The translations under genes and the position numbers were made by a program. Positions 1 through 64,000 of a stretch of DNA of 64,000 bases are shown one piece after another. The stretch comes from Gemmatales bacterium. GTDB lineage: Bacteria; Planctomycetota; Planctomycetia; Gemmatales; HRBIN36. The notes under the pieces were generated by a model. It was given only the letters and a program-made list of their open reading frames with translations. It made no database searches and had not been told where the DNA came from. How positions within the stretch are numbered: the stretch's first letter is position 1; the number at the start of each line of letters is the position of its first letter. The DNA lies in assembly GCA_035430005.1 (NCBI GenBank), contig DAOMFV010000012.1, positions 591 through 64,590 on the forward strand, in the 5' to 3' direction.

Positions 1-73
1 ATGAGAGGTACTATAGTCGAATTGTGTTAATGTGAGCAAGCTGTACAAGGAAAGTGAAGCTCATCATTCTTTC

Positions 74-1087
74 TTACCCCCCAATCGCATGCATCGTCCG
101 GCTCGGCTTCACAAACTTGGCTGTGTTAATCTCGTGCCCTTCCCACTTGTTGGCGACGTTGCGGCGGATGACATTGGTCAGGGCTGCTTCATCCACGACA
201 TCGGCACGCAGCAACGGTTTGACATCATCCTCTTCCAGTGCAAACAGGCAGTGCCGCAGTTTGCCATCAGCAGTCAGCCGAATGCGGTTACAGCTTTTGC
301 AGAACGGTCGGGAGACGCTGGCAATCATACCAAGCCGGCCAACGCCATCGCTGTACTTGAACTCCATCGCCGGGTTTCGGGGATCGTAGTCATCAGCGGG
401 GAGCAACGGGCCGAAGGCTTCTTCGAGTTGATCGATGATCTCATGGGCGAAGTAACATTTCTTTCGTTCCCAACTCTCCGCACCAATGGGCATGTATTCG
501 ATGTAGCGCATCTCCAGCCCATGCTCCCGACCGAAGCGGGCCAGGGGCACTACGTCCATATCGTTGATGCCACGGATGATGACTGCGTTGATCTTGATGC
601 GATCGAAGCCTGCCTTCTCGGCACATTCGATACCACGCAGTACCAGGTCCAACCCCGTTCGGCGGGAGAGTTGTTCAAAGCGCTGTGGGTCGAGGGTATC
701 GAGACTCAGGTTGATGCGATGCACACCCGACTGGAAAAGAGCATCCGCCTGTTGAGCGAGCAACAGGCCATTGGTGGTCAGGCCGATATCATCAATGCCG
801 GGAATGTCGCGCAGCATCTCAGCCAGGCGGTAGAGGTCTTTGCGAAGCAGCGGTTCGCCACCAGTCAAACGGAGCTTGTTCACCCCCAACGGGGCAGCGA
901 CACGAACGAACCGGGCGATCTCTTCGAAGGTCAGCAGCTCGCCTTTATCGAGGAACGTCACATCCTCCGGCATGCAGTAAACACAGCGGAGATTGCAGCG
1001 ATCGGTCACACTGATGCGCAGATTATTGTGAACACGCCCGAAGGTATCGATCAAGCGGGCATCCTTTTCAATCATCTGGATCGACAT
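74..1087 (-). CDS. moaA: GTP 3',8-cyclase MoaA (radical-SAM, molybdenum cofactor biosynthesis)
   Basis: 337-aa ORF. It has the radical-SAM cluster motif CNLRCVYCMPE near the N-terminus and the C-terminal second-cluster region CKSCNRIRLTADGKLRHCLF, both typical of MoaA. Confidence 0.9.
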   Translation of the reverse strand: MSIQMIEKDARLIDTFGRVHNNLRISVTDRCNLRCVYCMPEDVTFLDKGELLTFEEIARFVRVAAPLGVNKLRLTGGEPLLRKDLYRLAEMLRDIPGIDDIGLTTNGLLLAQQADALFQSGVHRINLSLDTLDPQRFEQLSRRTGLDLVLRGIECAEKAGFDRIKINAVIIRGINDMDVVPLARFGREHGLEMRYIEYMPIGAESWERKKCYFAHEIIDQLEEAFGPLLPADDYDPRNPAMEFKYSDGVGRLGMIASVSRPFCKSCNRIRLTADGKLRHCLFALEEDDVKPLLRADVVDEAALTNVIRRNVANKWEGHEINTAKFVKPSRTMHAIGG

Positions 1088-1251
1088 AAGTTCCTGAATC
1101 GTAGCGGTTTACGCTACCCGCCTTGGTCTTCTTGGAGTACCAGTCTACATCCCGGCAGTGAAATCGAACATGCTTGTTGCCGGGGTTATTGCTCTTTCTA
1201 TACTAACTGACCGGTCGATATTCTGCGCCGGAAGAGTTTCGGAGTACGGTC

Positions 1252-1419
1252 ATGGCCAAAGACAAGAACGTTCGCGGGATCATCAAGCTGCAAAGCACCG
1301 AAAGTAATCACGCTTATTATACCGAGAAGAATCGCCGTAACGTTACCGAGAAACTGGAGGTTCGCAAGTACGACCCGACCCTCCGCAAGCATGTGCTTTA
1401 CAAAGAAGGCAAGATGTAA
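1252..1419 (+). CDS. rpmG: 50S ribosomal protein L33 (Cys-less form)
   Basis: 55-aa ORF below the ORF-track cutoff, translated by hand: [55 protein letters not shown]. It fits the L33 pattern (KNxRN...LExxKYxPxxRKHxxxKExK). There is no CxxC zinc knuckle. Confidence 0.85.
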
Positions 1420-1503
1420 CCAGCCCCATTGATGGGGAGGGCGAGGCTCTCACCGAGCCGTTGTTGATACCAGACACACAATCAGACAGATTCAGGTGCG
1501 ACG

Positions 1504-1773
1504 ATGAAACCCAAGATTCACCCCGACTATCGTGACGTGATCTTCAAGGATACCGCAGCGAACTTCGCTTTTATGAGCCGTTCGACGGTCAAGACCAAAG
1601 ACACGATCCAGTGGGAAGATGGCAAGACCTACCCGTTGATCAAGCTCGACATTTCGAGCGCCAGCCATCCGTTCTTCACCGGTAAGATGAAGCTGCTCGA
1701 TTCCGCAGGCCAGATCGATCGCTTCAACAAGCGTTTCAAAGGCACTTACGGTAAGAAAGAAGAAAAGAAGTAA
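1504..1773 (+). CDS. rpmE: 50S ribosomal protein L31, type B (Cys-less)
   Basis: 89-aa ORF starting MKPKIHPDYRDV... and containing ...SHPFFTGK, a classical L31 signature. It has no Cys residues and a long C-terminus, as in type B L31. Confidence 0.9.
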   Translation: MKPKIHPDYRDVIFKDTAANFAFMSRSTVKTKDTIQWEDGKTYPLIKLDISSASHPFFTGKMKLLDSAGQIDRFNKRFKGTYGKKEEKK

Positions 1774-1840
1774 GTCCAGCGACTGCTGGATGATGTCAGA
1801 GAACAACACAACCGAGAGCGGTTGATGAGGAGCAAGAGCG

Positions 1841-2026
1841 ATGGGCAGTATCAAGCGATATGGTGGCAGCCGACCAGAAACCCGGGCTATGAAGCGACGC
1901 AAGATCGCCCGCCGTCTGGACCGGGCAGCACTCCGCAAGACCCCGAACAAGCTGGGTATTCCTCCCCAGGCCAATCTGCTCCGTAAGCAGATTCGTCTGG
2001 CGTTGGCTCAGGTTGGCACTGAGTAG
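1841..2026 (+). CDS. small basic hypothetical protein (doubtful)
   Basis: 61-aa Arg/Lys-rich ORF between rpmE and a strong terminator hairpin. I recognised no family. Confidence 0.2.
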   Translation: MGSIKRYGGSRPETRAMKRRKIARRLDRAALRKTPNKLGIPPQANLLRKQIRLALAQVGTE

Positions 2027-2056
2027 ATAACGCTGTTTTGTATGATATTCCAAAGC

Positions 2057-2090
2057 AACACCGCCCGAAACGTCCGGGCGGTGTTTCGTT
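2057..2090. terminator. Rho-independent-type hairpin between convergent genes
   Basis: The 11-bp stem AACACCGCCCG (2057-2067) pairs with CGGGCGGTGTT (2075-2085) around a 7-nt loop, followed by TCGTTTCC. It lies between the + strand rpmE unit and the stop of the - strand gene at 2097. Confidence 0.6.
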
Positions 2091-2096
2091 TCCTGT

Positions 2097-3446
2097 CTAC
2101 GCAGCTAGTTTAGTCTCGCTCCGCTCTATGTTGCCAACCACTGCCTTCTGCTGGGCGCGCAGTTGGCTGAGCGCCACCGCACAGCCTGCCAGCAATAGCA
2201 AGGTCTTGATGGTGACAGCTCCGTAGTACAAGCTGACCCGTGCCACATACTCGCCCCACCAGGTCAAGGCGATGAAGCCAATCAGGTTGGCAACGATGAA
2301 CAACGTGCCTATCGCCTTGCTTCGCTGCTCCCACGCTACCTTCGCCAGCATCATGCCGGGCAGGATCAGGATGCAGAAATGCGACTTGCTCGAAACTGGC
2401 GAAAAGAGCACCATCAGCATCAGCACCATGCTGTACTCCAGCCCCGGCTCATACGAGAAGATCGGAGCCGTGGTAGTGCCCTTGAAGCTGCCCCCTCGCC
2501 AGAACCCCAGGACGCAGATGGCCAGCAGCACTGCTTGAACTCCGAGCAAACCCAGCTTATAGACCATCGGGGGCAGAGCCGGCGTCAGGTTGATCAACTG
2601 CATCGATCCGTTCGACCAGGTCCAATCGTAAAGGAACATCCGGCTCATCATGCCGGCCAGAGCCTGGTTGTAATAGACGAGCGTTCCCCAACTGCCTGGT
2701 GTGTAGTTGGGATTCTGGAATTGCACGAGGTAGGTATTGATCCAACCCCCCAGCCAGGTGCTCGCTGTGGGACATTGGCTGATCAGATCAGGCAGAAGAT
2801 TGATGCCCACAGCCACTGCAATCATCCAGAGAGTAGCCAGCCACTGTCGATGCCAGAGTAGATAGAGACAAAAGAGAAACGGCGTGGCTTTCAGCCCGGC
2901 AGCGATGCCGAACATCGCAGCAGCCAGGAGTACCCGTCGAGACGACATAGCCACACAGCCTGCGATCATGAAGACAGCTTCGACGAGATCGGTCGCCTGG
3001 TTCGAGAGACCATTGAAGACATAGAAGATGCCCGTGAGAATACCGGCCAGCCAGATGAAATGGTTGGCAGTGAACTTCGTCACCGGTTCGAGTTTGAGGC
3101 CACCTGCCAGTTTCCACATCCACTGGCACAGCAGCACCAGGCACACGACATTGAGCATCCACCATGCCACTTGCTGCCCCCAGGCGGGAAGAGCCAGAAA
3201 CGGGACGATCAGCAGCGCTCGAGCCGGTGGGTAGGCAAAACCAAGCTTGTGTTCATACATGTCCTTGCCATGCACCATTTGATCGGCTGCACGGACATAT
3301 AGTTCAGTCCACGGAGAGTTCGGAGACGCCAGGTAGGTGACCAGGTATCCCAGCATGATGCAACTGGTGATCAAAGTAATCGGATGAGTGCGCAGCCAGT
3401 TGAGGATGCGAGACAACGGCGTGGTCGACACGGTGGTAAGATTCAT
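2097..3446 (-). CDS. polytopic membrane glycosyltransferase, GT87/DUF2029-like
   Basis: Multi-TM ORF with an early FAYPPARALLIVPF motif, reminiscent of DUF2029 mannosyltransferase-like proteins. The start is placed at ATG 3446 (MNLTTVS...) rather than at the TTG at 3503. Confidence 0.55.
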   Translation of the reverse strand: MNLTTVSTTPLSRILNWLRTHPITLITSCIMLGYLVTYLASPNSPWTELYVRAADQMVHGKDMYEHKLGFAYPPARALLIVPFLALPAWGQQVAWWMLNVVCLVLLCQWMWKLAGGLKLEPVTKFTANHFIWLAGILTGIFYVFNGLSNQATDLVEAVFMIAGCVAMSSRRVLLAAAMFGIAAGLKATPFLFCLYLLWHRQWLATLWMIAVAVGINLLPDLISQCPTASTWLGGWINTYLVQFQNPNYTPGSWGTLVYYNQALAGMMSRMFLYDWTWSNGSMQLINLTPALPPMVYKLGLLGVQAVLLAICVLGFWRGGSFKGTTTAPIFSYEPGLEYSMVLMLMVLFSPVSSKSHFCILILPGMMLAKVAWEQRSKAIGTLFIVANLIGFIALTWWGEYVARVSLYYGAVTIKTLLLLAGCAVALSQLRAQQKAVVGNIERSETKLAA

Positions 3447-3512
3447 TGTAGGGGTACCTGAATTTTGGTACCACTTCTTACCGCAATAGGTAATTTTGCA
3501 CAACCGCAGCCT

Positions 3513-3605
3513 GTAGACGCGGCTTCCAGCCGCGTCAGCGGAGATATGATCATAGTTCGAACAGGTAACTTAGTTACTGCTGACGCGGCTGGAAGCCGCG
3601 TCTAC
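3513..3605. repeat. 27-bp perfect inverted repeat with internally palindromic arms
   Basis: GTAGACGCGGCTTCCAGCCGCGTCAGC (3513-3539) and its exact reverse complement (3579-3605). Each arm is itself a hairpin (GACGCGGCT/AGCCGCGTC). The centre contains the palindrome GTAACTTAGTTAC. Confidence 0.9.
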
Positions 3606-3608
3606 TGG

Positions 3609-4217
3609 TCATGCCGCTTTTCGCAACACTGCTTCTGTCACTGCTGATCTTGTTGACTTTTTCGGCAACACTGCCCGCATCACCGAACTGGCGGCAACGC
3701 CGATCGCGGCGAACGCCATGAAAGGGTCGAAAAGGGCGTCCCAGAGGTTTTGGCTACCCGTCATCCCACAGGCAAAGCTCACCACGCCGATCAGCCAGGC
3801 GAGAGCAAGTGCCGGTTGTGTCTGCCAGGCCCAGAACATCAGGAGCCCCACGCCAATAAGAAGCCACTGGGGTTCGTATCCCCAGCCATAGAGGTCAAAC
3901 GTCAGGTAGCCAAGCGTCGAAGCGTACAAGGGTAGCAGAATCGCCAACAACACCCCCCCGACCTGGCCCCGGATTGGCTGATGCGTGCTGAACGGTTTCA
4001 AAAAGGTTCGACCATAGATCACGCACAACAACACCAGCGAGGCGACGCTCAGATCACCCACTACACCACGTACATAGTAGACCACCGAATGGCCGTTCCA
4101 GGGTACGAGCAAGATCACTAACGATACGCACAAATAAACCAACAGAGCCAGGCGCGACGCCCCGAATCGCTGTATCAGTGGCACCGGCAACCCAGCCATC
4201 AAGAGTGCCAGGCCCAT
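3609..4217 (-). CDS. integral membrane protein, unknown function
   Basis: Hydrophobic multi-TM ORF. ATG 4217 (MGLALLMAG...) is preferred because the longer start at 4277 would overlap the upstream gene's end. Confidence 0.5.
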   Translation of the reverse strand: MGLALLMAGLPVPLIQRFGASRLALLVYLCVSLVILLVPWNGHSVVYYVRGVVGDLSVASLVLLCVIYGRTFLKPFSTHQPIRGQVGGVLLAILLPLYASTLGYLTFDLYGWGYEPQWLLIGVGLLMFWAWQTQPALALAWLIGVVSFACGMTGSQNLWDALFDPFMAFAAIGVAASSVMRAVLPKKSTRSAVTEAVLRKAA

Positions 4218-4230
4218 AAAGCTGATGATC

Positions 4231-5373
4231 TCAGTCACGCAACTGCTCCTTGACCCATTGGGTGTTGAAGCGTGCATGACTGATCCCCCGTCGATGCCAG
4301 GTGTAGATCAGATCAATGGTGTCGCCCTGGATGACGAGCGTGGGATAGGAAAACTCGATATCGGGCTGGCTGGGGGTGCGCTCAATCTGATCAAGAACCT
4401 TGATGTCATGCCAGTCGATGCCATTCCTGGACGCAGCGAATGTGATGATCTCTCGATCAAAGGTTGGATTGTAGGCCATGATGAAGCAGTCAGCAGCGAG
4501 TCGCACCGCTGCCACCGGGCTATCGAGGTTCTTCACTGCAAGTGTTGCCGGTGCCGTCCAGGTGCGTCCGCCATCACTGGTCTTCTGATACCGGAGATGG
4601 GGATCTTCTTCAAAGAGTCGATTGCGTTCGTAAGCATAAGCTTCGGTGGGACTAGTGGGAACCATGCAGGCCTGGATGACGCCATGCTCGCCGGTCATAC
4701 GTACTTTGCGTACCATCTCGCCACGGGCATCGAACTCCAGGGTTTCGGGGAACTTGTTCGTCAGTTCATAGTAGACGGGCAACAAGAATCCACCGCTCTC
4801 CAGTGGCACCGCCGGGCTGCGAACGAGCGTGCTAATGTTGATGAGCGGCGTTGTCAGCAGCCTCTTGATGGGCGACCAGGTCTTTCCATCATCAGTGGAT
4901 GTCATCTGGTTCAGGCTACTGCACGACCAGCCAAAGTAGCCCACTGTGACAAAGAACAGATGCAACCTGCCCTGGGCATCTCGGTAGAGGGAACTGTTTC
5001 CTACACGGCGGGTATATCGCCGAGTCGCCTCGCCAACATCTTGCGGTGTGAGGAGCAAGCAGGGTTCTTCCCAGCTACCGTTGCGAAAGCGGGTCTGATA
5101 GAGTTTGACATCGAGTGTCGATTCGGAACTACCGCCGTAGTAGACCATGAAGAGTTCATGGCCTGGCAGCGCGACCACCGAGGAGCCATGTATCTGCTTG
5201 ACACCCTCAGGCCGCCATGCCATGTGTGATTCAAAGCGGGCAGTCGAGGATGACGGAATCTCCTTCTGGATGATGAGGAAACGAGGTTCTGCCCGAACCG
5301 GTCGCCAACTGGCGGCGAGCGCTATCACCGTGGCCAGCGTAAACAGAATGGTTCCCCAGGACTTTGATCGCAC
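4231..5373 (-). CDS. BNR-repeat (sialidase-fold) glycoside hydrolase-like secreted protein
   Basis: It has Asp-box/BNR motifs STDDGKTWS and TSDGGRTWT and an N-terminal signal-like segment. The GTG start at 5373 is preceded by AAGGAGG with 5-nt spacing. The TTG start at 5412 would run into a repeat element. Confidence 0.75.
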   Translation of the reverse strand: MRSKSWGTILFTLATVIALAASWRPVRAEPRFLIIQKEIPSSSTARFESHMAWRPEGVKQIHGSSVVALPGHELFMVYYGGSSESTLDVKLYQTRFRNGSWEEPCLLLTPQDVGEATRRYTRRVGNSSLYRDAQGRLHLFFVTVGYFGWSCSSLNQMTSTDDGKTWSPIKRLLTTPLINISTLVRSPAVPLESGGFLLPVYYELTNKFPETLEFDARGEMVRKVRMTGEHGVIQACMVPTSPTEAYAYERNRLFEEDPHLRYQKTSDGGRTWTAPATLAVKNLDSPVAAVRLAADCFIMAYNPTFDREIITFAASRNGIDWHDIKVLDQIERTPSQPDIEFSYPTLVIQGDTIDLIYTWHRRGISHARFNTQWVKEQLRD

Positions 5374-5396
5374 ACATGCCTCCTTGCATGTATTCT

Positions 5397-5483
5397 TCTC
5401 TCCCCTTTCCAAGGGGGAGTTGGAGGGGGTAAATACTCAGGGTAGAAGAACCCCACCCAACCTCCCCTTGGTAAGGGGAGGAG
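5397..5483. repeat. PAL-B double-hairpin repeat (long form)
   Basis: It contains two hairpins, CTCCCC-N7-GGGGAG and CCTCCCCTT-GG-TAAGGGGAGG. Its outer ~33-nt ends recur in reverse-complement orientation at 51810-51897. Confidence 0.85.
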
Positions 5484-5502
5484 CAATAACGGGCGAAGTC
5501 TA

Positions 5503-6498
5503 TCACGGAACGGGCAAACTACTCAAGATGTCCTGAATCACCCGGTCGCTGGTGACATCATCGGCTTCTGCTTCATAACTCATGAGGATGCGATGCCTGA
5601 GGACATCGGGGGCCACCGACTTGACATCCTGTGGCGTGACAAAATGGCGGCCAGCCAGGAATGCCTGAGCCTTGGCAGCCAGGGCTAACGAGATGGTGCC
5701 ACGAGGGCTGGCGCCGAACTGGATTAAGTGGGCCAAAGATAGACCGAACTGGGCCGGCTTGCGGGTCGCATGCACCACATCGACGATGTACTTCTCCACT
5801 TTGGTATCTAGATACATGCGATCGATTGCTGCGGAGAGCTGATGTAACACCGGTTCCGACAGTACTGCAGTGGACGTGGGCGGTGGAGCGATCCGGGCCA
5901 TCCGCTGCAGGATCGATTGCTCTTCCTCCGCGGTGGGGTAATCGAGCTTGAGCTTCATCAGGAAGCGATCAGCCTGGGCCTCAGCGAGGGGATAGGTGCC
6001 CTCATGTTCGATGGGGTTCTGCGTGGCCAGCACCAGAAAGGGTTTGGGAAGAGTGTGGGTCACGTCGCCGATAGTGACTTGCCCTTCCTGCATGGCTTCG
6101 AGGAGAGCGCTCTGCACTTTGGCTGGGGCGCGGTTGATTTCATCAGCCAGCACGATGTGGGCGAAGATGGGGCCCTTCTTGACCGTGAACTCGCCGGAGC
6201 GGGGATTGTAAATCTGGGTCCCCACGATGTCGGCGGGCAGTAGATCGGGAGTGAACTGAATGCGGCTGAAACTCAGATGCAGGCACGAGGCGAGTGTGCG
6301 AGCAGCCAGGGTCTTGGCCAAGCCCGGAACGCCTTCCAGGAGCAGGTGACCTCCAACGAGCAAACCTTCGACCATTCGTTCCAGCACAGCCCGCTGGCCG
6401 ACCATCACTTTGCCGATCTCGGCATAGAGCGGATCGAGGAGGGTACGAAGTTGCTTGAGTTCATCGACGGTGAGATGGGGTGGGGTATCTTCGGGCAT
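5503..6498 (-). CDS. MoxR-family AAA+ ATPase
   Basis: Walker A motif GVPGLAKT, Walker B motif LADEINR, and an overall MoxR-like sequence. The start is placed at ATG 6498 (MPEDTPP...) because the longer ORF start lies inside a palindromic repeat. Confidence 0.9.
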   Translation of the reverse strand: MPEDTPPHLTVDELKQLRTLLDPLYAEIGKVMVGQRAVLERMVEGLLVGGHLLLEGVPGLAKTLAARTLASCLHLSFSRIQFTPDLLPADIVGTQIYNPRSGEFTVKKGPIFAHIVLADEINRAPAKVQSALLEAMQEGQVTIGDVTHTLPKPFLVLATQNPIEHEGTYPLAEAQADRFLMKLKLDYPTAEEEQSILQRMARIAPPPTSTAVLSEPVLHQLSAAIDRMYLDTKVEKYIVDVVHATRKPAQFGLSLAHLIQFGASPRGTISLALAAKAQAFLAGRHFVTPQDVKSVAPDVLRHRILMSYEAEADDVTSDRVIQDILSSLPVP

Positions 6499-6532
6499 AT
6501 CGTGGATGCTTTGCTGGCTATGTATTCGTGTG

Positions 6533-6607
6533 ATACCAGCCCGACGCGCTAGCGAGGGAGGCCTTGGCGATTGCACGCGCTCCCTCGCTAGCGCGTCGGG
6601 CTGGTAT
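6533..6607. repeat. PAL-A palindromic element, copy 1
   Basis: The arm ATACCAGCCCGACGCGCTAGCGAGGG pairs with CCCTCGCTAGCGCGTCGGGCTGGTAT around a ~23-nt core (AGGCCTTGGCGATTGCACGCGCT). Confidence 0.9.
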
Positions 6608-6684
6608 GGTGCATAGTTGATATTACACGAAGCAGTGGGGACGAACGAGGGAAATGATTTGCTTTTGAGCTATATCATAGCCTC

Positions 6685-7773
6685 ATGGCTGAAGCATCAC
6701 GTCATCAGGGCATCCTGCACGCCTTCGTCGCTTTCGACTGGGGCGATAGTCTCGATTTGGAAAGAGCCAGGCTGTTGCAGCCCGCTGAGTTGCATGCACT
6801 GCCTCGACGAAGGCGGACGCCCAGTTCTTTCAACTTTCACCCGGCACCATTACGAACGCACCTACCGGAAGTGAGGCTGGCACTGCCGGAGATTGGTGAT
6901 TGCCATGCCGAAGCGGTGGCGACCCTCTTCGATTTCGCCGCGGTGAGCCTTGATCTCAATGTGCCTTTTGATCTCGATGCTTCGGGCATGGTGAAGCTGG
7001 CTGGCTGGCTTGCTGATCCGTTGCAGATAGTCGCAGTCGCTCGCTCCGCACTCATGCCGTTATATCAGCGTCTCAAGCCCGCCATTCGCTCACCCTCCTG
7101 GCATGATACCATGGTGGAGGAATACTTCGTTTTCCAGATGACCGATGGAACAGGCAATGCCAGGGATTGGCTTGCCGGCAATAATAACTGGCTGGGCAAT
7201 GTCCTTCGGCTGGAGCATGAGCCGTTGAGTGAAGACGAAACGGCAGATGCACTCAGACTGCGGTTGAGCTATTCCCCGGAAGATGTGTTTGTCCCCGATT
7301 GGGGCGCGGCCATCCTGCGTGATCATGACTGCGAGGAGACGCTGCAAGCCATCGAGTTCGCCAACCTGCAACTGCTTGAGTTACGCCATATCGATGATCG
7401 GCTCGATAGCATTCTGCTCGAAACGGAGAAGATCTTTGCGAAGGGGAGCCCAAGAATACTTCCCTGGCATGGGCCATCGCAGAAGCAGAAGTTGCTGGGC
7501 GAGATGAGCGTTGAAGCGAGCACGCTCTTTGAACGCTCCACCAACGCTCTCAAACTGGTGGGCGACACCTACCTGGCGCGCATCTATCGATTGCTGGCTG
7601 AACGCTTTCGCCTTTCGACATGGGAGACGGGCATTCAGCGGAAGCTCGACACCCTGGAAGGCATCTACGAAGTGGTGACCGACCGGGCGGAGGCAGCCCG
7701 TTCGACAGCTTTGGAATTGATCGTGATCGCACTCATTGCGGTGGAGTTGATCCTGGCGTTTGTACGTCACTAG
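6685..7773 (+). CDS. hypothetical protein with C-terminal TM helix (possibly DUF155/RMD1-like)
   Basis: 362-aa ORF with coding-like composition. The terminal segment ALELIVIALIAVELILAFV resembles the C-terminal helix of DUF155 proteins. This assignment is tentative. Confidence 0.55.
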   Translation: MAEASRHQGILHAFVAFDWGDSLDLERARLLQPAELHALPRRRRTPSSFNFHPAPLRTHLPEVRLALPEIGDCHAEAVATLFDFAAVSLDLNVPFDLDASGMVKLAGWLADPLQIVAVARSALMPLYQRLKPAIRSPSWHDTMVEEYFVFQMTDGTGNARDWLAGNNNWLGNVLRLEHEPLSEDETADALRLRLSYSPEDVFVPDWGAAILRDHDCEETLQAIEFANLQLLELRHIDDRLDSILLETEKIFAKGSPRILPWHGPSQKQKLLGEMSVEASTLFERSTNALKLVGDTYLARIYRLLAERFRLSTWETGIQRKLDTLEGIYEVVTDRAEAARSTALELIVIALIAVELILAFVRH

Positions 7774-7779
7774 TTTTTA

Positions 7780-7879
7780 GTGGCAGCGGTCAGAGGTACT
7801 CCTCTGCCCCCTGCTGCGCTCCCAGGGTCGATGAGCCATGCAGCAGGGGGCACAATGAGTACATTGTGACCCCTGCCAC
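7780..7879. repeat. PAL-C nested-hairpin element, copy 1
   Basis: GTGGCAG...TGCCCCCTGCTGC...GCAGCAGGGGGCA...GAGTACA..TGACCCCTGCCAC. The inner and outer arms are complementary. A second copy lies at 28604-28698. Confidence 0.85.
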
Positions 7880-7955
7880 ACCATACATCAATTTTTTGAT
7901 TGATTACCAAGTCATTTCCGGTTCAACTGAGGCCTACTCTCCGAGGTAGCCTGCC

Positions 7956-8960
7956 ATGCATCGTCGATCCTTCCTGACCACCAGCCTGACTGCGGTTGTC
8001 TGTACTCACATCAGCTATGCACGTGAAACGATGGGGGAAGTCGTTCGACTCGATCCACGGCTGGACGCTCTGATCGGCGCCGATGCCAGCATCGAAAAGG
8101 TCGCTGGCGGGTTCGACTGGGCTGAGGGACCTATCTGGCAGAAGAGCGACAAACGGCTGCTCTTCTCTGACATCCCCAAGAACATGGCCTGGCAGTGGTC
8201 AGCATCGAGCGGGTTGAAACCGTTCCTCTATCACAGTGGCTACACCGGCACCGAGAAGCGTGGCGGCGAGAGTGGCTGCAATGGCTTGACGCTCAGCCCT
8301 GAAGGCAAGCTCACCCTCTGTCAGCATGGCGATCGCCGCGTTGCCAGGCTGAACGACGATGGCAAGACCTTCACCACCCTCGCTGACCGCTACGAGGGCA
8401 AACGATTTAACAGCCCAAACGATCTGGTCTATCACACAAGCGGCGACCTCTACTTCACCGATCCACCCTACGGTTTGGAAAAAGGACCAGACGATCCCAA
8501 GCGGGAGATCACCTACTGTGGCGTCTATCGTCTTGGCAAGGATGGCAAAGTCACGCTGCTGACCAAAGAATTGTCTCGACCCAATGGCATCGGCTTCTCT
8601 TCTGATGAGAAGACTCTTTACGTCGCCAACTCTGATCCGAAGCAAGCGATCTGGATGGCTTATGCTATGAAAGATGATGGTACCTTGGGAGAAGGGAAGG
8701 TCTTCTTCGATGTGACGAAAGAGGCAGGCAAGATGAAGGGGCTGCCTGATGGGCTCAAGCTCGATGTGAATGGTAATCTCTTTGCTACGGGTCCGGGTGG
8801 AGTGTGGGTATTCACTCCGAAGGCTGAAGTGCTGGGGCGGATTGATCCCGGCTGTGCGACCGCCAACTGTGGCTGGGGCGAGGATGGTTCGACGCTGTTC
8901 CTGACAGCAGATAAGTCGTTGTGCAGGATTAGAACGAAGACGAAGGGGCAGGGGTTTTGA
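7956..8960 (+). CDS. SMP-30/gluconolactonase/LRE-family beta-propeller hydrolase (Tat/Sec-exported)
   Basis: N-terminal MHRRSFLTTSL signal. It also has FNSPNDLV, GDLYFTDP, RPNGIGFS and GLPDGLKLD motifs, typical of gluconolactonase-like six-bladed propellers. Confidence 0.85.
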   Translation: MHRRSFLTTSLTAVVCTHISYARETMGEVVRLDPRLDALIGADASIEKVAGGFDWAEGPIWQKSDKRLLFSDIPKNMAWQWSASSGLKPFLYHSGYTGTEKRGGESGCNGLTLSPEGKLTLCQHGDRRVARLNDDGKTFTTLADRYEGKRFNSPNDLVYHTSGDLYFTDPPYGLEKGPDDPKREITYCGVYRLGKDGKVTLLTKELSRPNGIGFSSDEKTLYVANSDPKQAIWMAYAMKDDGTLGEGKVFFDVTKEAGKMKGLPDGLKLDVNGNLFATGPGGVWVFTPKAEVLGRIDPGCATANCGWGEDGSTLFLTADKSLCRIRTKTKGQGF

Positions 8961-8967
8961 ATATGCC

Positions 8968-9034
8968 TTCTCTGCGTTCCTCTGCGATCTCTGCGTTTAT
9001 TTGAATCGCAAAGAGCGCAGAGGAACGCAGAGAA
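8968..9034. repeat. PAL-D element, copy 1
   Basis: TTCTCTGCGTTCCTCTGCG (8968-8986) pairs with CGCAGAGGAACGCAGAGAA (9016-9034). A related copy lies at 40840-40935. Confidence 0.85.
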
Positions 9035-9060
9035 CTCAAAGCAGACGAAGGCAACTCGCA

Positions 9061-11520
9061 GTGAATCCACCACCTTCACCACCGGCGCCGCTGGTACCGG
9101 TCGCTTTAGCTGTCGGCTTGGGGGTCTATCTCGAACGGCTGGTGCCACTGCCAACCCAGATGTTGGTGGCGCTGCTCATTGCCCTCGCCGCATCGTGGCT
9201 GTTGGCCATACGTCGAAAACAGTCAGCGCTCTCAGCCATACTTCTCTGGTGCGTCGCCGGAACACTGGCTGCCCAGTGGCATCGCATCACCCAGGCCTGG
9301 CCCAGCGATGCGATAGGCCATTTCGCTACTCCAGATCGAACGCTGGTGAAACTGCGGGGCGCGGTCGGTGAGGATGTTGTCTACCAGCAACCCAGGCGGC
9401 CGGAATTACTGTCGGGGCAGGGTACGCTGGGCCATAGTGTTTTCATAGTCGATGTGGCTGCCCTGCAATTGACTGATCGCTGGCAGCCCGTCTCCGGTCG
9501 AGTGCGGGTTTCCGTGGAAGGCGAGCTGAGGCAGTTAGCCATAGGCGATGGCGTTGAAATCGTCGGAGGTCTGTCGGCTCTTTCGTCATCAGTCAATCCG
9601 GGTGGCATCGACTTTCGCCAGAACTGGCTCGATCAGCAGATCCAAGCGAGCGTGGGGGTGAAGTCGATCGAGGGTATTACCCTGCACCGAGAATCGGATC
9701 GCTGGTCAATAGCAGGAATGATGGCGCAGGCACGGGCATGGGTACGGCAGACGCTTCAGCAACACATGCCTCCCCGCCAGGCGGGTATCGCTCAAGCTTT
9801 GCTCTGCGGTGAACAGTCAGCTCTAACGCCCGATCAGTTCGAAGGCTACCTGCAAACCGGCGTCTATCACGTCCTCGCTGTCTCCGGGCAGCACCTGGTC
9901 GTGCTCTGTGCCTTTATCGGCTTCATTCTCCGTTTTGCCGGCGGCGATATGCGCAGCAGGGCAATCTGGCTGGCAGCCTTCGTCATTGGGTTCACATTGC
10001 TCACCGGTGCGAGGCCGCCCGTGGTGAGGGCAGCGGTGATCGTGCTGGCCTGGTGTTTAGCCTTGTGGCTGCGGCGGCGGGTGAACGCACTCAACGCCCT
10101 CGCTCTGGCCTGGATCATCGTGGCCATGCTCAACCCGGCTGACCTGGCCAACACCGGTTGTCAGTTATCGTTCCTGGCGGTACTGGTGCTGATCCAGATC
10201 ATCGCCCCGTGGTACCTGTGGGAGAAAGAACACCTCTCACCTCTTGATCGACTTGAAGCAGAATTGCGCCCGGCCAGTTGGAGGCTGATCTACTGGCTAC
10301 TGCATCATCTGAAATGGGCGATGCTGACTTCGCTCGTCTGCTGGCTGGCGACGATGCCATTGGTCATGCAGCGGTTCCATCTCGTCTCGCCCGCTGCCCT
10401 ATTCCTGGGACCACTCCTGGCTCTGCCGATCACTTTCGCCATGGTGTCGGGCATGATGCTGGTGCTACTGAGTGGTCTACCGATCATCTCGACGCTGTTG
10501 GCCACGATGACTGCCTGGTCGCTGGAACTAAGCGACATGCTGGTCAACGCCTTCCGCGCGATCCCTTACAGCTTTGGCTACTGGCCCGATGTACCCCAGT
10601 GGTGGGTGCAGGGGTTCTATGCCGGGTTGCTGGCTGTTCTTCTCTACCCGAACTGGCAGCGCTGGTGGAAACTCTGGGCAGTCATTGGACTGGCCTGGTT
10701 GTTATTGGTATTGGTCATCACTCGCCCCGATGTGCCGAGCGGCTTGCGGATGACGGTGCTCTCAGTCGGGCATGGCACCGCTATTGTCATTGAAACGCCG
10801 GGCGGTCGCTGTCTTCTCTACGATGCCGGTTCACTGGCCGGGCCTGACGTGGCGTATCGACATGTGTCGAGTTATCTCTGGTATCGTCGTCGTTCCAAGA
10901 TCGATGAGGTGCTCCTCTCCCATGCTGATCTCGATCACTTCAATGCCCTGCCCGATCTGATTGACCGCTTTCGCGTGGGGATCATCCGCATGACGCCGAC
11001 TTTCTCAGCCAAGCCCGACCGTGGCACCCAGGCGACGATGAAACAGTTGCAGGCGAAGCTGGCCAACCTGACGTTAATTAGTCGTGGCGCGATGCTGGAG
11101 GAAGGAGACGTTCAGATCGAAGTACTCCATCCACCGGCTCAAGGCCCGGCAGGGACCGAGAACGCCCGCAGCCTGGTGCTGCTCATCAACTACGCCGGCT
11201 GCCGTATTCTTCTGACCGGTGATCTGGAAGAGCCGGGGCTGTCGCAGGTGACGCAGATTCCCATTGCTCCGGTCGATGTGCTGGTCTCGCCGCATCATGG
11301 TTCGAGAGTCTCGAACACTGAACGCTTCGCAGCATGGTGCAAACCGAAGCTGGTGATCAGTTCCGAAACCTTCCCCCGTGGGCCAAAGCCTGATCCCTAC
11401 ACACCGCTGAGAGCGACGTTATGGCGGACATGGATACACGGCGGCGTCACGGTGGAAGTCGATACGAAGGGCGTGCGAGCCAGAACACAGGTGACGGGGA
11501 GACGTTGGCCGGAGAAATAG
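9061..11520 (+). CDS. comEC: ComEC/Rec2 DNA internalisation channel with C-terminal metallo-beta-lactamase domain
   Basis: It has a competence-domain motif (GVYHVLAVSGQHL), many TM helices, and a C-terminal MBL motif (SHADLDHFNAL). The start is uncertain. GTG 9061 was chosen because the TTG at 9001 lies in a repeat. Confidence 0.85.
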   Translation: MNPPPSPPAPLVPVALAVGLGVYLERLVPLPTQMLVALLIALAASWLLAIRRKQSALSAILLWCVAGTLAAQWHRITQAWPSDAIGHFATPDRTLVKLRGAVGEDVVYQQPRRPELLSGQGTLGHSVFIVDVAALQLTDRWQPVSGRVRVSVEGELRQLAIGDGVEIVGGLSALSSSVNPGGIDFRQNWLDQQIQASVGVKSIEGITLHRESDRWSIAGMMAQARAWVRQTLQQHMPPRQAGIAQALLCGEQSALTPDQFEGYLQTGVYHVLAVSGQHLVVLCAFIGFILRFAGGDMRSRAIWLAAFVIGFTLLTGARPPVVRAAVIVLAWCLALWLRRRVNALNALALAWIIVAMLNPADLANTGCQLSFLAVLVLIQIIAPWYLWEKEHLSPLDRLEAELRPASWRLIYWLLHHLKWAMLTSLVCWLATMPLVMQRFHLVSPAALFLGPLLALPITFAMVSGMMLVLLSGLPIISTLLATMTAWSLELSDMLVNAFRAIPYSFGYWPDVPQWWVQGFYAGLLAVLLYPNWQRWWKLWAVIGLAWLLLVLVITRPDVPSGLRMTVLSVGHGTAIVIETPGGRCLLYDAGSLAGPDVAYRHVSSYLWYRRRSKIDEVLLSHADLDHFNALPDLIDRFRVGIIRMTPTFSAKPDRGTQATMKQLQAKLANLTLISRGAMLEEGDVQIEVLHPPAQGPAGTENARSLVLLINYAGCRILLTGDLEEPGLSQVTQIPIAPVDVLVSPHHGSRVSNTERFAAWCKPKLVISSETFPRGPKPDPYTPLRATLWRTWIHGGVTVEVDTKGVRARTQVTGRRWPEK

Positions 11521-11531
11521 ACACTGAACGT

Positions 11532-11562
11532 TCTCCCCTCTCCCTCCTGGGGAGAGGGGAGA
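11532..11562. terminator. PAL-B short hairpin directly after the comEC stop
   Basis: TCTCCCCTCTCC (11532-11543) pairs with GGAGAGGGGAGA (11551-11562), followed by an A-run. Confidence 0.5.
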
Positions 11563-11598
11563 AAAACGTCGGGTGGCTGGTCGCAACTAACTCGATGT

Positions 11599-12054
11599 TC
11601 ATCTGTGGCGGAGAATCTTCCAGTATTGAGGACGTAAACACTCAACATCTATCAGATGCATCGGCATATAGAACGTCTCTGCAAGCAGAGAATTGGCAAC
11701 ACGATACTCCACTGGATAGCGAAAGACTGCGCCGTTGTAGGCAGTCACCCTTTTAACAGTACCGAAATAGGTGCTGACATACACCAGCACAGCCAGACTC
11801 ATCTTCTCAGGCGATTCAACGAGTTTCCCATATGTGGTTTTGAGAGTAGAGACAATCTCTACTGAATGCTGAACCAGGGGATCCCATTGATCATGGAGCT
11901 GGGAGATTCTGACATTCTGGGCGTTAGCAAAGGAATGCGATGGCACTGTGGTCTTGGGATCAAGCCAGTTCACACTGAGCAACACGCCGGCAATCAGCAG
12001 GACGACTGTTGCCGTCAAGCCGAGGGCAATTCGGTTGGTGGTGTTTTGTCGCAT
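11599..12054 (-). CDS. hypothetical membrane-anchored protein
   Basis: 151-aa ORF with one N-terminal TM helix (IALGLTATVVLLIAGVLLSV). I recognised no family. Confidence 0.4.
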   Translation of the reverse strand: MRQNTTNRIALGLTATVVLLIAGVLLSVNWLDPKTTVPSHSFANAQNVRISQLHDQWDPLVQHSVEIVSTLKTTYGKLVESPEKMSLAVLVYVSTYFGTVKRVTAYNGAVFRYPVEYRVANSLLAETFYMPMHLIDVECLRPQYWKILRHR

Positions 12055-12222
12055 CGAGGAGTTCTCAGTTGGCGAGCATCCTCTCCATAGTAACCGAGGC
12101 CGGTGGCAATGCCACTGGAATTGAAGAGCAAGGGTGGGGTTGTGGTCGAAACAAGTACGAACGCAACCGGAAGAGTCGATTAAGAACCCCCTCTCCCCAG
12201 GAGGGAGAGAGAAAAAATAACT

Positions 12223-14694
12223 CTACTTCTTGAGCGCAGCACGAGTCTGCTCCAACGCCTTCTGGATACTCTGGATATCCTGTTCGATGTTCTTGTTGTT
12301 CTGCTTAGTGTTGTAGTCGGTCAACAGCTTCAGCCCTGCCTGGTAGGCTTCCATGGCTGCTTGAGGTTTGCCCAGTTTGTTATTTGCCAGGCCTGTTCGC
12401 AACACGACGCGCCCCAGCGTCGAGTGAGGACGATGATTGAGCGGATCGAGTGCGATGGCTGCGGTCTTCAGTTCGTAGGAGCGCTTCAGCACCACGAGCG
12501 CTTCCTCGTAAAGCTGCAGTTGCAACGACACATTGGAAATATGATCGTAGGAGGTGGAGCAATCGAGCAGCAACTGAGTATTCGTGTTGGCATAGGGTTC
12601 CATCTTCTGGCTGATGGCCAGTTCCTGGCGGAAAGCCGCCAGCGCGCCTTGTTTATCCCCTAAGCCTTTGATAGCATCTGCCAGGCGTGACCAGGAATTG
12701 GCGTAAGCCATCTGGGCATCCACATCATCGGGCTTGGCTTCAGCCAGTATCTTGTTGGTTGCCAATGCCTCACGGTAATACTTTTCCGCTTGCCGATACC
12801 CGGCCTTGAAGTCGTAGTGCCAATCGCCCAGCCATTCAGTTGCTTTGGCATACATGGCCTGGTTGCGCTGAGCTTTGTCGGCAGAGTCTTGGAGAGGTTT
12901 CAGCACCTGGCAGGCTTCCTCGAGGTTTTTTCTGGCCTCTTCCTGTTCGTTCACGCGCATCATCAAGTATGCGCCTTCCACCAGGGCTCGTCCCAGTTCA
13001 AACTGAGCATCCTCATCGCTGGAAGCAAAGATAAGTTCTCGGCGCAACTGGATGGTTTGCCTGGCCAAGGTCAGAGCACGCTGCATGACGGGTCGTTGCT
13101 TTTGCAGATTCGCCTGCGCTTCGGTGACTTCCCAACCCCAATCTTCCAGATATGTCAGATAGATCGAGTAGAGCAGGTAGGCATTAGCCAGATCAGCCTT
13201 GGCCTGCTGCTTATCTGTAGCTGTGTGATAGAGTTCCTCAAACAGACGGGTGGCCCGTTCGTAAAGTTGGCTGGTATTCTCCGTGCTGACGACCCCGGTG
13301 TCTTTGCCAAGCTGTCTGAAGGCCTCAGCTAGTTGTAAGCTGGCGTGAGCGGTATTGCGATCCACCCGTTGTTGGACTCGAAGCTGATCGGAGAGATTCT
13401 GTAAGCCGGTCAGCGCCGTTTGGAGAATCGCCCCTCGTACCTTTTGAGCGTTGGGCAAACCGGCCAGCTTCGATTGGATGTCAAAGATGACCGTTTCCAG
13501 CGTCTTCATGGCAAGCTGAGTTTGCTCGTCGGCAATAACCAGATTCTTGCGTGCCTCCTCAGCCGACCGATTGGCGATGTACGCCAGATAACTCGAAACA
13601 CAGATGCCGGCGATCAGAATCATGGTGGTCAGCGCCAGGGCAGCGGCCAGGGAGGGATTGCGACGACGCCAACGCCACAGGCGTTCCACCCAGTTGACCG
13701 GGCGAGCCTGGATCGGTTCATGGTTCAGATAACGACGCAGGTCTTCTGCTAAAGCCTCAGCGGACTGATAGCGCTTGCCTGCTTCTTTCTGCAGACATTT
13801 TAAGCAAATCGTTTCCAGATCGATGGAGATCGTGGGAATAAGTGATCGAGGTGGAACAGGGTCCTGATGGAGCACCTGATGGATCGTGTCCCAGACGCTC
13901 GCACCTCTAAACGGGGCTCGGCCTGTGAGCGCCTCATAGAGTATGGTGCCCAGTGCATAGACATCGGTAGCCGGGACAATGCGATCGTTGTGCCCCGACG
14001 CCTGTTCAGGAGCCATGTAGCTGGGAGTGCCCAGAATCGAACCGCTTTGTGTTTGCCCCGACGCCTGACTGACATACTTGGCCAGACCGAAGTCAGCGAT
14101 CTTGGGTTCGCCCGTTTGGGTGAGCAGGATATTGGCAGGCTTCAGATCACGGTGGATGATCCCGCGCTGATGTGCCGCCTGCACTGCCAGGGCCAGGGTA
14201 CGCACTAGTTCTGCACAGGCCTGTGGAGGCTGTGGCTTGCCCTGGAGGAACTTCGAATAACTGCCGCCAGCCACATACTCCAACGAAAAGTAGGGCTGCT
14301 GACGGACTTCCCCGATTTCGTAGACCTGAACGATGTTGGGATGCTGGAGTTGCGCCACCGCTTCGGCTTCGAGGCGAAACCGGGCGCGATGGGTGGGGTC
14401 ATCTTCGCCGGCCTGGACCATCTTGAGAGCGACTTCACGGTTGAGTCCATGCTGCCTGGCATGGTAGACGATCCCCATACCGCCCCGCCCCAGGATGCCG
14501 ATGATCTCGTAGCCAGGGACAATGGGCCAGGATGACTGATCCTGCTGATTCTCCGTCTTCAGAGAAAATGCAAGATCAGGCTCCGCATTGCCTGTATCAA
14601 GCCGAGTGTCCCCCATCGTTTGCCCCAGCGTAGTGGCCGGGGCAGCGACATGATCTACGGTAGCCAGTTCGTGTGGCTCGCGCACAGGAGGCAT
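12223..14694 (-). CDS. Ser/Thr protein kinase with TM segment and C-terminal TPR-like repeat region
   Basis: Hanks kinase motifs GRGGMGIVY, HRDLKPANILL, DFGLAK and APE, followed by a TM helix and a long helical-repeat region. Confidence 0.9.
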   Translation of the reverse strand: MPPVREPHELATVDHVAAPATTLGQTMGDTRLDTGNAEPDLAFSLKTENQQDQSSWPIVPGYEIIGILGRGGMGIVYHARQHGLNREVALKMVQAGEDDPTHRARFRLEAEAVAQLQHPNIVQVYEIGEVRQQPYFSLEYVAGGSYSKFLQGKPQPPQACAELVRTLALAVQAAHQRGIIHRDLKPANILLTQTGEPKIADFGLAKYVSQASGQTQSGSILGTPSYMAPEQASGHNDRIVPATDVYALGTILYEALTGRAPFRGASVWDTIHQVLHQDPVPPRSLIPTISIDLETICLKCLQKEAGKRYQSAEALAEDLRRYLNHEPIQARPVNWVERLWRWRRRNPSLAAALALTTMILIAGICVSSYLAYIANRSAEEARKNLVIADEQTQLAMKTLETVIFDIQSKLAGLPNAQKVRGAILQTALTGLQNLSDQLRVQQRVDRNTAHASLQLAEAFRQLGKDTGVVSTENTSQLYERATRLFEELYHTATDKQQAKADLANAYLLYSIYLTYLEDWGWEVTEAQANLQKQRPVMQRALTLARQTIQLRRELIFASSDEDAQFELGRALVEGAYLMMRVNEQEEARKNLEEACQVLKPLQDSADKAQRNQAMYAKATEWLGDWHYDFKAGYRQAEKYYREALATNKILAEAKPDDVDAQMAYANSWSRLADAIKGLGDKQGALAAFRQELAISQKMEPYANTNTQLLLDCSTSYDHISNVSLQLQLYEEALVVLKRSYELKTAAIALDPLNHRPHSTLGRVVLRTGLANNKLGKPQAAMEAYQAGLKLLTDYNTKQNNKNIEQDIQSIQKALEQTRAALKK

Positions 14695-14760
14695 GAGTAA
14701 TACTCAAAGGGCAGGACGCCTTGAGCATACTCATTTTCAGCATGAAAAACCACGAGGAAT

Positions 14761-14947
14761 ATTTAGCCCCCGGCTCTTCAAGCCGGGGGACGATCACGCG
14801 AAGACTGGATGGTAATGATGAAAGTACAACAAGGCGAGGCGCGCGGAGTAATGAGACACCATCACCGAGTTTCGCCTTTTGTTAATCTTGGAGACGTAAT
14901 ACTCGCCCAGCGTGATCGCCCCCGGCTTGAAGAGCCGGGGGCTAAAT
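14761..14947. repeat. 38-nt inverted repeat pair flanking a 110-bp core (MITE-like module)
   Basis: ATTTAGCCCCCGGCTCTTCAAGCCGGGGGACGATCACGC (14761-14799) matches the reverse complement of 14910-14947 with a 1-nt indel. Each arm contains its own 9-bp hairpin. The right arm starts 3 nt after the prfB stop. Confidence 0.85.
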
Positions 14948-14950
14948 GAT

Positions 14951-16061
14951 CTACGCTTTCTTGTTCCTCTTCATCACCATCATCTTGAGGTAATCCTCCA
15001 TGAACTGATCAAGGTCGCCATCGAGAACTTTGCCTACCTGAGCGGTTTCGGTGCCAGTACGGGTGTCCTTCGTCAGGGTATATGGTTGCAACACGTAGTT
15101 GCGGATCTGGTTACCCCAGGCGACTTCGCCCTTCTCGTCGTACTGCTTCTCGACCTCCGCCTTGCGGCGGTTCTCTTCCATCTTGTAGAGCTTGGCGTAG
15201 AGCATCTTCCAGCAGTTGTCCTTGTTCTTGTGCTGACTGCGCTCGGTGCGGCTTTCCGCTACCAGCCCCGTGGGATGGTGGATAAGGCGCACTCCCGACT
15301 GGGTCTTGTTCACATGCTGCCCGCCGGGGCCGCCGCAGGAGAAGGTCTGGGTTTCAACATCGTCGGGCTTGATCTCAATGGGCGACTGTTCGATTTCTGG
15401 CAGCACATCGACAGCGACGAAGCTGGTCTGCCGTTTATCACCGGAACCGAACGGGCTGATGCGGACGAGTCGATGCACGCCCACTTCCGATTGGAGTCGG
15501 CCATAGGCATAGTCTCCGGTGATGTAGAGGGTGGCGTTGCGAAGGCCCGCTTCTTCGTTGGCCAGTTCATCGGTCAGTTCTACCTTGTAGCCATGATCTT
15601 CCGCCCAGCGGGTGTACATGCGGAGAAGCATCGAGGCGAAGTCGCAGGCATCGGTGCCACCGGTGCCGGCCTGCAGGCGCAGGAAAGCGTTGCTGGCATC
15701 TTCGGGGCCGGAGAGCATCGCCTTGAATTCGAACTCGTTGAACTTCTTCTCGAACTTGCCCAACTCGCTTTGCAACTCCGCTTCCATCGAAGCGTCTTCG
15801 CTGGCGAACTCAGCCATCACGACCATGTCTTCCTTGGTCTTGTCGAGTTCGTCGTAGGGCTTGAGGATGTTATTGAGCGGCTTAAGCTGGCTGATAATCT
15901 GCTTGGCCTTGTCGGGGTTGTCCCAGAAGTTGGCTTCGCCCATGCGTGCTTCAAGCTTGGCCTTGTCGGCCTGTTTGCCGGCCAGGTCAAAGAGAGTCCC
16001 GGAGATTGGTGAGGCGTGCCACCACGTCATCGAGCCGACGACGTAATTCGGGATTGATCAC
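14951..16061 (-). CDS. prfB: peptide chain release factor 2, requires programmed +1 frameshift
   Basis: GGQ motif (GGQHVNKT) and SPF motif (SPFGSGDKRQTSF). Frame 0 starts at GTG 16061, after AAAGGAG, and runs 24 codons to CTT TGA C. The +1 frame then continues as DLAGKQ... to the stop at 14951. Confidence 0.9.
15987..15992 (-). other. RF2 autoregulatory +1 frameshift site CTT TGA(C)
   Basis: On the minus strand, CTT (15992-15990) is followed by in-frame TGA (15989-15987) and then C. The downstream ORF is in the +1 frame. Confidence 0.85.
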
Positions 16062-16084
16062 GGAGGACTCCTTTGGAGGTGATA

Positions 16085-16157
16085 TGACAGCCCGACGCGC
16101 TAGCGAGGGTGGACCTTGCGATTGTACGCGCCCCCTCGCTAGCGCGTCGGGCTGTCA
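16085..16157. repeat. PAL-A palindromic element, copy 2
   Basis: TGACAGCCCGACGCGCTAGCGAGGG ... CCCTCGCTAGCGCGTCGGGCTGTCA, with the core in the same orientation as copy 1. Confidence 0.9.
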
Positions 16158-16172
16158 TCAAACTGAGTATTG

Positions 16173-17381
16173 TCATTTTAAGTCTACTTCGACACTAGAC
16201 AATGCCTTGCTGAGCGTATCGCCGGCGGTGCTGAGGACGTGGCGGAGGGCTTTATCGAGTTGATCGGGGGTGACGGGCTTTCTCAGGAAGACTCGTCCTT
16301 CACCCAGCAGGTTCTCGGTGTAGCCCGACATGAAGACGAGCTTGAGCGTCGGCCGCACTTTCTTGGCTTGTTCACCGAGCTGTCGGCCATTCATGCCGGG
16401 AAGAATCATGTCAGTGAGGAGCACATCGATATTGATCTTCGTTTGCAGGCACTGGAAGAGCGCCTCGTTGCCATCCTTGGCGGCTATCACCTCGTAGCCC
16501 AGGTGATTCAGAGCAATGACGAGGTAATTCCGCACCAGCTCTTCATCGTCCACCACTAGGACAGTTTGTTTACCGGTGGTGTTCACGATGGGAGAAGTTG
16601 CCGCTTCGGTATTGGCCAGGGGCAGATCGATGGTGATCTCGGTGCCGGAGGAATCGGACGCCACATGCAGTGACCCTTTGGCCTGACGAATGATGCCAAA
16701 GGCGACTGCCAGACCCAGATCAGCGGTTTCGGGATCAACATCATGGAATGGTTCAAAGAGTTGCTGACGTTCCTCGTCGCGCAAGGCTGGCCCATTGTCG
16801 ATCAAGCTTAACTGTACGATGCCGGGTTGGTTTTTGGTGCGGATCGTCAGCGTGCCGACGCCGACCCGGGTATGCACCCACTTGAGCAACCTTACTACCG
16901 CTAACTGAAACTGGGTCGCGTCGACGAGCACCAGTGGATCTTTGGCATCGAGGAAAATATCGATGTGAAAATCGCCGCGGGCCAGGCTGCTGCCAAAGAG
17001 CGTGGTGAACTGCTCCGCCATCTGAGTGACGATGGCATTGACACTGACCAGTTCCAACTCGGGTGGCAGCCTGCACGAGAAGGTAATGAGTTGCTGCACC
17101 AGTTGCGAAGCTGCCCCGGCGGCAGACTTGATCTGCTCAATCCAGGGCCGGGATTTATCACCCGGTGGATGCAGGCCGAGGAGATAGTTGCTCTCTCCCA
17201 GAACGGTCATCAGGTACTTGCCCAGGCGTAAGCCAATATCGCCGGCGAACTGGCTGAGCGCCTCCATGTTTTCATGGGCGGGGGCTGCGCCAGTTGGATT
17301 CGTAGGATCGGGCATGGTGGGGCGCATCGCAACTACATGGGAGAGATAATCTATCTTGTCATAGCCTACGGGTGGTTGCAA
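16173..17381 (-). CDS. hybrid histidine-kinase-like protein (degenerate HisKA + HATPase_c + receiver)
   Basis: HATPase motifs (DNGPAL..., GLGLAVAFGII) and a C-terminal receiver domain (VLVVDDEELV..., LLTDMILPGMNG). The expected H-box reads AGDIGLRLGKYLMTVLG, which has Leu where [17 protein letters not shown]-type kinases carry the phospho-His. Confidence 0.75.
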   Translation of the reverse strand: MQPPVGYDKIDYLSHVVAMRPTMPDPTNPTGAAPAHENMEALSQFAGDIGLRLGKYLMTVLGESNYLLGLHPPGDKSRPWIEQIKSAAGAASQLVQQLITFSCRLPPELELVSVNAIVTQMAEQFTTLFGSSLARGDFHIDIFLDAKDPLVLVDATQFQLAVVRLLKWVHTRVGVGTLTIRTKNQPGIVQLSLIDNGPALRDEERQQLFEPFHDVDPETADLGLAVAFGIIRQAKGSLHVASDSSGTEITIDLPLANTEAATSPIVNTTGKQTVLVVDDEELVRNYLVIALNHLGYEVIAAKDGNEALFQCLQTKINIDVLLTDMILPGMNGRQLGEQAKKVRPTLKLVFMSGYTENLLGEGRVFLRKPVTPDQLDKALRHVLSTAGDTLSKALSSVEVDLK

Positions 17382-17525
17382 GCGAGTAGTTGGCGATCTT
17401 CGTCAAGATGTCGGGCGATGAAAGGTGAGACAACCGTGCTTTTGCTCCTTGCCGAGCGAGGCATTTAGGCCGAAGATCAGAGTATCATTCAACTACGTCG
17501 CCCCCGACTTTAATTGGTATCCGCC

Positions 17526-19373
17526 ATGTATCCCACGTTTCAAGACATGCAAGACCTCGCTGCCCAGCTTCGAGTCGACAGCATCCGCTGCACGACAACA
17601 GCCGGTTCGGGGCACCCTACCTCGTCCCTCTCCGCCGCCGACCTAATGGCGGTGTTGCAGTCCAAATACTTACGCTTCGACTGGAGCAACCCCAAGCGGC
17701 CCTCCAACGATCGGCTGATCTTCAGCAAGGGGCACGCCTGCCCGCTGCTCTATTCCATGTTCAAGGCTGCAGGGGCGATTGATGATCATGAGTTACTGCT
17801 GCTCCGCAAGAATCGTAGCCGGTTGCAGGGACACCCCAATCCACGGGTGCTGCCTTATGTCGATGTCGCCACCGGTTCTCTCGGAATGGGCCTGGCCATC
17901 GGCGTCGGCATGGCCATCGCCAGCAAGTACCTCGAACAAACCGAGAACCGTGTCTGGGTGCTTATGGGTGACAGCGAGATGGCGGAAGGTTCTGTTTGGG
18001 AAGCGTTCGACAAGGGTTGGACCTACAAGCTCAACCACCTGATCGCCGTGCTCGACATGAATCGCCTCGGACAGCGTGGGCAGACTAACCTGGGTTGGGA
18101 CAGCGCCGCCTACGCCAACCGGGCCAGGGCGTTTGGCTGGCATGCCCTCGAAATCGATGGCCACGACCTTGGGGCCATTGATCGAGCTTTTGACTATGCC
18201 TGCAAGCAGACGGATCGCCCAACGTGCATCATTGCCAAGACGGAGAAGGGCCATGGGGTGCCTGAGATTGCCAACAAGGAAGGCTGGCATGGCAAGGCGT
18301 TGCCGGCAGAGATGGCCGAGAAGGCCGTTGCTGCTCTGGGCGGAGTGAAGAACCGGGTCTTCCCGAACCTGCCGGCGGTGCTCAGCCATCCCCCCAAGAC
18401 GGTGCCACTCAGCCCGCCGAAGCTGCCAAGTTATGCTATGGGGACGAAGGAAGCGACCCGCAAAGCCTTTGGCGACACGCTGGCCCTCCTGGGAAAGAGC
18501 ATGCCTCAACTGGTCGTGCTTGATGCAGAAGTGGGCAACTCCACTTATTCCGAAGAGTTCGGCAAGGTTGATCCTGAGCGTTTCTTTGAGATGTACATTT
18601 CAGAGCAATGCATGGTCAGCGTCGCCAACGGCTTGGCGACGCAAGGCAAGCGCGTCTTCGCCGCGACTTTTGCCGCGTTCCTCACTCGCGCTTACGATCA
18701 GATCCGCATGGCTGCCATCGCCGGGGCTACCCTGTGCCTGAGCGGCTCGCATGCCGGTGTCAGCATTGGTGAAGATGGCCCTTCGCAGATGGCCCTTGAA
18801 GACCTTTCGATGATGCGATCCATCTTCGAATCGACGGTGCTCTATCCGAGCGACCCCAATCAAACCGCCCAACTCATTCAGCAGATGTCAGAATTGGACG
18901 GTATCAGCTACCTGCGCACTACCCGGGAGAAGCTACCGGTGCTCTACGCCCCCACCGAGAAGTTCACGATCGGCGGCAGCAAGACGCTGAAGACCTCGGC
19001 CAAGGATCAGGTCGCCATCATCGCAGCAGGCATCACAGTGCATGAGGCGCTGGCTGCTTACGAGTTGCTCGCCAAAGAGGGCATCGCTATCCGGGTGATT
19101 GATCTCTACTCGGTCAAGCCCGTAGATCGTCAGGCCATCATGCAGGCAGTCAAGGATTGCGGCAAGATCATCACCGTGGAAGACCACTGGCCCGAAGGTG
19201 GCATCGGCGATGCGGTGCTCGAGGCGCTCTCCGGCAAAGACCCCATCAACGCCACCGTACTTAAGATGGCCCCTCGCTCGATGCCCGGTTCAGCCTCCCC
19301 AGCGGAGATGTTGGATAACGAAGGCATCAATGCGGTAGCGATTGTCAAAGCAGTGAAGGGGTTGGTGTCATGA
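17526..19373 (+). CDS. tkt: transketolase
   Basis: Thiamine-diphosphate motif GSGHPTSSLSAADL and the GDSEMAEGSVWEA motif. All three transketolase domains are present. ATG 17526 is preferred over the TTG at 17514. Confidence 0.9.
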   Translation: MYPTFQDMQDLAAQLRVDSIRCTTTAGSGHPTSSLSAADLMAVLQSKYLRFDWSNPKRPSNDRLIFSKGHACPLLYSMFKAAGAIDDHELLLLRKNRSRLQGHPNPRVLPYVDVATGSLGMGLAIGVGMAIASKYLEQTENRVWVLMGDSEMAEGSVWEAFDKGWTYKLNHLIAVLDMNRLGQRGQTNLGWDSAAYANRARAFGWHALEIDGHDLGAIDRAFDYACKQTDRPTCIIAKTEKGHGVPEIANKEGWHGKALPAEMAEKAVAALGGVKNRVFPNLPAVLSHPPKTVPLSPPKLPSYAMGTKEATRKAFGDTLALLGKSMPQLVVLDAEVGNSTYSEEFGKVDPERFFEMYISEQCMVSVANGLATQGKRVFAATFAAFLTRAYDQIRMAAIAGATLCLSGSHAGVSIGEDGPSQMALEDLSMMRSIFESTVLYPSDPNQTAQLIQQMSELDGISYLRTTREKLPVLYAPTEKFTIGGSKTLKTSAKDQVAIIAAGITVHEALAAYELLAKEGIAIRVIDLYSVKPVDRQAIMQAVKDCGKIITVEDHWPEGGIGDAVLEALSGKDPINATVLKMAPRSMPGSASPAEMLDNEGINAVAIVKAVKGLVS

Positions 19374-19377
19374 CTTG

Positions 19378-19418
19378 CTCCCCTCTCCCCACTGGGGAGA
19401 GGGGCTGGGGGTGAGGGG
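19378..19418. repeat. PAL-B element (hairpin + CTGGGGGTGAGGGG tail)
   Basis: The 11-bp stem CCCCTCTCCCC/GGGGAGAGGGG has a 3-nt loop and starts right after the tkt stop. It is followed by CTGGGGGTGAGGGG, which recurs at 31836-31848 and, reverse-complemented, at 39893-39906. Confidence 0.8.
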
Positions 19419-19616
19419 CTTCTTCTTGTGGCGTAGCCCTTCGTGAATGACAGCTCATATTGAGTAACAAGGTTTCATGATTCAGCCCCTTCCCCTTTTC
19501 AGGGGCTGTCAATCGTAGTGTCTCAATCATGTTAATAGGGCGACCGGTCCTGCAAGCCACCACCAATTTGCCTCGACGAGCCACCCAGAGCAGGGTAGAA
19601 TGCTACTACCCTCCTG

Positions 19617-22001
19617 ATGAATAAACCTGCCTGCTTCGTCTGTGTACCTACCGGATTTCTGTGCATGCATACTGTGGTGTTCGCCACTGTGGAGTGCTGT
19701 CTAGCTATGGGCTGCCTGTTGTGGCTCAGTGCTGCCACGCCTACGGCTCTTGAAGCGGCACTGGTTCATGTCGATGAGTATCAGCAGACCATCACCCCGA
19801 TCTTCGCCAAATACTGCATCAGTTGCCATGGCGGGAAGAAGCCCAAGGGCGACTTCAACCTCGAAGATTACAAAGCCCCCGAAGCGCTGATCAAAAAAGT
19901 CGATGTGATGCAGGCAATCCTCAAGAACGTCAAGACCGGCGAGATGCCCCCCGAAGGCAAGCCCCGCCCCACCCGTGCCGAGCTTGATACCCTCACCGGC
20001 TGGCTTGACGGACAGGTCGTCAAAGCCCATCTCAACGGCAAGCGCGATCCAGGCCGGGTGACGATGCGACGGCTCAACCGCAACGAGTACAACAACACCA
20101 TCCGTGATCTCCTGGGTGTCGACTTCAACCCCGCTGACGACTTCCCTCTCGACGACGTAGGCTACGGCTTCGACAACATCGGCGATGTGCTCTCCCTGCC
20201 ACCGCTGCTGCTGGAGAAGTATCTCAACGCCGCTCAGCGCATCGTCGATCAGGCGATGATGCCCAGGCCCGATGCCAACGCCCCCACCTCGCGCCGCTTT
20301 CCGGGCCGGGACATGCTGCCCAAGAATGTCGGTTCTCTGTACGGCAGCAACAAGCAGTTCCGCATGCTCGCCACCAATGGCGAAGTCTTTATCGAGTTCG
20401 ACTTCGATAAATCTGGCAAGTACCTCCTCCGCTTTCGTGCCTTCGGTCAACAGGCAGGCAACGAACCGGCCAAGCTCGATCTCAAGCTCGATGGCAAGCT
20501 GCTCAAGACCTTCGATGTCCGCCCTGTCGAAACCGACACGGATGCCCGCAAGACCTTTGAATACCAGACGTCCATCTCAGCCGGTAAGCACAAGATCAGC
20601 CTTGGCTTCATCAACGACTTCTACGATCCCAATGCCAAAGACGAGAAGCAGCGTGATCGCAACCTGATCATCATGGGGATGGGCATCGAAGGGCCGACCG
20701 ATGCACCCAAGATCGAAGTCAAACACCCGGTACTTATGGTGAAGCCCAGCGACAAGATTACCCCTCGTGATGCTGCCAAGCGTAACCTCGCCCAGTTGGC
20801 CGAGCGTGCCTTCCGCCGACCGGTGACCAGTAGCGAGATCGACAAGTTCCTGACCCTGTTCGACCGAGCGACCAAGCGTGGCGACAACTTCACCGAGGCG
20901 ATGAAGCTGCCAGTGCAGGCGATCCTCATCTCTCCCCATTTCCTGTTCCGGGTCGAACTCGATGGTTCCACCGCTGCGGTACGCCCTCTGACCGATTACG
21001 AACTCGCCTCGCGACTGTCGTACTTCCTCTGGTGCAGCATGCCCGATGAGACGCTTTTCAACCTCGCCAAAGAGGGCAAACTCAAAGACCCCGAAGTGCT
21101 GGCCATCCAGACCCGCCGCATGCTCCGTGATCCCAAGGCGGCAGCCCTGGTTGAGAATTTCGCCGTGCAATGGTTGCAACTGCGGAACCTCAAGAACTCG
21201 ACTCCCGATCCCAAGCGATTCCCTTCGTTCGATGAACCGCTCCGCCAGGCGATGCAGAAGGAGACCGAACTCTTCTTCCTCGAACTGTTGCAAAAGGATC
21301 ACAAGATCAGCGAGTTCCTCGACGCCGACTTCACCTTCGTCAACGATCGCCTGGCCAGGCACTATGGCATCAAGGATGTCAAAGGCACGGAGTTCCGCCG
21401 TGTGAGTATCAAAGACACCCCTCGGCGAGGCGTACTCACCCAGGCCAGCATCCTGACGCTGACGAGCAACCCCACCCGTACTTCACCGGTGAAACGAGGC
21501 AAATGGGTGCTGGAAACGATCATGGGCACCCCGCCCGCCCCACCCCCGCCCGATGTTCCTGAGCTGAAGGAAACGGAAGAACTCAAGGGCACGCTCCGTC
21601 AGCGGATGGAACAGCACCGGGCCAACCCGAACTGTGCCACCTGCCATAACCGAATGGACCCCATAGGCTTCGGGTTCGAGAACTTCGATGCTGTCGGGGC
21701 CTGGCGCACCAAAGACGGCGCCTTCCCCGTCGAACCGGGGGGCACCCTGCCTAATGGCCAATCGTTCCAAACGCCGATGGAACTGGTGGCCCTCCTCAAG
21801 CAGCGCGACGAAGATTTCCGTCGCTGTCTCACCGAAAAGATGATAACCTTTGCTATCGGGCGCGGTTTGGAATCGAGCGACCGGCAATACATCAACGAGA
21901 TCGCCAAAGCCACCCAAAGCCACGGCGATACCATGACCGCCCTCATTCAAGAGATCGTCAAAAGCGAACCATTCCGCCAGCGAAGAACAGCTACGAAATA
22001 G
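19617..22001 (+). CDS. planctomycete cytochrome-c-domain protein of the DUF1587/DUF1592/DUF1595/DUF1588/DUF1585 type
   Basis: It has an N-terminal haem-binding CISCHG motif followed by the long conserved region typical of this family, and is paired with a downstream DUF1552 gene. Confidence 0.8.
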   Translation: MNKPACFVCVPTGFLCMHTVVFATVECCLAMGCLLWLSAATPTALEAALVHVDEYQQTITPIFAKYCISCHGGKKPKGDFNLEDYKAPEALIKKVDVMQAILKNVKTGEMPPEGKPRPTRAELDTLTGWLDGQVVKAHLNGKRDPGRVTMRRLNRNEYNNTIRDLLGVDFNPADDFPLDDVGYGFDNIGDVLSLPPLLLEKYLNAAQRIVDQAMMPRPDANAPTSRRFPGRDMLPKNVGSLYGSNKQFRMLATNGEVFIEFDFDKSGKYLLRFRAFGQQAGNEPAKLDLKLDGKLLKTFDVRPVETDTDARKTFEYQTSISAGKHKISLGFINDFYDPNAKDEKQRDRNLIIMGMGIEGPTDAPKIEVKHPVLMVKPSDKITPRDAAKRNLAQLAERAFRRPVTSSEIDKFLTLFDRATKRGDNFTEAMKLPVQAILISPHFLFRVELDGSTAAVRPLTDYELASRLSYFLWCSMPDETLFNLAKEGKLKDPEVLAIQTRRMLRDPKAAALVENFAVQWLQLRNLKNSTPDPKRFPSFDEPLRQAMQKETELFFLELLQKDHKISEFLDADFTFVNDRLARHYGIKDVKGTEFRRVSIKDTPRRGVLTQASILTLTSNPTRTSPVKRGKWVLETIMGTPPAPPPPDVPELKETEELKGTLRQRMEQHRANPNCATCHNRMDPIGFGFENFDAVGAWRTKDGAFPVEPGGTLPNGQSFQTPMELVALLKQRDEDFRRCLTEKMITFAIGRGLESSDRQYINEIAKATQSHGDTMTALIQEIVKSEPFRQRRTATK

Positions 22002-22006
22002 CTGAA

Positions 22007-22074
22007 TGACAGCCCGACGCGCAAGCGAGGGGCGCGTGCAATCGCAAGGTTCACCCTCGCTAGCGCGTCGGGCT
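22007..22074. repeat. PAL-A palindromic element, copy 3 (core inverted)
   Basis: TGACAGCCCGACGCGCAAGCGAGGG ... CCCTCGCTAGCGCGTCGGGCT. The core GCGCGTGCAATCGCAAGGTTCAC is the reverse complement of the core in copies 1 and 2. Confidence 0.9.
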
Positions 22075-22093
22075 ACCAAACTCAGGACTTAAC

Positions 22094-23407
22094 ATGACCC
22101 AGCCCATGCTCAATCGCCGAACGCTGCTCAAGGGAGTCGGAGCCGCCATTGCACTACCCTTCCTCGAAGGCATGCTGCCTCGAGGCATCATGGCTGCGTC
22201 CACCGAAGCCGCCAAGGCTCCGCTCCGCATGGCCTTCGTCTATGTGCCCAATGGCCTCAACATGGAGAACTTCACTCCAGCTGAGGTGGGCAGCGATTAC
22301 AAGCTCACCCCGCTGCTGAGCAAGCTGGCTGATCACAAGAACGACTTCAGCGTGCTCTCCGGCCTGACCGCTGACAAAGCCCGCGCCAACGGCGATGGCC
22401 CCGGCGACCATGCCCGTGCCATGTCCGCCTTCCTCACCGGTAGCCAGCCCAAGAAGACCAACGGGGCTGACATCCGCATCGGCATGTCGGTCGATCAGGT
22501 CGCTGCCTCCCGGCTGGGCCACCACACCAGGCTCGCTTCGCTCGAAATCGGCTGCGACAAAGGGGCCAACGCCGGCAACTGCGATTCGGGCTACTCCTGC
22601 GCCTACTCGAATAACCTCTCCTGGCGCAGCGAACAAACGCCGATGCCCAAGGAAGTCGATCCCAAGCAGATCTTCGACCGGCTCTACGGCTCACCCAAGA
22701 ACAACGACGACCGGTTGAGTGTCCTCGACGCCGTGAAGGACGACGCCAAGAGCCTGGAAAACCAGCTAGGCGGCGCGGACCGTCGCAAGCTCGATGAGTA
22801 CCTCACCTCCATCCGCGAGATGGAAGGCCGGCTCAACCGCAACAAGAAGGAAGACGCCAGGATCAAGCCGCCCATCGAGAAGCCCACCGGCATCCCGAAG
22901 GAATACAGCGAACACATGAAGACGCTGGCCGATCTACAGGTCCTCGCCTTCCAGGCCGACCTCACCCGCTTCAGCACCTTCGTCTTCGCCAACGAAGGCA
23001 GTAACCGCAGCTACAAGTTCATCGGCGTGCCCGAAGGCCACCACGACTGCTCCCACCACGGCGGCGACAAAGCCAAGCTCGAAAAGATCGCCAAGATCAA
23101 CGAGTTCCACGCCGAGCACCTCAACTACCTCATCACGAAGTTGAAGGCAGTGAAAGAAGGCAACGGCAACCTCCTCGACAACATGATGCTCCTCTACGGC
23201 TCCGGCATCGGCGACGGCAACCGCCACAACCACGATCAGCTACCCATTCTCCTGTTCGGTAAAGGCGGCGGCACGTTGAACCCCGGCCGCCATGTGAAGT
23301 ACGCTTTCAATACGCCGATCACGAATCTGTATGTCGCCATGCTACAACGCCTGGGGATTGAGCAGAAACGGTTTGGGGATAGCAATGGGGTGTTGGGGAA
23401 TTTGTAG
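22094..23407 (+). CDS. DUF1552-domain protein (Tat signal)
   Basis: N-terminal NRRTLLKGVGAAIALPFLE signal and sulfatase-like DUF1552 sequence features. It is the canonical partner of the upstream DUF1592 gene. Confidence 0.8.
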   Translation: MTQPMLNRRTLLKGVGAAIALPFLEGMLPRGIMAASTEAAKAPLRMAFVYVPNGLNMENFTPAEVGSDYKLTPLLSKLADHKNDFSVLSGLTADKARANGDGPGDHARAMSAFLTGSQPKKTNGADIRIGMSVDQVAASRLGHHTRLASLEIGCDKGANAGNCDSGYSCAYSNNLSWRSEQTPMPKEVDPKQIFDRLYGSPKNNDDRLSVLDAVKDDAKSLENQLGGADRRKLDEYLTSIREMEGRLNRNKKEDARIKPPIEKPTGIPKEYSEHMKTLADLQVLAFQADLTRFSTFVFANEGSNRSYKFIGVPEGHHDCSHHGGDKAKLEKIAKINEFHAEHLNYLITKLKAVKEGNGNLLDNMMLLYGSGIGDGNRHNHDQLPILLFGKGGGTLNPGRHVKYAFNTPITNLYVAMLQRLGIEQKRFGDSNGVLGNL

Positions 23408-23456
23408 GCGGGTATGATTGCGAGCGGGGGGCGTCAGCCGCATAAGACGCACACCA

Positions 23457-23726
23457 ATGGTAGTACGGATCGTTCTCGCAGACAAAGAGCCGATAGGCAA
23501 AGCCCTTCGGCGGTTTAAGAAGCTACTGGAACAAACTGGTCAATCCTATGAGATGAGACGCCGCGGAGTGTTCCTCAAATCCTCACAGGAACTCTGGTCA
23601 AAGGATTTCAAGAAGCGGTTCAAAGCACGTAGAGCTACCTTGATCGCACAGGTGGCAGGCAAGCAACCTGTTGCCTCAGTGGCCGAGGCGCAAATAGCGT
23701 TTTGGAAGAAGACTGGTAAACCGTGA
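23457..23726 (+). CDS. rpsU: 30S ribosomal protein S21 (with C-terminal extension)
   Basis: MVVRIVLADKEPIGKALRRFKKLLEQTGQSYEMRRR matches the S21 core (ALRRFKK). The start is placed at ATG 23457. Confidence 0.8.
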   Translation: MVVRIVLADKEPIGKALRRFKKLLEQTGQSYEMRRRGVFLKSSQELWSKDFKKRFKARRATLIAQVAGKQPVASVAEAQIAFWKKTGKP

Positions 23727-23876
23727 ATGTGGCATCGCGCTGGTGCCATAGCCTTGCTGACTATGCCTTGGTGCTAGGACACATTCTTTGCGCTATGAAA
23801 GATTGACTTCTCTTTTACAAAAGCACAGAATTGGCTTCACCACAGAAGAGCATTCAAGTAATAAGAAAGACAAGCA

Positions 23877-24659
23877 ATGGCCAAAGAACTGACATGGCGA
23901 AAGGCTATCGAAAAAGTCCTGAGTGAAGCTCCCGGAGCGATGCATTATAAAGATATTACCGAGAAGATTATTCAAGATGGGCTTCGTTCAAGTCTTGGAG
24001 CCACACCTGAACGAACCGTTGTGAGTGCAGCCATCACGGCAATCAAGAACGAAGGTGATGAGTGTCCGTTCCAGAAGATAGGTAGAGGCCTTTTGGTCTG
24101 GAAGGCCAAGGCGGGAATTACTCAGAAGCCCAGTGTTCCAGTGGAAGAGGTTGAGGAGGATCAGGAGGTTCAATATGAGATTATCTCTTCTTTTGGGATG
24201 TTCTGGCGACGTGATGCTATTGAATGGATGTCTACGCCAAAACTTCTCGGCATGCAACAAATTGGAGCGAAGGCGGTCGATTTCCACAAGCAGGTTGGTA
24301 TCTATCTTCTTTACGACGGAAGAGAAGTGATCTACGTTGGGCGAGCCACTGACCGGCCATTGGGAAGACGTCTTTTTGAGCATACAGCTGACAGGCTTTC
24401 AACTAGGTGGGATCGGTTTTCGTGGTTTGGTCTCCTCCCAGTTTCTGAAGCCGGCGAGTTAGGCAGTGTGCCAGAGTCCTATCTCGGAATGAAGATTGTC
24501 CCAGCAGTTGAAGCCATATTGATCGAAGCTTTAGAACCTCGTCAAAACCGAAAGCGAGGAGATGACCTTTCGGCTGTTGAGTACATTCAGAAAGAAGATC
24601 CAGAAATCCAGAGGAAAAAGGTAAAGCAAAGTGTGGAAGTTGCTCTTAGCAAATTATGA
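23877..24659 (+). CDS. HARE-HTH (RpoE-delta-like winged helix) + GIY-YIG nuclease fusion
   Basis: The N-terminus ELTWRKAIEKVLSEAPGAMHYKDITEKI is HARE-HTH-like. The C-terminal half carries GIY-YIG hallmarks: GIYLLYDGREVIYVGRA, RRLFEH, LIEALEPRQNRK. The gene is visibly AT-richer than its neighbours. Confidence 0.7.
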   Translation: MAKELTWRKAIEKVLSEAPGAMHYKDITEKIIQDGLRSSLGATPERTVVSAAITAIKNEGDECPFQKIGRGLLVWKAKAGITQKPSVPVEEVEEDQEVQYEIISSFGMFWRRDAIEWMSTPKLLGMQQIGAKAVDFHKQVGIYLLYDGREVIYVGRATDRPLGRRLFEHTADRLSTRWDRFSWFGLLPVSEAGELGSVPESYLGMKIVPAVEAILIEALEPRQNRKRGDDLSAVEYIQKEDPEIQRKKVKQSVEVALSKL

Positions 24660-25422
24660 TCTCTGCGGAGCCAAAGTGTACTATTCCAACGGCAGGGCAG
24701 CACGACTTTGAATACCCCCACTTGCCGTGGCACTGAACTGCTGTACTCAGCAGATCAGTGCTGAACCACGCAACGATGATGCCCCCAACCACTGATCGGT
24801 GGACTACCACCGTTCAGTGCCACAATCCATTCCCTTCTTGTACACTAGCCGAATAATATACTGATGTACAATTAGGGTAGAGAGTAGAGTGAGCGTCTTC
24901 AAAGATGCGAGAACTTCATTCCCATGCCTGAAGGGCATTACCACCAAAGCCCTGGGTTGCGATGTACTCATCGCTACCCAGGGTGCCTCTTCATTACCCA
25001 AGGTAGCCGAGAGTACTCGGCAACCTTGGGCTGTGGAGGCGATGCCTTTCAGGCAAAATAAAACACCAACTATCAGGGCCGCTCACCCGAGACAGCACGC
25101 GCGCACCCAGACAGCAGCTAATCCCTTTCCACTCAGACCTGAATTATGCCTACCGCAAAACCCTGTTCACTACTGAACAGTTCACCTGGCACTCCACCCA
25201 ACCCGCGCGCGCACGGCGCTGCGGTAGTTGAACCCTGCTACACCCCACCCCACCCCGGAATCAACTTGTGGAGTTCTCTGGCCTCTGCGCATCTCCACAT
25301 CTTCAATTCTTGAAGTTGAACCCACCGAAACAGGCGCGCGCACAGCACTGCGGCAGGTCATTTTGGCAGGTGTTCACTAGTGTACAAGCAAATCATCTCA
25401 CCCAGACAACTGAAGGGAACCC

Positions 25423-26208
25423 ATGTCGACAGGGGCACAATACGACACCATTGGCCAGGGATACTCGAAGACCAGGCGTGAGGAACCTTCCTTTCGAGAG
25501 AGGATTCATGCCGCTCTGGGCAGTGCCCGAACCGTGGTGAACGTCGGAGCAGGGGCCGGTTCCTACGAGCCGCGCGACCGCTATGTGGTAGCTATCGAAC
25601 CCAGCGATGTCATGGCTGCACAGAGATCAAGCGGGCTGGTCCCGGCAATCCGTGCTGGCGCCGGTGATCTGCCCCTCCGAGATAAGTCGGTCGATGCCGC
25701 GATGGCTGTGCTCAGTCTCCACCACTGGGACGACTGGAAGAAGGGCTTGAGCGAACTCCGCAGGGTGGCTCGAGGCCCGGTCGTCCTGCTGACCTACGAT
25801 GTCGAAGTATGTGTGCGCATGTGGCTGTTGGCCGACTACGCCCCGGAGATCGCCGAGTTGGACCGTCGCATCTTTCCCGATCCGAAGCAGTTGGGACACT
25901 GGCTCGGAGGGCAGTTGACCATCGAGGTCGTGCCTATCCCTCGAAATTGTGCAGACTGGATGGTGGGTTCCTTCTGGGCACACCCGGAACGGGTTCTCGA
26001 CCCGACCGCACGAGCAGGAACATCGGCGTTCGCCAGACTGTCGCCCGATGTTGTGGAGCGAATCGTTTCCGAAGTCTCGCGCGATCTGAAGTCTGGCACC
26101 TGGGACGCACGCTACGGGCATCTGCGAAAGCTCGATTTTTTTGATGCAGGGCTTCGCTTAGTCATTGCAACGTGCGCGGATGGACCGAGCAACTCGAGTG
26201 TGGCATAA
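25423..26208 (+). CDS. class I SAM-dependent methyltransferase
   Basis: SAM-binding motif I VVNVGAGAGSYEP and a downstream acidic loop. Its size and layout match small-molecule Methyltransf_11-type enzymes. Confidence 0.8.
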   Translation: MSTGAQYDTIGQGYSKTRREEPSFRERIHAALGSARTVVNVGAGAGSYEPRDRYVVAIEPSDVMAAQRSSGLVPAIRAGAGDLPLRDKSVDAAMAVLSLHHWDDWKKGLSELRRVARGPVVLLTYDVEVCVRMWLLADYAPEIAELDRRIFPDPKQLGHWLGGQLTIEVVPIPRNCADWMVGSFWAHPERVLDPTARAGTSAFARLSPDVVERIVSEVSRDLKSGTWDARYGHLRKLDFFDAGLRLVIATCADGPSNSSVA

Positions 26209-26256
26209 CGAACCTGCACATGGTACGCTGAGGCACCCAGCCACGGAGCAATCATC

Positions 26257-26442
26257 ATGAAAGCCAAACCACCCAGCAAACTCAAAGACGGCGATCGCTG
26301 CAAAGTGATCGGCGGCGTGCATGTGGGCAAATCAGGGAAGGTCACCGACATCAAGACCAGCAAAACAGGGCACGTGACCATTACCGTGGTGCAATCGAAC
26401 GGCGAACGATTCAAGACGCTGGCGAAGAATGTTGAAGTTTAG
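26257..26442 (+). CDS. small KOW-motif-like protein
   Basis: 61-aa ORF with a GGAGCA Shine-Dalgarno sequence. DGDRCKVIGGVHVGKSGKVTDI resembles a KOW/SH3-like motif. Confidence 0.45.
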   Translation: MKAKPPSKLKDGDRCKVIGGVHVGKSGKVTDIKTSKTGHVTITVVQSNGERFKTLAKNVEV

Positions 26443-26684
26443 GCCAGGTAACTTAGCTTTAATGCTCGGGCCGTCTCACAGATGTGCCTTCATGGCAATA
26501 CTGTCTTCACTTCATGAATAAGATGCTTGGGTATCATTCTATTACGACGAGTTAACTGGAATGCCAGGATGATTGGGTTGTATGGGTAAAATAGACTTTT
26601 CCATTATTTAGCGCTTGCCACATAATTATTGCCCAGTAAAAGTAGTTAAGCGTTTATCACTCTTCACCTAACGGAGTACACACC

Positions 26685-27548
26685 ATGCGAACGAACTTCA
26701 AGCCCACCTTGGATCTACTGGAAGACCGAACGGTTCCAGCCGTCACTTTAACGTTCTCGGCCAATGGCTATGCCGTCTTTACAGGCGACAGCAGTAAGGA
26801 TTGGGTCAAGATCGATGCCAGTCTCGATGGGGATCGCCTCTTGACTGCTCAATGGAATGGCAAGAATGGCGTGACCAAGACAGCCGTTCTCGATCTGGAT
26901 GAAACCCCTATCGCTGGTGCAGTGGTCAATCTGAAGGGTGGCGATGACATCTTCATATTCCGGAACCTGGACGACGGTTTTGCGGTCGAACAGAGCTTCG
27001 GCTTGTGGGTAGATATGGGTAATGGCAATGACAGGGTAATCGTCGCGCAAAATCAGAACATTGAAGGCGAAGGCACCGTCGCCACCTTGAACATTCAGGG
27101 TGGATCGGGCAGGGATAACATCAACGTGCAGTTCGCCGGCAACCTGCTAGGCGGCGCTACGCTGACCGGCACGATTGATGGTGGTGCCCACGACGACAAT
27201 ATTCTGGTCGCTCAATCGGGCATTGTTGATGGCACCGTCGCCTTGAACATCTTTGGCAGCCATGGTAACGACACCATCCGCTCCAGCTTCTTCGCTACTA
27301 ACCCGGAAGACGAAGACTTTTTCGGGTCCGTCCGAGTGAATGTCGATGGCGGCAGTGGTTACAATTCATTAACCCTGCTTGCATCCGCAGATGAAGGTGC
27401 AGTAGTCGATGCTGCCCTGAACATTTATGCCAGCAGCAGGGATGGCGTCTACTTCACTCCCGGCGTGGGAATCCACGGCCCAGTAAAGGCCTCCAACTGG
27501 CATCCATTCGCCTTCCATAACTTTGTCACCATCCCCAGCGTCATCTAA
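26685..27548 (+). CDS. secreted Ca-binding-repeat (RTX-like GGxGxD) protein with N-terminal LEDRTVP motif
   Basis: TLDLLEDRTVPA near the N-terminus, and repeated motifs GGDDIF, GNGNDRV, GGSGRDNI, GGAHDDNI, GSHGNDTI and GGSGYNSL. Confidence 0.65.
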   Translation: MRTNFKPTLDLLEDRTVPAVTLTFSANGYAVFTGDSSKDWVKIDASLDGDRLLTAQWNGKNGVTKTAVLDLDETPIAGAVVNLKGGDDIFIFRNLDDGFAVEQSFGLWVDMGNGNDRVIVAQNQNIEGEGTVATLNIQGGSGRDNINVQFAGNLLGGATLTGTIDGGAHDDNILVAQSGIVDGTVALNIFGSHGNDTIRSSFFATNPEDEDFFGSVRVNVDGGSGYNSLTLLASADEGAVVDAALNIYASSRDGVYFTPGVGIHGPVKASNWHPFAFHNFVTIPSVI

Positions 27549-27574
27549 GACCGCACATGATCAGTGACCCATCG

Positions 27575-27607
27575 ACCGGCTCCGTACAGGAGCCGGTTTT
27601 TTGTTTT
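27575..27607 (+). terminator. Rho-independent terminator
   Basis: ACCGGCTCC (27575-27583) pairs with GGAGCCGGT (27589-27597) around the loop GTACA, followed by TTTTTGTTTT. Confidence 0.8.
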
Positions 27608-27765
27608 AACTCTCTCGTCTCTGGCCCCCCGACCAGGGACGCACTGTAACGCCCCCTCTGCCGGAAGTCTGGTTGTGTTATGCAGGCGAGCCACACTTCA
27701 CTGACGTGTGGCGGAGCCGGACTTGCAGCCCGTGTCCTGTGAGAGACAGGGCACCAGTTCACTTG

Positions 27766-28521
27766 CTAGTTTTCCTTCGTCCGCACCCTCGGCAGCAACC
27801 ACCAGCAGAGCAGATGGGTTGGGAGATAAATCCCTACCGTCAGCAGTGCCAGGTACATCACGAAATATTCATCCGGGTGCATCGCCATCTGAGCATGCTC
27901 TTCGCCGGTCAGCCCGTAAACGTAGTTGATGTTGGCAGGCATGTCGGGGTCGCGGAGTTGCTGTTTGGTAACGGGATCGACACAGGGGCTGGGTGCGGGC
28001 ATGTAGACATAGCAGATGGTGAGCAGCACCCAGGCGCCGACGATCCAGATCACCACGCCGCGCTTGTCGTAGCCGACCCGCCAGACGAGATAGAGCAACA
28101 GAAACGGCAGCCAGAAGTGGAAGAACGAGAGGAACCGCAGCATCCAGGGTGGGCGGAACATGTATTCGGTCATGCCCATCAGGTGCGTGCTCCAGAAGCC
28201 GAGGTAGTTGCCCAGTTCAAAGAAGAAGTCGAGCACCCACAAGAGTTGGGGTAGCAGAATGCCCACCAGGCAGGCGGAAAGCAGTTGCGGACTTTCGAGC
28301 CAGATCGCAATCAGTGTTACGATGGCAGCAACGTCGCAGAAGTAGAGGAAGTTCGTGGGGCCATATCGCTTCAGGTAGATGGGCAGGAGGATCGCCATGA
28401 ACAGCGTGTATGCCACTTTGAGCCAGAGCGGGATGCGGTTCTTCGCTGGGAGAGGAAACATATCTAATCTCGTGGGCAACAGTCTCCGCATCGTACCGGG
28501 GTAGAATGGGGAACACAACAA
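27766..28521 (-). CDS. polytopic membrane protein, unknown function
   Basis: 251-aa strongly hydrophobic ORF with about 6 TM segments. Confidence 0.55.
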   Translation of the reverse strand: MLCSPFYPGTMRRLLPTRLDMFPLPAKNRIPLWLKVAYTLFMAILLPIYLKRYGPTNFLYFCDVAAIVTLIAIWLESPQLLSACLVGILLPQLLWVLDFFFELGNYLGFWSTHLMGMTEYMFRPPWMLRFLSFFHFWLPFLLLYLVWRVGYDKRGVVIWIVGAWVLLTICYVYMPAPSPCVDPVTKQQLRDPDMPANINYVYGLTGEEHAQMAMHPDEYFVMYLALLTVGIYLPTHLLCWWLLPRVRTKEN

Positions 28522-28603
28522 CTAACGGCGATAAGCTGGAGGCGGGGAATGTGGTGATATATAACACGACTAGTGATTATTACTTCTACTAACATGGTGG
28601 GGC

Positions 28604-28698
28604 GTGGCAGGGGTCAACGGTACCCCGTTGCCCCCTGCATAAGGTGCAATACCTTCACCATGCAGCAGGGGCAGTTGAGTACAACTGACCCCTGCCAC
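28604..28698. repeat. PAL-C nested-hairpin element, copy 2
   Basis: GTGGCAGGGGTCA...TGCCCCCTGCAT...CATGCAGCAGGGGCA..GAGTACA..TGACCCCTGCCAC. The architecture and arm sequences match those at 7780-7879. Confidence 0.85.
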
Positions 28699-28735
28699 GA
28701 TTCCATTCACGCTGGTTAACACAAGGGCAAATCTC

Positions 28736-29137
28736 ATGTCGCATCACGCCAAAGGAACCTTCGAGGTCAAACTGGTTCCACAGTCTGTCACCCATACTGA
28801 ACTGGCAGAATCGATTGGCCGCATGTCGATCGATAAGAAGTTCGTCGGCGACCTGACCGGCTCCAGCCTGGGCGAGATGCTCTCCGCCATGGGCACGGTC
28901 AAAGGCTCGGCAGGGTATGTCGCCATCGAGAAAGTCACCGGTTCGCTTCAGGGGAAGACCGGCACGTTCTGCCTGCAGCACACCGGCGTCATGAACCGTG
29001 GGGCACCATCGCTTGTCGTCACGGTCATCCCCGATTCGGGCACCGGTGAACTGGCCGGCCTCAGCGGCACGCTTACGATCAAGATTGAAAACAAGCAGCA
29101 CTACTATGAGTTTGAATATATGTTGCCGGCTTCATAG
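28736..29137 (+). CDS. DUF3224-domain protein
   Basis: MSHHAKGTFEVKLVPQ..., GRMSIDKKFVGDL, GSAGYVAIEKVTGSLQGKTGTF and VIPDSGTGELAGL match my recollection of the DUF3224 consensus. Confidence 0.7.
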   Translation: MSHHAKGTFEVKLVPQSVTHTELAESIGRMSIDKKFVGDLTGSSLGEMLSAMGTVKGSAGYVAIEKVTGSLQGKTGTFCLQHTGVMNRGAPSLVVTVIPDSGTGELAGLSGTLTIKIENKQHYYEFEYMLPAS

Positions 29138-29215
29138 TTGCCATTACGCTCCGCGTGATGGAGCAGAGAATTTCTGCCATCGGCAAGGGTAATTGAAATA
29201 CGTCACGCCTCCGCT

Positions 29216-29236
29216 CCCTCATGCGGAGCATGAGGG
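29216..29236. terminator. hairpin between convergent genes
   Basis: CCCTCATG pairs with CATGAGGG around a 5-nt loop, between the stops at 29137 (+) and 29242 (-). Confidence 0.45.
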
Positions 29237-29241
29237 CAACT

Positions 29242-30042
29242 CTAGCGAAACCTTTTGCACTGCTTGAAGAACGTCAACGGATTATCAAATACCACCTTCT
29301 GAATCACCGCCTCGCTGTGACCACGCCGTTTCATCTCTTGAATAAACTCAGGCACCGCCAGCGGATCGGACTTGCCCCAGTCGCCGGCTGAGTTGACCAT
29401 GATGCGGTCGGTGCCTACTCGTTCAATCACATCGGCAGCACGGGCCGGGGTGCATTTGGTAATCGGGTAAAGCGTCATGCCACACCAGTGACCGGCATCA
29501 AGAGCGAGCTTGACGGTGTGCTCTTCGACATGATCAATCAGCACCCGATGGGGGGTAATGCGTTTGTCGTTCTTGAACATGTCAAGAATCATCCGGGTGC
29601 CCTGATACTTGTCTTCCAGGTGAGGCGTATGGACGAGGATAAGTTCATCGGTCTTCATCGCCAGGTCGAGATGTTCCAGAAAGACCGTAGCTTCGTTGCG
29701 GGTGTTCTTGTTGAGGCCAATCTCACCGATGCCCAGCACATTGGGGCGATCGAGAAACTCGGGGATGATCTTGATCACCTCACGAGAGAGGGCGACGTTC
29801 TCCGCTTCCTTGGCATTGATGCAGAGCCAACTGTAGTGCTTGATGCCGAACAGCGCCGCCCGCTTGGGTTCGACCTCAACCAAATGGCGGAAGTAATCCC
29901 GGAAGCCTTCAGCGGAGCCCCGATCAAACCCGGCCCAGAAGGCAGGTTCCGATACCAACTGACAGCCTGCATAGGCCATCCGCTGGTAGTCGTCGGTGAC
30001 ACGGGAGATCATGTGGATATGCGGGTCGATGTAGTGAGGCAA
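29242..30042 (-). CDS. TatD-related metal-dependent hydrolase
   Basis: N-terminal YIDPHIHM metal-binding motif and a TIM-barrel amidohydrolase-like pattern (LVHTPH, IDHVEE). The start codon at 30042 is TTG. Confidence 0.7.
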   Translation of the reverse strand: MPHYIDPHIHMISRVTDDYQRMAYAGCQLVSEPAFWAGFDRGSAEGFRDYFRHLVEVEPKRAALFGIKHYSWLCINAKEAENVALSREVIKIIPEFLDRPNVLGIGEIGLNKNTRNEATVFLEHLDLAMKTDELILVHTPHLEDKYQGTRMILDMFKNDKRITPHRVLIDHVEEHTVKLALDAGHWCGMTLYPITKCTPARAADVIERVGTDRIMVNSAGDWGKSDPLAVPEFIQEMKRRGHSEAVIQKVVFDNPLTFFKQCKRFR

Positions 30043-30318
30043 GGCACGGGCACCTTCGATGAAATCATGACGAGGTTGATTCTATTCCATCATAACCACT
30101 CGATGGCTACTTGTACGAGGTTTCATTTACAACCACCGAACCACAGTGGGCGATTCTCGTCCAGGATGGATGTTATTTAGCTAATTGTTGTCGCTTCATG
30201 GGCTTTTGTTCTGTCCTGTCCTGGTGTGACAGTAAATCACATACTCAATTAAGTCTTATTTAGACTGCTCATCTGCCTCTACAGCTGAATGAAACCTTAA
30301 CGGCACTTCGCATGCCAA

Positions 30319-30334
30319 TGGCACGCATTTCGCT
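30319..30334 (+). promoter_or_regulatory. candidate sigma54 (-24/-12) promoter of the RND efflux operon
   Basis: TGGCACG-CATT-TCGCT compared with the consensus TGGCACG-N4-TTGCW. GG (30320-21) and GC (30332-33) have the canonical 12-nt offset. A sigma54-dependent activator gene lies at the other end of the operon. Confidence 0.5.
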
Positions 30335-30371
30335 TAATGCACCTCGTCCGCATCTACTTGAATCACTCTTG

Positions 30372-30413
30372 TCTAACAAACCACATGAAATCTCTAACAA
30401 ACCACATGAAATC
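30372..30413 (+). repeat. perfect 21-bp tandem duplication (x2)
   Basis: TCTAACAAACCACATGAAATC occurs at 30372-30392 and again at 30393-30413. It duplicates an in-frame ATG (30385 and 30406). Confidence 0.95.
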
Positions 30414-31785
30414 TATCGTGAAAGTCCTGGGATCATCGATCAAATCGCTGGCAGTGATTTGCATGGTCGTCTTATTGCTGGTGGGCAGCATAGCCGGTGG
30501 TTGGATGCTGCTGCGAAGTACCGCTCGTGCTGAATCGCCGGCGACGAGCAACAAGACGGTCAAAGTAGAAACCTTGAAGAGACTGGGGCTCAATCGTTTT
30601 ACCTTGCCACAAGGTTATGCGGAACGAGTGGGACTACAGCTTGGAGAGATCAAGCGTTCGGATCAGCCTTTCCAGTTGCCACCACTGCAAGGAACGCTGG
30701 CCCTGGATGCTGACCAGCAGGTGCGCATTCACAGTCGATTCGCGGGCGAGATCGTTTCGCTGGGAACGACGAAGGTAAAGCTCAACACCAGTCCTGGCGA
30801 AACCGACCGGTTCGAGACTCGTCCGCTGCGCTATCTTGACCAGGTCAAGAAAGGCGATCTGCTGGCAGTGGTCTGGAGTAAGGATCTCGGGGAAAAGAAG
30901 AGTGAACTGATCGAAGCCTGTTCCAAGCTCAAGACCGATGAAGAGACGTTGAACCGGCTCAAGACTTTGGGACAGGAAGGCGCTTCCTCGGAACGAAGCA
31001 TTCGAGACGCTCAGCGGACCTACGATGCTGACCGCATCGCTCTCGAACGAGCCGAGCGGACGCTGCGGTCCTGGAGGCTGACCGATGAAGAGATCAAGGA
31101 GGTTCGACAGGAAGCGGTTCTGAACAAAAACGGAACCCGTACCGAGAACCAGCAGAACTGGGCAAGGGTCGAAGTACGCGCCCCTCAGGACGGCGTCATC
31201 CTCGAAAAGAACTTCAGCGTGGGTGACATCATCGATACCAATTTCGATCTCTTCAAGCTGGGCCATCTCAAGCAGCTCAAAGTATGGGCACATGCGTATG
31301 AGGAAGACCTGCCTCTGCTCGAATCGCTGCCCAAACCCTATCGCTGCGAAATCTGTCTGCCTGCCCAATCGGGCGCCAACTGTACTGGTGAGATTCAACA
31401 GATCGGAGCGGTGGTCGATCCGAATCAGCATACCGTGCTGGTGATGGGCACCGTCAACAACGATCAGGGCCATTTGAGAATCGGGCAGTTCGTCACGGTC
31501 AAGCTATCGCTTCCTCCCCGGCATGATGAACTGCTTTTGCCTGCGGAAGCTCTGGTCGAAGATGGGAAGGAGAGCGTGATCTTCCTCAAGAAAGCTGACA
31601 ACGACTATGAACGACGGGCGGTGCACGTTCTCCGGCGTACCAGAGAAAATGTGGTGCTCCGCAACTCTACCGATGGACTGCAACCTGGACAGCAGATCGT
31701 CACCCGCGGGGCACTGCTCTTGCGAGAAGCTCTGGAAGAGCAAAAGAACGACGAGCCTGTAGAGAAGAACGCTCCCAAGTCTTAG
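30385..31785 (+). CDS. efflux RND periplasmic adaptor (membrane fusion protein)
   Basis: N-terminal anchor helix, coiled-coil hairpin region (ERSIRDAQRTYDADRIALERAERTLRSW) and beta-barrel C-terminal part. It sits immediately upstream of the RND permease. Candidate starts are 30337, 30385 and 30406. ATG 30337 lies upstream of the predicted sigma54 transcription start. Confidence 0.85.
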   Translation: MKSLTNHMKSIVKVLGSSIKSLAVICMVVLLLVGSIAGGWMLLRSTARAESPATSNKTVKVETLKRLGLNRFTLPQGYAERVGLQLGEIKRSDQPFQLPPLQGTLALDADQQVRIHSRFAGEIVSLGTTKVKLNTSPGETDRFETRPLRYLDQVKKGDLLAVVWSKDLGEKKSELIEACSKLKTDEETLNRLKTLGQEGASSERSIRDAQRTYDADRIALERAERTLRSWRLTDEEIKEVRQEAVLNKNGTRTENQQNWARVEVRAPQDGVILEKNFSVGDIIDTNFDLFKLGHLKQLKVWAHAYEEDLPLLESLPKPYRCEICLPAQSGANCTGEIQQIGAVVDPNQHTVLVMGTVNNDQGHLRIGQFVTVKLSLPPRHDELLLPAEALVEDGKESVIFLKKADNDYERRAVHVLRRTRENVVLRNSTDGLQPGQQIVTRGALLLREALEEQKNDEPVEKNAPKS

Positions 31786-31790
31786 GTATT

Positions 31791-31848
31791 CTCCCCCCAC
31801 CCTTTTCTCTCAGTTCCCCTCGGAAGAGAAAAGGGCTGGGGTGAGGGG
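31791..31848. repeat. PAL-B variant
   Basis: CCCTTTTCTCT (31800-31810) pairs with AGAGAAAAGGG (31825-31835), followed by CTGGGGTGAGGGG. Confidence 0.7.
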
Positions 31849-31886
31849 ATACTTGATGCTAAGTAATTCCTCAGAAGTCATTAGGA

Positions 31887-31933
31887 GGGCCAGACATTCC
31901 TGTCTGTGCCAGCCAGACAGGAATGTCTGGCCC
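31887..31933. repeat. 20-bp perfect-stem hairpin in the MFP-RND spacer
   Basis: GGGCCAGACATTCCTGTCTG (31887-31906) pairs with CAGACAGGAATGTCTGGCCC (31914-31933) around a 7-nt loop. Confidence 0.9.
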
Positions 31934-31999
31934 ACCAACCTAATAATTCTGCAAGAGCACTTATTTCTTTCCACTTAGAATAATCAAAAGGCTGTTACA

Positions 32000-34900
32000 G
32001 TGGTTCGCCAACTCATTGCCTGGTCCCTTGCCAACCCGCTTATCGTCTGTCTGCTAGCCATCACGCTCTTCGTGCTGGGTGGCTACGCTTTCACCGCGGT
32101 AAACATCGAAGCCTATCCTGATCCCGCACCGGCCATCATTGAGGTGGTTGCCCAATACCCGGGTGCTTCAGCGGAAGAGATCGAACGCCTGGTCACTATA
32201 CCTCTGGAAGTAGCGCTGGCCGGCATGCCCGGACTCGAATCGTGCCGATCCAAATCGCTGTTTGGCCTGGCCCATCTTCGCAATCAATTCAGTTATGCCC
32301 GTGACTATGAACAGGCGAAGCAGGATGTGATCAATCGCCTGGCCATGGCGACTCTGCCCAATGGGGTTAGCCCTCAGATATCGCCTGCCTCGCCGATCGG
32401 GGAGATTCTGCGCTACACTCTCAAGAACCCTCGTGATGCACACGGCCAACCACTCTATACGATCAATGACCTGAAAGCGCTTCAAGACTACACCATCCAG
32501 CGCGAACTGCTTCGGGTGCCACGCATTGCCGGCGTGACGGCGGCGGGCGGCATGACCAAGCGCTACGAAGTCCAGCCCGATCCGGTGCGGCTCAATCGCT
32601 ATGGCATCAGCTTGAGTCAGTTGCAAACCGCGCTGGGCAACGCAAACACCAACGGCTCAGGCGACAACGTGACCCAGGGGGCCATGAACATTGTTGTCCG
32701 TACGCTGGGCCTCTTTGGCCAGGGACAGGATCCCCAACAGCAGGTGCTGGGGATGAAAGACCCGGTAACTGCAGCCCGTTATCTTCGAGATGAGGAAGCC
32801 CGGCGGTGCATCGAAATCCGTCAGACTGTAGTAGCCAGCAATAATAATGTTCCCATCCGGGTTGATCAACTTGTTGATGGCGGCCCGCTGCTTAACAGCG
32901 AGGGACAGCCCAATGTCGATAATCGGGAGTTGGTCAAGCGAGGTGTGGTCGTCAGCAATCAAACCAGGCAGGGACGGGTCAGCATCACCAAACCGCGGCT
33001 CGATGCTAACGAAAAACCGGTGTTGAACGAGCAGGGCAAGCCCATCTGGGACGATGAAGACGATGTAGTACAGGGAATTGTCCTGCTCCGCAAAGGGCAG
33101 GAATCGTTACCGGCCCTGCGAGACCTGTTGAAGAAGGTCGAAGAGCTGAATCAGCCGGGGCGACTGCTGCCCGGCGTCGAAATCGTTCCGTTCTACAATC
33201 GCACTGATTTGATTAATCGGACGACGGAGACGGTGCATGAGAACCTGCTGGTGGGCATGGCACTGGTCAGCGTCATCCTGCTGATGTTCCTGGGCAATGT
33301 CCGGGCTACCATTATTGTTGCCTTGAATATCCCCCTGGCCTTGCTCTTTGCCTTCGGTGTGCTCTATGCTCGCAACAAGTCAGCCAATCTGCTTTCCATC
33401 GGCGCGGTGGACTTTGGCATCATCGTCGATTCCACGGTGATCATTGTCGAAAGCATCTTCACAGCACTCACCGCAGATTCCTTGAACCACCTCACTATCG
33501 AAGACAAGATCAAGCAGGCCTGCGGGCGGGTCGAACGCAGCCTCTTTTTTGCTACCGTGGTGATGGTCTGTGCGCTGTTACCGCTCTTCACCATGAAGGG
33601 ACCGGAAGGCCAAATCTTCGGGCCTATGGCTGATACCTATGCCTTCTCGCTGGCTGGTGCATTGCTGTTGGCGCTCACCGTTTCTCCCGTCCTCTGCTTC
33701 CTGTTGTTACGACGGCTGAAACCTCGCAAAGAGAATCTGTTGGTTCGTGCCTTGCAGGCCTTCTTCGTCCTCCAACTTCGGCTCCTGTTGACAGTACGCT
33801 GGATCACCCTGGCCCTTTTCCTCGGCTTGTTGAGCATGACGGCTGCGGTGCTCTACGACACAGGCCGTGAGTTCATGCCCGAACTGGAAGAAGGCAACAT
33901 GATGATTCGTGGCACCTTCCCCGTTAATGTGTCGCTCGATGAAGTGACCCGCTATGCCAGAGAGTTCCGTGCCGGCCTGCAACAGTTCGGCGAACTAGCG
34001 GTTATCGTCCCCGCTATCGGTCGTCCCGATGATGGCACCGATCCAACGGGCTACTACAACATGGAGACGTTCATCCCGCTCCTACCCGATGACAAATGGC
34101 CTGTCATCGAGAAGCTGGGCCGCAAGCACACCAAGGCTGAACTGGTGGATGATATCAATCAGTATCTTGATGAACGCTTTCCCGGAGTGGATTGGGACAT
34201 CTCGCAGATCATCCGTGACAACGTGATGGAAGCATTGTCGGGAGTGAAGGGCGAGAACTCGATCAAGATCTTCGGGCCTGACTTGAACACGCTGGAAGAA
34301 ACAGCGATGAAGATGAAGGAAGTGCTACAGAACATCAAAGGGGTCGATAATCCCGGTGTCTTCCGCACCCAGGGACAATCAAATCTCGAACTTCCTGTTG
34401 ATCGTAACAAGTGTGCCCGTTGGAACGTCTCGGTGGCTGACGTGCAATCGACGGTGCAAGCTGCGGTCGGGGCCAAAGCTGTCACCCAAATGCAGGAAGG
34501 CGGCAAGTCGTTCGATATCTCCATCCGGTGGCCCGAACGACTAAGGAAGGATGAGACCGCCATCCTGCAGATCACCGTCCCGGTCAGCAACCAGGTCAGC
34601 TCCAATAATCAACTGACCCAGAATGGCACGCTGGTCAGTAGTGCGGCCACTGGCTTGTCGACCTCAGGAACCAACATTCCAGCCCCCGTTATTACTGGCA
34701 GCACGCTCGATTCCGCTCAGGTATCGCCGCTGAATCCCTCTCGCCGGCTGGTTGATCTGGTGACACCTCAGCCGGGCCAGTCTGCCAAGCCGGGCGACCC
34801 CTTGTCGTACCTGCGGCCCGGCGCTTCCACCATCTATCGAGAATCGGGACAGCGGCTCATCGCTGTGAAGTTTGGCGTCCGTGAGCGTGACCTGGCGAGC

Positions 34901-35512
34901 ACCGTGGCCGAGGCCAAGCTCAAAGTAGAGCCGATGTTGAAGGCTCCTTATCGTGCTGAGTGGTCGGGCGAGTTTCAGGAAATGGAAGAAGCTGAGGCCC
35001 GCCTGGCCAAGACCTTCCTGGTTTCATTGGCTCTGATCGCTTTGCTCATTTACATGGCATTCCGCTCATTCCTCGATGCTGCGGTGGTCTTTGGCAACGT
35101 CCTGGCGATGGGGATCGGAGGAGTCTGGGCACTCAAGCTGGCGGGGCTCAATCTCAACATCTCGGCTGCGGTGGGCTTTATTTCGATCCTGGGTGTCGCA
35201 GTGATGAATGGCTTGCTGCTGGTGTCGTCCTTCAACCGGCTGCGGTCGCAAGGAGTCGAATTGAACGAAGCCTTGATACAGGGCACCCGGTCTTTGATTC
35301 GGCCTATCGTCATGACAGCGCTGGCTGCGATTCTTGGCCTCTTGCCTGCTGCCTTTTCGACCAAGATTGGATCGCAATCGCAGCGCCCCCTGGCTGTCGT
35401 CGTGGTGGGCGGGATGACCTTCACCCTGATCGCCCTGAACATTGTGCCGGTGCTCTACAGCTTCTATGGCAAACGCAAGCCGAATGCCTCAGCCGGCGAT
35501 ATGGGGCACTAG
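32000..35512 (+). CDS. RND efflux permease, CzcA/CusA-like
   Basis: 1170 aa with a 12-TM RND layout. The N-terminus (LANPLIVCLLAITLFVLGGYAF..VNIEAYPDPAPAIIEV) is typical of the heavy-metal-efflux RND class. The start codon is GTG. Confidence 0.9.
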   Translation: MVRQLIAWSLANPLIVCLLAITLFVLGGYAFTAVNIEAYPDPAPAIIEVVAQYPGASAEEIERLVTIPLEVALAGMPGLESCRSKSLFGLAHLRNQFSYARDYEQAKQDVINRLAMATLPNGVSPQISPASPIGEILRYTLKNPRDAHGQPLYTINDLKALQDYTIQRELLRVPRIAGVTAAGGMTKRYEVQPDPVRLNRYGISLSQLQTALGNANTNGSGDNVTQGAMNIVVRTLGLFGQGQDPQQQVLGMKDPVTAARYLRDEEARRCIEIRQTVVASNNNVPIRVDQLVDGGPLLNSEGQPNVDNRELVKRGVVVSNQTRQGRVSITKPRLDANEKPVLNEQGKPIWDDEDDVVQGIVLLRKGQESLPALRDLLKKVEELNQPGRLLPGVEIVPFYNRTDLINRTTETVHENLLVGMALVSVILLMFLGNVRATIIVALNIPLALLFAFGVLYARNKSANLLSIGAVDFGIIVDSTVIIVESIFTALTADSLNHLTIEDKIKQACGRVERSLFFATVVMVCALLPLFTMKGPEGQIFGPMADTYAFSLAGALLLALTVSPVLCFLLLRRLKPRKENLLVRALQAFFVLQLRLLLTVRWITLALFLGLLSMTAAVLYDTGREFMPELEEGNMMIRGTFPVNVSLDEVTRYAREFRAGLQQFGELAVIVPAIGRPDDGTDPTGYYNMETFIPLLPDDKWPVIEKLGRKHTKAELVDDINQYLDERFPGVDWDISQIIRDNVMEALSGVKGENSIKIFGPDLNTLEETAMKMKEVLQNIKGVDNPGVFRTQGQSNLELPVDRNKCARWNVSVADVQSTVQAAVGAKAVTQMQEGGKSFDISIRWPERLRKDETAILQITVPVSNQVSSNNQLTQNGTLVSSAATGLSTSGTNIPAPVITGSTLDSAQVSPLNPSRRLVDLVTPQPGQSAKPGDPLSYLRPGASTIYRESGQRLIAVKFGVRERDLASTVAEAKLKVEPMLKAPYRAEWSGEFQEMEEAEARLAKTFLVSLALIALLIYMAFRSFLDAAVVFGNVLAMGIGGVWALKLAGLNLNISAAVGFISILGVAVMNGLLLVSSFNRLRSQGVELNEALIQGTRSLIRPIVMTALAAILGLLPAAFSTKIGSQSQRPLAVVVVGGMTFTLIALNIVPVLYSFYGKRKPNASAGDMGH

Positions 35513-35522
35513 GCTTTCTACC

Positions 35523-36971
35523 CTATTCCGGCTCTTCCTGTGAAATGACGTTGGAACGCTCTACGGTGATGTTCAGCGAACGGAGTTTCTGTCGCAACGT
35601 GGATCGTGTGATCCCCAAAAGTTCTGCTGCACGCAGTTGATTGCCCCGAGTATGTTGCAGTACCCCCGGCAGGAGTTGTCGTTCCATGACAGCCAGGCAT
35701 TCGTCATAGATGTCACGGGACCCCGATTCGAGACGCTCGGCGATGAAGCGATTCCAATCGAAGGTGGATGACGATGATCCTGCCTCTTCAAATGACGGCA
35801 CACCGATGAGCACGGGAAGGAACTCGGGCAGCAACACGGTTCCTGACATCTGTAGCACAGCCTGCTTCAAGACGCTTTGAAGTTCACGGACATTGCCCGG
35901 CCAATGGTATTTGCGCAAGACAAGCCGGGTCTCGGTCGGGATGACCGGCACTTCCCGCTTAATCTCCTGGGCGAAGCGCTGAATGCAATAATCGGTGAGA
36001 AGATCGAGGTCGTCGCCCCGTTCCCGCAGGGGTGGCACACGAATCGAGAAAACATTGAGTCGATAATAGAGATCGGACCGAAACTGCCCGGCAGCCATGC
36101 GCTTATCGAGGTCAGCGTTGGTGGCAGCCAGGACACGCACATCGACCTGGATGGTATCGGTTCCGCCTACCCGCTCAAAGCACCGTTCTTGGAGCACTCG
36201 CAGCAGCTTGACCTGGGCTGATACTGTCATCTCGCCGATTTCATCCAGCAGCAACGTGCCGCCGGTGCATTGTTCAAACTTGCCGATACGGCGGCGGTCG
36301 GCTCCGGTGAACGCTCCCTTTTCGTGACCAAACAGTTCACTTTCGATCAGGCTGTCTGGAATGGCCCCACAGTTGATGGCGACGAATGGTTTCTCCTTCC
36401 GCTGGCTGTGCTGGTAGATGGCCCGAGCGATGAGTTCCTTGCCGGTGCCACTTTCGCCAAGGATAAGGACGGTCTCGTCGGTGGAAGCGACCCGACCGAT
36501 GGCCTTGTAGACTTCCTGCATGGTGGGACAGCGGCCGATCAAGGCGTCGCCTTCGATCTTTCCATTAGTGTCGTTTGTTTCGGAAAGCAGTGCCGGAACC
36601 GTCATGAGTCTGCTGCTGGCGCAGGCTCGTGACACTACGTCTTGCAGGCGGCTGTACTCCACTGGCTTAAGTAGATAGTCGTAGGCACCACGCTTGATGG
36701 CTTCGATGGCCAGGTCCGCGGTGCCATGCCCGGTGATAAGAATGATGGGCACACGGGCATCGAACTGCTTCAGACGGTCAAATCCATTGAGGCCCGCCGC
36801 ATCGGGTAGATTCAGATCAAGGACGATGACATCAGGCTTGTCTTTCGTCAAAGCCTTGAGAGCATCCTGAATGTTGACTGCTTCCTGTACCGCATACTCC
36901 GGAGCATGAAAGGCCCGGCGAAACGCATGGCGGATGGCAGCTTCGTCATCAACAATCAACAGGCTATTCAT
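35523..36971 (-). CDS. sigma54-dependent response regulator (NtrC/AtoC type: REC + AAA+ + Fis HTH)
   Basis: Receiver domain (LLIVDDEAAIR, DVIVLDLNLPD), Walker A motif GESGTGKE, the GAFTGA motif (EKGAFTGA), and a C-terminal HTH (AAELLGITRSTLRQKL). Confidence 0.9.
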   Translation of the reverse strand: MNSLLIVDDEAAIRHAFRRAFHAPEYAVQEAVNIQDALKALTKDKPDVIVLDLNLPDAAGLNGFDRLKQFDARVPIILITGHGTADLAIEAIKRGAYDYLLKPVEYSRLQDVVSRACASSRLMTVPALLSETNDTNGKIEGDALIGRCPTMQEVYKAIGRVASTDETVLILGESGTGKELIARAIYQHSQRKEKPFVAINCGAIPDSLIESELFGHEKGAFTGADRRRIGKFEQCTGGTLLLDEIGEMTVSAQVKLLRVLQERCFERVGGTDTIQVDVRVLAATNADLDKRMAAGQFRSDLYYRLNVFSIRVPPLRERGDDLDLLTDYCIQRFAQEIKREVPVIPTETRLVLRKYHWPGNVRELQSVLKQAVLQMSGTVLLPEFLPVLIGVPSFEEAGSSSSTFDWNRFIAERLESGSRDIYDECLAVMERQLLPGVLQHTRGNQLRAAELLGITRSTLRQKLRSLNITVERSNVISQEEPE

Positions 36972-36976
36972 CTCAG

Positions 36977-38422
36977 TTACCGTGGGCTGGAGACTGTACT
37001 CAGCTTAGCAGAAGGGAGTCGAATCTGAAAGCACGCTCCGCCCGCTTCTCGATTGCTTCCCTGCAGCGTGCCCCCGTGTTCGTTGATAATTCTCTGAGAA
37101 ACGACCAGCCCCAGGCCTATGCCGGTCTCCTTGCTCGTGACGAAGGGCTGAAACAACTTCACCTGAATATCAGGGGGGATTCCCTTGCCGGTATCTTCCA
37201 CCTTGCATTCCACCGCATCGGTGGTGGGGCTGCTTATCGTCAAAGTGAGCGTCCCACCCGTCGGCATGGCATCAATGGAGTTCAGGAAAAGGTTGACAAA
37301 GACCTGTCGTAATTGCAGTCCATCCACCGAGAGAGTAATCGGGTCGGCGGGAAACCGGGTTACCACCTGGACCTGCTGCTGATCTGCCTTGCCTCGGATC
37401 AATTGCAGGCCTTCCGTGGCGACATCTGCCAGGTTAACCATGCTTCGTTCCAGCCTGGGAGGGCGAGCATAGTCGAGGAAGGTTTGGATTGATTGCTCGA
37501 TACGCCTGATCTCCGATTCCATCAACTGAAGGTCATCTTTCGAGAGGCCGGCATTGGTGGAGTCATGCTGGGCGCACTGCACCAGCAGCTTGACGGAGGT
37601 CAGTGGATTGCGAATCTCATGGGCGATGCCCGAGGCTAGTTGGCCCACGGAAGCAAGCTGTTCAGCGCGACGAACCTCGCGCTCGCGCTGCTGAAGTTTC
37701 TCGACGACATTTTCGACCTGTACCACCAGGCTTTGAGAGAGTTCCTGCAGCCCCTGGGGAGATTCGACAACTTCAGCGACCGGACTTTCCTGGTTGAGTT
37801 TATCGGAAGCCCCCTGCACCCGGATGAGCAACTGATCGAGGTTGAACCGCAGGCTGCGAGCCAGACCGTAGCCGAACACCAGGCCGGCGAGGGAACCCAT
37901 GCCACCAACTATGGCCAGCCCCCAGGCCATGTGCCTGAGCGTGGTGCGGTGCTTGGCTTCGGAGTCGCGCAATTGATCGCCATTGAAATTACGCAGCGCC
38001 TGGACGGAGGGGATCATCTTATTCTGCAGGATGGCAATGGCTTCGATCTGCTTTCGGGCTATTGCCTCCTTACTAGTCCAGATTACACGATATTGATTCA
38101 AATCGGTTCGAAGCTTGCCGGCGATGACCTGCTCTTCGGGCTTGTCAGCAAACTCTTCGATCTCTTTTTGAAAGAGCTGTACCTTTTCCCAAAGAGCCTC
38201 GACTTGCTCGGCGCCACGCTGATGCAATGCCAGCAAATCGTTGAGGGTGACTTCAAGATTGAGGGCAGCTCCTCGGCTGCCGATGTTCTCGCCGAGGATT
38301 TCCGCGCTGATCGATTGCTGCGAGTAAAGATATGCCGCCAGTGAGAAACAGAACACCAGCATGACGAGGCTGGTGCCCACAGCGAAGAAAAACAAGCGGG
38401 TGGGATAGTAGCGAAGGGACAT
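36977..38422 (-). CDS. sensor histidine kinase (2 TM, HAMP, HisKA, HATPase_c)
   Basis: H-box HEIRNPLTS, N-box and G-box motifs (DTGKGI, GIGLGL). It lies 5 nt upstream of the response regulator gene. The start is placed at ATG 38422 (MSLRYYP...). Confidence 0.85.
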   Translation of the reverse strand: MSLRYYPTRLFFFAVGTSLVMLVFCFSLAAYLYSQQSISAEILGENIGSRGAALNLEVTLNDLLALHQRGAEQVEALWEKVQLFQKEIEEFADKPEEQVIAGKLRTDLNQYRVIWTSKEAIARKQIEAIAILQNKMIPSVQALRNFNGDQLRDSEAKHRTTLRHMAWGLAIVGGMGSLAGLVFGYGLARSLRFNLDQLLIRVQGASDKLNQESPVAEVVESPQGLQELSQSLVVQVENVVEKLQQREREVRRAEQLASVGQLASGIAHEIRNPLTSVKLLVQCAQHDSTNAGLSKDDLQLMESEIRRIEQSIQTFLDYARPPRLERSMVNLADVATEGLQLIRGKADQQQVQVVTRFPADPITLSVDGLQLRQVFVNLFLNSIDAMPTGGTLTLTISSPTTDAVECKVEDTGKGIPPDIQVKLFQPFVTSKETGIGLGLVVSQRIINEHGGTLQGSNREAGGACFQIRLPSAKLSTVSSPR

Positions 38423-38621
38423 GGGGAGTTCCACTGGCTCAGTAGTTAAGTTACAGCTTCGGAGTTCGATGGTGGGAGGTTTTTTCGCGTTGGATCGTCT
38501 TCTATGGCATGATGTACGGCTTCCCACGACATAACTTCCCCTTGCCCCATTTTCCCCATTGCTTTAAGCTACGCCGACGAACTTATCCGGTTTCATCTCT
38601 CCAGGGCGAAAGGATGTGCCC

Positions 38622-39656
38622 ATGGCTGCGATACTACCACTGCTGCGCATCAGTCAGATAGCGGAACTAGTCGGGGGCACGCTGGTCGGGAACGCTGATC
38701 TGGCAATCACCGGAGCGAGAGCGATCCTGGAAGCGGGTGAGCACGACATTTCGTTTGTGGCTGATGATCGGCAGCAGAAGAACCTAAGCCTCACAAAAGC
38801 GGCGGCTCTGATCGCCAAACCCGGCATCCGACACAATGATTTGACTGTCATCGAAGTCGCTGACCCCTTCACGGCGTTTCTCAAGATCTACGAGCACTTC
38901 CATCCGGCGATTCAGGCTTATGATGCCCAGATTGATCCTCGTGCCGCAGTTGATCCGTCAGCGGTGATTGGCCAGGGCTGCTACATCGGGCCGTTCGCCG
39001 TGGTCGGGGCCGGCTCGGTCATCGGCGACCATTGCCTGATTCATGCCGGGGTGTCGATTGGCAGGAACTGCAAGGTGGGCAGCCATAGTCAACTCTATCC
39101 TCATGCAGTGGTGTACGACGGCTGCTCGCTCGGCCAGCGGGTAATCCTGCATGCTAACTCTGTCATCGGTGCCGATGGTTTTGGCTATCGACTCGATAAG
39201 GGCAAACACGTCAAGATTCCGCAGATGGCTGGGGTCGATATCGCTGATGATGTCGAAGTCGGGGCAGGCACGATGATTGATCGGGGCACCTTTGAACCTA
39301 CCACTGTTGGTGCAGGCACCAAGATCGACAACATGGTGCAGATCGGCCACAACTGCAAGATCGGCAAGCACAACTTGCTTGTCAGTCAGGTCGGCATCGG
39401 TGGTTCCAGTTGCACAGGCGATTACGTGGTGATGGCTGGCCAGGTCGGCATCGCTGATCACGTTCATATTGGCGATCAAGCGGTGATCGGCGCGAAGGCC
39501 GGCGTACCCAGTGATATCGCAGCCAAGGCTCGTGTGCTGGGTGCCCCTGCTCGGCCTGAGCGTGATGCCAAGGTGATCCTGCTCAGCCTCGATAAGCTGC
39601 CTGAGATTCGGCAGGATGTTCGAAAGATCAAGCAGCATTTGGGGATGACGGGGTGA
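38622..39656 (+). CDS. lpxD: UDP-3-O-acylglucosamine N-acyltransferase
   Basis: N-terminal LpxD domain (ISQIAELVGGTLVGNADLAITG) followed by left-handed beta-helix hexapeptide repeats. ATG 38622 lies 8 nt after AAGGA. Confidence 0.9.
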   Translation: MAAILPLLRISQIAELVGGTLVGNADLAITGARAILEAGEHDISFVADDRQQKNLSLTKAAALIAKPGIRHNDLTVIEVADPFTAFLKIYEHFHPAIQAYDAQIDPRAAVDPSAVIGQGCYIGPFAVVGAGSVIGDHCLIHAGVSIGRNCKVGSHSQLYPHAVVYDGCSLGQRVILHANSVIGADGFGYRLDKGKHVKIPQMAGVDIADDVEVGAGTMIDRGTFEPTTVGAGTKIDNMVQIGHNCKIGKHNLLVSQVGIGGSSCTGDYVVMAGQVGIADHVHIGDQAVIGAKAGVPSDIAAKARVLGAPARPERDAKVILLSLDKLPEIRQDVRKIKQHLGMTG

Positions 39657-39689
39657 GTCTTATGGAGAATGGTTAGCATGAGTACACGC

Positions 39690-39841
39690 AGAGGCCGTCC
39701 GGTAATTCGAAAGACGAGGAACATGATTCCAGGCCTTATTAAGATGGGTAAATCAGAGAGGACAGCAAATGACTTTGTCCCCTCTAACTACACATACAAA
39801 ATGGCCCTGAAAATAGCCTCTTGAATTACCGGACGGCCTCT
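39690..39841. repeat. 19-bp perfect inverted repeat flanking a 114-bp core (MITE-like module)
   Basis: AGAGGCCGTCCGGTAATTC (39690-39708) and GAATTACCGGACGGCCTCT (39823-39841). Confidence 0.85.
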
Positions 39842-39953
39842 ACACGCAAACCATGGCACACAGAGCTCAGCGTTGTGAGCTAACCGCCGCTCCCCCTCAC
39901 CCCCAGCCCCTCTCCCTCCGGGTGAGAGGGAAGCCAGACGAAGACCAACAACT

Positions 39954-40823
39954 ATGCACATCAACCAACCACCACTGGGCCTGCTTGCCGGCTGGGGACG
40001 CTTTCCTCTGGTAGTCACCCAGAAAGCGCAGTCGATGGGCACTCGTGTTTTCTGCGTCGGCATTACCCACGAAGCTGACCCCGAACTCGCTACCCTGGCT
40101 GACGGCTTTGCCTGGGCCGGCGTCGCCAAGCTTGGCCGGATCATCCGTCACTTCAAACAAGCGGGCTGCAAGAAGATCGTTATGAGTGGGAAGATTCACA
40201 AGTATCGCTTCCTCTACGCACCCTGGGGTCTTTTCAGCCTGATCCCCGATGCACGCTGCGTGCGATTCTGGTATCGCCGACAGATGCGTGACAGAAAGGA
40301 CGATACCTTGCTCCTGGCCATGATTGACGAGTTCAAGGAAGATGGGCTCGAATTCGGTTCCGCCCTCGATTTCTATCCGGACCTGCTCGCCCCGGAAGGT
40401 GTGCTCACTCACAGGAAACCAACCTTCCATGAACAGGGGGACATTGCCTTCGGCTGGGAACTGGCCCGAGAAATGGGCCGGCTCGACGTGGGGCAGAGTG
40501 TCTGCGTTAAAGACAAATCGGTGCTGGCCGTCGAGGCGGTGGAAGGCACCGACGCGGCAATCAAACGGGCAGGGGAGCTTTGCCCCGCAGGCGGTTTCAC
40601 CGTCGTAAAAGTTGCCAAGCCTCAGCAGGATATGAGGTTCGATGTGCCGACGATTGGTCTGTTTACGATTGATAACCTGATTCAAGCCGGGGCCAAGACG
40701 CTGGCCATTGAAGCAGGTAAGACGATTATTCTAGATCGTGAAGCGGTGATTGAGATGGCTGATCGATATGGGCTCAGCATCGTCGCCTGGCGGGAGGTGG
40801 AAGCATTACGATTAGCAGGGTAA
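39954..40823 (+). CDS. lpxI: UDP-2,3-diacylglucosamine diphosphatase LpxI (DUF1009)
   Basis: LGLLAGWGRFPLVV..., VMSGKIHK and GTDAAIKRAG match the LpxI/DUF1009 pattern. It lies next to lpxD. Confidence 0.8.
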   Translation: MHINQPPLGLLAGWGRFPLVVTQKAQSMGTRVFCVGITHEADPELATLADGFAWAGVAKLGRIIRHFKQAGCKKIVMSGKIHKYRFLYAPWGLFSLIPDARCVRFWYRRQMRDRKDDTLLLAMIDEFKEDGLEFGSALDFYPDLLAPEGVLTHRKPTFHEQGDIAFGWELAREMGRLDVGQSVCVKDKSVLAVEAVEGTDAAIKRAGELCPAGGFTVVKVAKPQQDMRFDVPTIGLFTIDNLIQAGAKTLAIEAGKTIILDREAVIEMADRYGLSIVAWREVEALRLAG

Positions 40824-40839
40824 GGTGGGAATCAGTGTA

Positions 40840-40935
40840 TTCTCTGCGCCCCTCTATTATTCTGATCTTCTCTGCGTGCTCTGCGGTTTAGTTTTCTTAG
40901 CGCAAAGAGACGCAGAGGAATAGCACAAAGAACGC
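40840..40935. repeat. PAL-D element, copy 2
   Basis: TTCTCTGCGTGCTCTGCG (40868-40885) and CGCAAAGAGACGCAGAGGAA (40901-40920). Compare copy 1 at 8968-9034. Confidence 0.8.
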
Positions 40936-40957
40936 TGAGCAAAAATGTTATCAGTAC

Positions 40958-41524
40958 CTAACTCTTCATCGAACGAACGAAGAAGCTGCCCCCACACGCC
41001 AGAATCACGAAGCCGATGGCGATGACGAAATGCCCGGCATAGGGGAAGGTCACAAACCGGCCGCTCTTGTTGCCAAACCAGAGAAACAACCCGCCGGCCA
41101 TCACAGCGAGACCGACCAGGGGCAGGACGATCCCCAGCAGCATACTGATGACAGGATTATCCTGGCAGAATTTGTGAAACACCGCCGTGCTGATCGCCTC
41201 ATCGGCAGGTTCAGGCTTGGCTCCCTGAGCCGTCAACACCGTTTTGACTTCGTCCTGGGTTTTACCCTGGTTGAGAAGGGCCAGGGCGTCGGCAACGAAG
41301 ATGCGCTGCTGGGCCAGTTCGATGATCTTAGCAGCCTGCGCGGCTTCCAGTTTTTGGCTCATCAGGTTTTGGTGTGTGACTTCCAGGGAAGAGCCTCCTC
41401 GCAGCATCTCTCGGGCTTCCGAAATCAGTTTCTTTTTGAGGCGTTCGTTCTGAAGCCAGACGAAGCCGATGAGGCCAAGCACCAGGATTCCAAAGCCACC
41501 GAGGTAAAGAGGCAGGTATTCCAT
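40958..41524 (-). CDS. membrane protein (1 N-terminal TM + helical linker + C-terminal TM bundle), paralogue of the next gene
   Basis: 188-aa ORF. It shares the N-terminal TM and the motif AAQAAKIIELAQQRIF with the ORF at 41592-41867 (AEHAAKIVLAAQQRFI). Confidence 0.55.
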   Translation of the reverse strand: MEYLPLYLGGFGILVLGLIGFVWLQNERLKKKLISEAREMLRGGSSLEVTHQNLMSQKLEAAQAAKIIELAQQRIFVADALALLNQGKTQDEVKTVLTAQGAKPEPADEAISTAVFHKFCQDNPVISMLLGIVLPLVGLAVMAGGLFLWFGNKSGRFVTFPYAGHFVIAIGFVILACGGSFFVRSMKS

Positions 41525-41591
41525 TGATCTGCTCCAACGTGTGCAGGTACACGCATCCTACCAAAGGAATCTCAAAAGAAGCGGCAGGGTC

Positions 41592-41867
41592 TTAACGAGT
41601 GTGTTGCAGGTTTGTCAGAGTTCCGCCCTGTTCTCGAATGAATCGTTGCTGAGCAGCCAGGACAATTTTGGCTGCGTGCTCCGCCTTGACTCCATGCGCA
41701 ACAAGATGCTCCTCGACTGTCTTTTCATCGGGACAGTAGCGCAACATCCCTTTTGAGTAGACGATCAACTGTCGAGTTAGTCTGGTGTGTAATACCAATG
41801 CCAACGTGTACATGGAAATAGCCACCAGGAATATACTGGTGAAATAAAGCGTCCCATTCTCCATCAA
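41592..41867 (-). CDS. small membrane-anchored protein, paralogue of 40958-41524
   Basis: 91-aa ORF with an N-terminal TM helix and the shared helical motif. Confidence 0.45.
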   Translation of the reverse strand: MMENGTLYFTSIFLVAISMYTLALVLHTRLTRQLIVYSKGMLRYCPDEKTVEEHLVAHGVKAEHAAKIVLAAQQRFIREQGGTLTNLQHTR

Positions 41868-42086
41868 TCTGCTCCGTGTGAAGGTCCTCTACCCGCTCAG
41901 CACGGATTTCAGAAAAAAATGCCTCGCTTTCACGAGATATAGGGTGAAGGCCAGAAAGAGCCTTTCATTTCTGACATCAATCAACGTCGATCTCTTCCTT
42001 TGCGCCAGACCTGAAGATTCATTTGAGAGTTGCGAATGAGTTTGTTAAGCTAAGTCATATTAATGCACCATTGAGGAAATGAAGTA

Positions 42087-45000
42087 ATGCCACAGGACGC
42101 AAATCAACCCAAAGGCTGGCGGGGCGATGGCAACCAGCCTAAACGAACCGCAAAGTATGGTTGGAAGCCGAAATCGGCGGGCATTGAGAAATCTCTTTTA
42201 ATGCGTCGTGGCACGCAGGTGAGTTTGGCGCTGAGTGTGCTCATGTGCATGGCAGTGATGGTATTCTTGTACCTCCTGTGGAGACCCCCTGAGCAAACCA
42301 GCATCATAATTGTTGCCGCCAGGCCTTCTGCAGATGCCACCGATTTGCGGGCTCCGCTGGACTTCCATGGTTGGGAGGGTTGTCAGAAATTGATGCGCTA
42401 TGTGAAAGACGCTAAGGATATCAAAGCTGCAGAAATTCTGCCCAAAGACAAAGACCACTTATCCTTATCAGATCAGAACAGCCTTCTTGAACTAGTCACC
42501 CTGGTGCAGAACAGCAAAACCAGCAGAGTGATTGTCTATTTCGGCCTCTTTGGTTTCGCTGGAGAACATGGCCCCTGTTTATTTGGCTCACATGGCGAGA
42601 TCATCCAGGTGAGCAAAATCATTGAGGAATTGGGAAAAGTTGCCGGGAAAGGTAAGGATATCGTCCTCCTTTTCGATGCTGCCCGCTTGCCAGTCGCCCC
42701 GGAACTCGGAGTTTTGCGCAACGACTTTGTGAGTTCACTTAAGGAGAATTTGGGTGAAAAGATCAAAAATACGAACCATCTTGCGGTGATCTGTAGCAGC
42801 AGCCCTGAAGAGCGTGCCTGGAACAGCGATGAATGGGGTTGTTCTGTTTTCCTTCAGCAGGTGATTGAAGCGTTACGTGGAAAGGCCAAAGGCAAGAGTG
42901 ACGATATTACGCTGATTCAATTCTTTAAGACGGTCGAGGAGGAAACCAAACGTTGGACCCAACTGCGCTTTGTGAGCCCGCAAATCCCGACTCTATTCTG
43001 TTCTGATGAAATGAAATCTGAAAAGAGTCCCGTCATTGTCACCCAGCAAAATAAGCATGAACCACTGAAAGACACCGAAGCCTCTAACGCACCCGGGTAC
43101 GACTGGGTAGTCAATGCTGACACGCATTTGGAAAAGCTCAAGAAACATTACATTGACACCTCCAATCTGGCCAAAGCCAGGCCGCACCCGGCTGTCTATA
43201 CTCCGGTTTCCTGGCGGCGGTATCGTGAGTTGCTGGTCAGACTGGAGCAAGCTGTTCGTATGAATGGCATCATGGCATCAGACACAGCAAGAAAACTGGA
43301 CGATGAATTAATCACATTGGAACAGTTCATCAGCAAATCGCAAGCTCTAGGCTTTGAAAAAGTTAGGGATACCAACACCATCTGGCCCATCATACTGGCT
43401 GGCAAAGCAGAGGAAGTTGAAACAGCAGACGTGTTCGCAGGGAATACGGCAAATTTGGCTCAGGAAACGTTCCACAAACCCTTCAACAGCGCTGATCCAC
43501 CACCTCCAGGCGCCGAACTACACCTGGCGTACAAGCTGGCGCAGTTCTGGGATAAAGGTTCTAAGCCATTACCAGATACCTTGAAACTCGCCATCGAGAC
43601 CCGCCAACTGGCGGAACGGGCCGCTCTCGGCTGCCCTGCGAAACCTATGGAGTATTTCTACACCGAACGGCTTTGGGAATGGATACAACCTGAACTCGAG
43701 AAACTGGATGCCAGGCGGCGCATCGCTGAAGACTATCTCTTCAGTGATGAACATCAAAAAGCTGTCGAGGACTTGAATGCGTTGAAACTGGAATATCAGA
43801 CTCTGATCAACAAATGTCTGCCGCTGCAAAAAGCCTGGGATGTGTATCATTATGCCGTCTCTGAAGCCTCCTTCCTCACGAAGTGGCATGTCTTTTGCGC
43901 GGAAGAATTGCAAGACAAAGACAAAGCAACGCGTCTCCAGGAGCTTTGGCGGGAGGTTCATCTATTGGAAGAAAACTTGCGGACAATCAAATTGGAAGAA
44001 TACTTCCGGACAGTCAATCGGGATTCTACTGCCAAAGAGATGGAGGAGATGGTGAAAAGATGCCGGGAGATCAATCTGTTGATGAAAACAGAGATGAAGG
44101 ACTTCCTTATTGCGGCCAACGATAAAATCGAAAAGGCGGCTGGTTCGCAAATTCCCCGGCATCAACTTGAGCTGCTGCTGTCGTTCCCCTGGCCGATTCC
44201 GAGAGAGAGCGATGCTGACAATAGACCGGTTGCAGATCGAGTGCTCGCCATCAACAAAGCTCGCGGAGCTAGCAGAGATTTGCACAAGACCGAAGGCCCA
44301 AGCAATATTACCCCCGATCCGAAAGTCTTGGACAAGATCGTTCAGTATCGAGGCGAATTGATTAAATCGATGATGCAGAAGGTCAATCCACGTTCCGATT
44401 CATTCCCCTTCGATGGTGGCCAAAAACAAGCGAAGGAGTTGGGCAAAGAGATAGAAGCATTTTGGAGGATGTTGGCTGTTGAAGGAGCCAAAGAACAAAA
44501 GCTTGATCTTGCAGATGTCAATTCTCGATATGCCTTGGCATTTACTGCAGGAACACCTGTCGAAGTCGCCCTGAACCAGCGCGATGCAAGGTATCGAACG
44601 CTCCTGAGAGAGCACGCCAAGCGTATTTGTCGGGATCACTGGTACGATGAGACGACGGCCTATTTCAAAGCAACTGCTGATAAGTACCTGAATAACGAGG
44701 GCGTTTTTTTTATTGATCCAGATAAGGACAATGACCCGGAGCTAAGGGACTTGTTGAAAACGGACCAACTGAAATGGAAACCCTCTACGTTAGAGAGGGC
44801 TTGGACGAGTGAGCCGAGCCGGGAATGGCCAATCGAAGTAGAGAATCCACTCAAGAAGATCGAAGGTCGGATTACGCTCTGGGCTGAAAACGGTACCGAG
44901 ACGGCAATCATGTTGAAAGAGGGGGGGGAGCGACGACTCTCGATGCCGCTGAACGAAGCCAGGCGAACGCTCACTTTGGAAGCCAAGGATGCCAGCGGCG

Positions 45001-47009
45001 TGGAAAAGAGGAAAATCGATCTGGCGTTTGCACCCAAAGCTTATTTCCGGGGGCAGAAGCCCTATGAGAGTATGGGTTTTTCCCTCAATCGCCAGCCTAG
45101 CTTGATTGTGACGGAACATCCCATGAAGGAAGGCGGGACGTTTACGTTGACCAAGGCAAAGGACTTACGTTTGGGATTGGGGCATTTGGCGATTGTGTTG
45201 GATTATTCACATAGTATGAGAGTGAGTGGTGAGGCTACCAAATACAACAAGGACGGCAAGGCTATCGACTGGAATTGGCGGCGAGAGGATAGTCGTATTC
45301 GGCAAGCCATTGATGGATTGGACAAACTGCTGAAAACTTTGTCTGATGATGTAAATGAAATTGATCTAAGTATTCATGTTTTCAGTGAGGAGAACGAAAA
45401 GACGAAAGCAATTCAAGAAAAGATTAGTTTCAAAGAAGGAGATCCGTTACGAAGTGACAAAATCCAGGATTTGACGCAGCAGATAGAAATTACTGAAATG
45501 TTCATTGGCATACTTAAGAAACGAGGTGGCAAGCGAGTATTAGTACCTCATGATAATAAGATGCCAGAACTTACTTTGGATGAATTTGGTATGCAACTAC
45601 AGCGACTAACACCCTATTCAAGTACTCCTCTGCTAAAATCGATGATTGGGGCCGTCAAACCTGTAAGAAATAAGCAGAACGTTACCTTACTTGTTTTGAC
45701 TGATGGTGCCGATACATCGCTTGGAGAACTGGAAAAAACAGACGATGCCAAGATTGATACTCTCAGGAAAAGCTTTGAGAATGAGTTTTTCAATAGCGGA
45801 TTATCAATCAACATTATTCTGTTCACCACTGATAAAGACGAAAAGGCTATTGCACATAGGCAGTTCAAAGAATTCAAGAGCGACACAAGTTCGTGCGTAG
45901 TAAAGGAAGCTATTGATTCGCAAGAGCTTCTGATAGCCTTGAAAGATTCATTCAAGGCAAGAATGGAAGTTTTTGATAAGAGTAATCAAGCCATACATTC
46001 AAAGGAAAAGGATTCTCCACCATATTTTACTGCCCAAAAGATAAACTCAACAATAGGAGAACTGTCTATTTCTCCTCTACTTACAACTGGCACCTATGAC
46101 TCCCAAGTTCGTGTTGATAAGCAGCTGTTATCTTTTTTCCCAGGTGATCACTTATTTATCAAGTTGGAAAATGCGCCTCGAGGAGTGAAGTACAAACGAG
46201 AATTGTTCAAAGACGTGCTACCATTCAGCCAACCCGGACCATCTGAACGCTACATTCCTGGAGAAATCGACGGCAAGAAGACGCTGTGGCATTTGACTGT
46301 GGCGGAGAATCTCGCTCCTGGACACTTGAGGCTAACACTCGAACACGAAAAACATCGAGTGGAATCCTCAGAAGGAACTCTACCTGTTCTCAGCATGTAC
46401 CGACCGGAATTCGTCTGGTGGGATGTCAAGGCTGTGGGAACGAGCGGAAAAGAGCAGCCAGCTCAAGGCACGATTCACATCACCAAACTGCCACATTACT
46501 ACGCGCCCGGTTGGGATATCGATCAAATAGGAACCAAGAAGGATGAGAAGCTCAGGTTTCAGGCATGGGTTAGTGAAAATATTATTCAAAAGCAGCACCT
46601 CCATTCTTTTGTTCGTAGTGAATTGAAAAAGAACAACGATTGGCAAAAAATCAACAACCAGCTAATATCTGTTTCGTGCGAAACGCATGATCTCACGAAT
46701 GGTTCTCAACCGATCTCGAAGCAGGTTCCTTGCCTAGTGGTACGTTATCGACTAAGCAGTTCTGAACAACGTGTCTGGTTCGAAAAGCCTACTAGTAGCG
46801 TGAATCGATCGGATCACTATTACTTTCCTGATGCTCAGACGATGACAGTATTCTTTTCTCCGTTTAACCCCGAAGGCGATCCCGACGAGAAACTCTCGTT
46901 GGAAATGATCGACCTGGACAACTTCAAGCAACTCAAAAAGCCCGTCGTTGACACCAAAATTGACGTGTTCAAGAACTGGCAAGGTCCTCCGAATCTCGAC
47001 AGCAAGTAA
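42087..47009 (+). CDS. giant single-pass membrane protein: basic N-tail, TM, caspase-like (C14-fold) module lacking the catalytic Cys, long helical region, vWA/MIDAS domain, beta-rich C-terminus
   Basis: 1640-aa uninterrupted ORF with a GAGGAA Shine-Dalgarno sequence 8 nt upstream. The TM is at about aa 45-65. The caspase-like strands are VIVYFG..AGEHG, IVLLFDAAR and LAVICSSSPEERAWNSD..CSVFLQQVIEALRG. The vWA motifs are VLDYSHSM (DxSxS), SSTPL and LLVLTDGADT. Confidence 0.85.
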   Translation: MPQDANQPKGWRGDGNQPKRTAKYGWKPKSAGIEKSLLMRRGTQVSLALSVLMCMAVMVFLYLLWRPPEQTSIIIVAARPSADATDLRAPLDFHGWEGCQKLMRYVKDAKDIKAAEILPKDKDHLSLSDQNSLLELVTLVQNSKTSRVIVYFGLFGFAGEHGPCLFGSHGEIIQVSKIIEELGKVAGKGKDIVLLFDAARLPVAPELGVLRNDFVSSLKENLGEKIKNTNHLAVICSSSPEERAWNSDEWGCSVFLQQVIEALRGKAKGKSDDITLIQFFKTVEEETKRWTQLRFVSPQIPTLFCSDEMKSEKSPVIVTQQNKHEPLKDTEASNAPGYDWVVNADTHLEKLKKHYIDTSNLAKARPHPAVYTPVSWRRYRELLVRLEQAVRMNGIMASDTARKLDDELITLEQFISKSQALGFEKVRDTNTIWPIILAGKAEEVETADVFAGNTANLAQETFHKPFNSADPPPPGAELHLAYKLAQFWDKGSKPLPDTLKLAIETRQLAERAALGCPAKPMEYFYTERLWEWIQPELEKLDARRRIAEDYLFSDEHQKAVEDLNALKLEYQTLINKCLPLQKAWDVYHYAVSEASFLTKWHVFCAEELQDKDKATRLQELWREVHLLEENLRTIKLEEYFRTVNRDSTAKEMEEMVKRCREINLLMKTEMKDFLIAANDKIEKAAGSQIPRHQLELLLSFPWPIPRESDADNRPVADRVLAINKARGASRDLHKTEGPSNITPDPKVLDKIVQYRGELIKSMMQKVNPRSDSFPFDGGQKQAKELGKEIEAFWRMLAVEGAKEQKLDLADVNSRYALAFTAGTPVEVALNQRDARYRTLLREHAKRICRDHWYDETTAYFKATADKYLNNEGVFFIDPDKDNDPELRDLLKTDQLKWKPSTLERAWTSEPSREWPIEVENPLKKIEGRITLWAENGTETAIMLKEGGERRLSMPLNEARRTLTLEAKDASGVEKRKIDLAFAPKAYFRGQKPYESMGFSLNRQPSLIVTEHPMKEGGTFTLTKAKDLRLGLGHLAIVLDYSHSMRVSGEATKYNKDGKAIDWNWRREDSRIRQAIDGLDKLLKTLSDDVNEIDLSIHVFSEENEKTKAIQEKISFKEGDPLRSDKIQDLTQQIEITEMFIGILKKRGGKRVLVPHDNKMPELTLDEFGMQLQRLTPYSSTPLLKSMIGAVKPVRNKQNVTLLVLTDGADTSLGELEKTDDAKIDTLRKSFENEFFNSGLSINIILFTTDKDEKAIAHRQFKEFKSDTSSCVVKEAIDSQELLIALKDSFKARMEVFDKSNQAIHSKEKDSPPYFTAQKINSTIGELSISPLLTTGTYDSQVRVDKQLLSFFPGDHLFIKLENAPRGVKYKRELFKDVLPFSQPGPSERYIPGEIDGKKTLWHLTVAENLAPGHLRLTLEHEKHRVESSEGTLPVLSMYRPEFVWWDVKAVGTSGKEQPAQGTIHITKLPHYYAPGWDIDQIGTKKDEKLRFQAWVSENIIQKQHLHSFVRSELKKNNDWQKINNQLISVSCETHDLTNGSQPISKQVPCLVVRYRLSSSEQRVWFEKPTSSVNRSDHYYFPDAQTMTVFFSPFNPEGDPDEKLSLEMIDLDNFKQLKKPVVDTKIDVFKNWQGPPNLDSK

Positions 47010-47029
47010 TACCCCAGGAACCGCCCAAC

Positions 47030-49846
47030 ATGTCTGAAGCGAAGCCTGTTCCTTCTGGTCCTGAACGCCGTTGGCGGAAGGAGCAACCTTCGGAGTTCAA
47101 GAGCATCGAGAGGCGCGGACGGATGGCGATCTTGGCCATCGGCGCGGTCGTGCTGGCCGGTATCCTCATCGGAAGTTTATTCATGTGGGGAAGCGCTAAG
47201 CAAACCCATCTCGATTGCTACCCCTATGGCAGATACGACAACGAACTACGGGCACCGGCCCCCTGGTTCTTTCACGACGCAAACCAACTCTATCAGACCT
47301 TTGGCGTTCTGGAGACCAGAAACCCTCTTACTAAGTTGCAGCACGACTTCCTCATCAGTGATCTGAAGAGTCGTAAAGAAGAAACCATCATCATCTATAT
47401 CGCAGGTCGGGGCATTGCGCGGAATAACAAGGTCTACGTACTGCCCAGCGACGCAACGGACGTTGAGTCCAGTTGGATTTCGCTTGCTTCCATTATCGAG
47501 GCAATTACAGAAAGCCCATCAAAACACAAACTGTTGCTGTTAGACATCGCCGGCACTGCGCCCAATCTCTACACCGGGCCATTGCAGGACAGCATCGCCA
47601 ATAAGATTGATGACTATCTCGCCAAAACGTCGCCTCCCCCTTTCCCCATGCTGACCTCTTGCTCTAGAGATGAAACCAGCAACGTCATGGCTGTCACGGG
47701 CAGCAGCGTCTTTGGTCATTACCTGAATCAGGGGCTACAGGGATTAGCGAATGGCTTTGTCGACGGTCATAAAGATCAAGAAATCACCGTCAAGGAACTG
47801 GTGAAGTTTGTCAACACACGAGTCAATCGCTGGACTTGCCTGAACCTGGGACGAACGCAAACCCCCAAGTGTTACGGCCCAGAGGATATTGATTTCCTGG
47901 TAGTCCATCGACATAAAATAGCAAACTGGCTGGAAGAGCTACCCAAGCCTGCTGAAACGCCGGCACCACCCGATGAAAGCAACTTGAAAGACAAGGAGAA
48001 GCAGGAGAATAACGAGAAAAGAGAGAAAGAGCAAAAGGCGAAAGATCAGGAGAAGCTTAGATTCGTCTTCCCGAAAGAACTGGAAGAAGGCTGGAAGGTT
48101 TACGAAGTAGCCAAGAACACGCCTGAGTACGCGCTGCGCCTGGCCACGTTGAATCGTTTTGCGCATCATCTCCGCCAGTACGAGGGAACGGTGATGTTGT
48201 TCAATAACAGCCCGGAGACCGAGCGAACCCTGAACAAGCGATTGCTTACGGATTTGAGTAAACATGTTACCGATGTCACTTCAGACTTATCCAAAATTGA
48301 ACTCCAAACACGCCTGAAACAGCTTCCTAACAGCATCACTGCCCTGTGGCCCCGAAGCTGGCTGCAACTACGAACCAGGGCACCGAGAGAGATTCCCACC
48401 GAACTGGTAGATGGCTTTAACAATCTCTATTCTTCGTGGCCAAGCACTTCTGCAGGCAGCGTAAAAGCTGATCCGACGGAGAGGGAAAAAGCGTTTCTTG
48501 ATCTCGTCAGCGGCAAGAAGGACGAGAAGAACCCAGCTCCCTCTCGCTATGAGGAAGCTCTGTTTCTTTGCTGGGATAAGCTTTGTGCCGAGGATACTCG
48601 CCTCACGCTGGATCTGTTGAAACGCTCAGTGGATCTGATGACGAAGCTTCTTCCCGATGCCGTGCGCAACAAACTTCATGAGCGATGCAACGAACTGGAT
48701 ATGCTCAGATGGATTATCGAACAAAGTGAAGGAGACTCGGAATGGAACTTTTCCGGCAAAGAGTATGAGACAAACAGGGAACTTGGCCAGTATTACTTCG
48801 ACATGATTCACCAATGGCTGATGGCGGAGTATCTGTCTGAGCGATGCGCGAACGGCTATCTGCCAGACGGCGTCGGGTTTGCCAGCCGACAAGCTTCATT
48901 GGAATCAGTTAAGAAGCAGCATCAACGAATAGTCCAACAACTGCTGGAACTCAGAAATAGGAAGAGTTATCGGCCACTCTCCTCAGAAATGGTCGAGTTT
49001 GCCAAGCAATTCAAGTCTTTGTCCGGTGACTACACTAATTGCCTGAAAGACATGGATCAGGAGCGGGCTGCCCTGGATGCCTGGTGGGCCTCCGTGGCGG
49101 TCCTCCAGGCAACCGCAGAAATGATGGTCAGTGAAGATAATTCCGAGCGTTGGCAGTTGTGGGATACGCTGGCGAATAAGACCCTCCTGTTGAAGCGCCT
49201 TCTGAAAGCGACGTCTCTGGATCCATCGGCCCGGACCGACGTTATCAAGGCCCGCGACAAACTGGTTAATTCCTTCAACGACCTGAAGGATAACTTGCTG
49301 AAGAGTGGCAACCAGGAGGGAGTGAAATGGAAATCGTGCCGAGGCATTGAACGAGTGTTGAAATGCGGATTGCTCACCACAGCCGACCGAAGAAAGCTGC
49401 ATGAGTTACTCATGAAGCTACAGGAGGAGATTCACATCAGCACGGTGAATATCGAAATTCGAGATGATAAAGGCACAGAACCGCCCACTAAGCCAGAGGC
49501 ATCGCCTATGAACTCCGCTCTTCAGGCGGATCGACGAGCTGTCATTTCACGGCAATTGTTATTGCTGGGAGGGTCGACCAGGATGGAAAAAGCCAACACG
49601 ACACCCTCGGAAGAGGAGCTGCGAAATGCCTGGACCGAGGAAATGCCCGAGCTCCTTAAGGTCGCCCGCGGCAAAGAGAACTGGCTCGACGCGGCTCGCA
49701 TCGAAGCGGTATTGCCACAAACTAATACAACTGATGCTCTGTTGCAATGGCGACTCAAATCCAGCAAAACGTATTACCTATGGTTGGAAGAGCGACAAAA
49801 GCAGCTGGAAGCCCGGCAATTGCATGTTCCAGACCAACGGAAATAA
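47030..49846 (+). CDS. large single-pass membrane protein: TM + pseudo-caspase module (His->Arg, Cys->Ala) + charged linker + helical region
   Basis: 938-aa ORF starting 20 nt after the previous stop. The caspase-fold pattern is TIIIYIAGRGIARNNKVYVLPSDA, KLLLLDIAGTAP, MLTSCSRDETSNV and SSVFGHYLNQGLQGLA...ITVKELVKFVNTRV...QTPKCYG. Confidence 0.85.
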   Translation: MSEAKPVPSGPERRWRKEQPSEFKSIERRGRMAILAIGAVVLAGILIGSLFMWGSAKQTHLDCYPYGRYDNELRAPAPWFFHDANQLYQTFGVLETRNPLTKLQHDFLISDLKSRKEETIIIYIAGRGIARNNKVYVLPSDATDVESSWISLASIIEAITESPSKHKLLLLDIAGTAPNLYTGPLQDSIANKIDDYLAKTSPPPFPMLTSCSRDETSNVMAVTGSSVFGHYLNQGLQGLANGFVDGHKDQEITVKELVKFVNTRVNRWTCLNLGRTQTPKCYGPEDIDFLVVHRHKIANWLEELPKPAETPAPPDESNLKDKEKQENNEKREKEQKAKDQEKLRFVFPKELEEGWKVYEVAKNTPEYALRLATLNRFAHHLRQYEGTVMLFNNSPETERTLNKRLLTDLSKHVTDVTSDLSKIELQTRLKQLPNSITALWPRSWLQLRTRAPREIPTELVDGFNNLYSSWPSTSAGSVKADPTEREKAFLDLVSGKKDEKNPAPSRYEEALFLCWDKLCAEDTRLTLDLLKRSVDLMTKLLPDAVRNKLHERCNELDMLRWIIEQSEGDSEWNFSGKEYETNRELGQYYFDMIHQWLMAEYLSERCANGYLPDGVGFASRQASLESVKKQHQRIVQQLLELRNRKSYRPLSSEMVEFAKQFKSLSGDYTNCLKDMDQERAALDAWWASVAVLQATAEMMVSEDNSERWQLWDTLANKTLLLKRLLKATSLDPSARTDVIKARDKLVNSFNDLKDNLLKSGNQEGVKWKSCRGIERVLKCGLLTTADRRKLHELLMKLQEEIHISTVNIEIRDDKGTEPPTKPEASPMNSALQADRRAVISRQLLLLGGSTRMEKANTTPSEEELRNAWTEEMPELLKVARGKENWLDAARIEAVLPQTNTTDALLQWRLKSSKTYYLWLEERQKQLEARQLHVPDQRK

Positions 49847-49932
49847 ATTGACACTGGCCGCGTTTGCCGCAAGAATAGCCGGTGTCACCATTCGATTTGC
49901 TCGCTAGGCCAGATTGTTTCAAGGATCACGTT

Positions 49933-51762
49933 ATGTCTTCTCAAGTCAAGGTTCTTATCTCGCTGGCGCTGCTGTTGTGGAGCGGCCCTTCTTTTCTGTC
50001 AGCTCAAGAACGGTTAACGGGGCCGAAATTGGCTTTCGGTACCGACTCGGACGCGGAACGAGCGAGTGCCGAGATGAAGTCTTTTGACCTGCGGCCCAAT
50101 GTCAAATTGCCTTTTTATGTCTTCATCAAGAACTCCGAAATTGATCCAAGGACTATGGTCTTGACTATCACCTGTCTGCAAATGCAGGAACCGACGAAGC
50201 AAGCCGAATCCAAAAAGCTGACTATCGAGGACCTGAAGATTCCGGGCAAAGGTAAAAACGACCTAAAAGATAAGATCCTGGCCGTCCCCTTTCCCAAACT
50301 CGATGACAAGGGAATTAACCTGGGCCTTGCTCAGCAACTGATCTTTAAGCTCGAAGATTCTGAGCGAAGAGTGAAGCTCGATGAAAAAACGATCCAGCTG
50401 AACGTCATGAAAACCGAAGAATATCTTTCGTTCGATCCGTCGCCGGAAATTAACAGTAAAGGGCAACTGGTGGTCAGCGTGAAGCCTACGGCGAAATTCC
50501 GCGGGCCGCCCTGCCAGTTGGAACTTGACTGGTCACGACTGAAGAACCTGGTGCCCGATCAATCCCCCAGCGGCGCCATGAAAGGCGAGGTAGACGATCA
50601 GGAAAACAAGAAAGCCACTCTCTCCATCAATAAATTGCGATTCAACAAGGATAGCAGCGATCATGGCTTCTTCTCCATCAAAGTAGATGACGTGGCGCGA
50701 GCCAGGACCTGGCTGGCTACTGACATGGAATCCACCGCCCGGCTCGATACGCTCCCGGCCAATACGCTCCGCATCGTCACAGAGAAGTATTTCCTGTCGG
50801 ATGCCAAGGACAAGCTCATGGTTTGCTTTGAAGTGGATAACCCGTCAGACCCCGGCAACACTAAACTGGATTTCGGAAGAGATTTATCGGAAACCGGTAA
50901 GTTTGTTGAGTATCATCGTCCCCACTATCGCAACGAAAGTGTTTCCCTACAGACAGATGAGAAAGAGAAAAACGCACTCTTCTTGAAGCCGAACGTCTCT
51001 GATTGGAAGCTGGAGATCTCTTCAGAAGGCCTGGCGGGAACGGCCTTGTTTCGAGCCAGTCTGATTACTCCCAATGATCGTTTTGATAAAGAGACAAAGA
51101 CGATCTTCAGCAAGGCAGTGGCCAAGATCGACCCAATTACCATCCGGGACAGCAAAAACCAGGTCAAAGAGCCGCAGGCGACTTTTCTTCCCGGCGAGAT
51201 GATCAACATCGAGGTGAAGGCACGATGTCCTGAAACTGAGATAACGGAAGTGATGGTGTACGCCGGCGAAGCGGTGCCCGTCCGGGCGGACAACAACAAA
51301 CTCTACGATACCACCAAGCTTATCAGGGCGACATTCAATAATGGAGCCTGGTCAGCTGGCGTGGAAGTGCCCGATAAGAAAGGCAGTTACAAACTGTTCG
51401 CGATCGCCTGGAATGGCGTCGGGCTTCCCTCGACGGAACGACGGGAACTGAAAGTCGTCGACCCGGTACCCGTCACGGATAAGGAGAAATTAGGCAGCAT
51501 CAAGGGAAGGGTAGTCGGCGGGACTGATGAGGTTTCGCAGAAAGAAGTGCCGGTAACCCTCGAAGACAACAATAAGAAGGTTATCAAATCGACGAAGACG
51601 GATGATAAGGGCGCTTTTGAATTCAAGGATGTTCCTGCCGGCAGCTATCTCATTCAGTGCAAACGAGGCACAGGGATAGCAACGGTCAAAGACAAGGTTG
51701 ATGTGACTGTTGAAAACGGCAAAGAAACCATATTGAAGAAGCCTTTGAATCTACACCGATAA
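49933..51762 (+). CDS. secreted beta-rich protein with C-terminal carboxypeptidase-regulatory-like (CarboxypepD_reg) domain
   Basis: Signal peptide MSSQVKVLISLALLLWSGPSFLSAQE, with AAGGAT 6 nt upstream of ATG 49933. The C-terminus GSIKGRVVGG...TKTDDKGAFEFKDVPAGSYLIQC fits the CarboxypepD_reg fold. Confidence 0.8.
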   Translation: MSSQVKVLISLALLLWSGPSFLSAQERLTGPKLAFGTDSDAERASAEMKSFDLRPNVKLPFYVFIKNSEIDPRTMVLTITCLQMQEPTKQAESKKLTIEDLKIPGKGKNDLKDKILAVPFPKLDDKGINLGLAQQLIFKLEDSERRVKLDEKTIQLNVMKTEEYLSFDPSPEINSKGQLVVSVKPTAKFRGPPCQLELDWSRLKNLVPDQSPSGAMKGEVDDQENKKATLSINKLRFNKDSSDHGFFSIKVDDVARARTWLATDMESTARLDTLPANTLRIVTEKYFLSDAKDKLMVCFEVDNPSDPGNTKLDFGRDLSETGKFVEYHRPHYRNESVSLQTDEKEKNALFLKPNVSDWKLEISSEGLAGTALFRASLITPNDRFDKETKTIFSKAVAKIDPITIRDSKNQVKEPQATFLPGEMINIEVKARCPETEITEVMVYAGEAVPVRADNNKLYDTTKLIRATFNNGAWSAGVEVPDKKGSYKLFAIAWNGVGLPSTERRELKVVDPVPVTDKEKLGSIKGRVVGGTDEVSQKEVPVTLEDNNKKVIKSTKTDDKGAFEFKDVPAGSYLIQCKRGTGIATVKDKVDVTVENGKETILKKPLNLHR

Positions 51763-51809
51763 TCGTCGGCGAACTAGTGCCATACTCAAGGAGGTAGTGG
51801 CTCAGATTA

Positions 51810-51897
51810 CTCCTCCCCTTACCAAGGGGAGGTTGGGTGGGGTTAATTACTACGAAGAAATTACCCCCTCCAACTCCCCCTTGGAAAGGGGGAGAGA
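51810..51897. repeat. PAL-B double-hairpin repeat (long form), inverted copy of 5397-5483
   Basis: CTCCTCCCCTTACCAAGGGGAGGTTGGGTGGGG ... TTACCCCCTCCAACTCCCCCTTGGAAAGGGGGAGAGA is the reverse complement of the two ends of the 5397-5483 copy, with a different centre. Confidence 0.85.
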
Positions 51898-52000
51898 ATG
51901 AAACTGACCCACTACCCTCAAGGAAGAAGGTGCGGTTGGGATTGTGTCGAATTTTGCTGGTTGATAGTTCGACAGATCAAAAGTCATCCGGAGTGATACC

Positions 52001-52408
52001 ATGCCGTTCTCTATTCCCTGGTTGTCGGTTATGGCAGCGGCGATCGCCTACTTTGTGCTGGGCGCGCTGTGGTATGGTTACTTCGGCGATGCCTGGCTGA
52101 AAGAACTGCATAAACGTAAAGAACAACTCGATACCAAAGACCCTGCCCCCTATCTGGTAGCGGCTCTGGGGGCCGTGCTGAACGCGACAGCTACCGCTGC
52201 CGTTCTCGGCTGGGTGATGCCTTCTACGCAAACCACGCTTCTGGCAGTGTTCATCACCACGCTCTTTCTGGGTGGAGCTGTAGTGGCTGCCGGCGCGGCC
52301 AAACATTATGCTTTTTCGGGCTGGTCGTGGAGACTTTACGCCATCGATATGGGGCATGATCTGGCAGGCTTCTTCCTCATGAGCCTGATCATCGCACTAC
52401 TGAAGTAG
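52001..52408 (+). CDS. DUF1761-family membrane protein
   Basis: N-terminus WLSVMAAAIAYFVLGALWYGYFGDAWLK, four TM segments, and a length of about 135 aa. Confidence 0.6.
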   Translation: MPFSIPWLSVMAAAIAYFVLGALWYGYFGDAWLKELHKRKEQLDTKDPAPYLVAALGAVLNATATAAVLGWVMPSTQTTLLAVFITTLFLGGAVVAAGAAKHYAFSGWSWRLYAIDMGHDLAGFFLMSLIIALLK

Positions 52409-53519
52409 CGACTTCAGGAATCGCTCCACCCCTGACGGGCCTGCCTTTCCACTGCACGAGAATCATCATCGCCATCCCGGCGGCAAATAACCCGATGCTG
52501 ATTGTCTGCGAGATGGTGAAGTTGCCTACATACTCAGGATTATCCAACCGCAGTTGTTCAATGAGGTAGCGGTTGATGGAGTAGGTCATCATAAGCAGGG
52601 CGATGACCGCCCCTTCTCTGCGTCGCAACGGATAGTATGCCGAAAGCAGCAGGCACAGGATGATTCCATCCAGCGCCATGTAGAGTTGCGTTGGCAACAG
52701 GGGCAGGCTCGGCGGGGGCACAAACGTCAGATTCTTCGTTTCTCCATGGCGTTTGACGGTGATCGTCACTTCTTCGTAAGGTCTGACAGCGATCAATGCC
52801 TGGTTGATGGCATCTCGTGTCAGCGTGGCGTGCCCATTGATCGATTCAACGAGATCGTCTTTTTGCAGTCCAGCCTTCTCAGCCGAAGAACCAAAGTCAA
52901 CAGCAACGATGGTGCAGTCATCCTTGATATCCATGCCCAGTTGCATACCAAATGTTGTCTGCCAGCCTCGCAGCCAGACGACTTCATGATAAGGATTGCT
53001 ATTGGCAGGAAATTGCACAGTCATCGAACTGGGCACATGCGCGGGGTCAGCGACATCGCCATAACAGCAGCCATTGAGGAAGCAGCCTATCCGACCGAAA
53101 GCAATGCCCAAGGCAATGGAAGGCGCCAACCAGTCGGCGATTTGCAGCGTTCGCACCTTGGCCGGCTTTGCTACATAGCGATACGCCAGCAGGTACCCCA
53201 GAAGACCCCCTGGAATCGCACCATAGAGCACCAGGCCCCCTTCCCAGATCTTGACGAACTGCTGAATGCCTTCCCAGAGGTTTATGGGCGGTTTCTGATC
53301 GACAAACATTGAGAGCAACCGAGCACCAATGACACCGCCAACGAAGATATACAGCCCCACGTCCCACGGTATGGTAGAGAAATACCCTTCCCGCTTCGCC
53401 CGTCGTCCCGCGAGCCAAGCCGATGCCACGAAGGCGATGATCAGCATCACGCCGAAGCCAAAGATGGGCATTCTGGCATCGCCGAAGGGCAGGGGGATGT
53501 AGAAGAGGACTTGTCGCAT
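52389..53519 (-). CDS. lgt: prolipoprotein diacylglyceryl transferase with an inserted PDZ-like domain
   Basis: Lgt signature FGRIGCFLNGCCYG and an Lgt-like N-terminus. An extra ~90-aa segment (AVDFGSSAEKAGLQKDDLVESINGH...VTITVKRHGE) looks PDZ-like. The gene overlaps the convergent DUF1761 gene by 20 nt. Confidence 0.85.
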   Translation of the reverse strand: MRQVLFYIPLPFGDARMPIFGFGVMLIIAFVASAWLAGRRAKREGYFSTIPWDVGLYIFVGGVIGARLLSMFVDQKPPINLWEGIQQFVKIWEGGLVLYGAIPGGLLGYLLAYRYVAKPAKVRTLQIADWLAPSIALGIAFGRIGCFLNGCCYGDVADPAHVPSSMTVQFPANSNPYHEVVWLRGWQTTFGMQLGMDIKDDCTIVAVDFGSSAEKAGLQKDDLVESINGHATLTRDAINQALIAVRPYEEVTITVKRHGETKNLTFVPPPSLPLLPTQLYMALDGIILCLLLSAYYPLRRREGAVIALLMMTYSINRYLIEQLRLDNPEYVGNFTISQTISIGLFAAGMAMMILVQWKGRPVRGGAIPEVATSVVR

Positions 53520-53581
53520 GGGGGTATTCTACACAAGAGTCGAAAATCGCACTATGGCAGATGACAATGATTAGAGAGCCA

Positions 53582-55099
53582 TTACCAATCGATTTGCTCC
53601 CAGACAGCCAACAGCTTGGCTCCCTTTGCTCGATTAACCTCTGCCATTGCAGCAATTCTGCCTCGAAGATGTTCAGGAAAATCAGGATGTTGATAACGGT
53701 TCTGGCTGGCACCCCCCTGCTTGTTGCAGTTATGCAGAATCGCTTTCAGTTCGTCATACTCGGCACGGCGGACATTGCACTTTTCGTTGACGACTACGCC
53801 GCACACTTCCTGTCTTTGACTTTGCCGCATGAGATGGGTTTTCTTCAGGTTCAATCGGAAGCCTTCTTGTTCAACGATGGTGTGCATCAATGTCATCATC
53901 GAAAGACGTGTACGCCCTAGTGGACGATCTCCGGAGAGAGTGAGATCATCGGCGTAGCGGGTGTAGTGCCAGCCTTTTTGTTTTGCCAGATAAGCTAGGC
54001 GAAGATCAAGATGATAGGCAGCCAGATTGGCCAATGCCGGTGAAGTGGGCGCGCCCTGGGGCAAGTGACGTTCACGCCAGCATTTCATCTGCAGCCATTG
54101 CTCAGGCTGATGATCGTACCGTGGATGGGTACGCCAAACCTCATCCGGGGTGGCCTTGGTACAGAGCGCAGCCAGGTTGCGAGCTACCGTCCGGGGATAC
54201 CCCATGCGGCGGAAGATGGCCATCACCTTGAACTGATGCACGGAAGGAAAGAAGTCAGCCAGATCGAAGCTAATGACCACTTCCTGCTTCAGATGCTGTT
54301 TGGCATTGGTCACGATCGATCGCCCGGCACGAAAGCCATGGACCGCAGCGTGTGGCGGAGCCTGATCGAGGATGCCATGCAGAATCTTCCGCTGAACGTT
54401 CTTGAGTCTGAGCTTGGGTATCTCCAGCAACCGGACTTTTCCCCGCTTGGAAGGTACCCAGCGGTAGCGGTAGTGATGCCGTGGGCCGAGGGGGAGATGC
54501 TGCTGTATCCCATGAAGATCAGCGAGTCCTTCGAGTTGATGAACCGACAGTCCCAGGTACTCGGCCAAGGCCGATAATGTAGTAATTGCCGGCACAGGCC
54601 ATCGTTCCCAGATTGTCTGCATCTGTGGTGAAGGACTGGGGATCTTCCGAAGTCTGCCTTTTGATTCTCGGTCGGTCAGCCAGGTGATTAATTTAAGTTG
54701 TATCAACTCGCCATAATCCTTGGTCCAATGCCGTCCTGGTGTTCCAATCTTCGGACAACGATAAAGCTGATGCAACAACGACTCTTCATCCATCATTCTG
54801 TTCTGAATGAGTCGATAATACTCGGCCACCGGTTTGGCTAAAGACTTGGGCAGCCCCAGTCGCTTCTTCAGATGTGCAACGAATTCATCAGCCGACCGGG
54901 TCTCCAGCAGCACAATAGCTACCAGCCGAAGCAGACGCCTTTTCAGTTTATATCGATGGTTGATCACTATCGGGCGTCTCACGCATTTCTGCGGTAAGAC
55001 TGTCGAGGTAAAGGAAAAGTGCCTGGCAGCCCAACGAGGCTCGTGATGCGAGGCCAATTCTGTGTGAAGCACAGTCGCGGCCTTGCTCGGAAATGTCAC
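53582..55099 (-). CDS. retron-type reverse transcriptase with N-terminal extension
   Basis: RT motifs are close to Ec86: HYRYRWVPSKRGKVRLLEIPK, NAKQH (NAxxH), ISFDLADFFPSV, LPQGAPTSPALANL, YTRYADDLTLS, VCGVVVNEK (VTG-like) and HLRGRIAAMAEVN. The longest ORF starts at GTG 55099. In-frame GTG 54982 or 54967 are alternative starts downstream of the candidate ncRNA. Confidence 0.85.
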   Translation of the reverse strand: MTFPSKAATVLHTELASHHEPRWAARHFSFTSTVLPQKCVRRPIVINHRYKLKRRLLRLVAIVLLETRSADEFVAHLKKRLGLPKSLAKPVAEYYRLIQNRMMDEESLLHQLYRCPKIGTPGRHWTKDYGELIQLKLITWLTDRESKGRLRKIPSPSPQMQTIWERWPVPAITTLSALAEYLGLSVHQLEGLADLHGIQQHLPLGPRHHYRYRWVPSKRGKVRLLEIPKLRLKNVQRKILHGILDQAPPHAAVHGFRAGRSIVTNAKQHLKQEVVISFDLADFFPSVHQFKVMAIFRRMGYPRTVARNLAALCTKATPDEVWRTHPRYDHQPEQWLQMKCWRERHLPQGAPTSPALANLAAYHLDLRLAYLAKQKGWHYTRYADDLTLSGDRPLGRTRLSMMTLMHTIVEQEGFRLNLKKTHLMRQSQRQEVCGVVVNEKCNVRRAEYDELKAILHNCNKQGGASQNRYQHPDFPEHLRGRIAAMAEVNRAKGAKLLAVWEQIDW

Positions 55100-55182
55100 A
55101 GGCAGGATATCCCCGGGGTAACCCCGGAGTGCTCATCACTCTGTTTCCAAAGTAACAAACTGCTTGAGCTGCCAGGCACTTT
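55016..55182 (-). ncRNA. candidate retron msr/msd non-coding RNA (a1/a2 inverted repeats)
   Basis: On the RT strand, AAAGUGCCUGGCAGCUCAA (55182->55164) pairs with UUGGGCUGCCAGGCACUUU (55034->55016). That is 19 bp, of which 15 are contiguous perfect and one is a G-U pair. The first unpaired base after a1 is G (55163) in an A-G-C context. Internal hairpins are GAGUG/CACUC, CUCCGGGG/CCCCGGGG and CUGUG/CACAG. Confidence 0.4.
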
Positions 55183-55204
55183 GGCATCATAACACTCTTT
55201 CGCA

Positions 55205-55243
55205 CGATGAAAACGACAAAACGGGGAACCATGGTCCCCGTTT
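55205..55243 (-). terminator. Rho-independent terminator of tsf
   Basis: On the minus strand, AAACGGGGA pairs with TCCCCGTTT around a 7-nt loop, followed by TTGTCGTTTTC. It begins 31 nt after the tsf stop. Confidence 0.75.
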
Positions 55244-55273
55244 ATCGCTTGTCATTATTTAGGATGCAAATGA

Positions 55274-56122
55274 CTAGCTCAACTCACCCACCTTGAACCG
55301 CTTGAAGCTCACCACTTCCAGTTTGGTGGGGGCCAGCACGTCGGCGATGGTCTTGCTGTCGTCCTTGACGAACTTCTGTTCGACCAGCACGTTCTCGCTT
55401 GTCCAGGTCTTGACCTTGCCTTCGACGATCATCTGAATGACCTTCTCGGGTTTGCCGGTAGCCTTGGCCTGAGCTTCAGCGATCTCGCGTTCCTTGGCGA
55501 GCACTTCAGCGGGAATGTCGCCACGCAGGGCATACTTGGTCTGCGAAGCGGTGATGTGCATGCCCACTTCCTTGAGCAGGGCATCGTTCACATTGGTGGT
55601 CGCGCCCTTGAGCTGGAGCAGAGTACCGACCGTGCCATCGTGGTGGATGTACTGGCCAAACGGACCGCCGGTGAGGACAGCGAACCTGGCAATCTTCATG
55701 TTCTCACGGATGAGGCCGATCAACTCTTCGATGCGATCCTTGACCGTTCGCTTGCCATCGAAGCTGGCAGCGTTGAACTCATCGACGGAAGAAGGAACCT
55801 TGGCAGCCTTCACCAGCCACTCGGCAAGCTCGTTACCGAGCTTGATGAATCCATCAGCCTTCGTGACCGGCGCGCTTTCGCAGCGTAGTTCGACGATGGC
55901 AGCTTTGCTGTGATCGGGAGTGACATGGATGAAGACTCGCCCCTCGGCTGCTTCACGGTCGGCTTTGCCGGCAGCGATGTTGGCGTTGCGTTTGCGGAGT
56001 TCGTCCATCGCCTTCTGGAAGTCGCCGCCCGCTTCGGTGAGGGCCTTCTTGCATTCCATCATCGGGCGGTCGGTCATGTTACGCAGCCGCATCACGTCGG
56101 CGGCATTGATTGCAGTGCTCAT
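55274..56122 (-). CDS. tsf: elongation factor Ts
   Basis: The N-terminal UBA-like motif VMRLRNMTDRPMMECKKALTEAGGDFQKAMDELRK is typical of EF-Ts. It lies downstream of rpsB, as in the conserved operon. Confidence 0.92.
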   Translation of the reverse strand: MSTAINAADVMRLRNMTDRPMMECKKALTEAGGDFQKAMDELRKRNANIAAGKADREAAEGRVFIHVTPDHSKAAIVELRCESAPVTKADGFIKLGNELAEWLVKAAKVPSSVDEFNAASFDGKRTVKDRIEELIGLIRENMKIARFAVLTGGPFGQYIHHDGTVGTLLQLKGATTNVNDALLKEVGMHITASQTKYALRGDIPAEVLAKEREIAEAQAKATGKPEKVIQMIVEGKVKTWTSENVLVEQKFVKDDSKTIADVLAPTKLEVVSFKRFKVGELS

Positions 56123-56140
56123 GGGTCAGTCCTTCATAGA

Positions 56141-56303
56141 GGAGTCAGGAGCCAGGAGTCAGAATCAAGCAGAGACTGAGCTTGGGCTACCGAGTCCTGA
56201 TTATCGTTAGTCAGGTCAACGAAGTTATTAGTTGAGAAGCAGAAGTCAGTGAGCATGTTCGCCAGATTGTCTTATTCTGGCTACTGACTCCTGACTTCTG
56301 GCT
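56141..56303. repeat. imperfect inverted GAGTCAG/CTGACTC-rich arms in the rpsB-tsf spacer
   Basis: GGAGTCAGGAGCCAGGAGTCAGAAT (56141-56165) against ATTCTGGCTACTGACTCCTGACTTCTGGCTACT (about 56275-56303). Confidence 0.5.
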
Positions 56304-56304
56304 A

Positions 56305-57255
56305 CTATTCACCAGCGGGCTCGGCTGCAGGGGCTGCCGGCACTTCGGGCTTGTCGCTGGAAGGATCGGCTGGGGCGTTACGACCACGATCGCCACCTCG
56401 GCCGCCGCCACGATTATCGCTGCGACCGCCACGTCCACCACGATCTCCATCACGCCCGCCGCGATCACCGCCTCGACCGCCACCGCCTCCACGGCGATCA
56501 CCCTTGCCTCGGCCTCGCTCGCCACGTTCTTCACGTGGCTTCTCTTCGAGTTGCTTCAGCAGTTCGGGAGGAATCGCTGCCTTGCCTTCGATGACTGCCT
56601 GGGCCAGCTTGGACAGAATCAGCTCAATGGAACGGATGCTATCGTCGTTGCCGGGAATGGGAAGATCGACCATGTCAGGATCGCTGTCGGTATCAATCAG
56701 GGCCACCACGGTGACGCCCATCTTGCGGGCTTCCTTGACGGCAATGTGTTCCTTGTGCGGATCAATGATGATGAGCGCTTCCGGGATGCGGTTCATGTCG
56801 CGGATGCCGGAGAGATTGCGGTCGATCTTCTTTCGTTCACGGGTGATCGAGCTGATCATCTTCTTGGAGTAGGTGTTGATCTGGCCGGTCGTTTCAAGAG
56901 ATTCGAGGTGGGTCAATCGCTGGAGTCGGCTACGGATGGTACGGAAGTTGGTGAGTGTGCCACCCAACCAGCGTTCGCTCACGCAGGGCATGCCGCAGCG
57001 CTGAGCTTCCCGAACGACGATTTCCTTAGCCTGTCGCTTGGTGCCGACGAACATCACCAACTTGCCCTGGCTGACGATCTTGGTGACATACTTGTAGGCA
57101 CGCAGCAGACCACGCAGGGTTTCGCGGAGATCAATAATATGGATGAGATTTCGTTTGCCGTAGATATACGGCCGCATCTTAGGGTTCCAGCGACTGGATC
57201 GGTGTCCATAGTGTACGCCGGCATCGACTAGTTCTTTCACTTCGATCAGAGCCAC
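56305..57255 (-). CDS. rpsB: 30S ribosomal protein S2 with Arg/Gly-rich C-terminal extension
   Basis: [31 protein letters not shown] is the S2 signature. The C-terminal ~80 aa are RGG/RGD-rich ([49 protein letters not shown]). Confidence 0.92.
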
Positions 57256-57406
57256 ACAATCCTCCAGGCCCTAGTGTAGGGCAGCTTGCAATCCCTGGTC
57301 ACGGCGGCCTAGACAAGGCCGATGCCGTTACGCGCCATGCACAACCACGGGTCTATTAATGTAGGGTTGAAAGGGGCCGCTGGACAGGGTATGGTAGCCA
57401 ACATCT

Positions 57407-59569
<2,163 letters not shown>

Positions 59570-59570
59570 C

Positions 59571-60800
59571 TTACCCCACATCCAACCCCTGCAACCTCGC
59601 CACCTCAAAGCAATCCTTATCACCACGCCCACTGAAGCAGACGACGACGATATTATCCTTGGGCAGCCTGGCGGCAATCTTCATGGCTTCCACGACACCA
59701 TGTGATGTTTCGAGAGCAGGGATGATTCCTTCCATTCTGCTGCAAAGCTGGAACCCTGCGAGGGCAGCATCGTCTTCGGTTTGGGTGTAGCTCACCCGTC
59801 CGAGCTCTTTCCAGTAGCTGTGTTCAGGGCCAACGCCGGGATAGTCCAAACCTGCGGAGACAGAGTGTACGTCAGCGGTCTGGCCATCTTCGTCTTGCAG
59901 AACATAACTGTAGGTGCCATGCAGCACGCCAGGTTTACCAAGGCTGAGGGTAGCGGCATGCTGGCCGGGTTGAATGCCCCGTCCCCCGGCTTCAACACCA
60001 ACGAGTTTGACACCGGTGTCATCCACAAAAGGATAGAACATGCCCGCCGCGTTGGAACCGCCGCCGACACAGGCGATGACGACATCGGGAAGTCTGCCCA
60101 GTTGATTCATGGACTGTTGCCTGGTTTCCCGACCGATGACGCTCTGGAAATCGCGGACGATAAGGGGGAAGGGGTGCGGGCCGACAACGGAACCCAGGAT
60201 GTAGTGTGTGGTTTCGACGGTGCCCATCCACTCGCGCATCGCTTCGTTGACCGCATCACGCAGCGTTCTGCTGCCGGTAGTCACTTCGAATACTTCCGCA
60301 CCAAGGGCACGCATCTTGAAGACGTTGAGCTTCTGCCGGCGGATATCCTCAGCACCCATGTAGACCCGGCAAGGCAGGCCAAAGAGGGCACAGGCGGTAG
60401 CAGTCGCCACGCCATGCTGGCCGGCACCCGTTTCTGCAATCACCCGGGGCTTGCCCATGCGTTTGGTGAGCAGTGCCTGGCCGATGGTGTTGTTGATCTT
60501 GTGGGCGCCGGTATGGAGCAGGTCTTCCCGCTTCAGAAAGATGCGAGCGCCACCGGCTTGTTTGGTCAAACGTTCAGCAAAGGTCAGTGGTGTGGGCCGT
60601 CCGACGTAGTTGTTGAGATACCCTGTCAATTCCTTTTGGAACGCGGGATCACTCCGGGCCTCTTCGTAGGCGGCGCTGAGTTGATCGAGGGCATGTATCA
60701 AGGTTTCGGGAACGTACCGGCCTCCGAACGAGCCGTAGCGGCCGGCTGCGTCGGGAACCTGGGAGCATTTACCGGGCAGGGGTGCAGTCATGGAGATCAA
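59571..60800 (-). CDS. trpB: tryptophan synthase beta chain
   Basis: PLP-lysine motif HTGAHKINN and the GGGSNAAG loop. Its stop codon is 1 nt from the convergent ligA stop. Confidence 0.92.
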
Positions 60801-60841
60801 TCAAAATAGGGAAGATGCCATCATTGTACAAAGCGAACTGG

Positions 60842-61252
60842 CTACGTTCTGTGTGGTTCATTGTCAAACTGTTCAGCAATACGAGTCAAAAGCGTTGCAG
60901 CCGGTTGAGCGTAGGCCTTGATCCACCGTTCGTAGACGTGCTGAACCGGAACGACGTTGAGATAGTGCAGCTTGCATCGGCCCTGCCTTTTGGTGATGAG
61001 CAGTTCAGCCTCTTCGAGCACCCGCAGGTGCAGCATCACGGTGCATCGATCAAGATCAGAGAGATGATCACAGAACTCGGTTGTCATCCGGGGCTGCTCC
61101 TGCACCAGGTCGAGCATCGCCCGGCGATCCCGGTTAGCGAGCGCCTTGAAGACAAGGTCTTCTTTCTTTCGCTCCTTCGCTGTTATACCTGATGAGTTGC
61201 CCATCGGTCGTTGCTTCACCGAATCTCCTCCTTGCTCTTTACCGGCAGTCAT
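60842..61252 (-). CDS. ArsR/SmtB-family transcriptional regulator
   Basis: Winged HTH: ALANRDRRAMLDLV...TTEFCDHLSDLDRCTVMLHLRVLEEAELL. Confidence 0.8.
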   Translation of the reverse strand: MTAGKEQGGDSVKQRPMGNSSGITAKERKKEDLVFKALANRDRRAMLDLVQEQPRMTTEFCDHLSDLDRCTVMLHLRVLEEAELLITKRQGRCKLHYLNVVPVQHVYERWIKAYAQPAATLLTRIAEQFDNEPHRT

Positions 61253-61253
61253 G

Positions 61254-61277
61254 ATATGTTATATTATTATAACGTAT
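61254..61277. promoter_or_regulatory. candidate ArsR-type operator (24-bp imperfect palindrome)
   Basis: ATATGTTATATTATTATAACGTAT has 20 of 24 positions self-complementary. It lies in the 50-bp divergent spacer between the ArsR-family and SRPBCC genes. Confidence 0.4.
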
Positions 61278-61302
61278 TGTCAAACCCCTCCGGGAGCCTT
61301 TC

Positions 61303-61791
61303 ATGTCGCCTCGCAATTACACCGTTCAGACCAAGATCAACAAGCCGGTGCGCATCGTCTTCGACGCCATCGTTCAGGCTGACCACATGTGCAAGTACTT
61401 CGTCGACAAGACCAGCGGCCCGCTGGTCGAAGGTAAGGTCATCACCTGGAATTGGGGCCAGTGGGGCGACTACCCTGTTACCGTCACCAGGCTGGTACCC
61501 CACAAACTCATCGAACTGGAAGCCAACAGCACTGCCTGGAAGAAGACGACCGGAGCGGGATACAGCGTCAAGATGCTCTTCGAGCTCGAACCGCTGAGCG
61601 ACACCAGCACATTGCTTACGATCAGCGAAGCGGGCTGGCTGCACGATGAGCCAGGCTACAAAGCCAGTCACGAAAACTGTGGCGGTTGGACGCATATGGC
61701 CCTCTGCCTGAAAGCGTACCTGGAATATGGTCTAGACCTTCGAGGACTATCCCCTGAGATTCCTAATCCAGCAACTCCAGTCGTCAGCTAA
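61303..61791 (+). CDS. SRPBCC/AHSA1-like domain protein
   Basis: INKPVRIVFDAIVQADHMCKYF..., and the common divergent pairing with an ArsR-family regulator. A GGGAG Shine-Dalgarno sequence lies 7 nt upstream. Confidence 0.7.
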   Translation: MSPRNYTVQTKINKPVRIVFDAIVQADHMCKYFVDKTSGPLVEGKVITWNWGQWGDYPVTVTRLVPHKLIELEANSTAWKKTTGAGYSVKMLFELEPLSDTSTLLTISEAGWLHDEPGYKASHENCGGWTHMALCLKAYLEYGLDLRGLSPEIPNPATPVVS

Positions 61792-61846
61792 TGCCAGATC
61801 GTTGGTGAGATGCTACGTTATAGGCATCTCACCAAGGAACCTACCA

Positions 61847-62548
61847 ATGGCAGCCGCCAGGAAAACGAAGAAAAAAACCAAACGCAAACCGAAGAAATCC
61901 ACTGTCCAAAAGAGCGCTGCTCGAAAGAAGCCGGCTCCTCGCAAGAAACCTTCCAAGCCAAGGCTACATTCGCTGGCTGTTCTCAAAAAGGAACTAACCC
62001 GTCATACGGATGCCATCTGCAAGGCTGCGCTCAACAAAGAATACCAAAGCATGTGCCGGATGATGGTGAAGGGATTCTGCATCGAGGAGTCGCCCGGTCG
62101 CAAAGGGGACATCAAAACCTGGGCTGCTGCCGTGGTGGGGGCAGTGGGGTATGTCAATGCACTGTTCAAGAAAGGCAGCGAACCGCATCTGACCAAAGCT
62201 CAGGTTGCCAAGAAGGCAGGGGTTCCGCTGGCGGAGTTCAACAAGCATCTCAAGATCATGATTAACGGATTTGACCTGATCGAGTACGATCCCGATTTCA
62301 CGCTGCCCAGCATGATCCCGATGAACCCGTTGATTGCAATGGCGACATCACCCACGCTGCTGAGCGAAGACGAGAACCAGATCACGATCTGCGATGCACA
62401 AGTCTGCTGCGGTGGAGAAAGCTGCTCCATGGAAGAATGCGCCGAAGGCGAGTGTTCCATGGAAGGATGCGAACGGGAGGACTGCTGTCAGAATCAGGCT
62501 GTGCCAACAGGCCGGGAGCAGGAACAACCAGCGGTGATGCCGGCGTAA
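61847..62548 (+). CDS. hypothetical protein: Lys-rich N-tail, conserved middle, Cys/Glu-rich C-tail
   Basis: It starts at ATG 61847 (MAAARKTKKKTKRKPKK...). The C-terminal ~35 aa contain nine Cys residues (CDAQVCCGGESCSMEECAEGECSMEGCEREDCC). Confidence 0.6.
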   Translation: MAAARKTKKKTKRKPKKSTVQKSAARKKPAPRKKPSKPRLHSLAVLKKELTRHTDAICKAALNKEYQSMCRMMVKGFCIEESPGRKGDIKTWAAAVVGAVGYVNALFKKGSEPHLTKAQVAKKAGVPLAEFNKHLKIMINGFDLIEYDPDFTLPSMIPMNPLIAMATSPTLLSEDENQITICDAQVCCGGESCSMEECAEGECSMEGCEREDCCQNQAVPTGREQEQPAVMPA

Positions 62549-62558
62549 ACGATGTAGA

Positions 62559-62598
62559 CAAGCAATAAGCCCTCGGAATTCCGAGGGCTTATTGCTTG
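62559..62598. terminator. bidirectional terminator, 40-bp perfect palindrome
   Basis: CAAGCAATAAGCCCTCGGAATTCCGAGGGCTTATTGCTTG lies between the convergent stops at 62548 (+) and 62621 (-). Confidence 0.8.
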
Positions 62599-62620
62599 CT
62601 GTAACACTTGTGAAGTCTAG

Positions 62621-63208
62621 TTACTTCTTATCAGCCTGGTTGATGACGAGCACCTTGATAGCGGTGTCGATTTCGGGGGCAAGACTGAGCTTCACTTCGT
62701 AGAGGCCCAGTTCCTTGATCACGCCTTCGAGCTTGACAGCTTCGACATCGACGACGAGGTTCTGCTGCTTGAGAGCGGCGACGATCTCAGCGGCGCTGAC
62801 GGAGCCATAGAGATGGCCTTCTTCGTTGGCGTTCGACTGGATGGTGACGCTGACGCGCTGGAGCTGCTCAGCCATGGCACGAAGATCAGCCAGCTTGGCT
62901 TCGCGAATCTTCTGCACCTTGATCTTGTGCAGTTCGAGGAGCTTAGTGTTGTGCGAGGTGACATAGGTTGCCAGGCCGCGGGGCATCAGGTAGTTGCGGC
63001 CATAGCCCATCTTGACCTCGACGACATCGCCGGCTTTGCCGACATGGGTGACGTCTTCGATCAGCATGATCTGCATGCCGCCATGCTTGCCGCGGGGCAC
63101 GTGATGATGCTTGACCTTCTTTTGAGGCAGTTTCTTCTTAGGCTCAGCCGCCTTAGCGGAGGCCTTGGACTTCTTTTCGGTCTTGGGTGCGGTTGCTGTT
63201 TTTGCCAT
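62621..63208 (-). CDS. rplI: 50S ribosomal protein L9 with Lys-rich N-terminal extension
   Basis: The core MQIMLIEDVTHVGKAGDVVEVKMGYGRNYLMPRGLA is canonical L9. It is preceded by 44 in-frame Lys/Ala-rich codons. An alternative start is ATG 63076. Confidence 0.85.
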   Translation of the reverse strand: MAKTATAPKTEKKSKASAKAAEPKKKLPQKKVKHHHVPRGKHGGMQIMLIEDVTHVGKAGDVVEVKMGYGRNYLMPRGLATYVTSHNTKLLELHKIKVQKIREAKLADLRAMAEQLQRVSVTIQSNANEEGHLYGSVSAAEIVAALKQQNLVVDVEAVKLEGVIKELGLYEVKLSLAPEIDTAIKVLVINQADKK

Positions 63209-63254
63209 GGCTCTTATCGGGGTTCAGTGTTTATGTTTCGGGGTTGTGTTTCAG

Positions 63255-63746
63255 TTAGAAAGGAATCTCGTCCTTGCCGCCCACGCTCTCATCGGGAGCA
63301 AAGTTCGGCGTGGAATCGGAACCTTCATCGGGATTCGGAGCATCGTAATGGTTGGAAGCAGGGGCCGAGCGGGCTCCGCCACCTGAACCACCTTCGCGGC
63401 TGTCGAGGAACTGCATGTATTCCCCCACCACCACGATCTTGCTTTTCTTCTGGCCATCCTGGCTGGTCCAGCTTTGCAGGGTCAGCTTGCCTTCGAGGAA
63501 GATCTGCTTGCCCTTGGCGAGGTACTGCTCAGCGGTGTCGGCCAGCTTGCCGAACTCGCCGCGGTTGAACAGTTCCACATCGAGGAAGCAGGGTTCATCT
63601 TCCCACTTGCCTGTCTGGGCGTTCTTCTTGCGGCTGCCGGTGACGGCAAAGCCAAACTTGGCCACTTTGCCGCCGTTGGAGAACGTGCGCATTTCGACAT
63701 CACGGGTCAAGCGACCGATCAACATCACCTTGTTCAAATTAGCCAT
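63255..63746 (-). CDS. ssb: single-stranded DNA-binding protein
   Basis: OB-fold N-terminus MANLNKVMLIGRLTRDVEMR, a Gly-rich linker and the acidic tip DEIPF. The start is placed at ATG 63746. Confidence 0.9.
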   Translation of the reverse strand: MANLNKVMLIGRLTRDVEMRTFSNGGKVAKFGFAVTGSRKKNAQTGKWEDEPCFLDVELFNRGEFGKLADTAEQYLAKGKQIFLEGKLTLQSWTSQDGQKKSKIVVVGEYMQFLDSREGGSGGGARSAPASNHYDAPNPDEGSDSTPNFAPDESVGGKDEIPF

Positions 63747-63896
63747 CTTCGTACTCCGACAATGACCGTGGGACTCTGAACTTAGCCTAAAGGGGATGTT
63801 GATAGTTCGCAAGCTGTACAGGCCGCGATTTTGTCAAACTCGCCGGGAAGAAAGCTCGGCCGGAACCTCGCCCTCCCAACCCGATCCTCGCCTTCA

Positions 63897-64000
63897 CTAG
63901 CGTCCGCCACCCATGGCCATGCCCATGATGTCTTCTTCAGCCAAACCCGGAGCATGCAGTGCCACGGCGGCATGTTCATCCTTGGCGATCGTGATCATCT
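63897..64000 (-). CDS. 3' end of a gene truncated by the window edge (Gly/Met-rich tail, GroEL-like?)
   Basis: The frame reads ...MITIAKDEHAAVALHAPGLAEEDIMGMAMGGGR-stop. The GM-rich terminus is reminiscent of chaperonin tails. Only 33 codons are visible. Confidence 0.25.
   Translation of the reverse strand, partial: MITIAKDEHAAVALHAPGLAEEDIMGMAMGGGR

What the first reader, a model, noticed from the sequence alone, without database searches (positions are those of the whole stretch)
42087..51762. AT-rich three-gene operon: two membrane-anchored pseudo-caspase giants (one with vWA) plus a secreted partner. Uncharacterised system
Three tightly spaced co-directional ORFs of 1640, 938 and 609 aa cover 9.7 kb, with gaps of 20 nt and about 86 nt. 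The base composition is clearly more AT-rich than the flanking lipid A and lgt genes. The first two proteins are paralogous in their first ~300 aa. Each has a basic cytoplasmic tail, one TM helix, and a caspase/peptidase-C14-like fold with the active site destroyed. Each continues into a very long helical region. The first also carries a complete-looking vWA MIDAS domain and a beta-rich C-terminus. The third protein has a signal peptide and a CarboxypepD_reg-type C-terminal domain. By the positive-inside rule the bulk of all three would be extracytoplasmic. Combinations of caspase-like and vWA modules are known from prokaryotic conflict and signalling systems. I know of no described system with this architecture: TM-anchored, doubly inactivated, and with no NTPase. 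The nearest MoxR is 36 kb away.
Basis: partly seen in the sequence, partly recalled or inferred. Interest (0 to 1): 0.8.

Follow-up and report, generated by a model that had tools for sequence, protein, structure and literature searches.

The report
Planctomycete envelope trio linked to T6SS
Three adjacent genes in a Gemmatales (Planctomycetota) genome encode a conserved envelope complex whose relatives elsewhere sit next to type VI secretion genes, including a TssM that lacks its periplasmic half, so the trio is probably a new kind of periplasm-spanning part of that secretion machine.

Summary
Three co-directional ORFs (A 1640 aa, B 938 aa, C 609 aa) have gaps of 20 and 86 nt and a GC of 0.49, against 0.56 for the rest of the window. 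A and B each have a basic N-terminal tail, one TM helix and a caspase-fold domain without the catalytic dyad. A also has a vWA/MIDAS domain. C has a signal peptide and a CarboxypepD_reg domain.

- A and B are homologous over about 820 columns, not about 300. A is a B-like module plus a beta/vWA/beta extension.
- The family is large: 423 representatives at 50% identity with E<=1e-30.
- B-C fusion proteins are common: 33 of the top 149 hits.

The main result comes from gene neighbourhoods. In 14 relatives' loci the A gene lies next to T6SS genes. Most often this is a divergent vgrG with PAAR, Tvp adaptors or toxins. One locus has tssA-tssB-tssC-hcp. Two loci have tssK-tssL plus a tssM-like gene with no periplasmic domain.

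My best reading (confidence about 0.5) is that A, B and C form the periplasm-spanning part of a Gemmatales-type T6SS membrane complex. This would be analogous, not homologous, to TssJLM or to Bacteroidota TssNQOPR.

The window itself has no T6SS gene, and its copy is a long-branch member. For this genome the role is inferred by homology only.

The parts
42087..47009 (+). Gene A (1640 aa). Domain order: cytoplasmic tail, TM helix, pseudo-caspase, helical domain, beta region, vWA/MIDAS, beta-rich C-terminus.
   Evidence: ORF. Translation. Identical to the NCBI hypothetical protein PLN21_03885 of a Gemmatales MAG. All family-invariant residues are retained.
42087..42218 (+). A: basic cytoplasmic tail (aa 1-44) with a conserved W-[RKQ] motif (KGWRG).
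   Evidence: The tail has 10 K/R residues. The W[RKQ] motif is present in 24 of 24 A-type and 105 of 134 B-type tails.
42219..42275 (+). A: single TM helix (aa 45-63).
   Evidence: Hydropathy peak of 2.5.
42282..43034 (+). A: caspase-fold domain without the catalytic dyad (aa ~66-316).
   Evidence: Pfam Peptidase_C14 E 2e-5, 24.8 bits, above the cut-off of 21.4. In the alignment the His position is Phe and the Cys position is Ala (LFDAAR).
43104..44786 (+). A: all-helical domain (aa ~340-900), homologous to the helical domain of B.
   Evidence: hhalign of A6 against A7: prob 100, E 8e-80, 820 columns. Helices appear in the low-confidence AF2 model.
45174..45956 (+). A: vWA domain with MIDAS residues D1039, S1041, S1043, T1180 and D1206, interrupted by an insertion.
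   Evidence: Conserved motifs. PDB profile hits to vWA proteins at E 7e-5. Pfam VWA_2 in 8 of 13 homologues. Foldseek hits are vWA proteins only.
45957..47006 (+). A: beta-rich C-terminal region (aa 1291-1640) of unknown fold.
   Evidence: Strands in the AF2 model, but pLDDT is below 50. Conserved among A-types (Aext HMM E<=1e-123 on L036-L038). Not homologous to C.
47030..49846 (+). Gene B (938 aa). Domain order: tail, TM helix, pseudo-caspase, about 600 aa of helical domain.
   Evidence: ORF. AF2 pLDDT 84.6, pTM 0.83. 423 representatives with E<=1e-30.
47129..47185 (+). B: single TM helix (aa 34-52), preceded by a basic tail with an RRWRKE motif.
47204..47929 (+). B: caspase-fold domain (aa 59-300) without the dyad. 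The His position is Arg in AGRG, and the Cys position falls in LDIAG.
   Evidence: Foldseek matches MALT1 and caspases at E 4e-5 to 1e-3. NCBIfam caspase_w_EACC1 scores 31 bits, below its cut-off. Alignment.
47987..49819 (+). B: helical domain (aa 320-930) with no match among solved or viral structures.
49933..51762 (+). Gene C (609 aa from the ATG). Signal peptide (aa 1-24), beta-rich body, then a C-terminal CarboxypepD_reg/transthyretin-like domain (aa 522-598; nt 51496-51726).
   Evidence: Pfam. Family alignment with conserved N-terminal hydrophobic segments. The C HMM matches the C-terminal ~550 aa of 33 B-C fusion proteins.
49848..49876 (+). Promoter-like site (TTGACA-17-AAGAAT) between B and C. 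It could be an internal promoter. Consensus match only.
   Evidence: The number of such sites in the region is below the shuffle expectation, so this is weak.
52001..52408 (+). DUF1761 small membrane protein (135 aa) downstream of C. Its membership of the system is uncertain.
   Evidence: It follows C in L001, L002 and L009 (88-92% identity), but not in distant loci.

Best explanation
A, B and C form a conserved envelope complex of Gemmatales.

Proposed architecture:
- A and B are ancient paralogues anchored in the cytoplasmic membrane by one N-terminal helix.
- Each leaves a short basic tail with a W-[RKQ] motif in the cytoplasm.
- Each places an inactive caspase-fold domain and a ~600-aa helical domain in the periplasm.
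- A adds a MIDAS vWA domain and beta-rich domains.
- C is a secreted beta-sandwich protein that binds B. The two are one polypeptide in many relatives.

Proposed role: the complex is most likely the periplasm-spanning part of a lineage-specific type VI secretion membrane complex. It would work with TssL and with a TssM that has kept its membrane and cytoplasmic parts but lost its periplasmic domain. The pseudo-caspase and helical domains would act as oligomerising scaffold. The vWA domain, the beta domains and C would form the part nearest the outer membrane.

Shown: domain content, paralogy, B-C fusion, topology signals, and gene linkage to T6SS in relatives.
Inferred: physical assembly, interaction with TssL/TssM/TssK, and that the copy in this window does the same job.
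For: 1. Linkage to the T6SS spike. A-type genes lie directly and divergently next to vgrG in L007, L010, L012, L013, L019, L026, L027, L030, L036/L037 and the JGI contig of P0003. L014 has PAAR next to A, and L015 has a DddA-like toxin. These islands carry standard T6SS loading genes: DUF2169/TvpA, DUF6484/TvpC, Tox-PAAR-like and FHA-DUF4123 (PMC13373197).

2. Linkage to core T6SS genes.
- One JGI contig reads A-sized gene, B-C fusion, ImpA_N (TssA), VipA, VipB, Hcp, ImpE on one strand.
- L038 reads A, B-C fusion, kinase-FGE-sulfatase, TssK (VasE), TssL (DotU), IcmF-related_N.
- L015 has the homologous tssK, tssL and tssM-like genes convergent on A-B-C.

3. A short TssM. The tssM-like genes of L038 and L015 end right after their last TM helices. 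They have no periplasmic domain. A and B supply two large periplasmic proteins at the same loci.

4. Fusion evidence. All 33 of the top 149 B-profile hits that are longer than 1100 aa are B-C fusions. In them the mature part of C follows B. This ties B to C and puts the bulk of B in the same compartment as a signal-peptide protein.

5. Phylogeny. vgrG-linked A genes are spread over the whole main A clade in a neighbour-joining tree. The linkage is therefore old rather than a single chance event.

6. Host background. T6SS is present in Gemmataceae and Planctomycetota (PMC9230969 table; bioRxiv 10.64898/2026.06.16.732483).

7. Precedent. The Bacteroidota T6SSiii membrane complex is built from single-pass proteins with periplasmic domains (TssQ/O/P, including PKD beta-sandwiches) and a vWA-containing TssR (PMC10781749).
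Against: - The window has no T6SS gene. Pfam scans covered the ten largest other ORFs and the ten neighbours of the operon.
- The window lineage (with L001, L002, L009) is a long-branch sister to the main A clade and never shows vgrG.
- Several other relatives also lack adjacent T6SS genes: L018, L023, L029, L031, L032.
- Most T6SS-linked cases are vgrG islands rather than core clusters. That pattern fits an accessory factor as well as a structural one.
- Only two tssM-like genes were seen, and one has an in-frame stop.
- No sequence or fold similarity to TssJ, TssL or TssM was found.
- No interaction has been tested.
- Whether these genomes also carry a full-length TssM or a TssJ elsewhere is unknown.
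Confidence: 0.5

Rival explanations
1. A T6SS accessory sensor or regulator rather than a structural part. In this reading the periplasmic vWA and pseudo-caspase domains sense envelope contact or damage and license firing. The nearest models are the TagQRST-PpkA pathway and the periplasmic vWA domain of PpkA.
For: Ser/Thr kinases lie next to the module in L038 (kinase + FGE-sulfatase), in L008 (kinase-TPR) and on the JGI core-cluster contig. An FHA-GGDEF gene ends the vgrG island in L030. Most linkage is to vgrG islands, as expected for an accessory factor.
Against: The cytoplasmic tails are only about 35-50 residues and have no signalling domain. The short TssM leaves the periplasmic part of the machine unaccounted for. 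Kinases are absent from most loci.
Confidence: 0.15
2. In this window's lineage the trio works independently of T6SS, for example as an envelope scaffold, an inner-to-outer-membrane tether, or a vWA adhesin complex. The T6SS link of its relatives would then not apply here.
For: There is no vgrG or T6SS gene in the window or in the syntenic loci L001, L002 and L009. The lineage sits on a long branch with an atypical GC. In L005 the A gene and a B-C fusion are followed by a TolC-family OEP gene, which shows other envelope partners exist.
Against: All family-invariant residues, both tail motifs and the full MIDAS site are retained. T6SS genes are often scattered in a genome, so absence from 64 kb says little.
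Confidence: 0.2
3. A defence against incoming T6SS spikes. The complex would act as a periplasmic shield or spike-intercepting assembly, kept beside the cell's own vgrG much as an immunity gene is kept beside its toxin.
For: The constant pairing is vgrG with A, while the effectors downstream of vgrG vary. The idea of immunity against a spike-associated toxin has been raised for Serratia (PMC13373197).
Against: Immunity genes are normally small and lie downstream of their effector. Linkage to tssA-BC-hcp and to tssK-L-M fits a machine part better. No toxin domain was seen in the adjacent VgrGs.
Confidence: 0.07
4. One reading: a caspase/vWA conflict or programmed-death signalling module, unusual in being membrane-anchored and inactive.
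For: A caspase fold and a vWA domain occur together. There is a weak NCBIfam hit to EACC1-associated caspases (31 bits). An active WD40-caspase sits next to an A-like gene in L008.
Against: No PADLOC match. The hit is far below the family cut-off of 140 bits. The catalytic Cys is absent from the whole family. The proteins are extracytoplasmic. There is no NTPase or effector partner. The gene context is secretion machinery.
Confidence: 0.05

Closest known systems
Bacteroidota T6SSiii membrane complex TssN-Q-O-P-R (PMC10781749)
   Same: It is a lineage-specific replacement for the canonical T6SS membrane complex. [quoted passage not shown] It includes helical periplasmic proteins, beta-sandwich (PKD) domains and a vWA domain in TssR. 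Its genes are encoded with T6SS genes.
   Different: No homology was shown, and I had no TssNQOPR sequences to test. In T6SSiii the vWA domain is in a lipoprotein, whereas here it is in the TM-anchored protein A. T6SSiii has no caspase-fold domains. T6SSiii lacks TssL and TssM entirely, while the Gemmatales loci keep TssL and a shortened TssM.
Canonical T6SSi membrane complex TssJ-TssL-TssM
   Same: The proposed job is the same: a trans-envelope anchor and channel. Gene position is similar, with A and B-C lying upstream of tssK-tssL-tssM in L038, where tssJ usually lies. The overall layout is also similar: an inner-membrane anchor, a long helical periplasmic part, beta-rich domains, and a transthyretin-like partner (TssJ has that fold; this is from my own knowledge).
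   Different: No Pfam, PDB-sequence or Foldseek similarity to TssJ, TssL or TssM was found. C has no lipobox. A and B have one TM helix and almost no cytoplasmic domain.
Bacterial caspase homologues lacking the dyad (pseudo-orthocaspases; Peptidase_C14)
   Same: They share the caspase/hemoglobinase fold, with the conserved D in the beta4 strand and the ...C/S..Q.S...E...S.F motifs. The catalytic residues are replaced.
   Different: Here the domain is extracytoplasmic, is fused to a family-specific 600-aa helical domain, and is duplicated into two co-operonic paralogues.
PpkA/TagQRST threonine-phosphorylation pathway of Pseudomonas H1-T6SS (own knowledge)
   Same: It includes a periplasmic vWA domain on a single-pass inner-membrane protein encoded with a T6SS. 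Kinases and an FGE-sulfatase domain lie near some relatives.
   Different: A has no kinase domain and only a ~44-aa cytoplasmic tail.
MoxR-vWA systems (Bat operon, MoxR-vWA-beta-propeller ternary systems)
   Same: They contain a MIDAS vWA protein that is sometimes membrane-anchored.
   Different: No MoxR gene is adjacent. The only AAA_3 gene in the window is 36 kb away. None was seen in any related locus.

Membership tests
Peptidase C14 / caspase superfamily | Caspase-hemoglobinase alpha/beta fold | tested here: met
   Pfam PF00656 scores 24.8 bits for the A domain, above the 21.4 cut-off, and 9 of 28 family members match. The B model matches MALT1 and caspases by Foldseek at E 4e-5.
Peptidase C14 / caspase superfamily | Catalytic His-Cys dyad | tested here: not met
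   The Cys column is T/A/I/V/M in all A and B domains. The His column is F in window A and R in window B. Only the separate WD40-caspase of L008 has GHG...DTCYSG.
vWA domain with MIDAS | DxSxS ... T ... D metal-site motif in a Rossmann-like fold | tested here: met
   D1039, S1041, S1043, T1180 and D1206 are conserved. PDB vWA proteins match at E 7e-5. Pfam VWA_2 matches 8 of 13 homologues. Window A alone gives no Pfam hit, and its model has low confidence.
T6SS component (any) | Conserved genomic association with T6SS core or spike genes | tested here: met
   14 related loci carry vgrG, PAAR, Tvp adaptors or toxins, or tssA-BC-hcp, or tssK-L-M next to A. This is not met in the window itself.
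T6SS component (any) | Required for Hcp/VgrG secretion or sheath assembly | not testable with these tools
   This needs genetics in a Gemmataceae strain.
Canonical TssJLM membrane complex | Homology to TssJ, TssL (DotU) or TssM (IcmF) | tested here: not met
   A, B and C give no Pfam or NCBIfam hit to these families. Neither the PDB profile search nor the top Foldseek matches include TssM, TssL or TssJ.
Bacteroidota TssNQOPR membrane complex | Homology to TssN/Q/O/P/R | not tested
The resemblance is architectural only (PMC10781749).
Known anti-phage defence systems (PADLOC) | Match to a PADLOC protein model | tested here: not met
   No hit for A, B or C at E<=0.01.
EACC1-associated caspase conflict systems | Score above the NCBIfam NF047832 cut-off, plus an EACC1/NTPase partner | tested here: not met
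   B scores 31.4 bits against a cut-off of 140. No NTPase is encoded in the operon.
MoxR-vWA systems | Adjacent MoxR AAA+ ATPase | tested here: not met
   The only AAA_3 gene is at 5503..6576, 36 kb away.
CarboxypepD_reg / transthyretin-like domain (protein C) | Pfam PF13620 above its cut-off | tested here: met
   36.7 bits against a cut-off of 32.3, at residues 522-598.

The most novel reading that the evidence does not exclude
Gemmatales, and perhaps other Planctomycetota, would use a fourth kind of T6SS membrane complex. It would be a hybrid in which TssL and a TssM without a periplasmic domain stay in the inner membrane. The trans-periplasmic cage would be built from two paralogous pseudo-caspase/helical single-pass proteins, one carrying a MIDAS vWA domain, plus a beta-sandwich partner that is often fused to one of them. 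This would be the first structural use of a dead caspase fold in a secretion machine.
Probability: 0.45. Interest if true: 0.85.

Novelty: new variant of a known kind. Interest (0 to 1): 0.72.

Why it matters
How a T6SS crosses the envelope is known in detail only for TssJLM, and more recently for the unrelated Bacteroidota complex. A third solution in Planctomycetota would show that the envelope-spanning part of the machine has been replaced more than once, while the phage-like core stays fixed. Planctomycetota have an unusually wide and variable periplasm.

It would also explain three things:
- why these genomes encode a TssM that stops at the membrane;
- what several hundred large "hypothetical" protein families in metagenomes do;
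- how catalytically dead caspase-fold domains can be used outside the cytoplasm.

The idea is directly testable by phyletic profiling, multimer prediction, cryo-ET and knock-outs.

Tried and rejected
- **Word-index homologue search.** It found only 4-5 relatives per protein and made the family look rare. The exhaustive profile search corrected this.
- **AF2 model of A.** Residues 441-1640 with a 6-sequence alignment gave pLDDT 49.6. Only the vWA part was usable. The fold of A's beta-rich regions remains unknown.
- **Search for a fold for the helical domain.** Neither the PDB profile search for B nor Foldseek against viral structures gave anything.
- **Sigma-54 promoter upstream of A.** None was found. 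The count across the window equals the chance expectation.
- **PADLOC.** No hit for A, B or C.
- **Plasmid and viral collections.** tblastn of an A homologue against plasmids found nothing. The scan of viral contigs found nothing.
- **TssM-like protein of L038 against PDB.** phmmer gave no hit. The statement that it is a shortened TssM therefore rests on three things: the precomputed Pfam IcmF-related_N hit, its position after tssK-tssL, and TM analysis.
- **Homology between A's C-terminal extension and C.** Rejected; hhalign probability is 1%.
- **tRNA or Rfam elements that might mark an island.** None were found. The AT-rich operon is syntenic in L001/L002 and equally AT-rich there, so it is not a recent insertion.
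- **Annotating the window through the look-up of encoding contigs.** This failed, because of a start-codon mismatch in one case and a short contig in the other.

Full report
**1. The observation**

The window comes from a Gemmatales (Planctomycetota) metagenome-assembled genome. Proteins A, B and C are identical to NCBI entries from a "Gemmatales bacterium".

The gaps are 20 and 86 nt. The operon GC is 0.494 against 0.561 for the rest of the window.

The flanks are also as described:
- lpxD and lpxI upstream;
- a DUF1761 gene, lgt (with a PDZ insertion), a reverse transcriptase, tsf and rpsB downstream;
- a MoxR-type AAA_3 gene 36 kb away.

The operon is not a recent island. The orthologous loci L001 and L002 (59-72% protein identity) have the same neighbours and the same low GC. 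No tRNA or Rfam element flanks it.

**2. Anatomy**

*Membrane anchor.* A and B each have one N-terminal TM helix preceded by a strongly basic tail. Across the family the tail holds a median of 7-10.5 K+R, against 1.5-2 in the 20 residues after the helix. The tail carries a conserved W-[RKQ] motif in 24 of 24 A-type and 105 of 134 B-type sequences.

*Caspase-fold domain.* The domain after the helix has a caspase fold.
- The isolated A domain passes the Pfam Peptidase_C14 cut-off (24.8 against 21.4 bits), and 9 of 28 family members match.
- A high-confidence AF2 model of B (pLDDT 84.6, pTM 0.83, 81-sequence alignment) matches MALT1 paracaspase and caspases.
- The dyad is gone. A neighbouring active WD40-caspase in locus L008 aligns with GHG...DTCYSG, while every A and B has T/A/I/V/M at the Cys column. 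At the His column window A has Phe and window B has Arg.

*Helical domain.* The remaining ~600 residues of B are all helical and match no solved or viral structure.

*Extent of paralogy.* Profile-profile comparison shows that A residues ~38-900 are homologous to the whole of B (prob 100, E 8e-80, 820 columns). A is therefore a B-like module plus a C-terminal extension.

*The extension of A.* It contains a vWA domain with a complete MIDAS motif (D1039, S1041, S1043, T1180, D1206). Support comes from PDB profile hits, from Pfam hits in 8 of 13 homologues, and from Foldseek hits to vWA proteins. Beta-rich regions flank the vWA domain. I could not resolve their fold, because the model has pLDDT below 50.

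*Protein C.* It has a signal-peptide-like N-terminus, a beta-rich body and a CarboxypepD_reg (transthyretin-like) C-terminal domain.

**3. The family is large, and B and C are often one protein**

The word-index search suggested a handful of relatives. An exhaustive profile search with B found 7348 representatives at E<=1e-3, 2078 at E<=1e-10 and 423 at E<=1e-30.

All 33 proteins longer than 1100 aa among the top 149 hits are B-C fusions. The C-family HMM covers their last ~550 residues from about profile position 30, which is the mature part of C without its signal peptide.

This is strong evidence that B and C work together physically. It also supports the positive-inside prediction that the bulk of B lies outside the cytoplasm.

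A and B form two separate clades in a neighbour-joining tree of the caspase-fold domain, so the duplication is old. Gene content varies between loci:
- A+B+C: the window lineage, L015, L017, L018 and a JGI contig;
- A plus a B-C fusion: L005/L006, L036-L038 and a JGI contig;
- A+B: L023;
- A alone: L013 and L030.

**4. Gene neighbourhoods point to type VI secretion**

Scans of reference genomes and metagenomes, together with contig look-ups, gave about 35 loci. Where a name is available they are Gemmataceae or Gemmatales.

*Spike genes.* In eleven of these loci a vgrG gene lies directly and divergently upstream of A. These are L007, L010, L012, L013, L019, L026, L027, L030, L036/L037 and the JGI contig of P0003, with PAAR alone in L014.

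The genes behind vgrG are typical T6SS loading and effector genes:
- PAAR;
- DUF6484 and DUF2169, the TvpC/TvpA spike chaperones of PMC13373197;
- Tox-PAAR-like;
- FHA-DUF4123;
- DUF6861, DUF6402 and a class-3 lipase.

In L015 the divergent neighbour is a 920-aa protein ending in a DddA-like deaminase toxin. The effectors vary, while the vgrG-A pair is constant. vgrG-linked A genes are scattered over the whole main A clade. Chance adjacency of one gene family to vgrG at this rate is not credible.

*Core genes.* Three loci go further.
- A 22.5-kb JGI contig reads, on one strand: a 1752-aa gene, a B-C fusion, ImpA_N (TssA), VipA (TssB), VipB (TssC), Hcp and ImpE.
- L038 reads: A, B-C fusion, a Ser/Thr kinase with an FGE-sulfatase domain, VasE (TssK), DotU (TssL), and a protein with only the IcmF-related_N domain.
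- L015 has homologues of those same tssK, tssL and tssM-like genes (38-41% identity, E 1e-43 to 1e-113) convergent on A-B-C.

*The short TssM.* In L015 the tssM-like protein has a TM hairpin, a cytoplasmic domain and two more TM helices, and then ends (...RNRSRRTG). In L038 it ends three residues after its third TM helix. It also has an in-frame TGA where L015 has Cys.

From established knowledge, canonical TssM carries a ~700-residue periplasmic domain. That domain forms the trans-envelope pillars and binds TssJ. These loci lack it, and they encode A and B, two very large periplasmic proteins anchored in the same membrane.

**5. Most likely mechanism**

I conclude that the family is a T6SS component. 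My best specific reading is that A, B and C build the periplasm-spanning part of a Gemmatales-type membrane complex. The inferred roles are:
- TssL and the short TssM provide the cytoplasmic hub for the baseplate.
- The W-[RKQ] tails of A and B could contact that hub.
- The dead caspase-fold domains, a fold that typically dimerises, and the helical domains would form the cage.
- The vWA/MIDAS domain, the beta domains of A, and C would form the part nearest the outer membrane.

The published Bacteroidota complex is built on the same plan from unrelated parts: single-pass proteins with periplasmic domains, PKD beta-sandwiches, and a vWA domain in TssR (PMC10781749).

All steps beyond domain content, fusion, topology signals and gene linkage are inference.

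**6. Caveats and rivals**

The window has no T6SS gene, and its lineage is a long-branch sister to the main A clade with no vgrG linkage. About nine loci show other neighbours.

The local copy does keep every family-invariant residue, both tail motifs and the MIDAS site. Its role is nevertheless inferred by homology.

Four alternatives remain:
- a sensor or regulator of firing, suggested by kinases near some loci;
- a T6SS-independent envelope scaffold in this lineage;
- a shield against incoming spikes;

The last is weakened by the absence of any PADLOC hit, by a sub-threshold EACC1-caspase score, by the extracytoplasmic location, and by the gene context.

**7. Novelty**

I found no paper in the held library that links caspase-fold or vWA proteins to vgrG, or that describes a Planctomycetota T6SS membrane complex. 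Databases name A and B "hypothetical protein".

I rate this a new variant of a known kind, namely an alternative T6SS envelope module. It would be of clear interest to secretion-system specialists if confirmed.

Noticed in passing
window 53582-55099 (-): A 505-aa reverse transcriptase lies between lgt and tsf. Its best PADLOC models are RT_other (3e-138) and the retron-type RT_outgroup (4e-131). It is conserved in the same place in L001 and L002 (80-84% identity). I did not look for an associated ncRNA or effector. Rfam found nothing between 40 and 57.5 kb.
   Followed up: partly
window 52389-53519 (-): The prolipoprotein diacylglyceryl transferase (Lgt) carries a PDZ domain inserted at residues ~198-265. 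This is an unusual architecture. It is conserved in L001 and L002.
   Followed up: no
window 30319-30334 (+), with 30337-35512 and 35523-38527: A sigma-54-type promoter match (TGGCACGCATTTCGCT, one mismatch) lies immediately upstream of a HlyD-AcrB efflux operon. A sigma-54 response regulator and a histidine kinase are encoded just downstream on the other strand. This is a likely regulatory unit and is unrelated to the trio.
   Followed up: partly
L038 15611-17191: The tssM-like gene has an in-frame TGA (LFGG*YLAATG) exactly where the L015 homologue has Cys (LFGGCYVAATG). It could be a sequencing error, a pseudogene, a split gene or a recoded codon.
   Followed up: partly
L008 3-1889 and 6991-8952: A WD40-repeat protein with an apparently active caspase domain (GHG...DTCYSG) lies directly upstream of an A-like gene. 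A Ser/Thr kinase-TPR protein lies directly downstream. This is a different context from the vgrG-linked loci.
   Followed up: partly
L005 5239-7308 (and L006): A TolC-family outer-membrane protein (Pfam OEP, 88.9 bits) follows the A gene and a B-C fusion. It may be an outer-membrane partner in that lineage. It is not seen in other loci.
   Followed up: partly
L023 (contig CAZESP010000003.1, 254 kb): This is the one A+B locus in a genome labelled Alcaligenaceae rather than Gemmatales. It could be a binning error or a horizontal transfer. I did not examine it.
   Followed up: no
window 40958-41524 (-) and 41592-41867 (-): Two small ORFs (188 and 91 aa) lie between lpxI and gene A. The 91-aa one appears to have a hydrophobic N-terminal segment, judged by reading its sequence; no TM prediction was run on it. 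Genes of similar size and position occur in L001. Neither has a Pfam or PADLOC match.
   Followed up: partly
window 19617-23407 (+): A planctomycete-specific gene pair: a PSCyt/PSD-domain protein (DUF1592/1588/1587/1585/1595 with a cytochrome c motif) followed by a DUF1552 (HXXSHH) protein.
   Followed up: no
window 5503-6576 (-): A MoxR-type AAA_3 ATPase, with a weak match to bpMoxR of the MoxR-vWA-beta-propeller ternary systems. I did not examine its own neighbours for a vWA partner.
   Followed up: no

Follow-up and report, generated by a model that had tools for sequence, protein, structure and literature searches.

The window analysed here is a stretch of 64,000 nucleotides from a Gemmatales bacterium (assembly GCA_035430005.1, contig DAOMFV010000012.1, positions 591-64,590, forward strand). 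Three genes in it concern us, and the products of the first two are referred to below as PsCasp1 and PsCasp2. The first-pass annotation had called the reading frame of PsCasp1 correctly, including the codons of His161 (nt 42567-42569) and Ala199 (nt 42681-42683). The features of the locus, in positions of the window, are as follows.

42087..47009, + strand: PsCasp1, a 1640 amino acid single-pass membrane protein (ORF call, hydropathy scan)
42297..43007, + strand: caspase-fold (Peptidase_C14-like) domain of PsCasp1, residues 71-307, predicted to be catalytically dead (Pfam, AF2, Foldseek, hhalign)
42549..42551, + strand: Phe155, in the structural place of the catalytic His and aligned with the His of SGHG (hhalign)
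42567..42569, + strand: His161, a non-catalytic position, opposite a Lys of the canonical C14 protein (hhalign)
42675..42686, + strand: D197-A198-A199-R200, opposite D-A-C-R, in which Ala199 takes the catalytic Cys position (hhalign)
42783..42881, + strand: p10-like segment LAVICSSSPEERAWNSDEWGCSVFLQQVIEALRG, the most caspase-like stretch, with conserved Trp245, Ser247 and Phe255 (alignment, conservation)
43038..45116, + strand: residues 318-1010, approximately 550 all-alpha residues and then an Ig-like beta-sandwich (approximately 907-1010) (AF2, pLDDT 76, pTM 0.80)
45183..45870, + strand: predicted vWA domain, whose MIDAS-type motif (D1039-x-S1041-x-S1043, then D1206) is intact (conservation, matches in relatives)
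47030..49846, + strand: PsCasp2, a 938 amino acid paralogue that also crosses the membrane once and carries a caspase-fold domain predicted to be dead (BLASTP, profile match)
49882..51762, + strand: third gene, encoding a 626 amino acid beta-rich protein that ends in a CarboxypepD_reg-type sandwich (Pfam PF13620, 5.6e-9)

From its N-terminus, PsCasp1 is made up of a basic tail (residues 1-42), one transmembrane helix (residues ~43-67, the sole hydrophobic segment in a hydropathy scan), the pseudo-caspase domain, a helical region, an Ig-like domain, the predicted vWA domain and a beta-rich tail. Because the N-terminal tail is basic, the positive-inside rule, which is the sole basis for this topology, would put most of PsCasp1 in the periplasm, with the caspase domain just outside the membrane helix. 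The gene is single-copy in the source genome, and the full-length product has no match in Pfam or NCBIfam scans. It belongs to a family of 331 representatives (E < 1e-30), mostly 1600-1750 amino acids long (approximately 1700), that share this single-pass architecture, with a helical region of approximately 550 amino acids. Every source searched labels the family "hypothetical protein," and our literature searches found no description of it. The AF2 model of residues 318-1010 has no Foldseek match in the PDB at E <= 1e-3; only weak matches to Ig-like chaperone or MG-type domains appear, and they fall on the sandwich. The vWA region of PsCasp1 itself scores below the Pfam threshold; relatives match VWA/VWA_2 (PF00092/PF13519) at the equivalent position, and residues D1039, S1041, S1043, D1206 and D1209 are invariant among 24 full-length family members. 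The domain is putatively metal-binding.

A Peptidase_C14 fold had been claimed for positions 42294-43017 from the sequence, and it is borne out by several methods. Residues 71-307, when excised, match PF00656 with an E-value of 2.2e-5 (24.7 bits against a cut-off of 21.4), and their AF2 model (pLDDT 85, pTM 0.88) is a caspase fold and not some other one: a Foldseek search against the PDB returns 157 matches at E <= 1e-3, of which the best 50 are caspases, CED-3 or MALT1 only (E 7e-10 to 3e-7, probability 1.0, TM ~0.6). Caspase-9, -8, -11 and -3 are among the matches at E ~1e-9. Against PDB sequences, phmmer and hmmsearch with the domain or the family profile give only marginal caspase-1 matches (E 0.14-1.7), a 28-sequence profile gives no match at E <= 0.01, and family member P0055, which has both His and Cys, retrieves only irrelevant matches as a query. 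Profile-profile alignment was made with a canonical Gemmatales C14 protein, a secreted planctomycete protein (ORF 1438..3696 of locus L052, G032:C1, ~2165 kb) that matches PF00656 at 5e-26 and contains both SGHG and DACR. This comparator was drawn from a relative because a search of the source genome for canonical C14 genes gave only one other match, which is likewise Cys-less. The hhalign probability is 98% (E 2.5e-13), with Ala199 opposite the catalytic Cys. The p10-like segment aligns with the p10 of caspase-1 in an HMM alignment and with FSCSARQRSYEDLERKHGVFFHYVIEGLTGKA of the canonical protein in hhalign. Taken from profiles and a predicted model, the similarity is far beyond chance, and it assigns residues 71-307 to the caspase/Peptidase_C14 fold.

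Among known systems the closest are the orthocaspases and metacaspases (Peptidase_C14, MEROPS clan CD). The nearest relatives found are secreted planctomycete C14 proteins, with which PsCasp1 has in common the fold, the strand order and the motif positions, including the Asp two residues before the nucleophile (DxC) and a p10-like motif, CSS..QRSW.S.E...S.F.HYV.EGL.G. It differs from the enzymes in having Phe for His and Ala for Cys, and in that its domain is one of several in a membrane-anchored protein of 1640 amino acids, where no autoprocessing linker is apparent. On the first of these substitutions the first-pass annotation was wrong. It read the domain as keeping a His, His161, but the true His position is Phe155, which directly follows the strand R147-G153 and just precedes the invariant Gly156 (DSSP on the model). 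Of the 123 full-length members of the family, 112 have His in column 155, whereas column 161 is variable (K21, N18, D18, E17, Q14, H7); the two orthologues that are 63% identical to PsCasp1 have Asn and Asp there. The placement of Ala199 at the catalytic Cys position stands. In addition to lying opposite DACR, the DAAR stretch pairs with IIQAARG of caspase-1 chain 3e4c in an HMM alignment, where Ala199 falls on residue 285. Column 199 is Thr in 96, Ala in 15 and Cys in 3 of the 123 members, and column 197 is nearly invariant (Asp in 120/123). As pairs, His+Thr occurs in 91 members and His+Cys in three (DVCH). PsCasp1 itself falls into a six-member clade (support 0.995) that has Leu, Ile or Phe together with Ala at the dyad, and no His. 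Around the former active site there is a cluster of conserved residues, D197, G208, N212, F214 and W245, each kept by 96-98% of members.

Three cysteines were considered as substitute nucleophiles. Cys164, which the earlier reading had itself named as a possible occupant of the catalytic position, lies opposite a Tyr of the canonical enzyme in a column that is Tyr or Phe in 115/123 members; Cys236 swaps with Ser within a beta-strand across members; Cys252 is ruled out by alignment and conservation. The 123-member alignment contains no conserved alternative Cys, and no conserved nearby Cys, Ser or Thr as a candidate nucleophile.

With Phe155 at the His site and Ala199 at the Cys site, both dyad residues are missing, and the caspase domain of PsCasp1 is predicted to be catalytically dead and non-proteolytic. 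The earlier proposal of a binding, scaffold or regulator role in place of proteolysis is supported by the replacement of both residues, by the lack of a conserved alternative Cys and by a Cys-less paralogue (see below); the case is stronger than first made, because two dyad residues and not one are substituted. PsCasp1 should accordingly not be labelled a peptidase. That 91% of the wider family retain the His although the Cys is absent may reflect some role in chemistry or binding, one since lost in the PsCasp1 clade.

Bacterial pseudo-orthocaspases are prokaryotic caspase homologues with a substituted His-Cys dyad that are presumed to be non-proteolytic (PMC6426788; SyOC of Synechocystis, PMC7889975). 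They are described as carrying Tyr and Ser at the dyad (PMC6426788) and are mostly cyanobacterial, and the authors link them to photosynthesis or oxidative stress (PMC6426788; PMC7889975). As a prokaryotic p20-containing homologue with a substituted dyad, PsCasp1 fits the definition as worded there (PMC6426788). Compared with the Tyr/Ser proteins so described, however, its family has His+Thr (PsCasp1 Phe+Ala) and consists of giant membrane proteins that include a predicted vWA domain and are linked to genes of type VI secretion (T6SS).

The two genes that follow PsCasp1 belong with it. The N-terminal domains of PsCasp1 and PsCasp2 are similar in BLASTP (E 3e-9), and PsCasp2 matches the PsCasp1 family profile at 4e-71. 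It has Arg127 at the His site and Ala174 at the Cys site, and a Cys at the nucleophile site is missing from all 11 aligned copies (the window copy and ten orthologues from 10 loci). The third protein, by an earlier reading of its sequence, is secreted, with a putative N-terminal signal peptide. Its gene is syntenic in L001, G047, G048, G093, G017 and G072; in L002, PsCasp2 and the third protein are fused into one ORF of 1603 amino acids, and second ORFs of comparable length, approximately 1600 amino acids, are seen in G086, G093, G017 and G072. PsCasp1, PsCasp2 and the third protein thus form, in this order, a fixed three-gene unit with a Rosetta-stone fusion in several genomes. The G+C content of the module is 0.42-0.52, and that of its flanks 0.54-0.58. 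A weak match of PsCasp2 to NCBIfam caspase_w_EACC1 (1.2e-7, below cut-off) prompted a defence-system reading, which was rejected: PADLOC gives no matches, and the module contains no NTPase or effector partner.

What, then, does the module accompany? In Planctomycetia the family is tied to T6SS, occurring only in genomes that have this system. Among 101 Gemmatales genomes, a family member (E < 1e-20) is found in 49 of the 50 that are TssC-positive and in none of the 51 that are TssC-negative (Fisher p 2.6e-28), and the two states alternate within genera; the one TssC-positive genome with no detectable member is G095. Elsewhere in Planctomycetia, long members are present in 5/5 TssC-positive and 0/11 TssC-negative genomes. 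Most T6SS-positive Planctomycetota outside this class have no family member, so the family is not a universal T6SS requirement. In relatives, gene order also links the two. Of the 10 loci inspected, nine (G047, G048, L002, G063, G086, G093, G017, G072 and G218) have the module beside or inside a T6SS cluster, often with vgrG on one side and tssM(N)-tssL-tssK on the other; the remaining locus, L001, has a VgrG gene a few kb downstream of the module. The genes on either side of relatives P0007 and P0008 encode VgrG, PAAR, TssBC, TssK, DotU and IcmF_N. In the source genome the module (contig C12) and the T6SS cluster (contig C8) are apart, and the link there rests on co-occurrence and on the synteny of relatives. 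By co-occurrence alone, a structural part is indistinguishable from a regulator or from an accessory factor.

A structural gap exists in these systems. The periplasmic domain of TssM (PF06761) is not found above cut-off in any of the 101 Gemmatales genomes (the E. coli control is positive), and the TssM-like gene of the source genome encodes only 554 amino acids, ending at a transmembrane helix. TssM in these organisms is the N-terminal membrane and cytoplasmic part only. Our literature searches found no planctomycete T6SS membrane complex described. We considered whether residues 318-1010 of PsCasp1 are a detached TssM periplasmic domain. The idea is not supported: the Foldseek matches of this region include no TssM, TssJ or other T6SS part, its helical portion has no PDB match, and no PsCasp1 segment matches IcmF-related or IcmF_C in Pfam.

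These observations suggest that PsCasp1 probably serves the T6SS as a structural component or a sensor that does not cut. Our preferred reading, to which we give a probability of roughly 60%, is that dead domains of the caspase/orthocaspase type serve as scaffolds or binding sites that anchor a T6SS-associated, periplasm-spanning module, in a structural rather than a regulatory role. The two dead domains would act as a scaffold for binding proteins or peptides, most likely pairing through the usual caspase dimer interface by analogy with caspase-8 and c-FLIP, and a partner peptide may still bind in what was the substrate groove, whose residues are conserved (Asp197, Gly208, Asn212, Phe214, Trp245, Ser247). 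In the c-FLIP(L)/caspase-8 heterodimer (PDB 3h11; chain 3h11_B is at rank 16 among the Foldseek matches of the PsCasp1 domain), as in animal pseudo-caspases, a caspase fold that lacks the nucleophile acts by pairing with a paralogue. Pairing of PsCasp1 with PsCasp2 is putative, and in contrast to the animal pair both partners are dead, so it cannot activate a protease. An assembly anchored on the paired scaffold would span the periplasm and either provide the envelope-crossing part of the T6SS or control it.

It is tempting to go further, if only tentatively, and to propose that PsCasp1, PsCasp2 and the third protein may together make up the absent envelope-spanning half of a T6SS membrane complex of a distinct planctomycete type, replacing the TssM periplasmic domain and the TssJ lipoprotein, with the pseudo-caspases heterodimerising at the inner membrane to nucleate assembly. 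As with the canonical TssJ-TssL-TssM of T6SS(i), genes for T6SS parts (tssL, tssK, vgrG) are neighbours of the PsCasp1 gene in relatives; PsCasp1 is predicted to be anchored in the inner membrane and to have a very large periplasmic part (helical, then beta-rich), and its family is found exactly where the periplasmic half of TssM is absent. However, it shows no similarity to TssM or TssJ in sequence (Pfam) or, for residues 318-1010, in fold; its pseudo-caspase and vWA domains have no known counterpart in TssJLM, and its role in the T6SS is putative.

The module could instead be an envelope sensor or regulator of T6SS firing, which we consider unlikely. The vWA domain and the dead groove would then bind a periplasmic signal or partner, and the information would reach the cytoplasmic machinery, for example, through a giant Ser/Thr kinase of the T6SS cluster. 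The analogy is with PpkA of the Pseudomonas aeruginosa H1-T6SS, an inner-membrane protein whose periplasmic part is a vWA domain; PpkA/TagQRST provides post-translational control. PsCasp1 is likewise a T6SS-associated inner-membrane protein with a predicted periplasmic vWA domain; its MIDAS motif is invariant, the source T6SS cluster does encode a membrane Ser/Thr kinase of 1889 amino acids, a kinase gene adjoins tssK in G047, and the module can stand apart from the core cluster, which is commoner for regulators than for core parts. However, PsCasp1 differs from PpkA in having no kinase domain and an additional caspase-fold domain, and its cytoplasmic tail of ~42 residues holds no recognisable signalling domain. 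Core parts typically show co-occurrence as close as this (49/50 genomes) and a place between vgrG and tssM-L-K, and the absent half of TssM is a structural gap that needs a filler.

Large genes beside vgrG/PAAR are frequently effectors (compare L001), and the low G+C content of the module and its separation from the T6SS cluster in the source genome would also fit PsCasp1 as T6SS cargo, effector or adaptor, or as a general envelope or adhesion protein linked only indirectly, through shared ecology or mobile history. This is improbable: the protein begins with a signal-anchor and not with a PAAR, MIX, Rhs or toxin domain, hundreds of members share its architecture, which is conserved and not polymorphic, no pattern of small, immunity-like genes accompanies it, and neither the fixed, partly fused three-gene unit nor the lack of PADLOC matches favours it. 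That the domain or family is still a hydrolase with a non-canonical nucleophile (Thr at the Cys position, or another residue) is very improbable. In its favour, His in 112/123 and Thr in 96/123 members are more than simple decay predicts, and three members retain His+Cys. Against it, neither Phe nor Ala of PsCasp1 can catalyse, its entire clade is without His, and no nearby residue is conserved to take over (Cys164 is Tyr/Phe elsewhere and Cys236 swaps with Ser); we know of no Thr-nucleophile enzyme on a caspase fold.

If the pseudo-caspases do nucleate such a membrane complex, a protease dimer interface would have been structurally re-used in a secretion machine. Animals provide well-known cases of dead proteases turned into scaffolds (c-FLIP, pseudo-caspases); to our knowledge they are poorly charted in bacteria, and PsCasp1 offers a bacterial example with a clear, testable context. 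Planctomycetia possess full T6SS gene sets but a shortened TssM, and the tube has their unusual envelope to cross. Because it tracks T6SS almost one-to-one, the PsCasp1 family is a concrete candidate for the missing envelope part or for its control.

PsCasp1, the 1640-residue protein whose numbering we follow, opens a module of three genes.

Features in the window
42087-47009, forward strand: PsCasp1, 1640 codons by ORF reading
47030-49846: PsCasp2, a 938-amino-acid paralogue of PsCasp1 (BLASTP E 3e-9)
49882-51762: third gene of the module, a beta-rich protein with a C-terminal CarboxypepD_reg sandwich
52389-53519, reverse strand: prolipoprotein diacylglyceryl transferase (Lgt) with an inserted PDZ domain (PDZ_6 1.8e-9, residues 204-257)
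53582-55099, reverse strand: reverse transcriptase (RVT_1 E 8e-23), between tsf and lgt

Full-length PsCasp1 has no match in Pfam or NCBIfam scans; the excised residues 71-307 match Peptidase_C14 (PF00656; E 2.2e-5, 24.7 bits against a cut-off of 21.4 bits), as do the isolated domains of four of six aligned relatives. An AlphaFold2 model of this domain, built from a six-sequence alignment, has a pLDDT of 85 and a pTM of 0.88. Foldseek finds 157 PDB hits for it at E<=1e-3, and the best 50 of these are all caspase-9, -8, -11, -3, -7, -6, CED-3 or MALT1 (E 7e-10 to 3e-7, prob 1.0, TM about 0.6). The caspase fold read from the sequence in the first-pass annotation is borne out by the Pfam match, the model and these hits; structure prediction, examined for a differing fold, returned the same one. 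By its predicted structure, the segment 71-307 is a caspase fold.

The catalytic positions were mapped with hhalign, using a 28-sequence family profile and a bona fide planctomycete C14 protein (ORF 1438..3696 of a relative's locus, L052) that matches PF00656 at E 5e-26 across the whole model and carries SGHG and DACR motifs. In this alignment (prob 98%, E 2.5e-13), RVIVYFGLFGFAGEHGPCLF lies opposite TVLIAVSGHGLQFDKEAYFC, which pairs Phe155 with the catalytic His, His161 with Lys and Cys164 with Tyr; DIVLLFDAAR lies opposite VKVLFVDACR, placing Ala199 at the catalytic Cys. The mapping agrees with the secondary structure of the model (strand R147-G153, then L154-F155-G156; strand K190-F196, then D197-A198-A199). 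It also fits a weak alignment, made by HMM, to 3e4c, a C285A mutant chain of caspase-1, in which IIQAARG lies under LLFDAAR. On this evidence the first-pass annotation, whose fold also stands, was right about Ala199 (nt 42681-42683) but wrong that a catalytic His is kept: His161, correctly located at nt 42567-42569, occupies a variable family column, and the true His site is Phe155. Cys164 does not serve as an alternative nucleophile, its column being Tyr or Phe in 115 of 123 full-length members. Residual catalysis is excluded for PsCasp1 as far as its sequence allows, and the domain is, judged by its residues, a pseudo-protease. Phe155 and Ala199 at the dyad positions support the suggested binding, scaffold or regulator role in place of proteolysis.

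How general is this loss? An exhaustive profile search at E<1e-30 yields 331 cluster representatives, nearly all 1600-1750 amino acids long. Of the 123 full-length members, 112 have His at column 155; at column 199, 96 have Thr, 15 have Ala and three have Cys. Column 161 varies among K, N, D, E and Q, and seven members have His there. The pair His plus Thr at columns 155/199 occurs in 91 of 123, with a conserved Thr-Gln (LDATQ) at the Cys-x place; conservation of this His and Thr-Gln exceeds what is expected of a decayed site. Three members (P0055, P0094, P0116) have His plus Cys in a DVCH motif and match PF00656 at about 1e-10, so the family's ancestor was an active orthocaspase. In a FastTree phylogeny PsCasp1 falls in a six-member clade (support 0.995) in which every member has Leu, Ile or Phe for the His and Ala for the Cys; the sister group keeps the His and has Ala or Gly in place of the Cys. 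In two orthologues 63% identical to PsCasp1, position 161 is Asn in one and Asp in the other. None of the domain's best-conserved residues (G156, D197, G208, N212, F214, W245, F255, W290, Q299 and P301, each in 93-100% of members) is catalytic. Asp197 lies two positions ahead of the nucleophile site; the equivalent residue of metacaspases, orthocaspases and paracaspases contributes to the S1 pocket that accepts basic P1 residues. This conservation surrounding a dead centre suggests that a binding surface is retained around the former active site.

The N-terminus of PsCasp1 is a basic tail of ~42 residues followed by one hydrophobic helix (~43-67), and a hydropathy scan of the whole protein finds no second hydrophobic segment. 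By the positive-inside rule, the ~1570 residues past the helix would be periplasmic. Residues 318-1010 are modelled (pLDDT 76) as ~550 all-alpha residues plus an Ig-like sandwich, with no PDB structure at E<=1e-3 and TssM absent among the hits. There follows a vWA motif (D1039, S1041, S1043, D1206, D1209), invariant in 24 aligned members, and Pfam VWA models match relatives at the equivalent place. PsCasp2 shares the tail, helix and caspase-fold start; Arg stands at its His site, and Ala replaces the Cys. Its orthologues at ten loci have Cys in none, and His rarely. PsCasp2 and the third protein have a gene each in this genome but share a single ~1600-amino-acid ORF in L002 (16463-21274), G086, G093, G017 and G072, a Rosetta-stone fusion that argues that the two work together and interact physically. 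In L002, the locus carrying the family member P0008, a gene for a CorA-like Mg2+/Co2+ channel (15223-16191) lies between the two pseudo-caspase genes, an insertion of note given the putative metal-dependent vWA site.

The module is closely linked to type VI secretion (T6SS). The loci of the relatives P0007 and P0008 have VgrG, PAAR, TssB/C, TssK, DotU and IcmF_N genes on their flanks. The domain profile (E<1e-20) is found in 49 of 101 Gemmatales genomes, and all 49 have the sheath gene tssC (PF05943). One TssC+ genome (G095) has no family member, and the 51 TssC- genomes have at most weak matches in short ORFs, none at E<1e-20 (Fisher p = 2.6e-28). Presence and absence alternate inside genera (e.g., g7, g12, g14), and phylogenetic inertia alone is therefore insufficient to account for the pattern. 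In Planctomycetia outside Gemmatales, long members occur in 5/5 TssC+ genomes sampled and 0/11 TssC-; in other classes T6SS-positive genomes are mostly without the family. Synteny by tblastn with the own genome's T6SS proteins gives the order vgrG(-), PsCasp1 PsCasp2 third(+), tssM(N) tssL tssK(-) in G047, G048 and L002. The module directly adjoins tssA-B-C in G086, G093, G017 and G072, lies within the T6SS cluster in G063 and adjoins it in G218.

In its own genome the module stands alone on contig C12, with lipid A genes on one side and lgt on the other, apart from the T6SS cluster. Its G+C (window 42000-52000) is 0.42-0.52 versus 0.54-0.58 in flanking housekeeping genes. G+C is lowest where the putative vWA domain is encoded (45-46 kb), and AT skew is strongly positive across the module.

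Features of the same genome outside the window
C8:22775-57264: complete T6SS cluster (tssK, tssL, tssM(N), giant kinase, clpV, tssA-C, hcp, tssE-G, vgrG)
C75:12840-15959, reverse strand: 1039-amino-acid ORF with TssB-like and TssC-like parts (PF05943 E 1e-80)
C120:1833-2495, reverse strand: Peptidase_C14 match (PF00656 E 2.9e-9) in an 840-amino-acid frame

The giant kinase, a membrane Ser/Thr kinase of 1889 amino acids, has a long tail that is helical or TPR-like. The C8 cluster also encodes two proteins resembling outer-membrane beta-barrels (847 and 497 amino acids), and a 2294-amino-acid repeat protein adjoins vgrG. The C75 ORF may encode a fused sheath protein belonging to a second contractile system. 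The C120 frame combines a TM helix with a zinc-ribbon-like CxxC...CxxC motif at its N-terminus, and reads VHAITLGGKGYLVP, then FDIAQ. As this only other PF00656 match is also Cys-less, the genome seems to be without a catalytically intact C14 peptidase.

The most economical mechanism is that the two giant paralogues would form, together with the third protein, a periplasmic assembly serving T6SS, with the pseudo-caspase domain binding or scaffolding at its membrane-proximal end. By analogy with caspase dimers and with the caspase-8/c-FLIP heterodimer, the two dead domains might heterodimerise. The assembly could be a vWA-based sensor or regulator of T6SS. Our preferred reading is that it may supply the T6SS with its missing envelope-crossing part: the TssM periplasmic domain (PF06761) is above cut-off in 0/101 Gemmatales genomes, with a positive E. 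coli control, and the own genome's TssM-like gene (554 amino acids) stops after the third TM helix. Sources that name the PsCasp1 family call it only "hypothetical protein," and neither NCBIfam nor PADLOC has a model for it. In the literature searched, no description was found of the architecture of PsCasp1 or of its tight T6SS association; its dead-caspase domain joins a kind already known, the pseudo-orthocaspases.

Follow-up and report, generated by a model that had tools for sequence, protein, structure and literature searches.

In the window (the whole stretch of DNA that was analysed, 64,000 nucleotides from a Gemmatales bacterium), an operon of three genes on the same strand encodes two giant paralogues, ORF1 and ORF2, and a secreted protein, ORF3 (Table 1). 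ORF2 is predicted to be a bitopic protein of the inner membrane, with a short basic tail, a single transmembrane helix, a pseudo-caspase domain, and a long helical domain. AlphaFold2 (AF2) modeled the full-length protein with a pLDDT of 84.6 and a pTM of 0.85. The N-terminus (MSEAKP) is shared with P0002, a homologue with 62% identity. By our reading of the sequence, residues 1–31 hold nine lysines or arginines; Trp15, in the tail, is nearly invariant (at least 90% conserved in the family alignment A1). ORF3 bears a Sec-type signal, and many relatives encode it as the C-terminal part of their ORF2 homologue (in fusion products of about 1600 amino acids), so most of ORF2 probably lies outside the cytoplasm, with the caspase-fold domain in the periplasm. 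The CarboxypepD_reg domain of ORF3 is also C-terminal in the family members P0054 and P0033 (1577–1686 amino acids) and in P0004.

Table 1. Genes of the operon and features of ORF2. Residue numbers refer to ORF2 except in the row for ORF1.
Feature	Position	Strand	Residues	Description or basis
ORF1	42087..47009	+		1640 aa; ORF2 paralogue over residues ~17–867, plus extra C-terminal ~770 aa
ORF2	47030..49846	+		938 aa, predicted bitopic membrane protein: pseudo-caspase domain, then long helical domain; ORF list
N-terminal tail	47030..47110	+	1–27	Short, basic; probably cytoplasmic, by the positive-inside rule
Transmembrane helix	47111..47188	+	28–53	Single; AF2/DSSP helix over hydrophobic stretch
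Pseudo-caspase (Peptidase_C14-fold) domain	47204..47929	+	59–300	AF2, Foldseek, family HMM; probably periplasmic
ETIIIYIAGRGIARNNKVYVLPSDA	47381..47455		118–142	Peptide in ORF2
Arg127 codon (CGG)	47408..47410	+	127	Catalytic His position; AGRG aligns with AGHG/SGHG
WISLAS...DIAGTAP			149–178	Peptide in ORF2
Ala174 codon (GCC)	47549..47551	+	174	Catalytic Cys position; LLLLDIAG aligns with LLLVDACR
PMLTSCSRDETSNV			206–219	Peptide in ORF2
Cys211 codon	47660..47662	+	211	SCS..E/Q.S motif; nearly invariant (144/153)
GSSVFGHYLNQGLQGLANG			224–242	Peptide in ORF2
QEITVKELVKFVNTRV			250–265	Peptide in ORF2
QTPKCYG			277–283	Peptide in ORF2
All-alpha domain	47987..49843	+	~320–938	AF2 secondary structure
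ORF3	49882..51762	+		Secreted partner; C-terminal CarboxypepD_reg domain (PF13620)

A preliminary description of this DNA, made from the letters alone, had proposed that ORF2 contains a caspase fold in which both catalytic residues are substituted. All six of the peptides that it quoted are found exactly in the +1 translation of 47030–49846, and the span that it marked (47222–47884, residues 65–285) falls inside the alpha/beta domain of the AF2 model. Fold prediction and structural comparison, which had been set beforehand as the test of the caspase match, agree with it. The model of the isolated domain (pLDDT 89.6, pTM 0.90) was compared to the PDB with Foldseek, and the top 50 matches are all caspase-fold proteins (MALT1, caspases, and metacaspase 9), with a probability of 1.00, E values from 1e-8 (MALT1, the best match) to 3e-6, and TMq of 0.5–0.64. 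With the full-length model, the top 37 matches all have the caspase fold.

At the sequence level, the NCBIfam model NF047832 (caspase, EACC1-associated type) matches residues 101–266 with E = 1.2e-7, at a score of 31.4 bits that is far under its cut-off of 140 bits. An HMM built from the ORF2 family gives 71–95 bits with a pair of genuine Peptidase_C14 proteins that related genomes encode, and in this alignment column 127 is the histidine of AGHG/SGHG and column 174 is the cysteine of DAC. Codons and profile alignment thus give the same two substitutions that had been proposed, His→Arg127 and Cys→Ala174. PF00656 of Pfam does not match full-length ORF2 or the isolated domain, and neither phmmer nor hmmsearch with the family profile found anything significant for ORF2 among PDB sequences. 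The caspase likeness of ORF2 is well beyond chance. For the helical domain, Pfam and searches of the PDB by sequence and by profile found no relatives outside of the family, and every Foldseek match to the PDB had E > 0.4.

The domain has the same alpha/beta caspase-hemoglobinase fold as the bacterial orthocaspases (Peptidase_C14; MEROPS clan CD). We compared it to L016 and L018, which are signal-peptide-bearing caspase+Sel1 and caspase+TPR proteins from related Gemmatales and are also likely to be extracytoplasmic. The shared core motifs are ..VV.Y/H...G.G after strand 3, KLLLLD before the position of the nucleophile, SCS..Q/E.S, and QTP. Unlike these orthocaspases, ORF2 lacks the His-Cys dyad, has no match to PF00656, and reaches only 31 of the 140 bits that the cut-off of NF047832 demands; furthermore, it has an N-terminal transmembrane anchor, and a family-specific helical domain of 620 residues takes the place of the Sel1 or TPR repeats.

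ORF1, which had been described as an adjacent inactivated paralogue, is indeed a paralogue of ORF2 (BLASTP E = 3e-9 over 288 residues) and has also lost the dyad (His→Phe, Cys→Ala). The paralogous part comprises the transmembrane helix, the pseudo-caspase domain, and the helical domain: the ORF2-family profile matches residues 17–414 and 467–867 of ORF1, so the paralogy includes the helical parts. BLASTP between the two helical parts was negative. A fragment of ORF1 (42270–43050) scores above the cut-off for PF00656 (24.8 versus 21.4 bits). A motif LRAP...F..A.QL had been noted in both proteins; LRAP is common to them, but the rest matches only loosely (CQKL in ORF1 versus ANQL in ORF2). ORF1 also has a vWA-like MIDAS motif, which we read from the sequence and which Pfam does not confirm. 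We considered that ORF3 and the C-terminal extension of ORF1 might be homologues, and BLASTP gave no support for this. The tandem, with the ORF1-type gene followed by the ORF2-type gene, is kept in at least 43 related genomes, and conservation of two dead paralogues side by side fits the heteromeric, non-catalytic assembly that the preliminary description had suggested.

A word-indexed search of 5.8 billion proteins yielded only three relatives of ORF2, and the family emerged from an exhaustive search of representatives: 2148 of them match at E ≤ 1e-3, and 451 still do so at E ≤ 1e-10. The cluster members are from Gemmatales/Gemmataceae, and in public records they are named "hypothetical protein" or, rarely, "caspase domain-containing protein." Among 153 family representatives, the column of the catalytic cysteine has alanine in 59, methionine in 57, and cysteine in only 1. 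The column of the catalytic histidine has Leu in 63, His in 35, Tyr in 17, Phe in 14, and Arg in 9 (Gln also occurs), so arginine is not a conserved replacement. Orthologues that keep His and Cys had been named beforehand as grounds for rejecting the proposal, and none of the 153 has both. Judging from the alignment, the loss of the dyad is ancient, and the catalytic cysteine was apparently gone at or near the origin of the family, so ORF2 should be unable to act as a cysteine protease. Because the domain goes undetected by Pfam, surveys for homologues of caspases and surveys for components of type VI secretion systems (T6SS) would both miss this family.

The link to T6SS, with a TssM that lacks its periplasmic domain, was not part of the preliminary description. 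Across 151 genomes of the order, 77 have both the family (at E < 1e-30) and the T6SS sheath protein TssC, 1 has TssC only, 7 have the family only (all of these are assemblies of at least 400 contigs), and 66 have neither; Fisher's exact test gives p = 1.8e-33, which is uncorrected for phylogeny and is inflated by shared ancestry. Within genera g1, g7, g10, g12, and g14, T6SS is patchy, and the presence of the family follows it. In a sample from across the phylum, 5 of 5 family-positive genomes also have TssC. The complete genome G102 has the pair inside a full T6SS locus, between tssK-tssL-short tssM and vgrG. The family also adjoins tssL and short tssM, or tssC, in G004 (from the same genus as the window's genome), G009, G023, G047, G086, G118, G122, and G125. 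In the window's own genome, the T6SS genes are on another contig (C8, with the arrangement tssK-tssL-tssM and a TssM of 554 amino acids) and the operon is on C12.

The T6SS of family-positive genomes seem to lack the periplasmic part of the usual membrane complex. In 14 such genomes, TssM is either not found or matches only model positions ~180–370, in ORFs of 540–700 amino acids, and in G004 and G009 it stops at the third transmembrane helix. In contrast, TssM has 1182–1736 amino acids in 16 of 16 planctomycete genomes that have T6SS but not the family. TssJ (PF12790) is found in 0 of 14 family-positive genomes versus 9 of 14 family-negative genomes with T6SS. The same complementarity is seen for sister families (in G268, G306, G340, and G373). 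Two genomes count against a role of the family in the membrane complex: G109 and G389 have T6SS and a short TssM, yet their matches to the family are weak and divergent.

We considered that the helical domain of ORF2 might derive from the periplasmic domain of TssM, but hhalign gave a probability under 1% against each of six long planctomycete TssM proteins. TssM is also absent from the Foldseek matches of full-length ORF2. Since no homology to a known membrane-complex protein was detected (by hhalign against TssM, Pfam, or Foldseek), the argument for a role in T6SS is entirely one of context.

We propose that ORF1, ORF2, and the secreted ORF3 act as one conserved unit of the Gemmatales T6SS. 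Because these genomes have no TssJ and their TssM does not extend past its third membrane helix, this module most likely provides the periplasm-spanning portion of the membrane complex, which would otherwise be missing from these systems, and the two dead caspase domains would probably serve for dimerization or assembly. We put the probability of this reading at about 60%. A structural role of this kind would have precedents in eukaryotes, where the caspase fold is a module for dimerization or scaffolding in cFLIP and in the paracaspase MALT1, which forms dimers. Caspase-8 and cFLIP pair as a heterodimer, and the side-by-side arrangement of two dead paralogues is reminiscent of this, so by analogy ORF1 and ORF2 may form heterodimers. 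Only the fold is common to ORF2 and the eukaryotic proteins (12–16% identity), and ORF2 differs in being membrane-anchored and, by our prediction, periplasmic.

If the module does complete the T6SS, then in a phylum whose envelope is unusual, unrelated proteins would have been used to rebuild the envelope anchor of a contractile injection system, and the caspase fold would have a new role that is structural and not catalytic. The family, with its hundreds of dead members from the under-explored class of pseudo-proteases, has a concrete and testable context, namely a T6SS that lacks TssJ and the periplasmic half of TssM. Two further observations count against a place in the membrane complex. 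With about 27 residues, the cytoplasmic tail of ORF2 offers little length for docking a baseplate, and in the window's genome the operon lies outside of the T6SS locus.

The module could instead be a periplasmic sensor or post-translational regulator that is associated with T6SS, with the dead caspase as a receptor for a ligand or peptide. It would then resemble the threonine-phosphorylation pathway of T6SS (PpkA/TagQRST), whose PpkA has a vWA domain in the periplasm. The co-occurrence and the synteny are equally compatible with an accessory regulator, which would also suit the vWA-like motif of ORF1, the very short cytoplasmic tail of ORF2, and the presence of a Ser/Thr kinase of 1889 amino acids in the T6SS locus of the window's genome. 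But such regulators are accessory and patchy, while 77 of 78 TssC-positive genomes have the module. Also, a regulator leaves the exact complementarity with the loss of TssJ and of the periplasmic domain of TssM unexplained. So we think that a regulator is unlikely.

We consider it less likely still that the module is an envelope scaffold with no function in T6SS, with the association due to common descent and to joint transfer within a single island. This might account for the position of the operon in the window's genome (between lpxI and DUF1761/lgt, beside lipid A and lipoprotein genes and away from T6SS), and its GC content of 0.494, which ranks among the lowest 1% for the genome, suggests mobility. 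As mentioned above, the statistics of co-occurrence carry no correction for phylogeny. However, in at least five genera of which only some genomes have T6SS, the family is present or absent along with it, the genes in G102 are embedded between core T6SS genes, and the complementarity with TssM and TssJ extends to the sister families.

Could the domain of ORF2 still be a hydrolase, with another nucleophile such as Cys211? Besides Cys211 itself, Asp172, Gln277, and Trp268 are invariant or nearly so in the family. But the equivalent of Cys211 is present, in an SCS or ACS motif, in active homologues that retain the dyad (L014, L016, and L018), so we read it as a shared structural residue instead of a replacement nucleophile. 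Similarly, the other residues that are invariant in the ORF2 family are kept in active C14 proteins. Furthermore, the histidine column is hypervariable, and the alignment shows no other general base conserved in its vicinity. We view hydrolase activity as highly improbable. As for ORF2 being a recently inactivated caspase gene, nothing favors this besides the two substitutions themselves, and it is refuted by an open frame of 938 codons, by the identical AGRG and DIAG in the closest homologue (62% identity), and by the lack of the cysteine across at least 451 clusters whose structural core is strongly conserved; by these alignments, this is an old family of pseudoenzymes.

Returning to the membrane complex, Bacteroidota have replaced TssJLM with the non-homologous TssNQOPR, which includes the vWA protein TssR, and the genes for TssNQOPR were reported only inside T6SS loci of Bacteroidota (PMC10781749). 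As with the TssJLM of Pseudomonadota or with TssNQOPR, relatives encode the module in or beside their T6SS loci, and its association with T6SS is strict. Like both of these complexes, it is membrane-anchored and has large predicted periplasmic parts, and the vWA-like motif of ORF1 parallels the vWA domain of TssR, which is the only such parallel that we noted. Unlike in TssNQOPR systems, TssL and a truncated TssM are kept, so the complex would be a hybrid instead of a full replacement, and in the window's genome the operon is outside of the T6SS locus. More tentatively, and with the odds slightly against it, this might be a third independently evolved envelope-spanning complex of T6SS, after TssJLM and TssNQOPR. 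In such a complex, TssL and the cut-back TssM would be completed by the two giant paralogues, whose dead periplasmic caspase domains would pair into a ring; the CarboxypepD_reg protein, either secreted or fused, would extend to the outer membrane. If so, this would be the first secretion machine in which a caspase fold is used structurally. Our search of the literature found neither a planctomycete T6SS membrane complex nor a link between pseudo-caspases and T6SS.

Among bacterial proteins, a precedent for the lost dyad is given by the pseudo-orthocaspases (Klemencic et al. 2019, PMC6426788), such as SyOC of Synechocystis (PMC7889975), which are conserved and presumably non-catalytic, with both dyad residues substituted. 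ORF2 falls under their definition, as a prokaryotic caspase homologue with a substituted dyad that is conserved across species. The pseudo-orthocaspases that have been described are mainly from cyanobacteria and alphaproteobacteria and have Tyr-Ser in place of His-Cys; a link to photosynthesis was proposed, and neither Planctomycetes nor transmembrane forms are mentioned (PMC6426788). So far, this tentative link to photosynthesis in cyanobacteria is the only one for bacterial pseudo-caspases. In contrast to the Tyr-Ser proteins, ORF2 has Arg-Ala, its family has Leu, His, Tyr, Phe, or Arg with Ala or Met, and it is a giant membrane protein in a T6SS context.

The gene under study (ORF2) lies between ORF1, its upstream paralogue, and ORF3, which encodes a secreted partner; the three are closely packed on the + strand. 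The preliminary description had identified a pseudo-caspase in what corresponds to residues 65–285 of ORF2. Every peptide string it quoted is found in the ORF2 translation at the positions given, as are the replacements of the catalytic dyad (His and Cys): Arg127 is codon CGG at 47408–47410 and Ala174 is codon GCC at 47549–47551.

Features of the operon, of ORF2 and of other loci. Plain positions count from the window start; L, C and G mark loci, contigs of the window's own genome and another genome.
Feature	Position	Strand	Length	Basis
ORF1–3 operon	42087-51762	+		
ORF1	42087-47009	+	1640 aa	
ORF2	47030-49846	+	938 aa	
ORF3	49882-51762	+	626 aa	
ORF2 TM helix	residues 28-53			AlphaFold2 model
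ORF2 alpha/beta domain	residues 59-300			AlphaFold2 model
ORF2 all-helical region	residues 320-938			AlphaFold2 model
ORF2 Trp15	47072-47074	+		
Efflux and regulator genes	30337-38527			
lgt	52389-53519	-		
TssM homologue, own genome	L034:13775-15439 (C8:22775-24439)	-	554 aa	
Ser/Thr protein kinase, own genome	L035:1461-7127		1889 aa	
Outer-membrane barrel, own genome	L034:17774-19000		847 aa	
Sheath-like protein, G102	L024:8061-9752 (G102:C1:7368060-7369754)		564 aa	

Peptidase_C14 in Pfam does not match ORF2, either full-length or as the isolated domain, and PDB sequence searches found nothing significant. With the NCBIfam model NF047832 (caspase, EACC1-associated type), ORF2 scores 31 bits (E = 1.2e-7), where the cut-off is 140 bits. 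An exhaustive search with residues 55–300 yielded 2148 representative proteins at E ≤ 1e-3, 451 of them at E ≤ 1e-10, and we built a family HMM from 153 of these domains. This HMM matches two proteins of related genomes (95 and 71 bits) that are unambiguous Peptidase_C14, with PF00656 at 92 and 85 bits and SGHG/AGHG and DAC motifs. The alignments place A-G-R127-G of ORF2 on their A-G-H-G, and L-L-L-L-D-I-A174-G on their L-L-L-V-D-A-C-R.

AlphaFold2 gave confident models of full-length ORF2 (pLDDT 84.6, pTM 0.85; input alignment of 111 sequences) and of the domain alone (pLDDT 89.6, pTM 0.90). When the full-length model was compared to the PDB with Foldseek, the best 37 matches were all caspase-fold (MALT1, Sf-caspase-1, Dronc). 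The best 50 for the domain model were too (probability 1.00, E to 1e-8, TMq 0.5–0.64), including MALT1, caspases-3/6/7/8/9/11, and Arabidopsis metacaspase 9. With only caspase-fold structures among these best hits, the caspase fold first proposed from sequence is borne out. In the predicted structure, Arg127 follows strand 119–125 and Ala174 follows strand 166–172. In caspases, His and Cys sit after these same two strands.

None of the 153 family members has both catalytic residues. The Cys column has A in 59, M in 57, S in 7, G in 7, and C in 1, and the His column has L in 63, H in 35, Y in 17, F in 14, R in 9, and Q in 6, so Arg127 itself is not conserved. The closest homologue (62% identity) has the same AGRG and DIAG. 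The strongly conserved core (D83, D172, G183, C211, F228, G238, A240, W268, Q277, P279; Q277 in 153/153) is conserved in active relatives too, and therefore the domain is under structural, not catalytic, constraint. Orthologues do not retain the dyad, and a recent pseudogenisation of ORF2 is excluded. The sole carrier of the Cys, P0014 (LLILDLCRP), has Leu at the His column; its Cys may be a relic or may have been regained by reversion.

By fold and profile, the domain is homologous to bacterial orthocaspases, while it falls outside Peptidase_C14 on both catalytic and curated-model criteria. Under a broad definition, the domain counts as a pseudo-orthocaspase (PMC6426788), but the family differs from those described in its taxon, its replacement residues, its architecture, and its context, and Planctomycetes are not mentioned in that paper. 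Public records list family members as "hypothetical protein [Gemmatales bacterium]"; one is named "caspase domain-containing protein [Gemmataceae bacterium]". We also noticed a separate family of about 730 amino acids in related genomes (L014 in G026, L015 in G044, L017 in G049, with two tandem copies in G049). Here an N-terminal zinc-ribbon (CPGC...C..C) and a TM helix accompany a caspase-like domain that Pfam does not recognise and whose dyad is intact (VGHA / LDVCR).

The N-terminal domain of ORF1 clears PF00656 (24.8 vs. 21.4 bits); its dyad positions hold Phe and Ala. Residues 17–414 and 467–867 of ORF1 align with the ORF2 family profile, and ORF1-type proteins from relatives match nearly all of the profile's 910 positions. 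Thus, the two, which the preliminary description had called inactivated paralogues, are paralogous through the TM helix, pseudo-caspase domain, and helical domain. ORF1 is longer by a C-terminal region of about 770 residues. Proteins of the family with about 1600 amino acids combine ORF2 with an ORF3-like C-terminal part, whose end is CarboxypepD_reg. An ORF1-type gene is followed by an ORF2-type gene on the same strand, about 5 kb apart, in at least 43 genomes. ORF3 carries a Sec-type signal sequence and the N-terminal tail of ORF2 is strongly basic, from which we infer that ORF2 is probably N-in with most of the protein in the periplasm. Trp15, in ORF2's short basic, probably cytoplasmic tail, is at least 90% conserved in the family alignment (A1), and the ORF1 tail has basic-Trp motifs (KGWRG, YGWKPK); a cytoplasmic partner might dock at such motifs.

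Across 151 genomes of the order, we compared strong family matches (E < 1e-30) to the type VI secretion (T6SS) marker TssC (PF05943). Both were present in 77 genomes and neither in 66; one had only TssC, and seven had only the family, all of them assemblies of at least 400 contigs (Fisher p = 1.8e-33, ignoring phylogeny). Among 251 genomes sampled across the phylum, TssC is present in 58 and the family in only 5, all 5 TssC-positive. In the complete genome G102, tssK, tssL, and a 553-aa tssM are followed by an ORF2/3 fusion and an ORF1 homologue on the opposite strand, vgrG, and then tssB, tssA, tssC, four hcp, tssE, tssF, and tssG. The family also adjoins tssL/tssM or tssC in G004 (of the window's genus), G009, G023, G047, G086, G118, G122, and G125. 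In the window's genome, the operon is on contig C12, flanked by lpxD/lpxI and DUF1761/lgt, apart from the T6SS locus on contig C8 (tssK, tssL, 554-aa tssM, clpV, tssB, tssC, tssF-G).

All 14 family-positive genomes examined have TssL and none has TssJ (PF12790). The full-length TssM model finds nothing in them, or only positions ~180–370 in ORFs of 540–700 aa. TssM of G004 and G009 ends directly after the third TM helix and therefore has no periplasmic domain. The window genome's sole TssM homologue aligns end to end with the short TssM of G004, with tssK and tssL directly upstream; the T6SS of this genome has a TssM that lacks any periplasmic domain. In T6SS-positive, family-negative genomes of other classes, the TssM ORF is 1182–1736 aa (16/16), in many cases with a match over the whole model, and TssJ is in 9 of 14 family-negative T6SS genomes tested. 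Six T6SS-positive planctomycete genomes of other classes (G184, G231, G265, G339, G341, G390) have TssM of 1399–1736 aa that match only model positions ~30–500, so their periplasmic parts diverge strongly from canonical IcmF domains. In four family-positive genomes of sister families, TssM is missing or short. The apparent exceptions, G109 and G389, have a short TssM and weak, divergent family-like matches (in G389, a 1612-aa ORF about 5 kb from tssM). Profile comparison of the family with TssM gave no sign of derivation from TssM.

ORF2 thus combines an inactive caspase fold with a membrane anchor; it belongs to a conserved paralogue pair, and its association with T6SS is complementary to the loss of TssJ and of the periplasmic domain of TssM. 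Because of this complementarity, our main argument, we propose that the ORF1–3 module supplies the periplasm-crossing part of the T6SS; the context supports this well but does not prove it. ORF1 and ORF2 would be inserted N-in, and their pseudo-caspase domains would pair with each other, as dimerisation is common among caspase-fold domains. The long helical domains would cross the periplasm, and ORF3, or the fused C-terminus of ORF2 homologues, would extend to the outer membrane. The basic tails with the conserved Trp might touch TssL, short TssM, or the baseplate. The main rival is that a module so closely associated with T6SS is its regulator or sensor. A scaffold unrelated to T6SS is a less likely role for a family whose presence tracks T6SS inside several T6SS-mixed genera. 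A cryptic hydrolase is also less likely. The preliminary observation on ORF2 is confirmed, and its interpretation as part of a heteromeric, non-catalytic assembly is supported but incomplete. For the proposed periplasm-crossing module, the best functional analogy is the Bacteroidota lineage-specific membrane complex TssNQOPR (PMC10781749). Our literature search found no description of a planctomycete T6SS membrane complex and no pseudo-caspase/T6SS link.

The operon has a GC content of 0.494 (genome mean 0.547), and no more than 1% of the genome's windows of 9.7 kb are as low. On contig C8, tssB, tssC, hcp, and the Ser/Thr kinase gene are also GC-poor (0.46–0.48), while tssF, tssG, tssK, tssL, and tssM are not similarly low. 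The low GC of the operon and of part of the T6SS locus may reflect relocation or horizontal origin. The efflux and regulator genes 5' of the operon (an HlyD-type adaptor with a 1170-aa AcrB-family pump, together an RND efflux pair, and a divergent sigma-54 NtrC-type response regulator and histidine kinase pair) have no evident tie to it. The lgt gene has an inserted PDZ domain (PF17820/PF13180, residues about 198–265). Between clpV and tssK on contig C8 are the Ser/Thr protein kinase and a TonB-dependent-receptor-like outer-membrane barrel. In the T6SS locus of G102, a protein with weak matches to VipA/TssB and VipB/TssC models adjoins a DUF6931 gene and vgrG; by sequence it looks like a fused second sheath paralogue, and weak TssC-like second copies are also found in several relatives.
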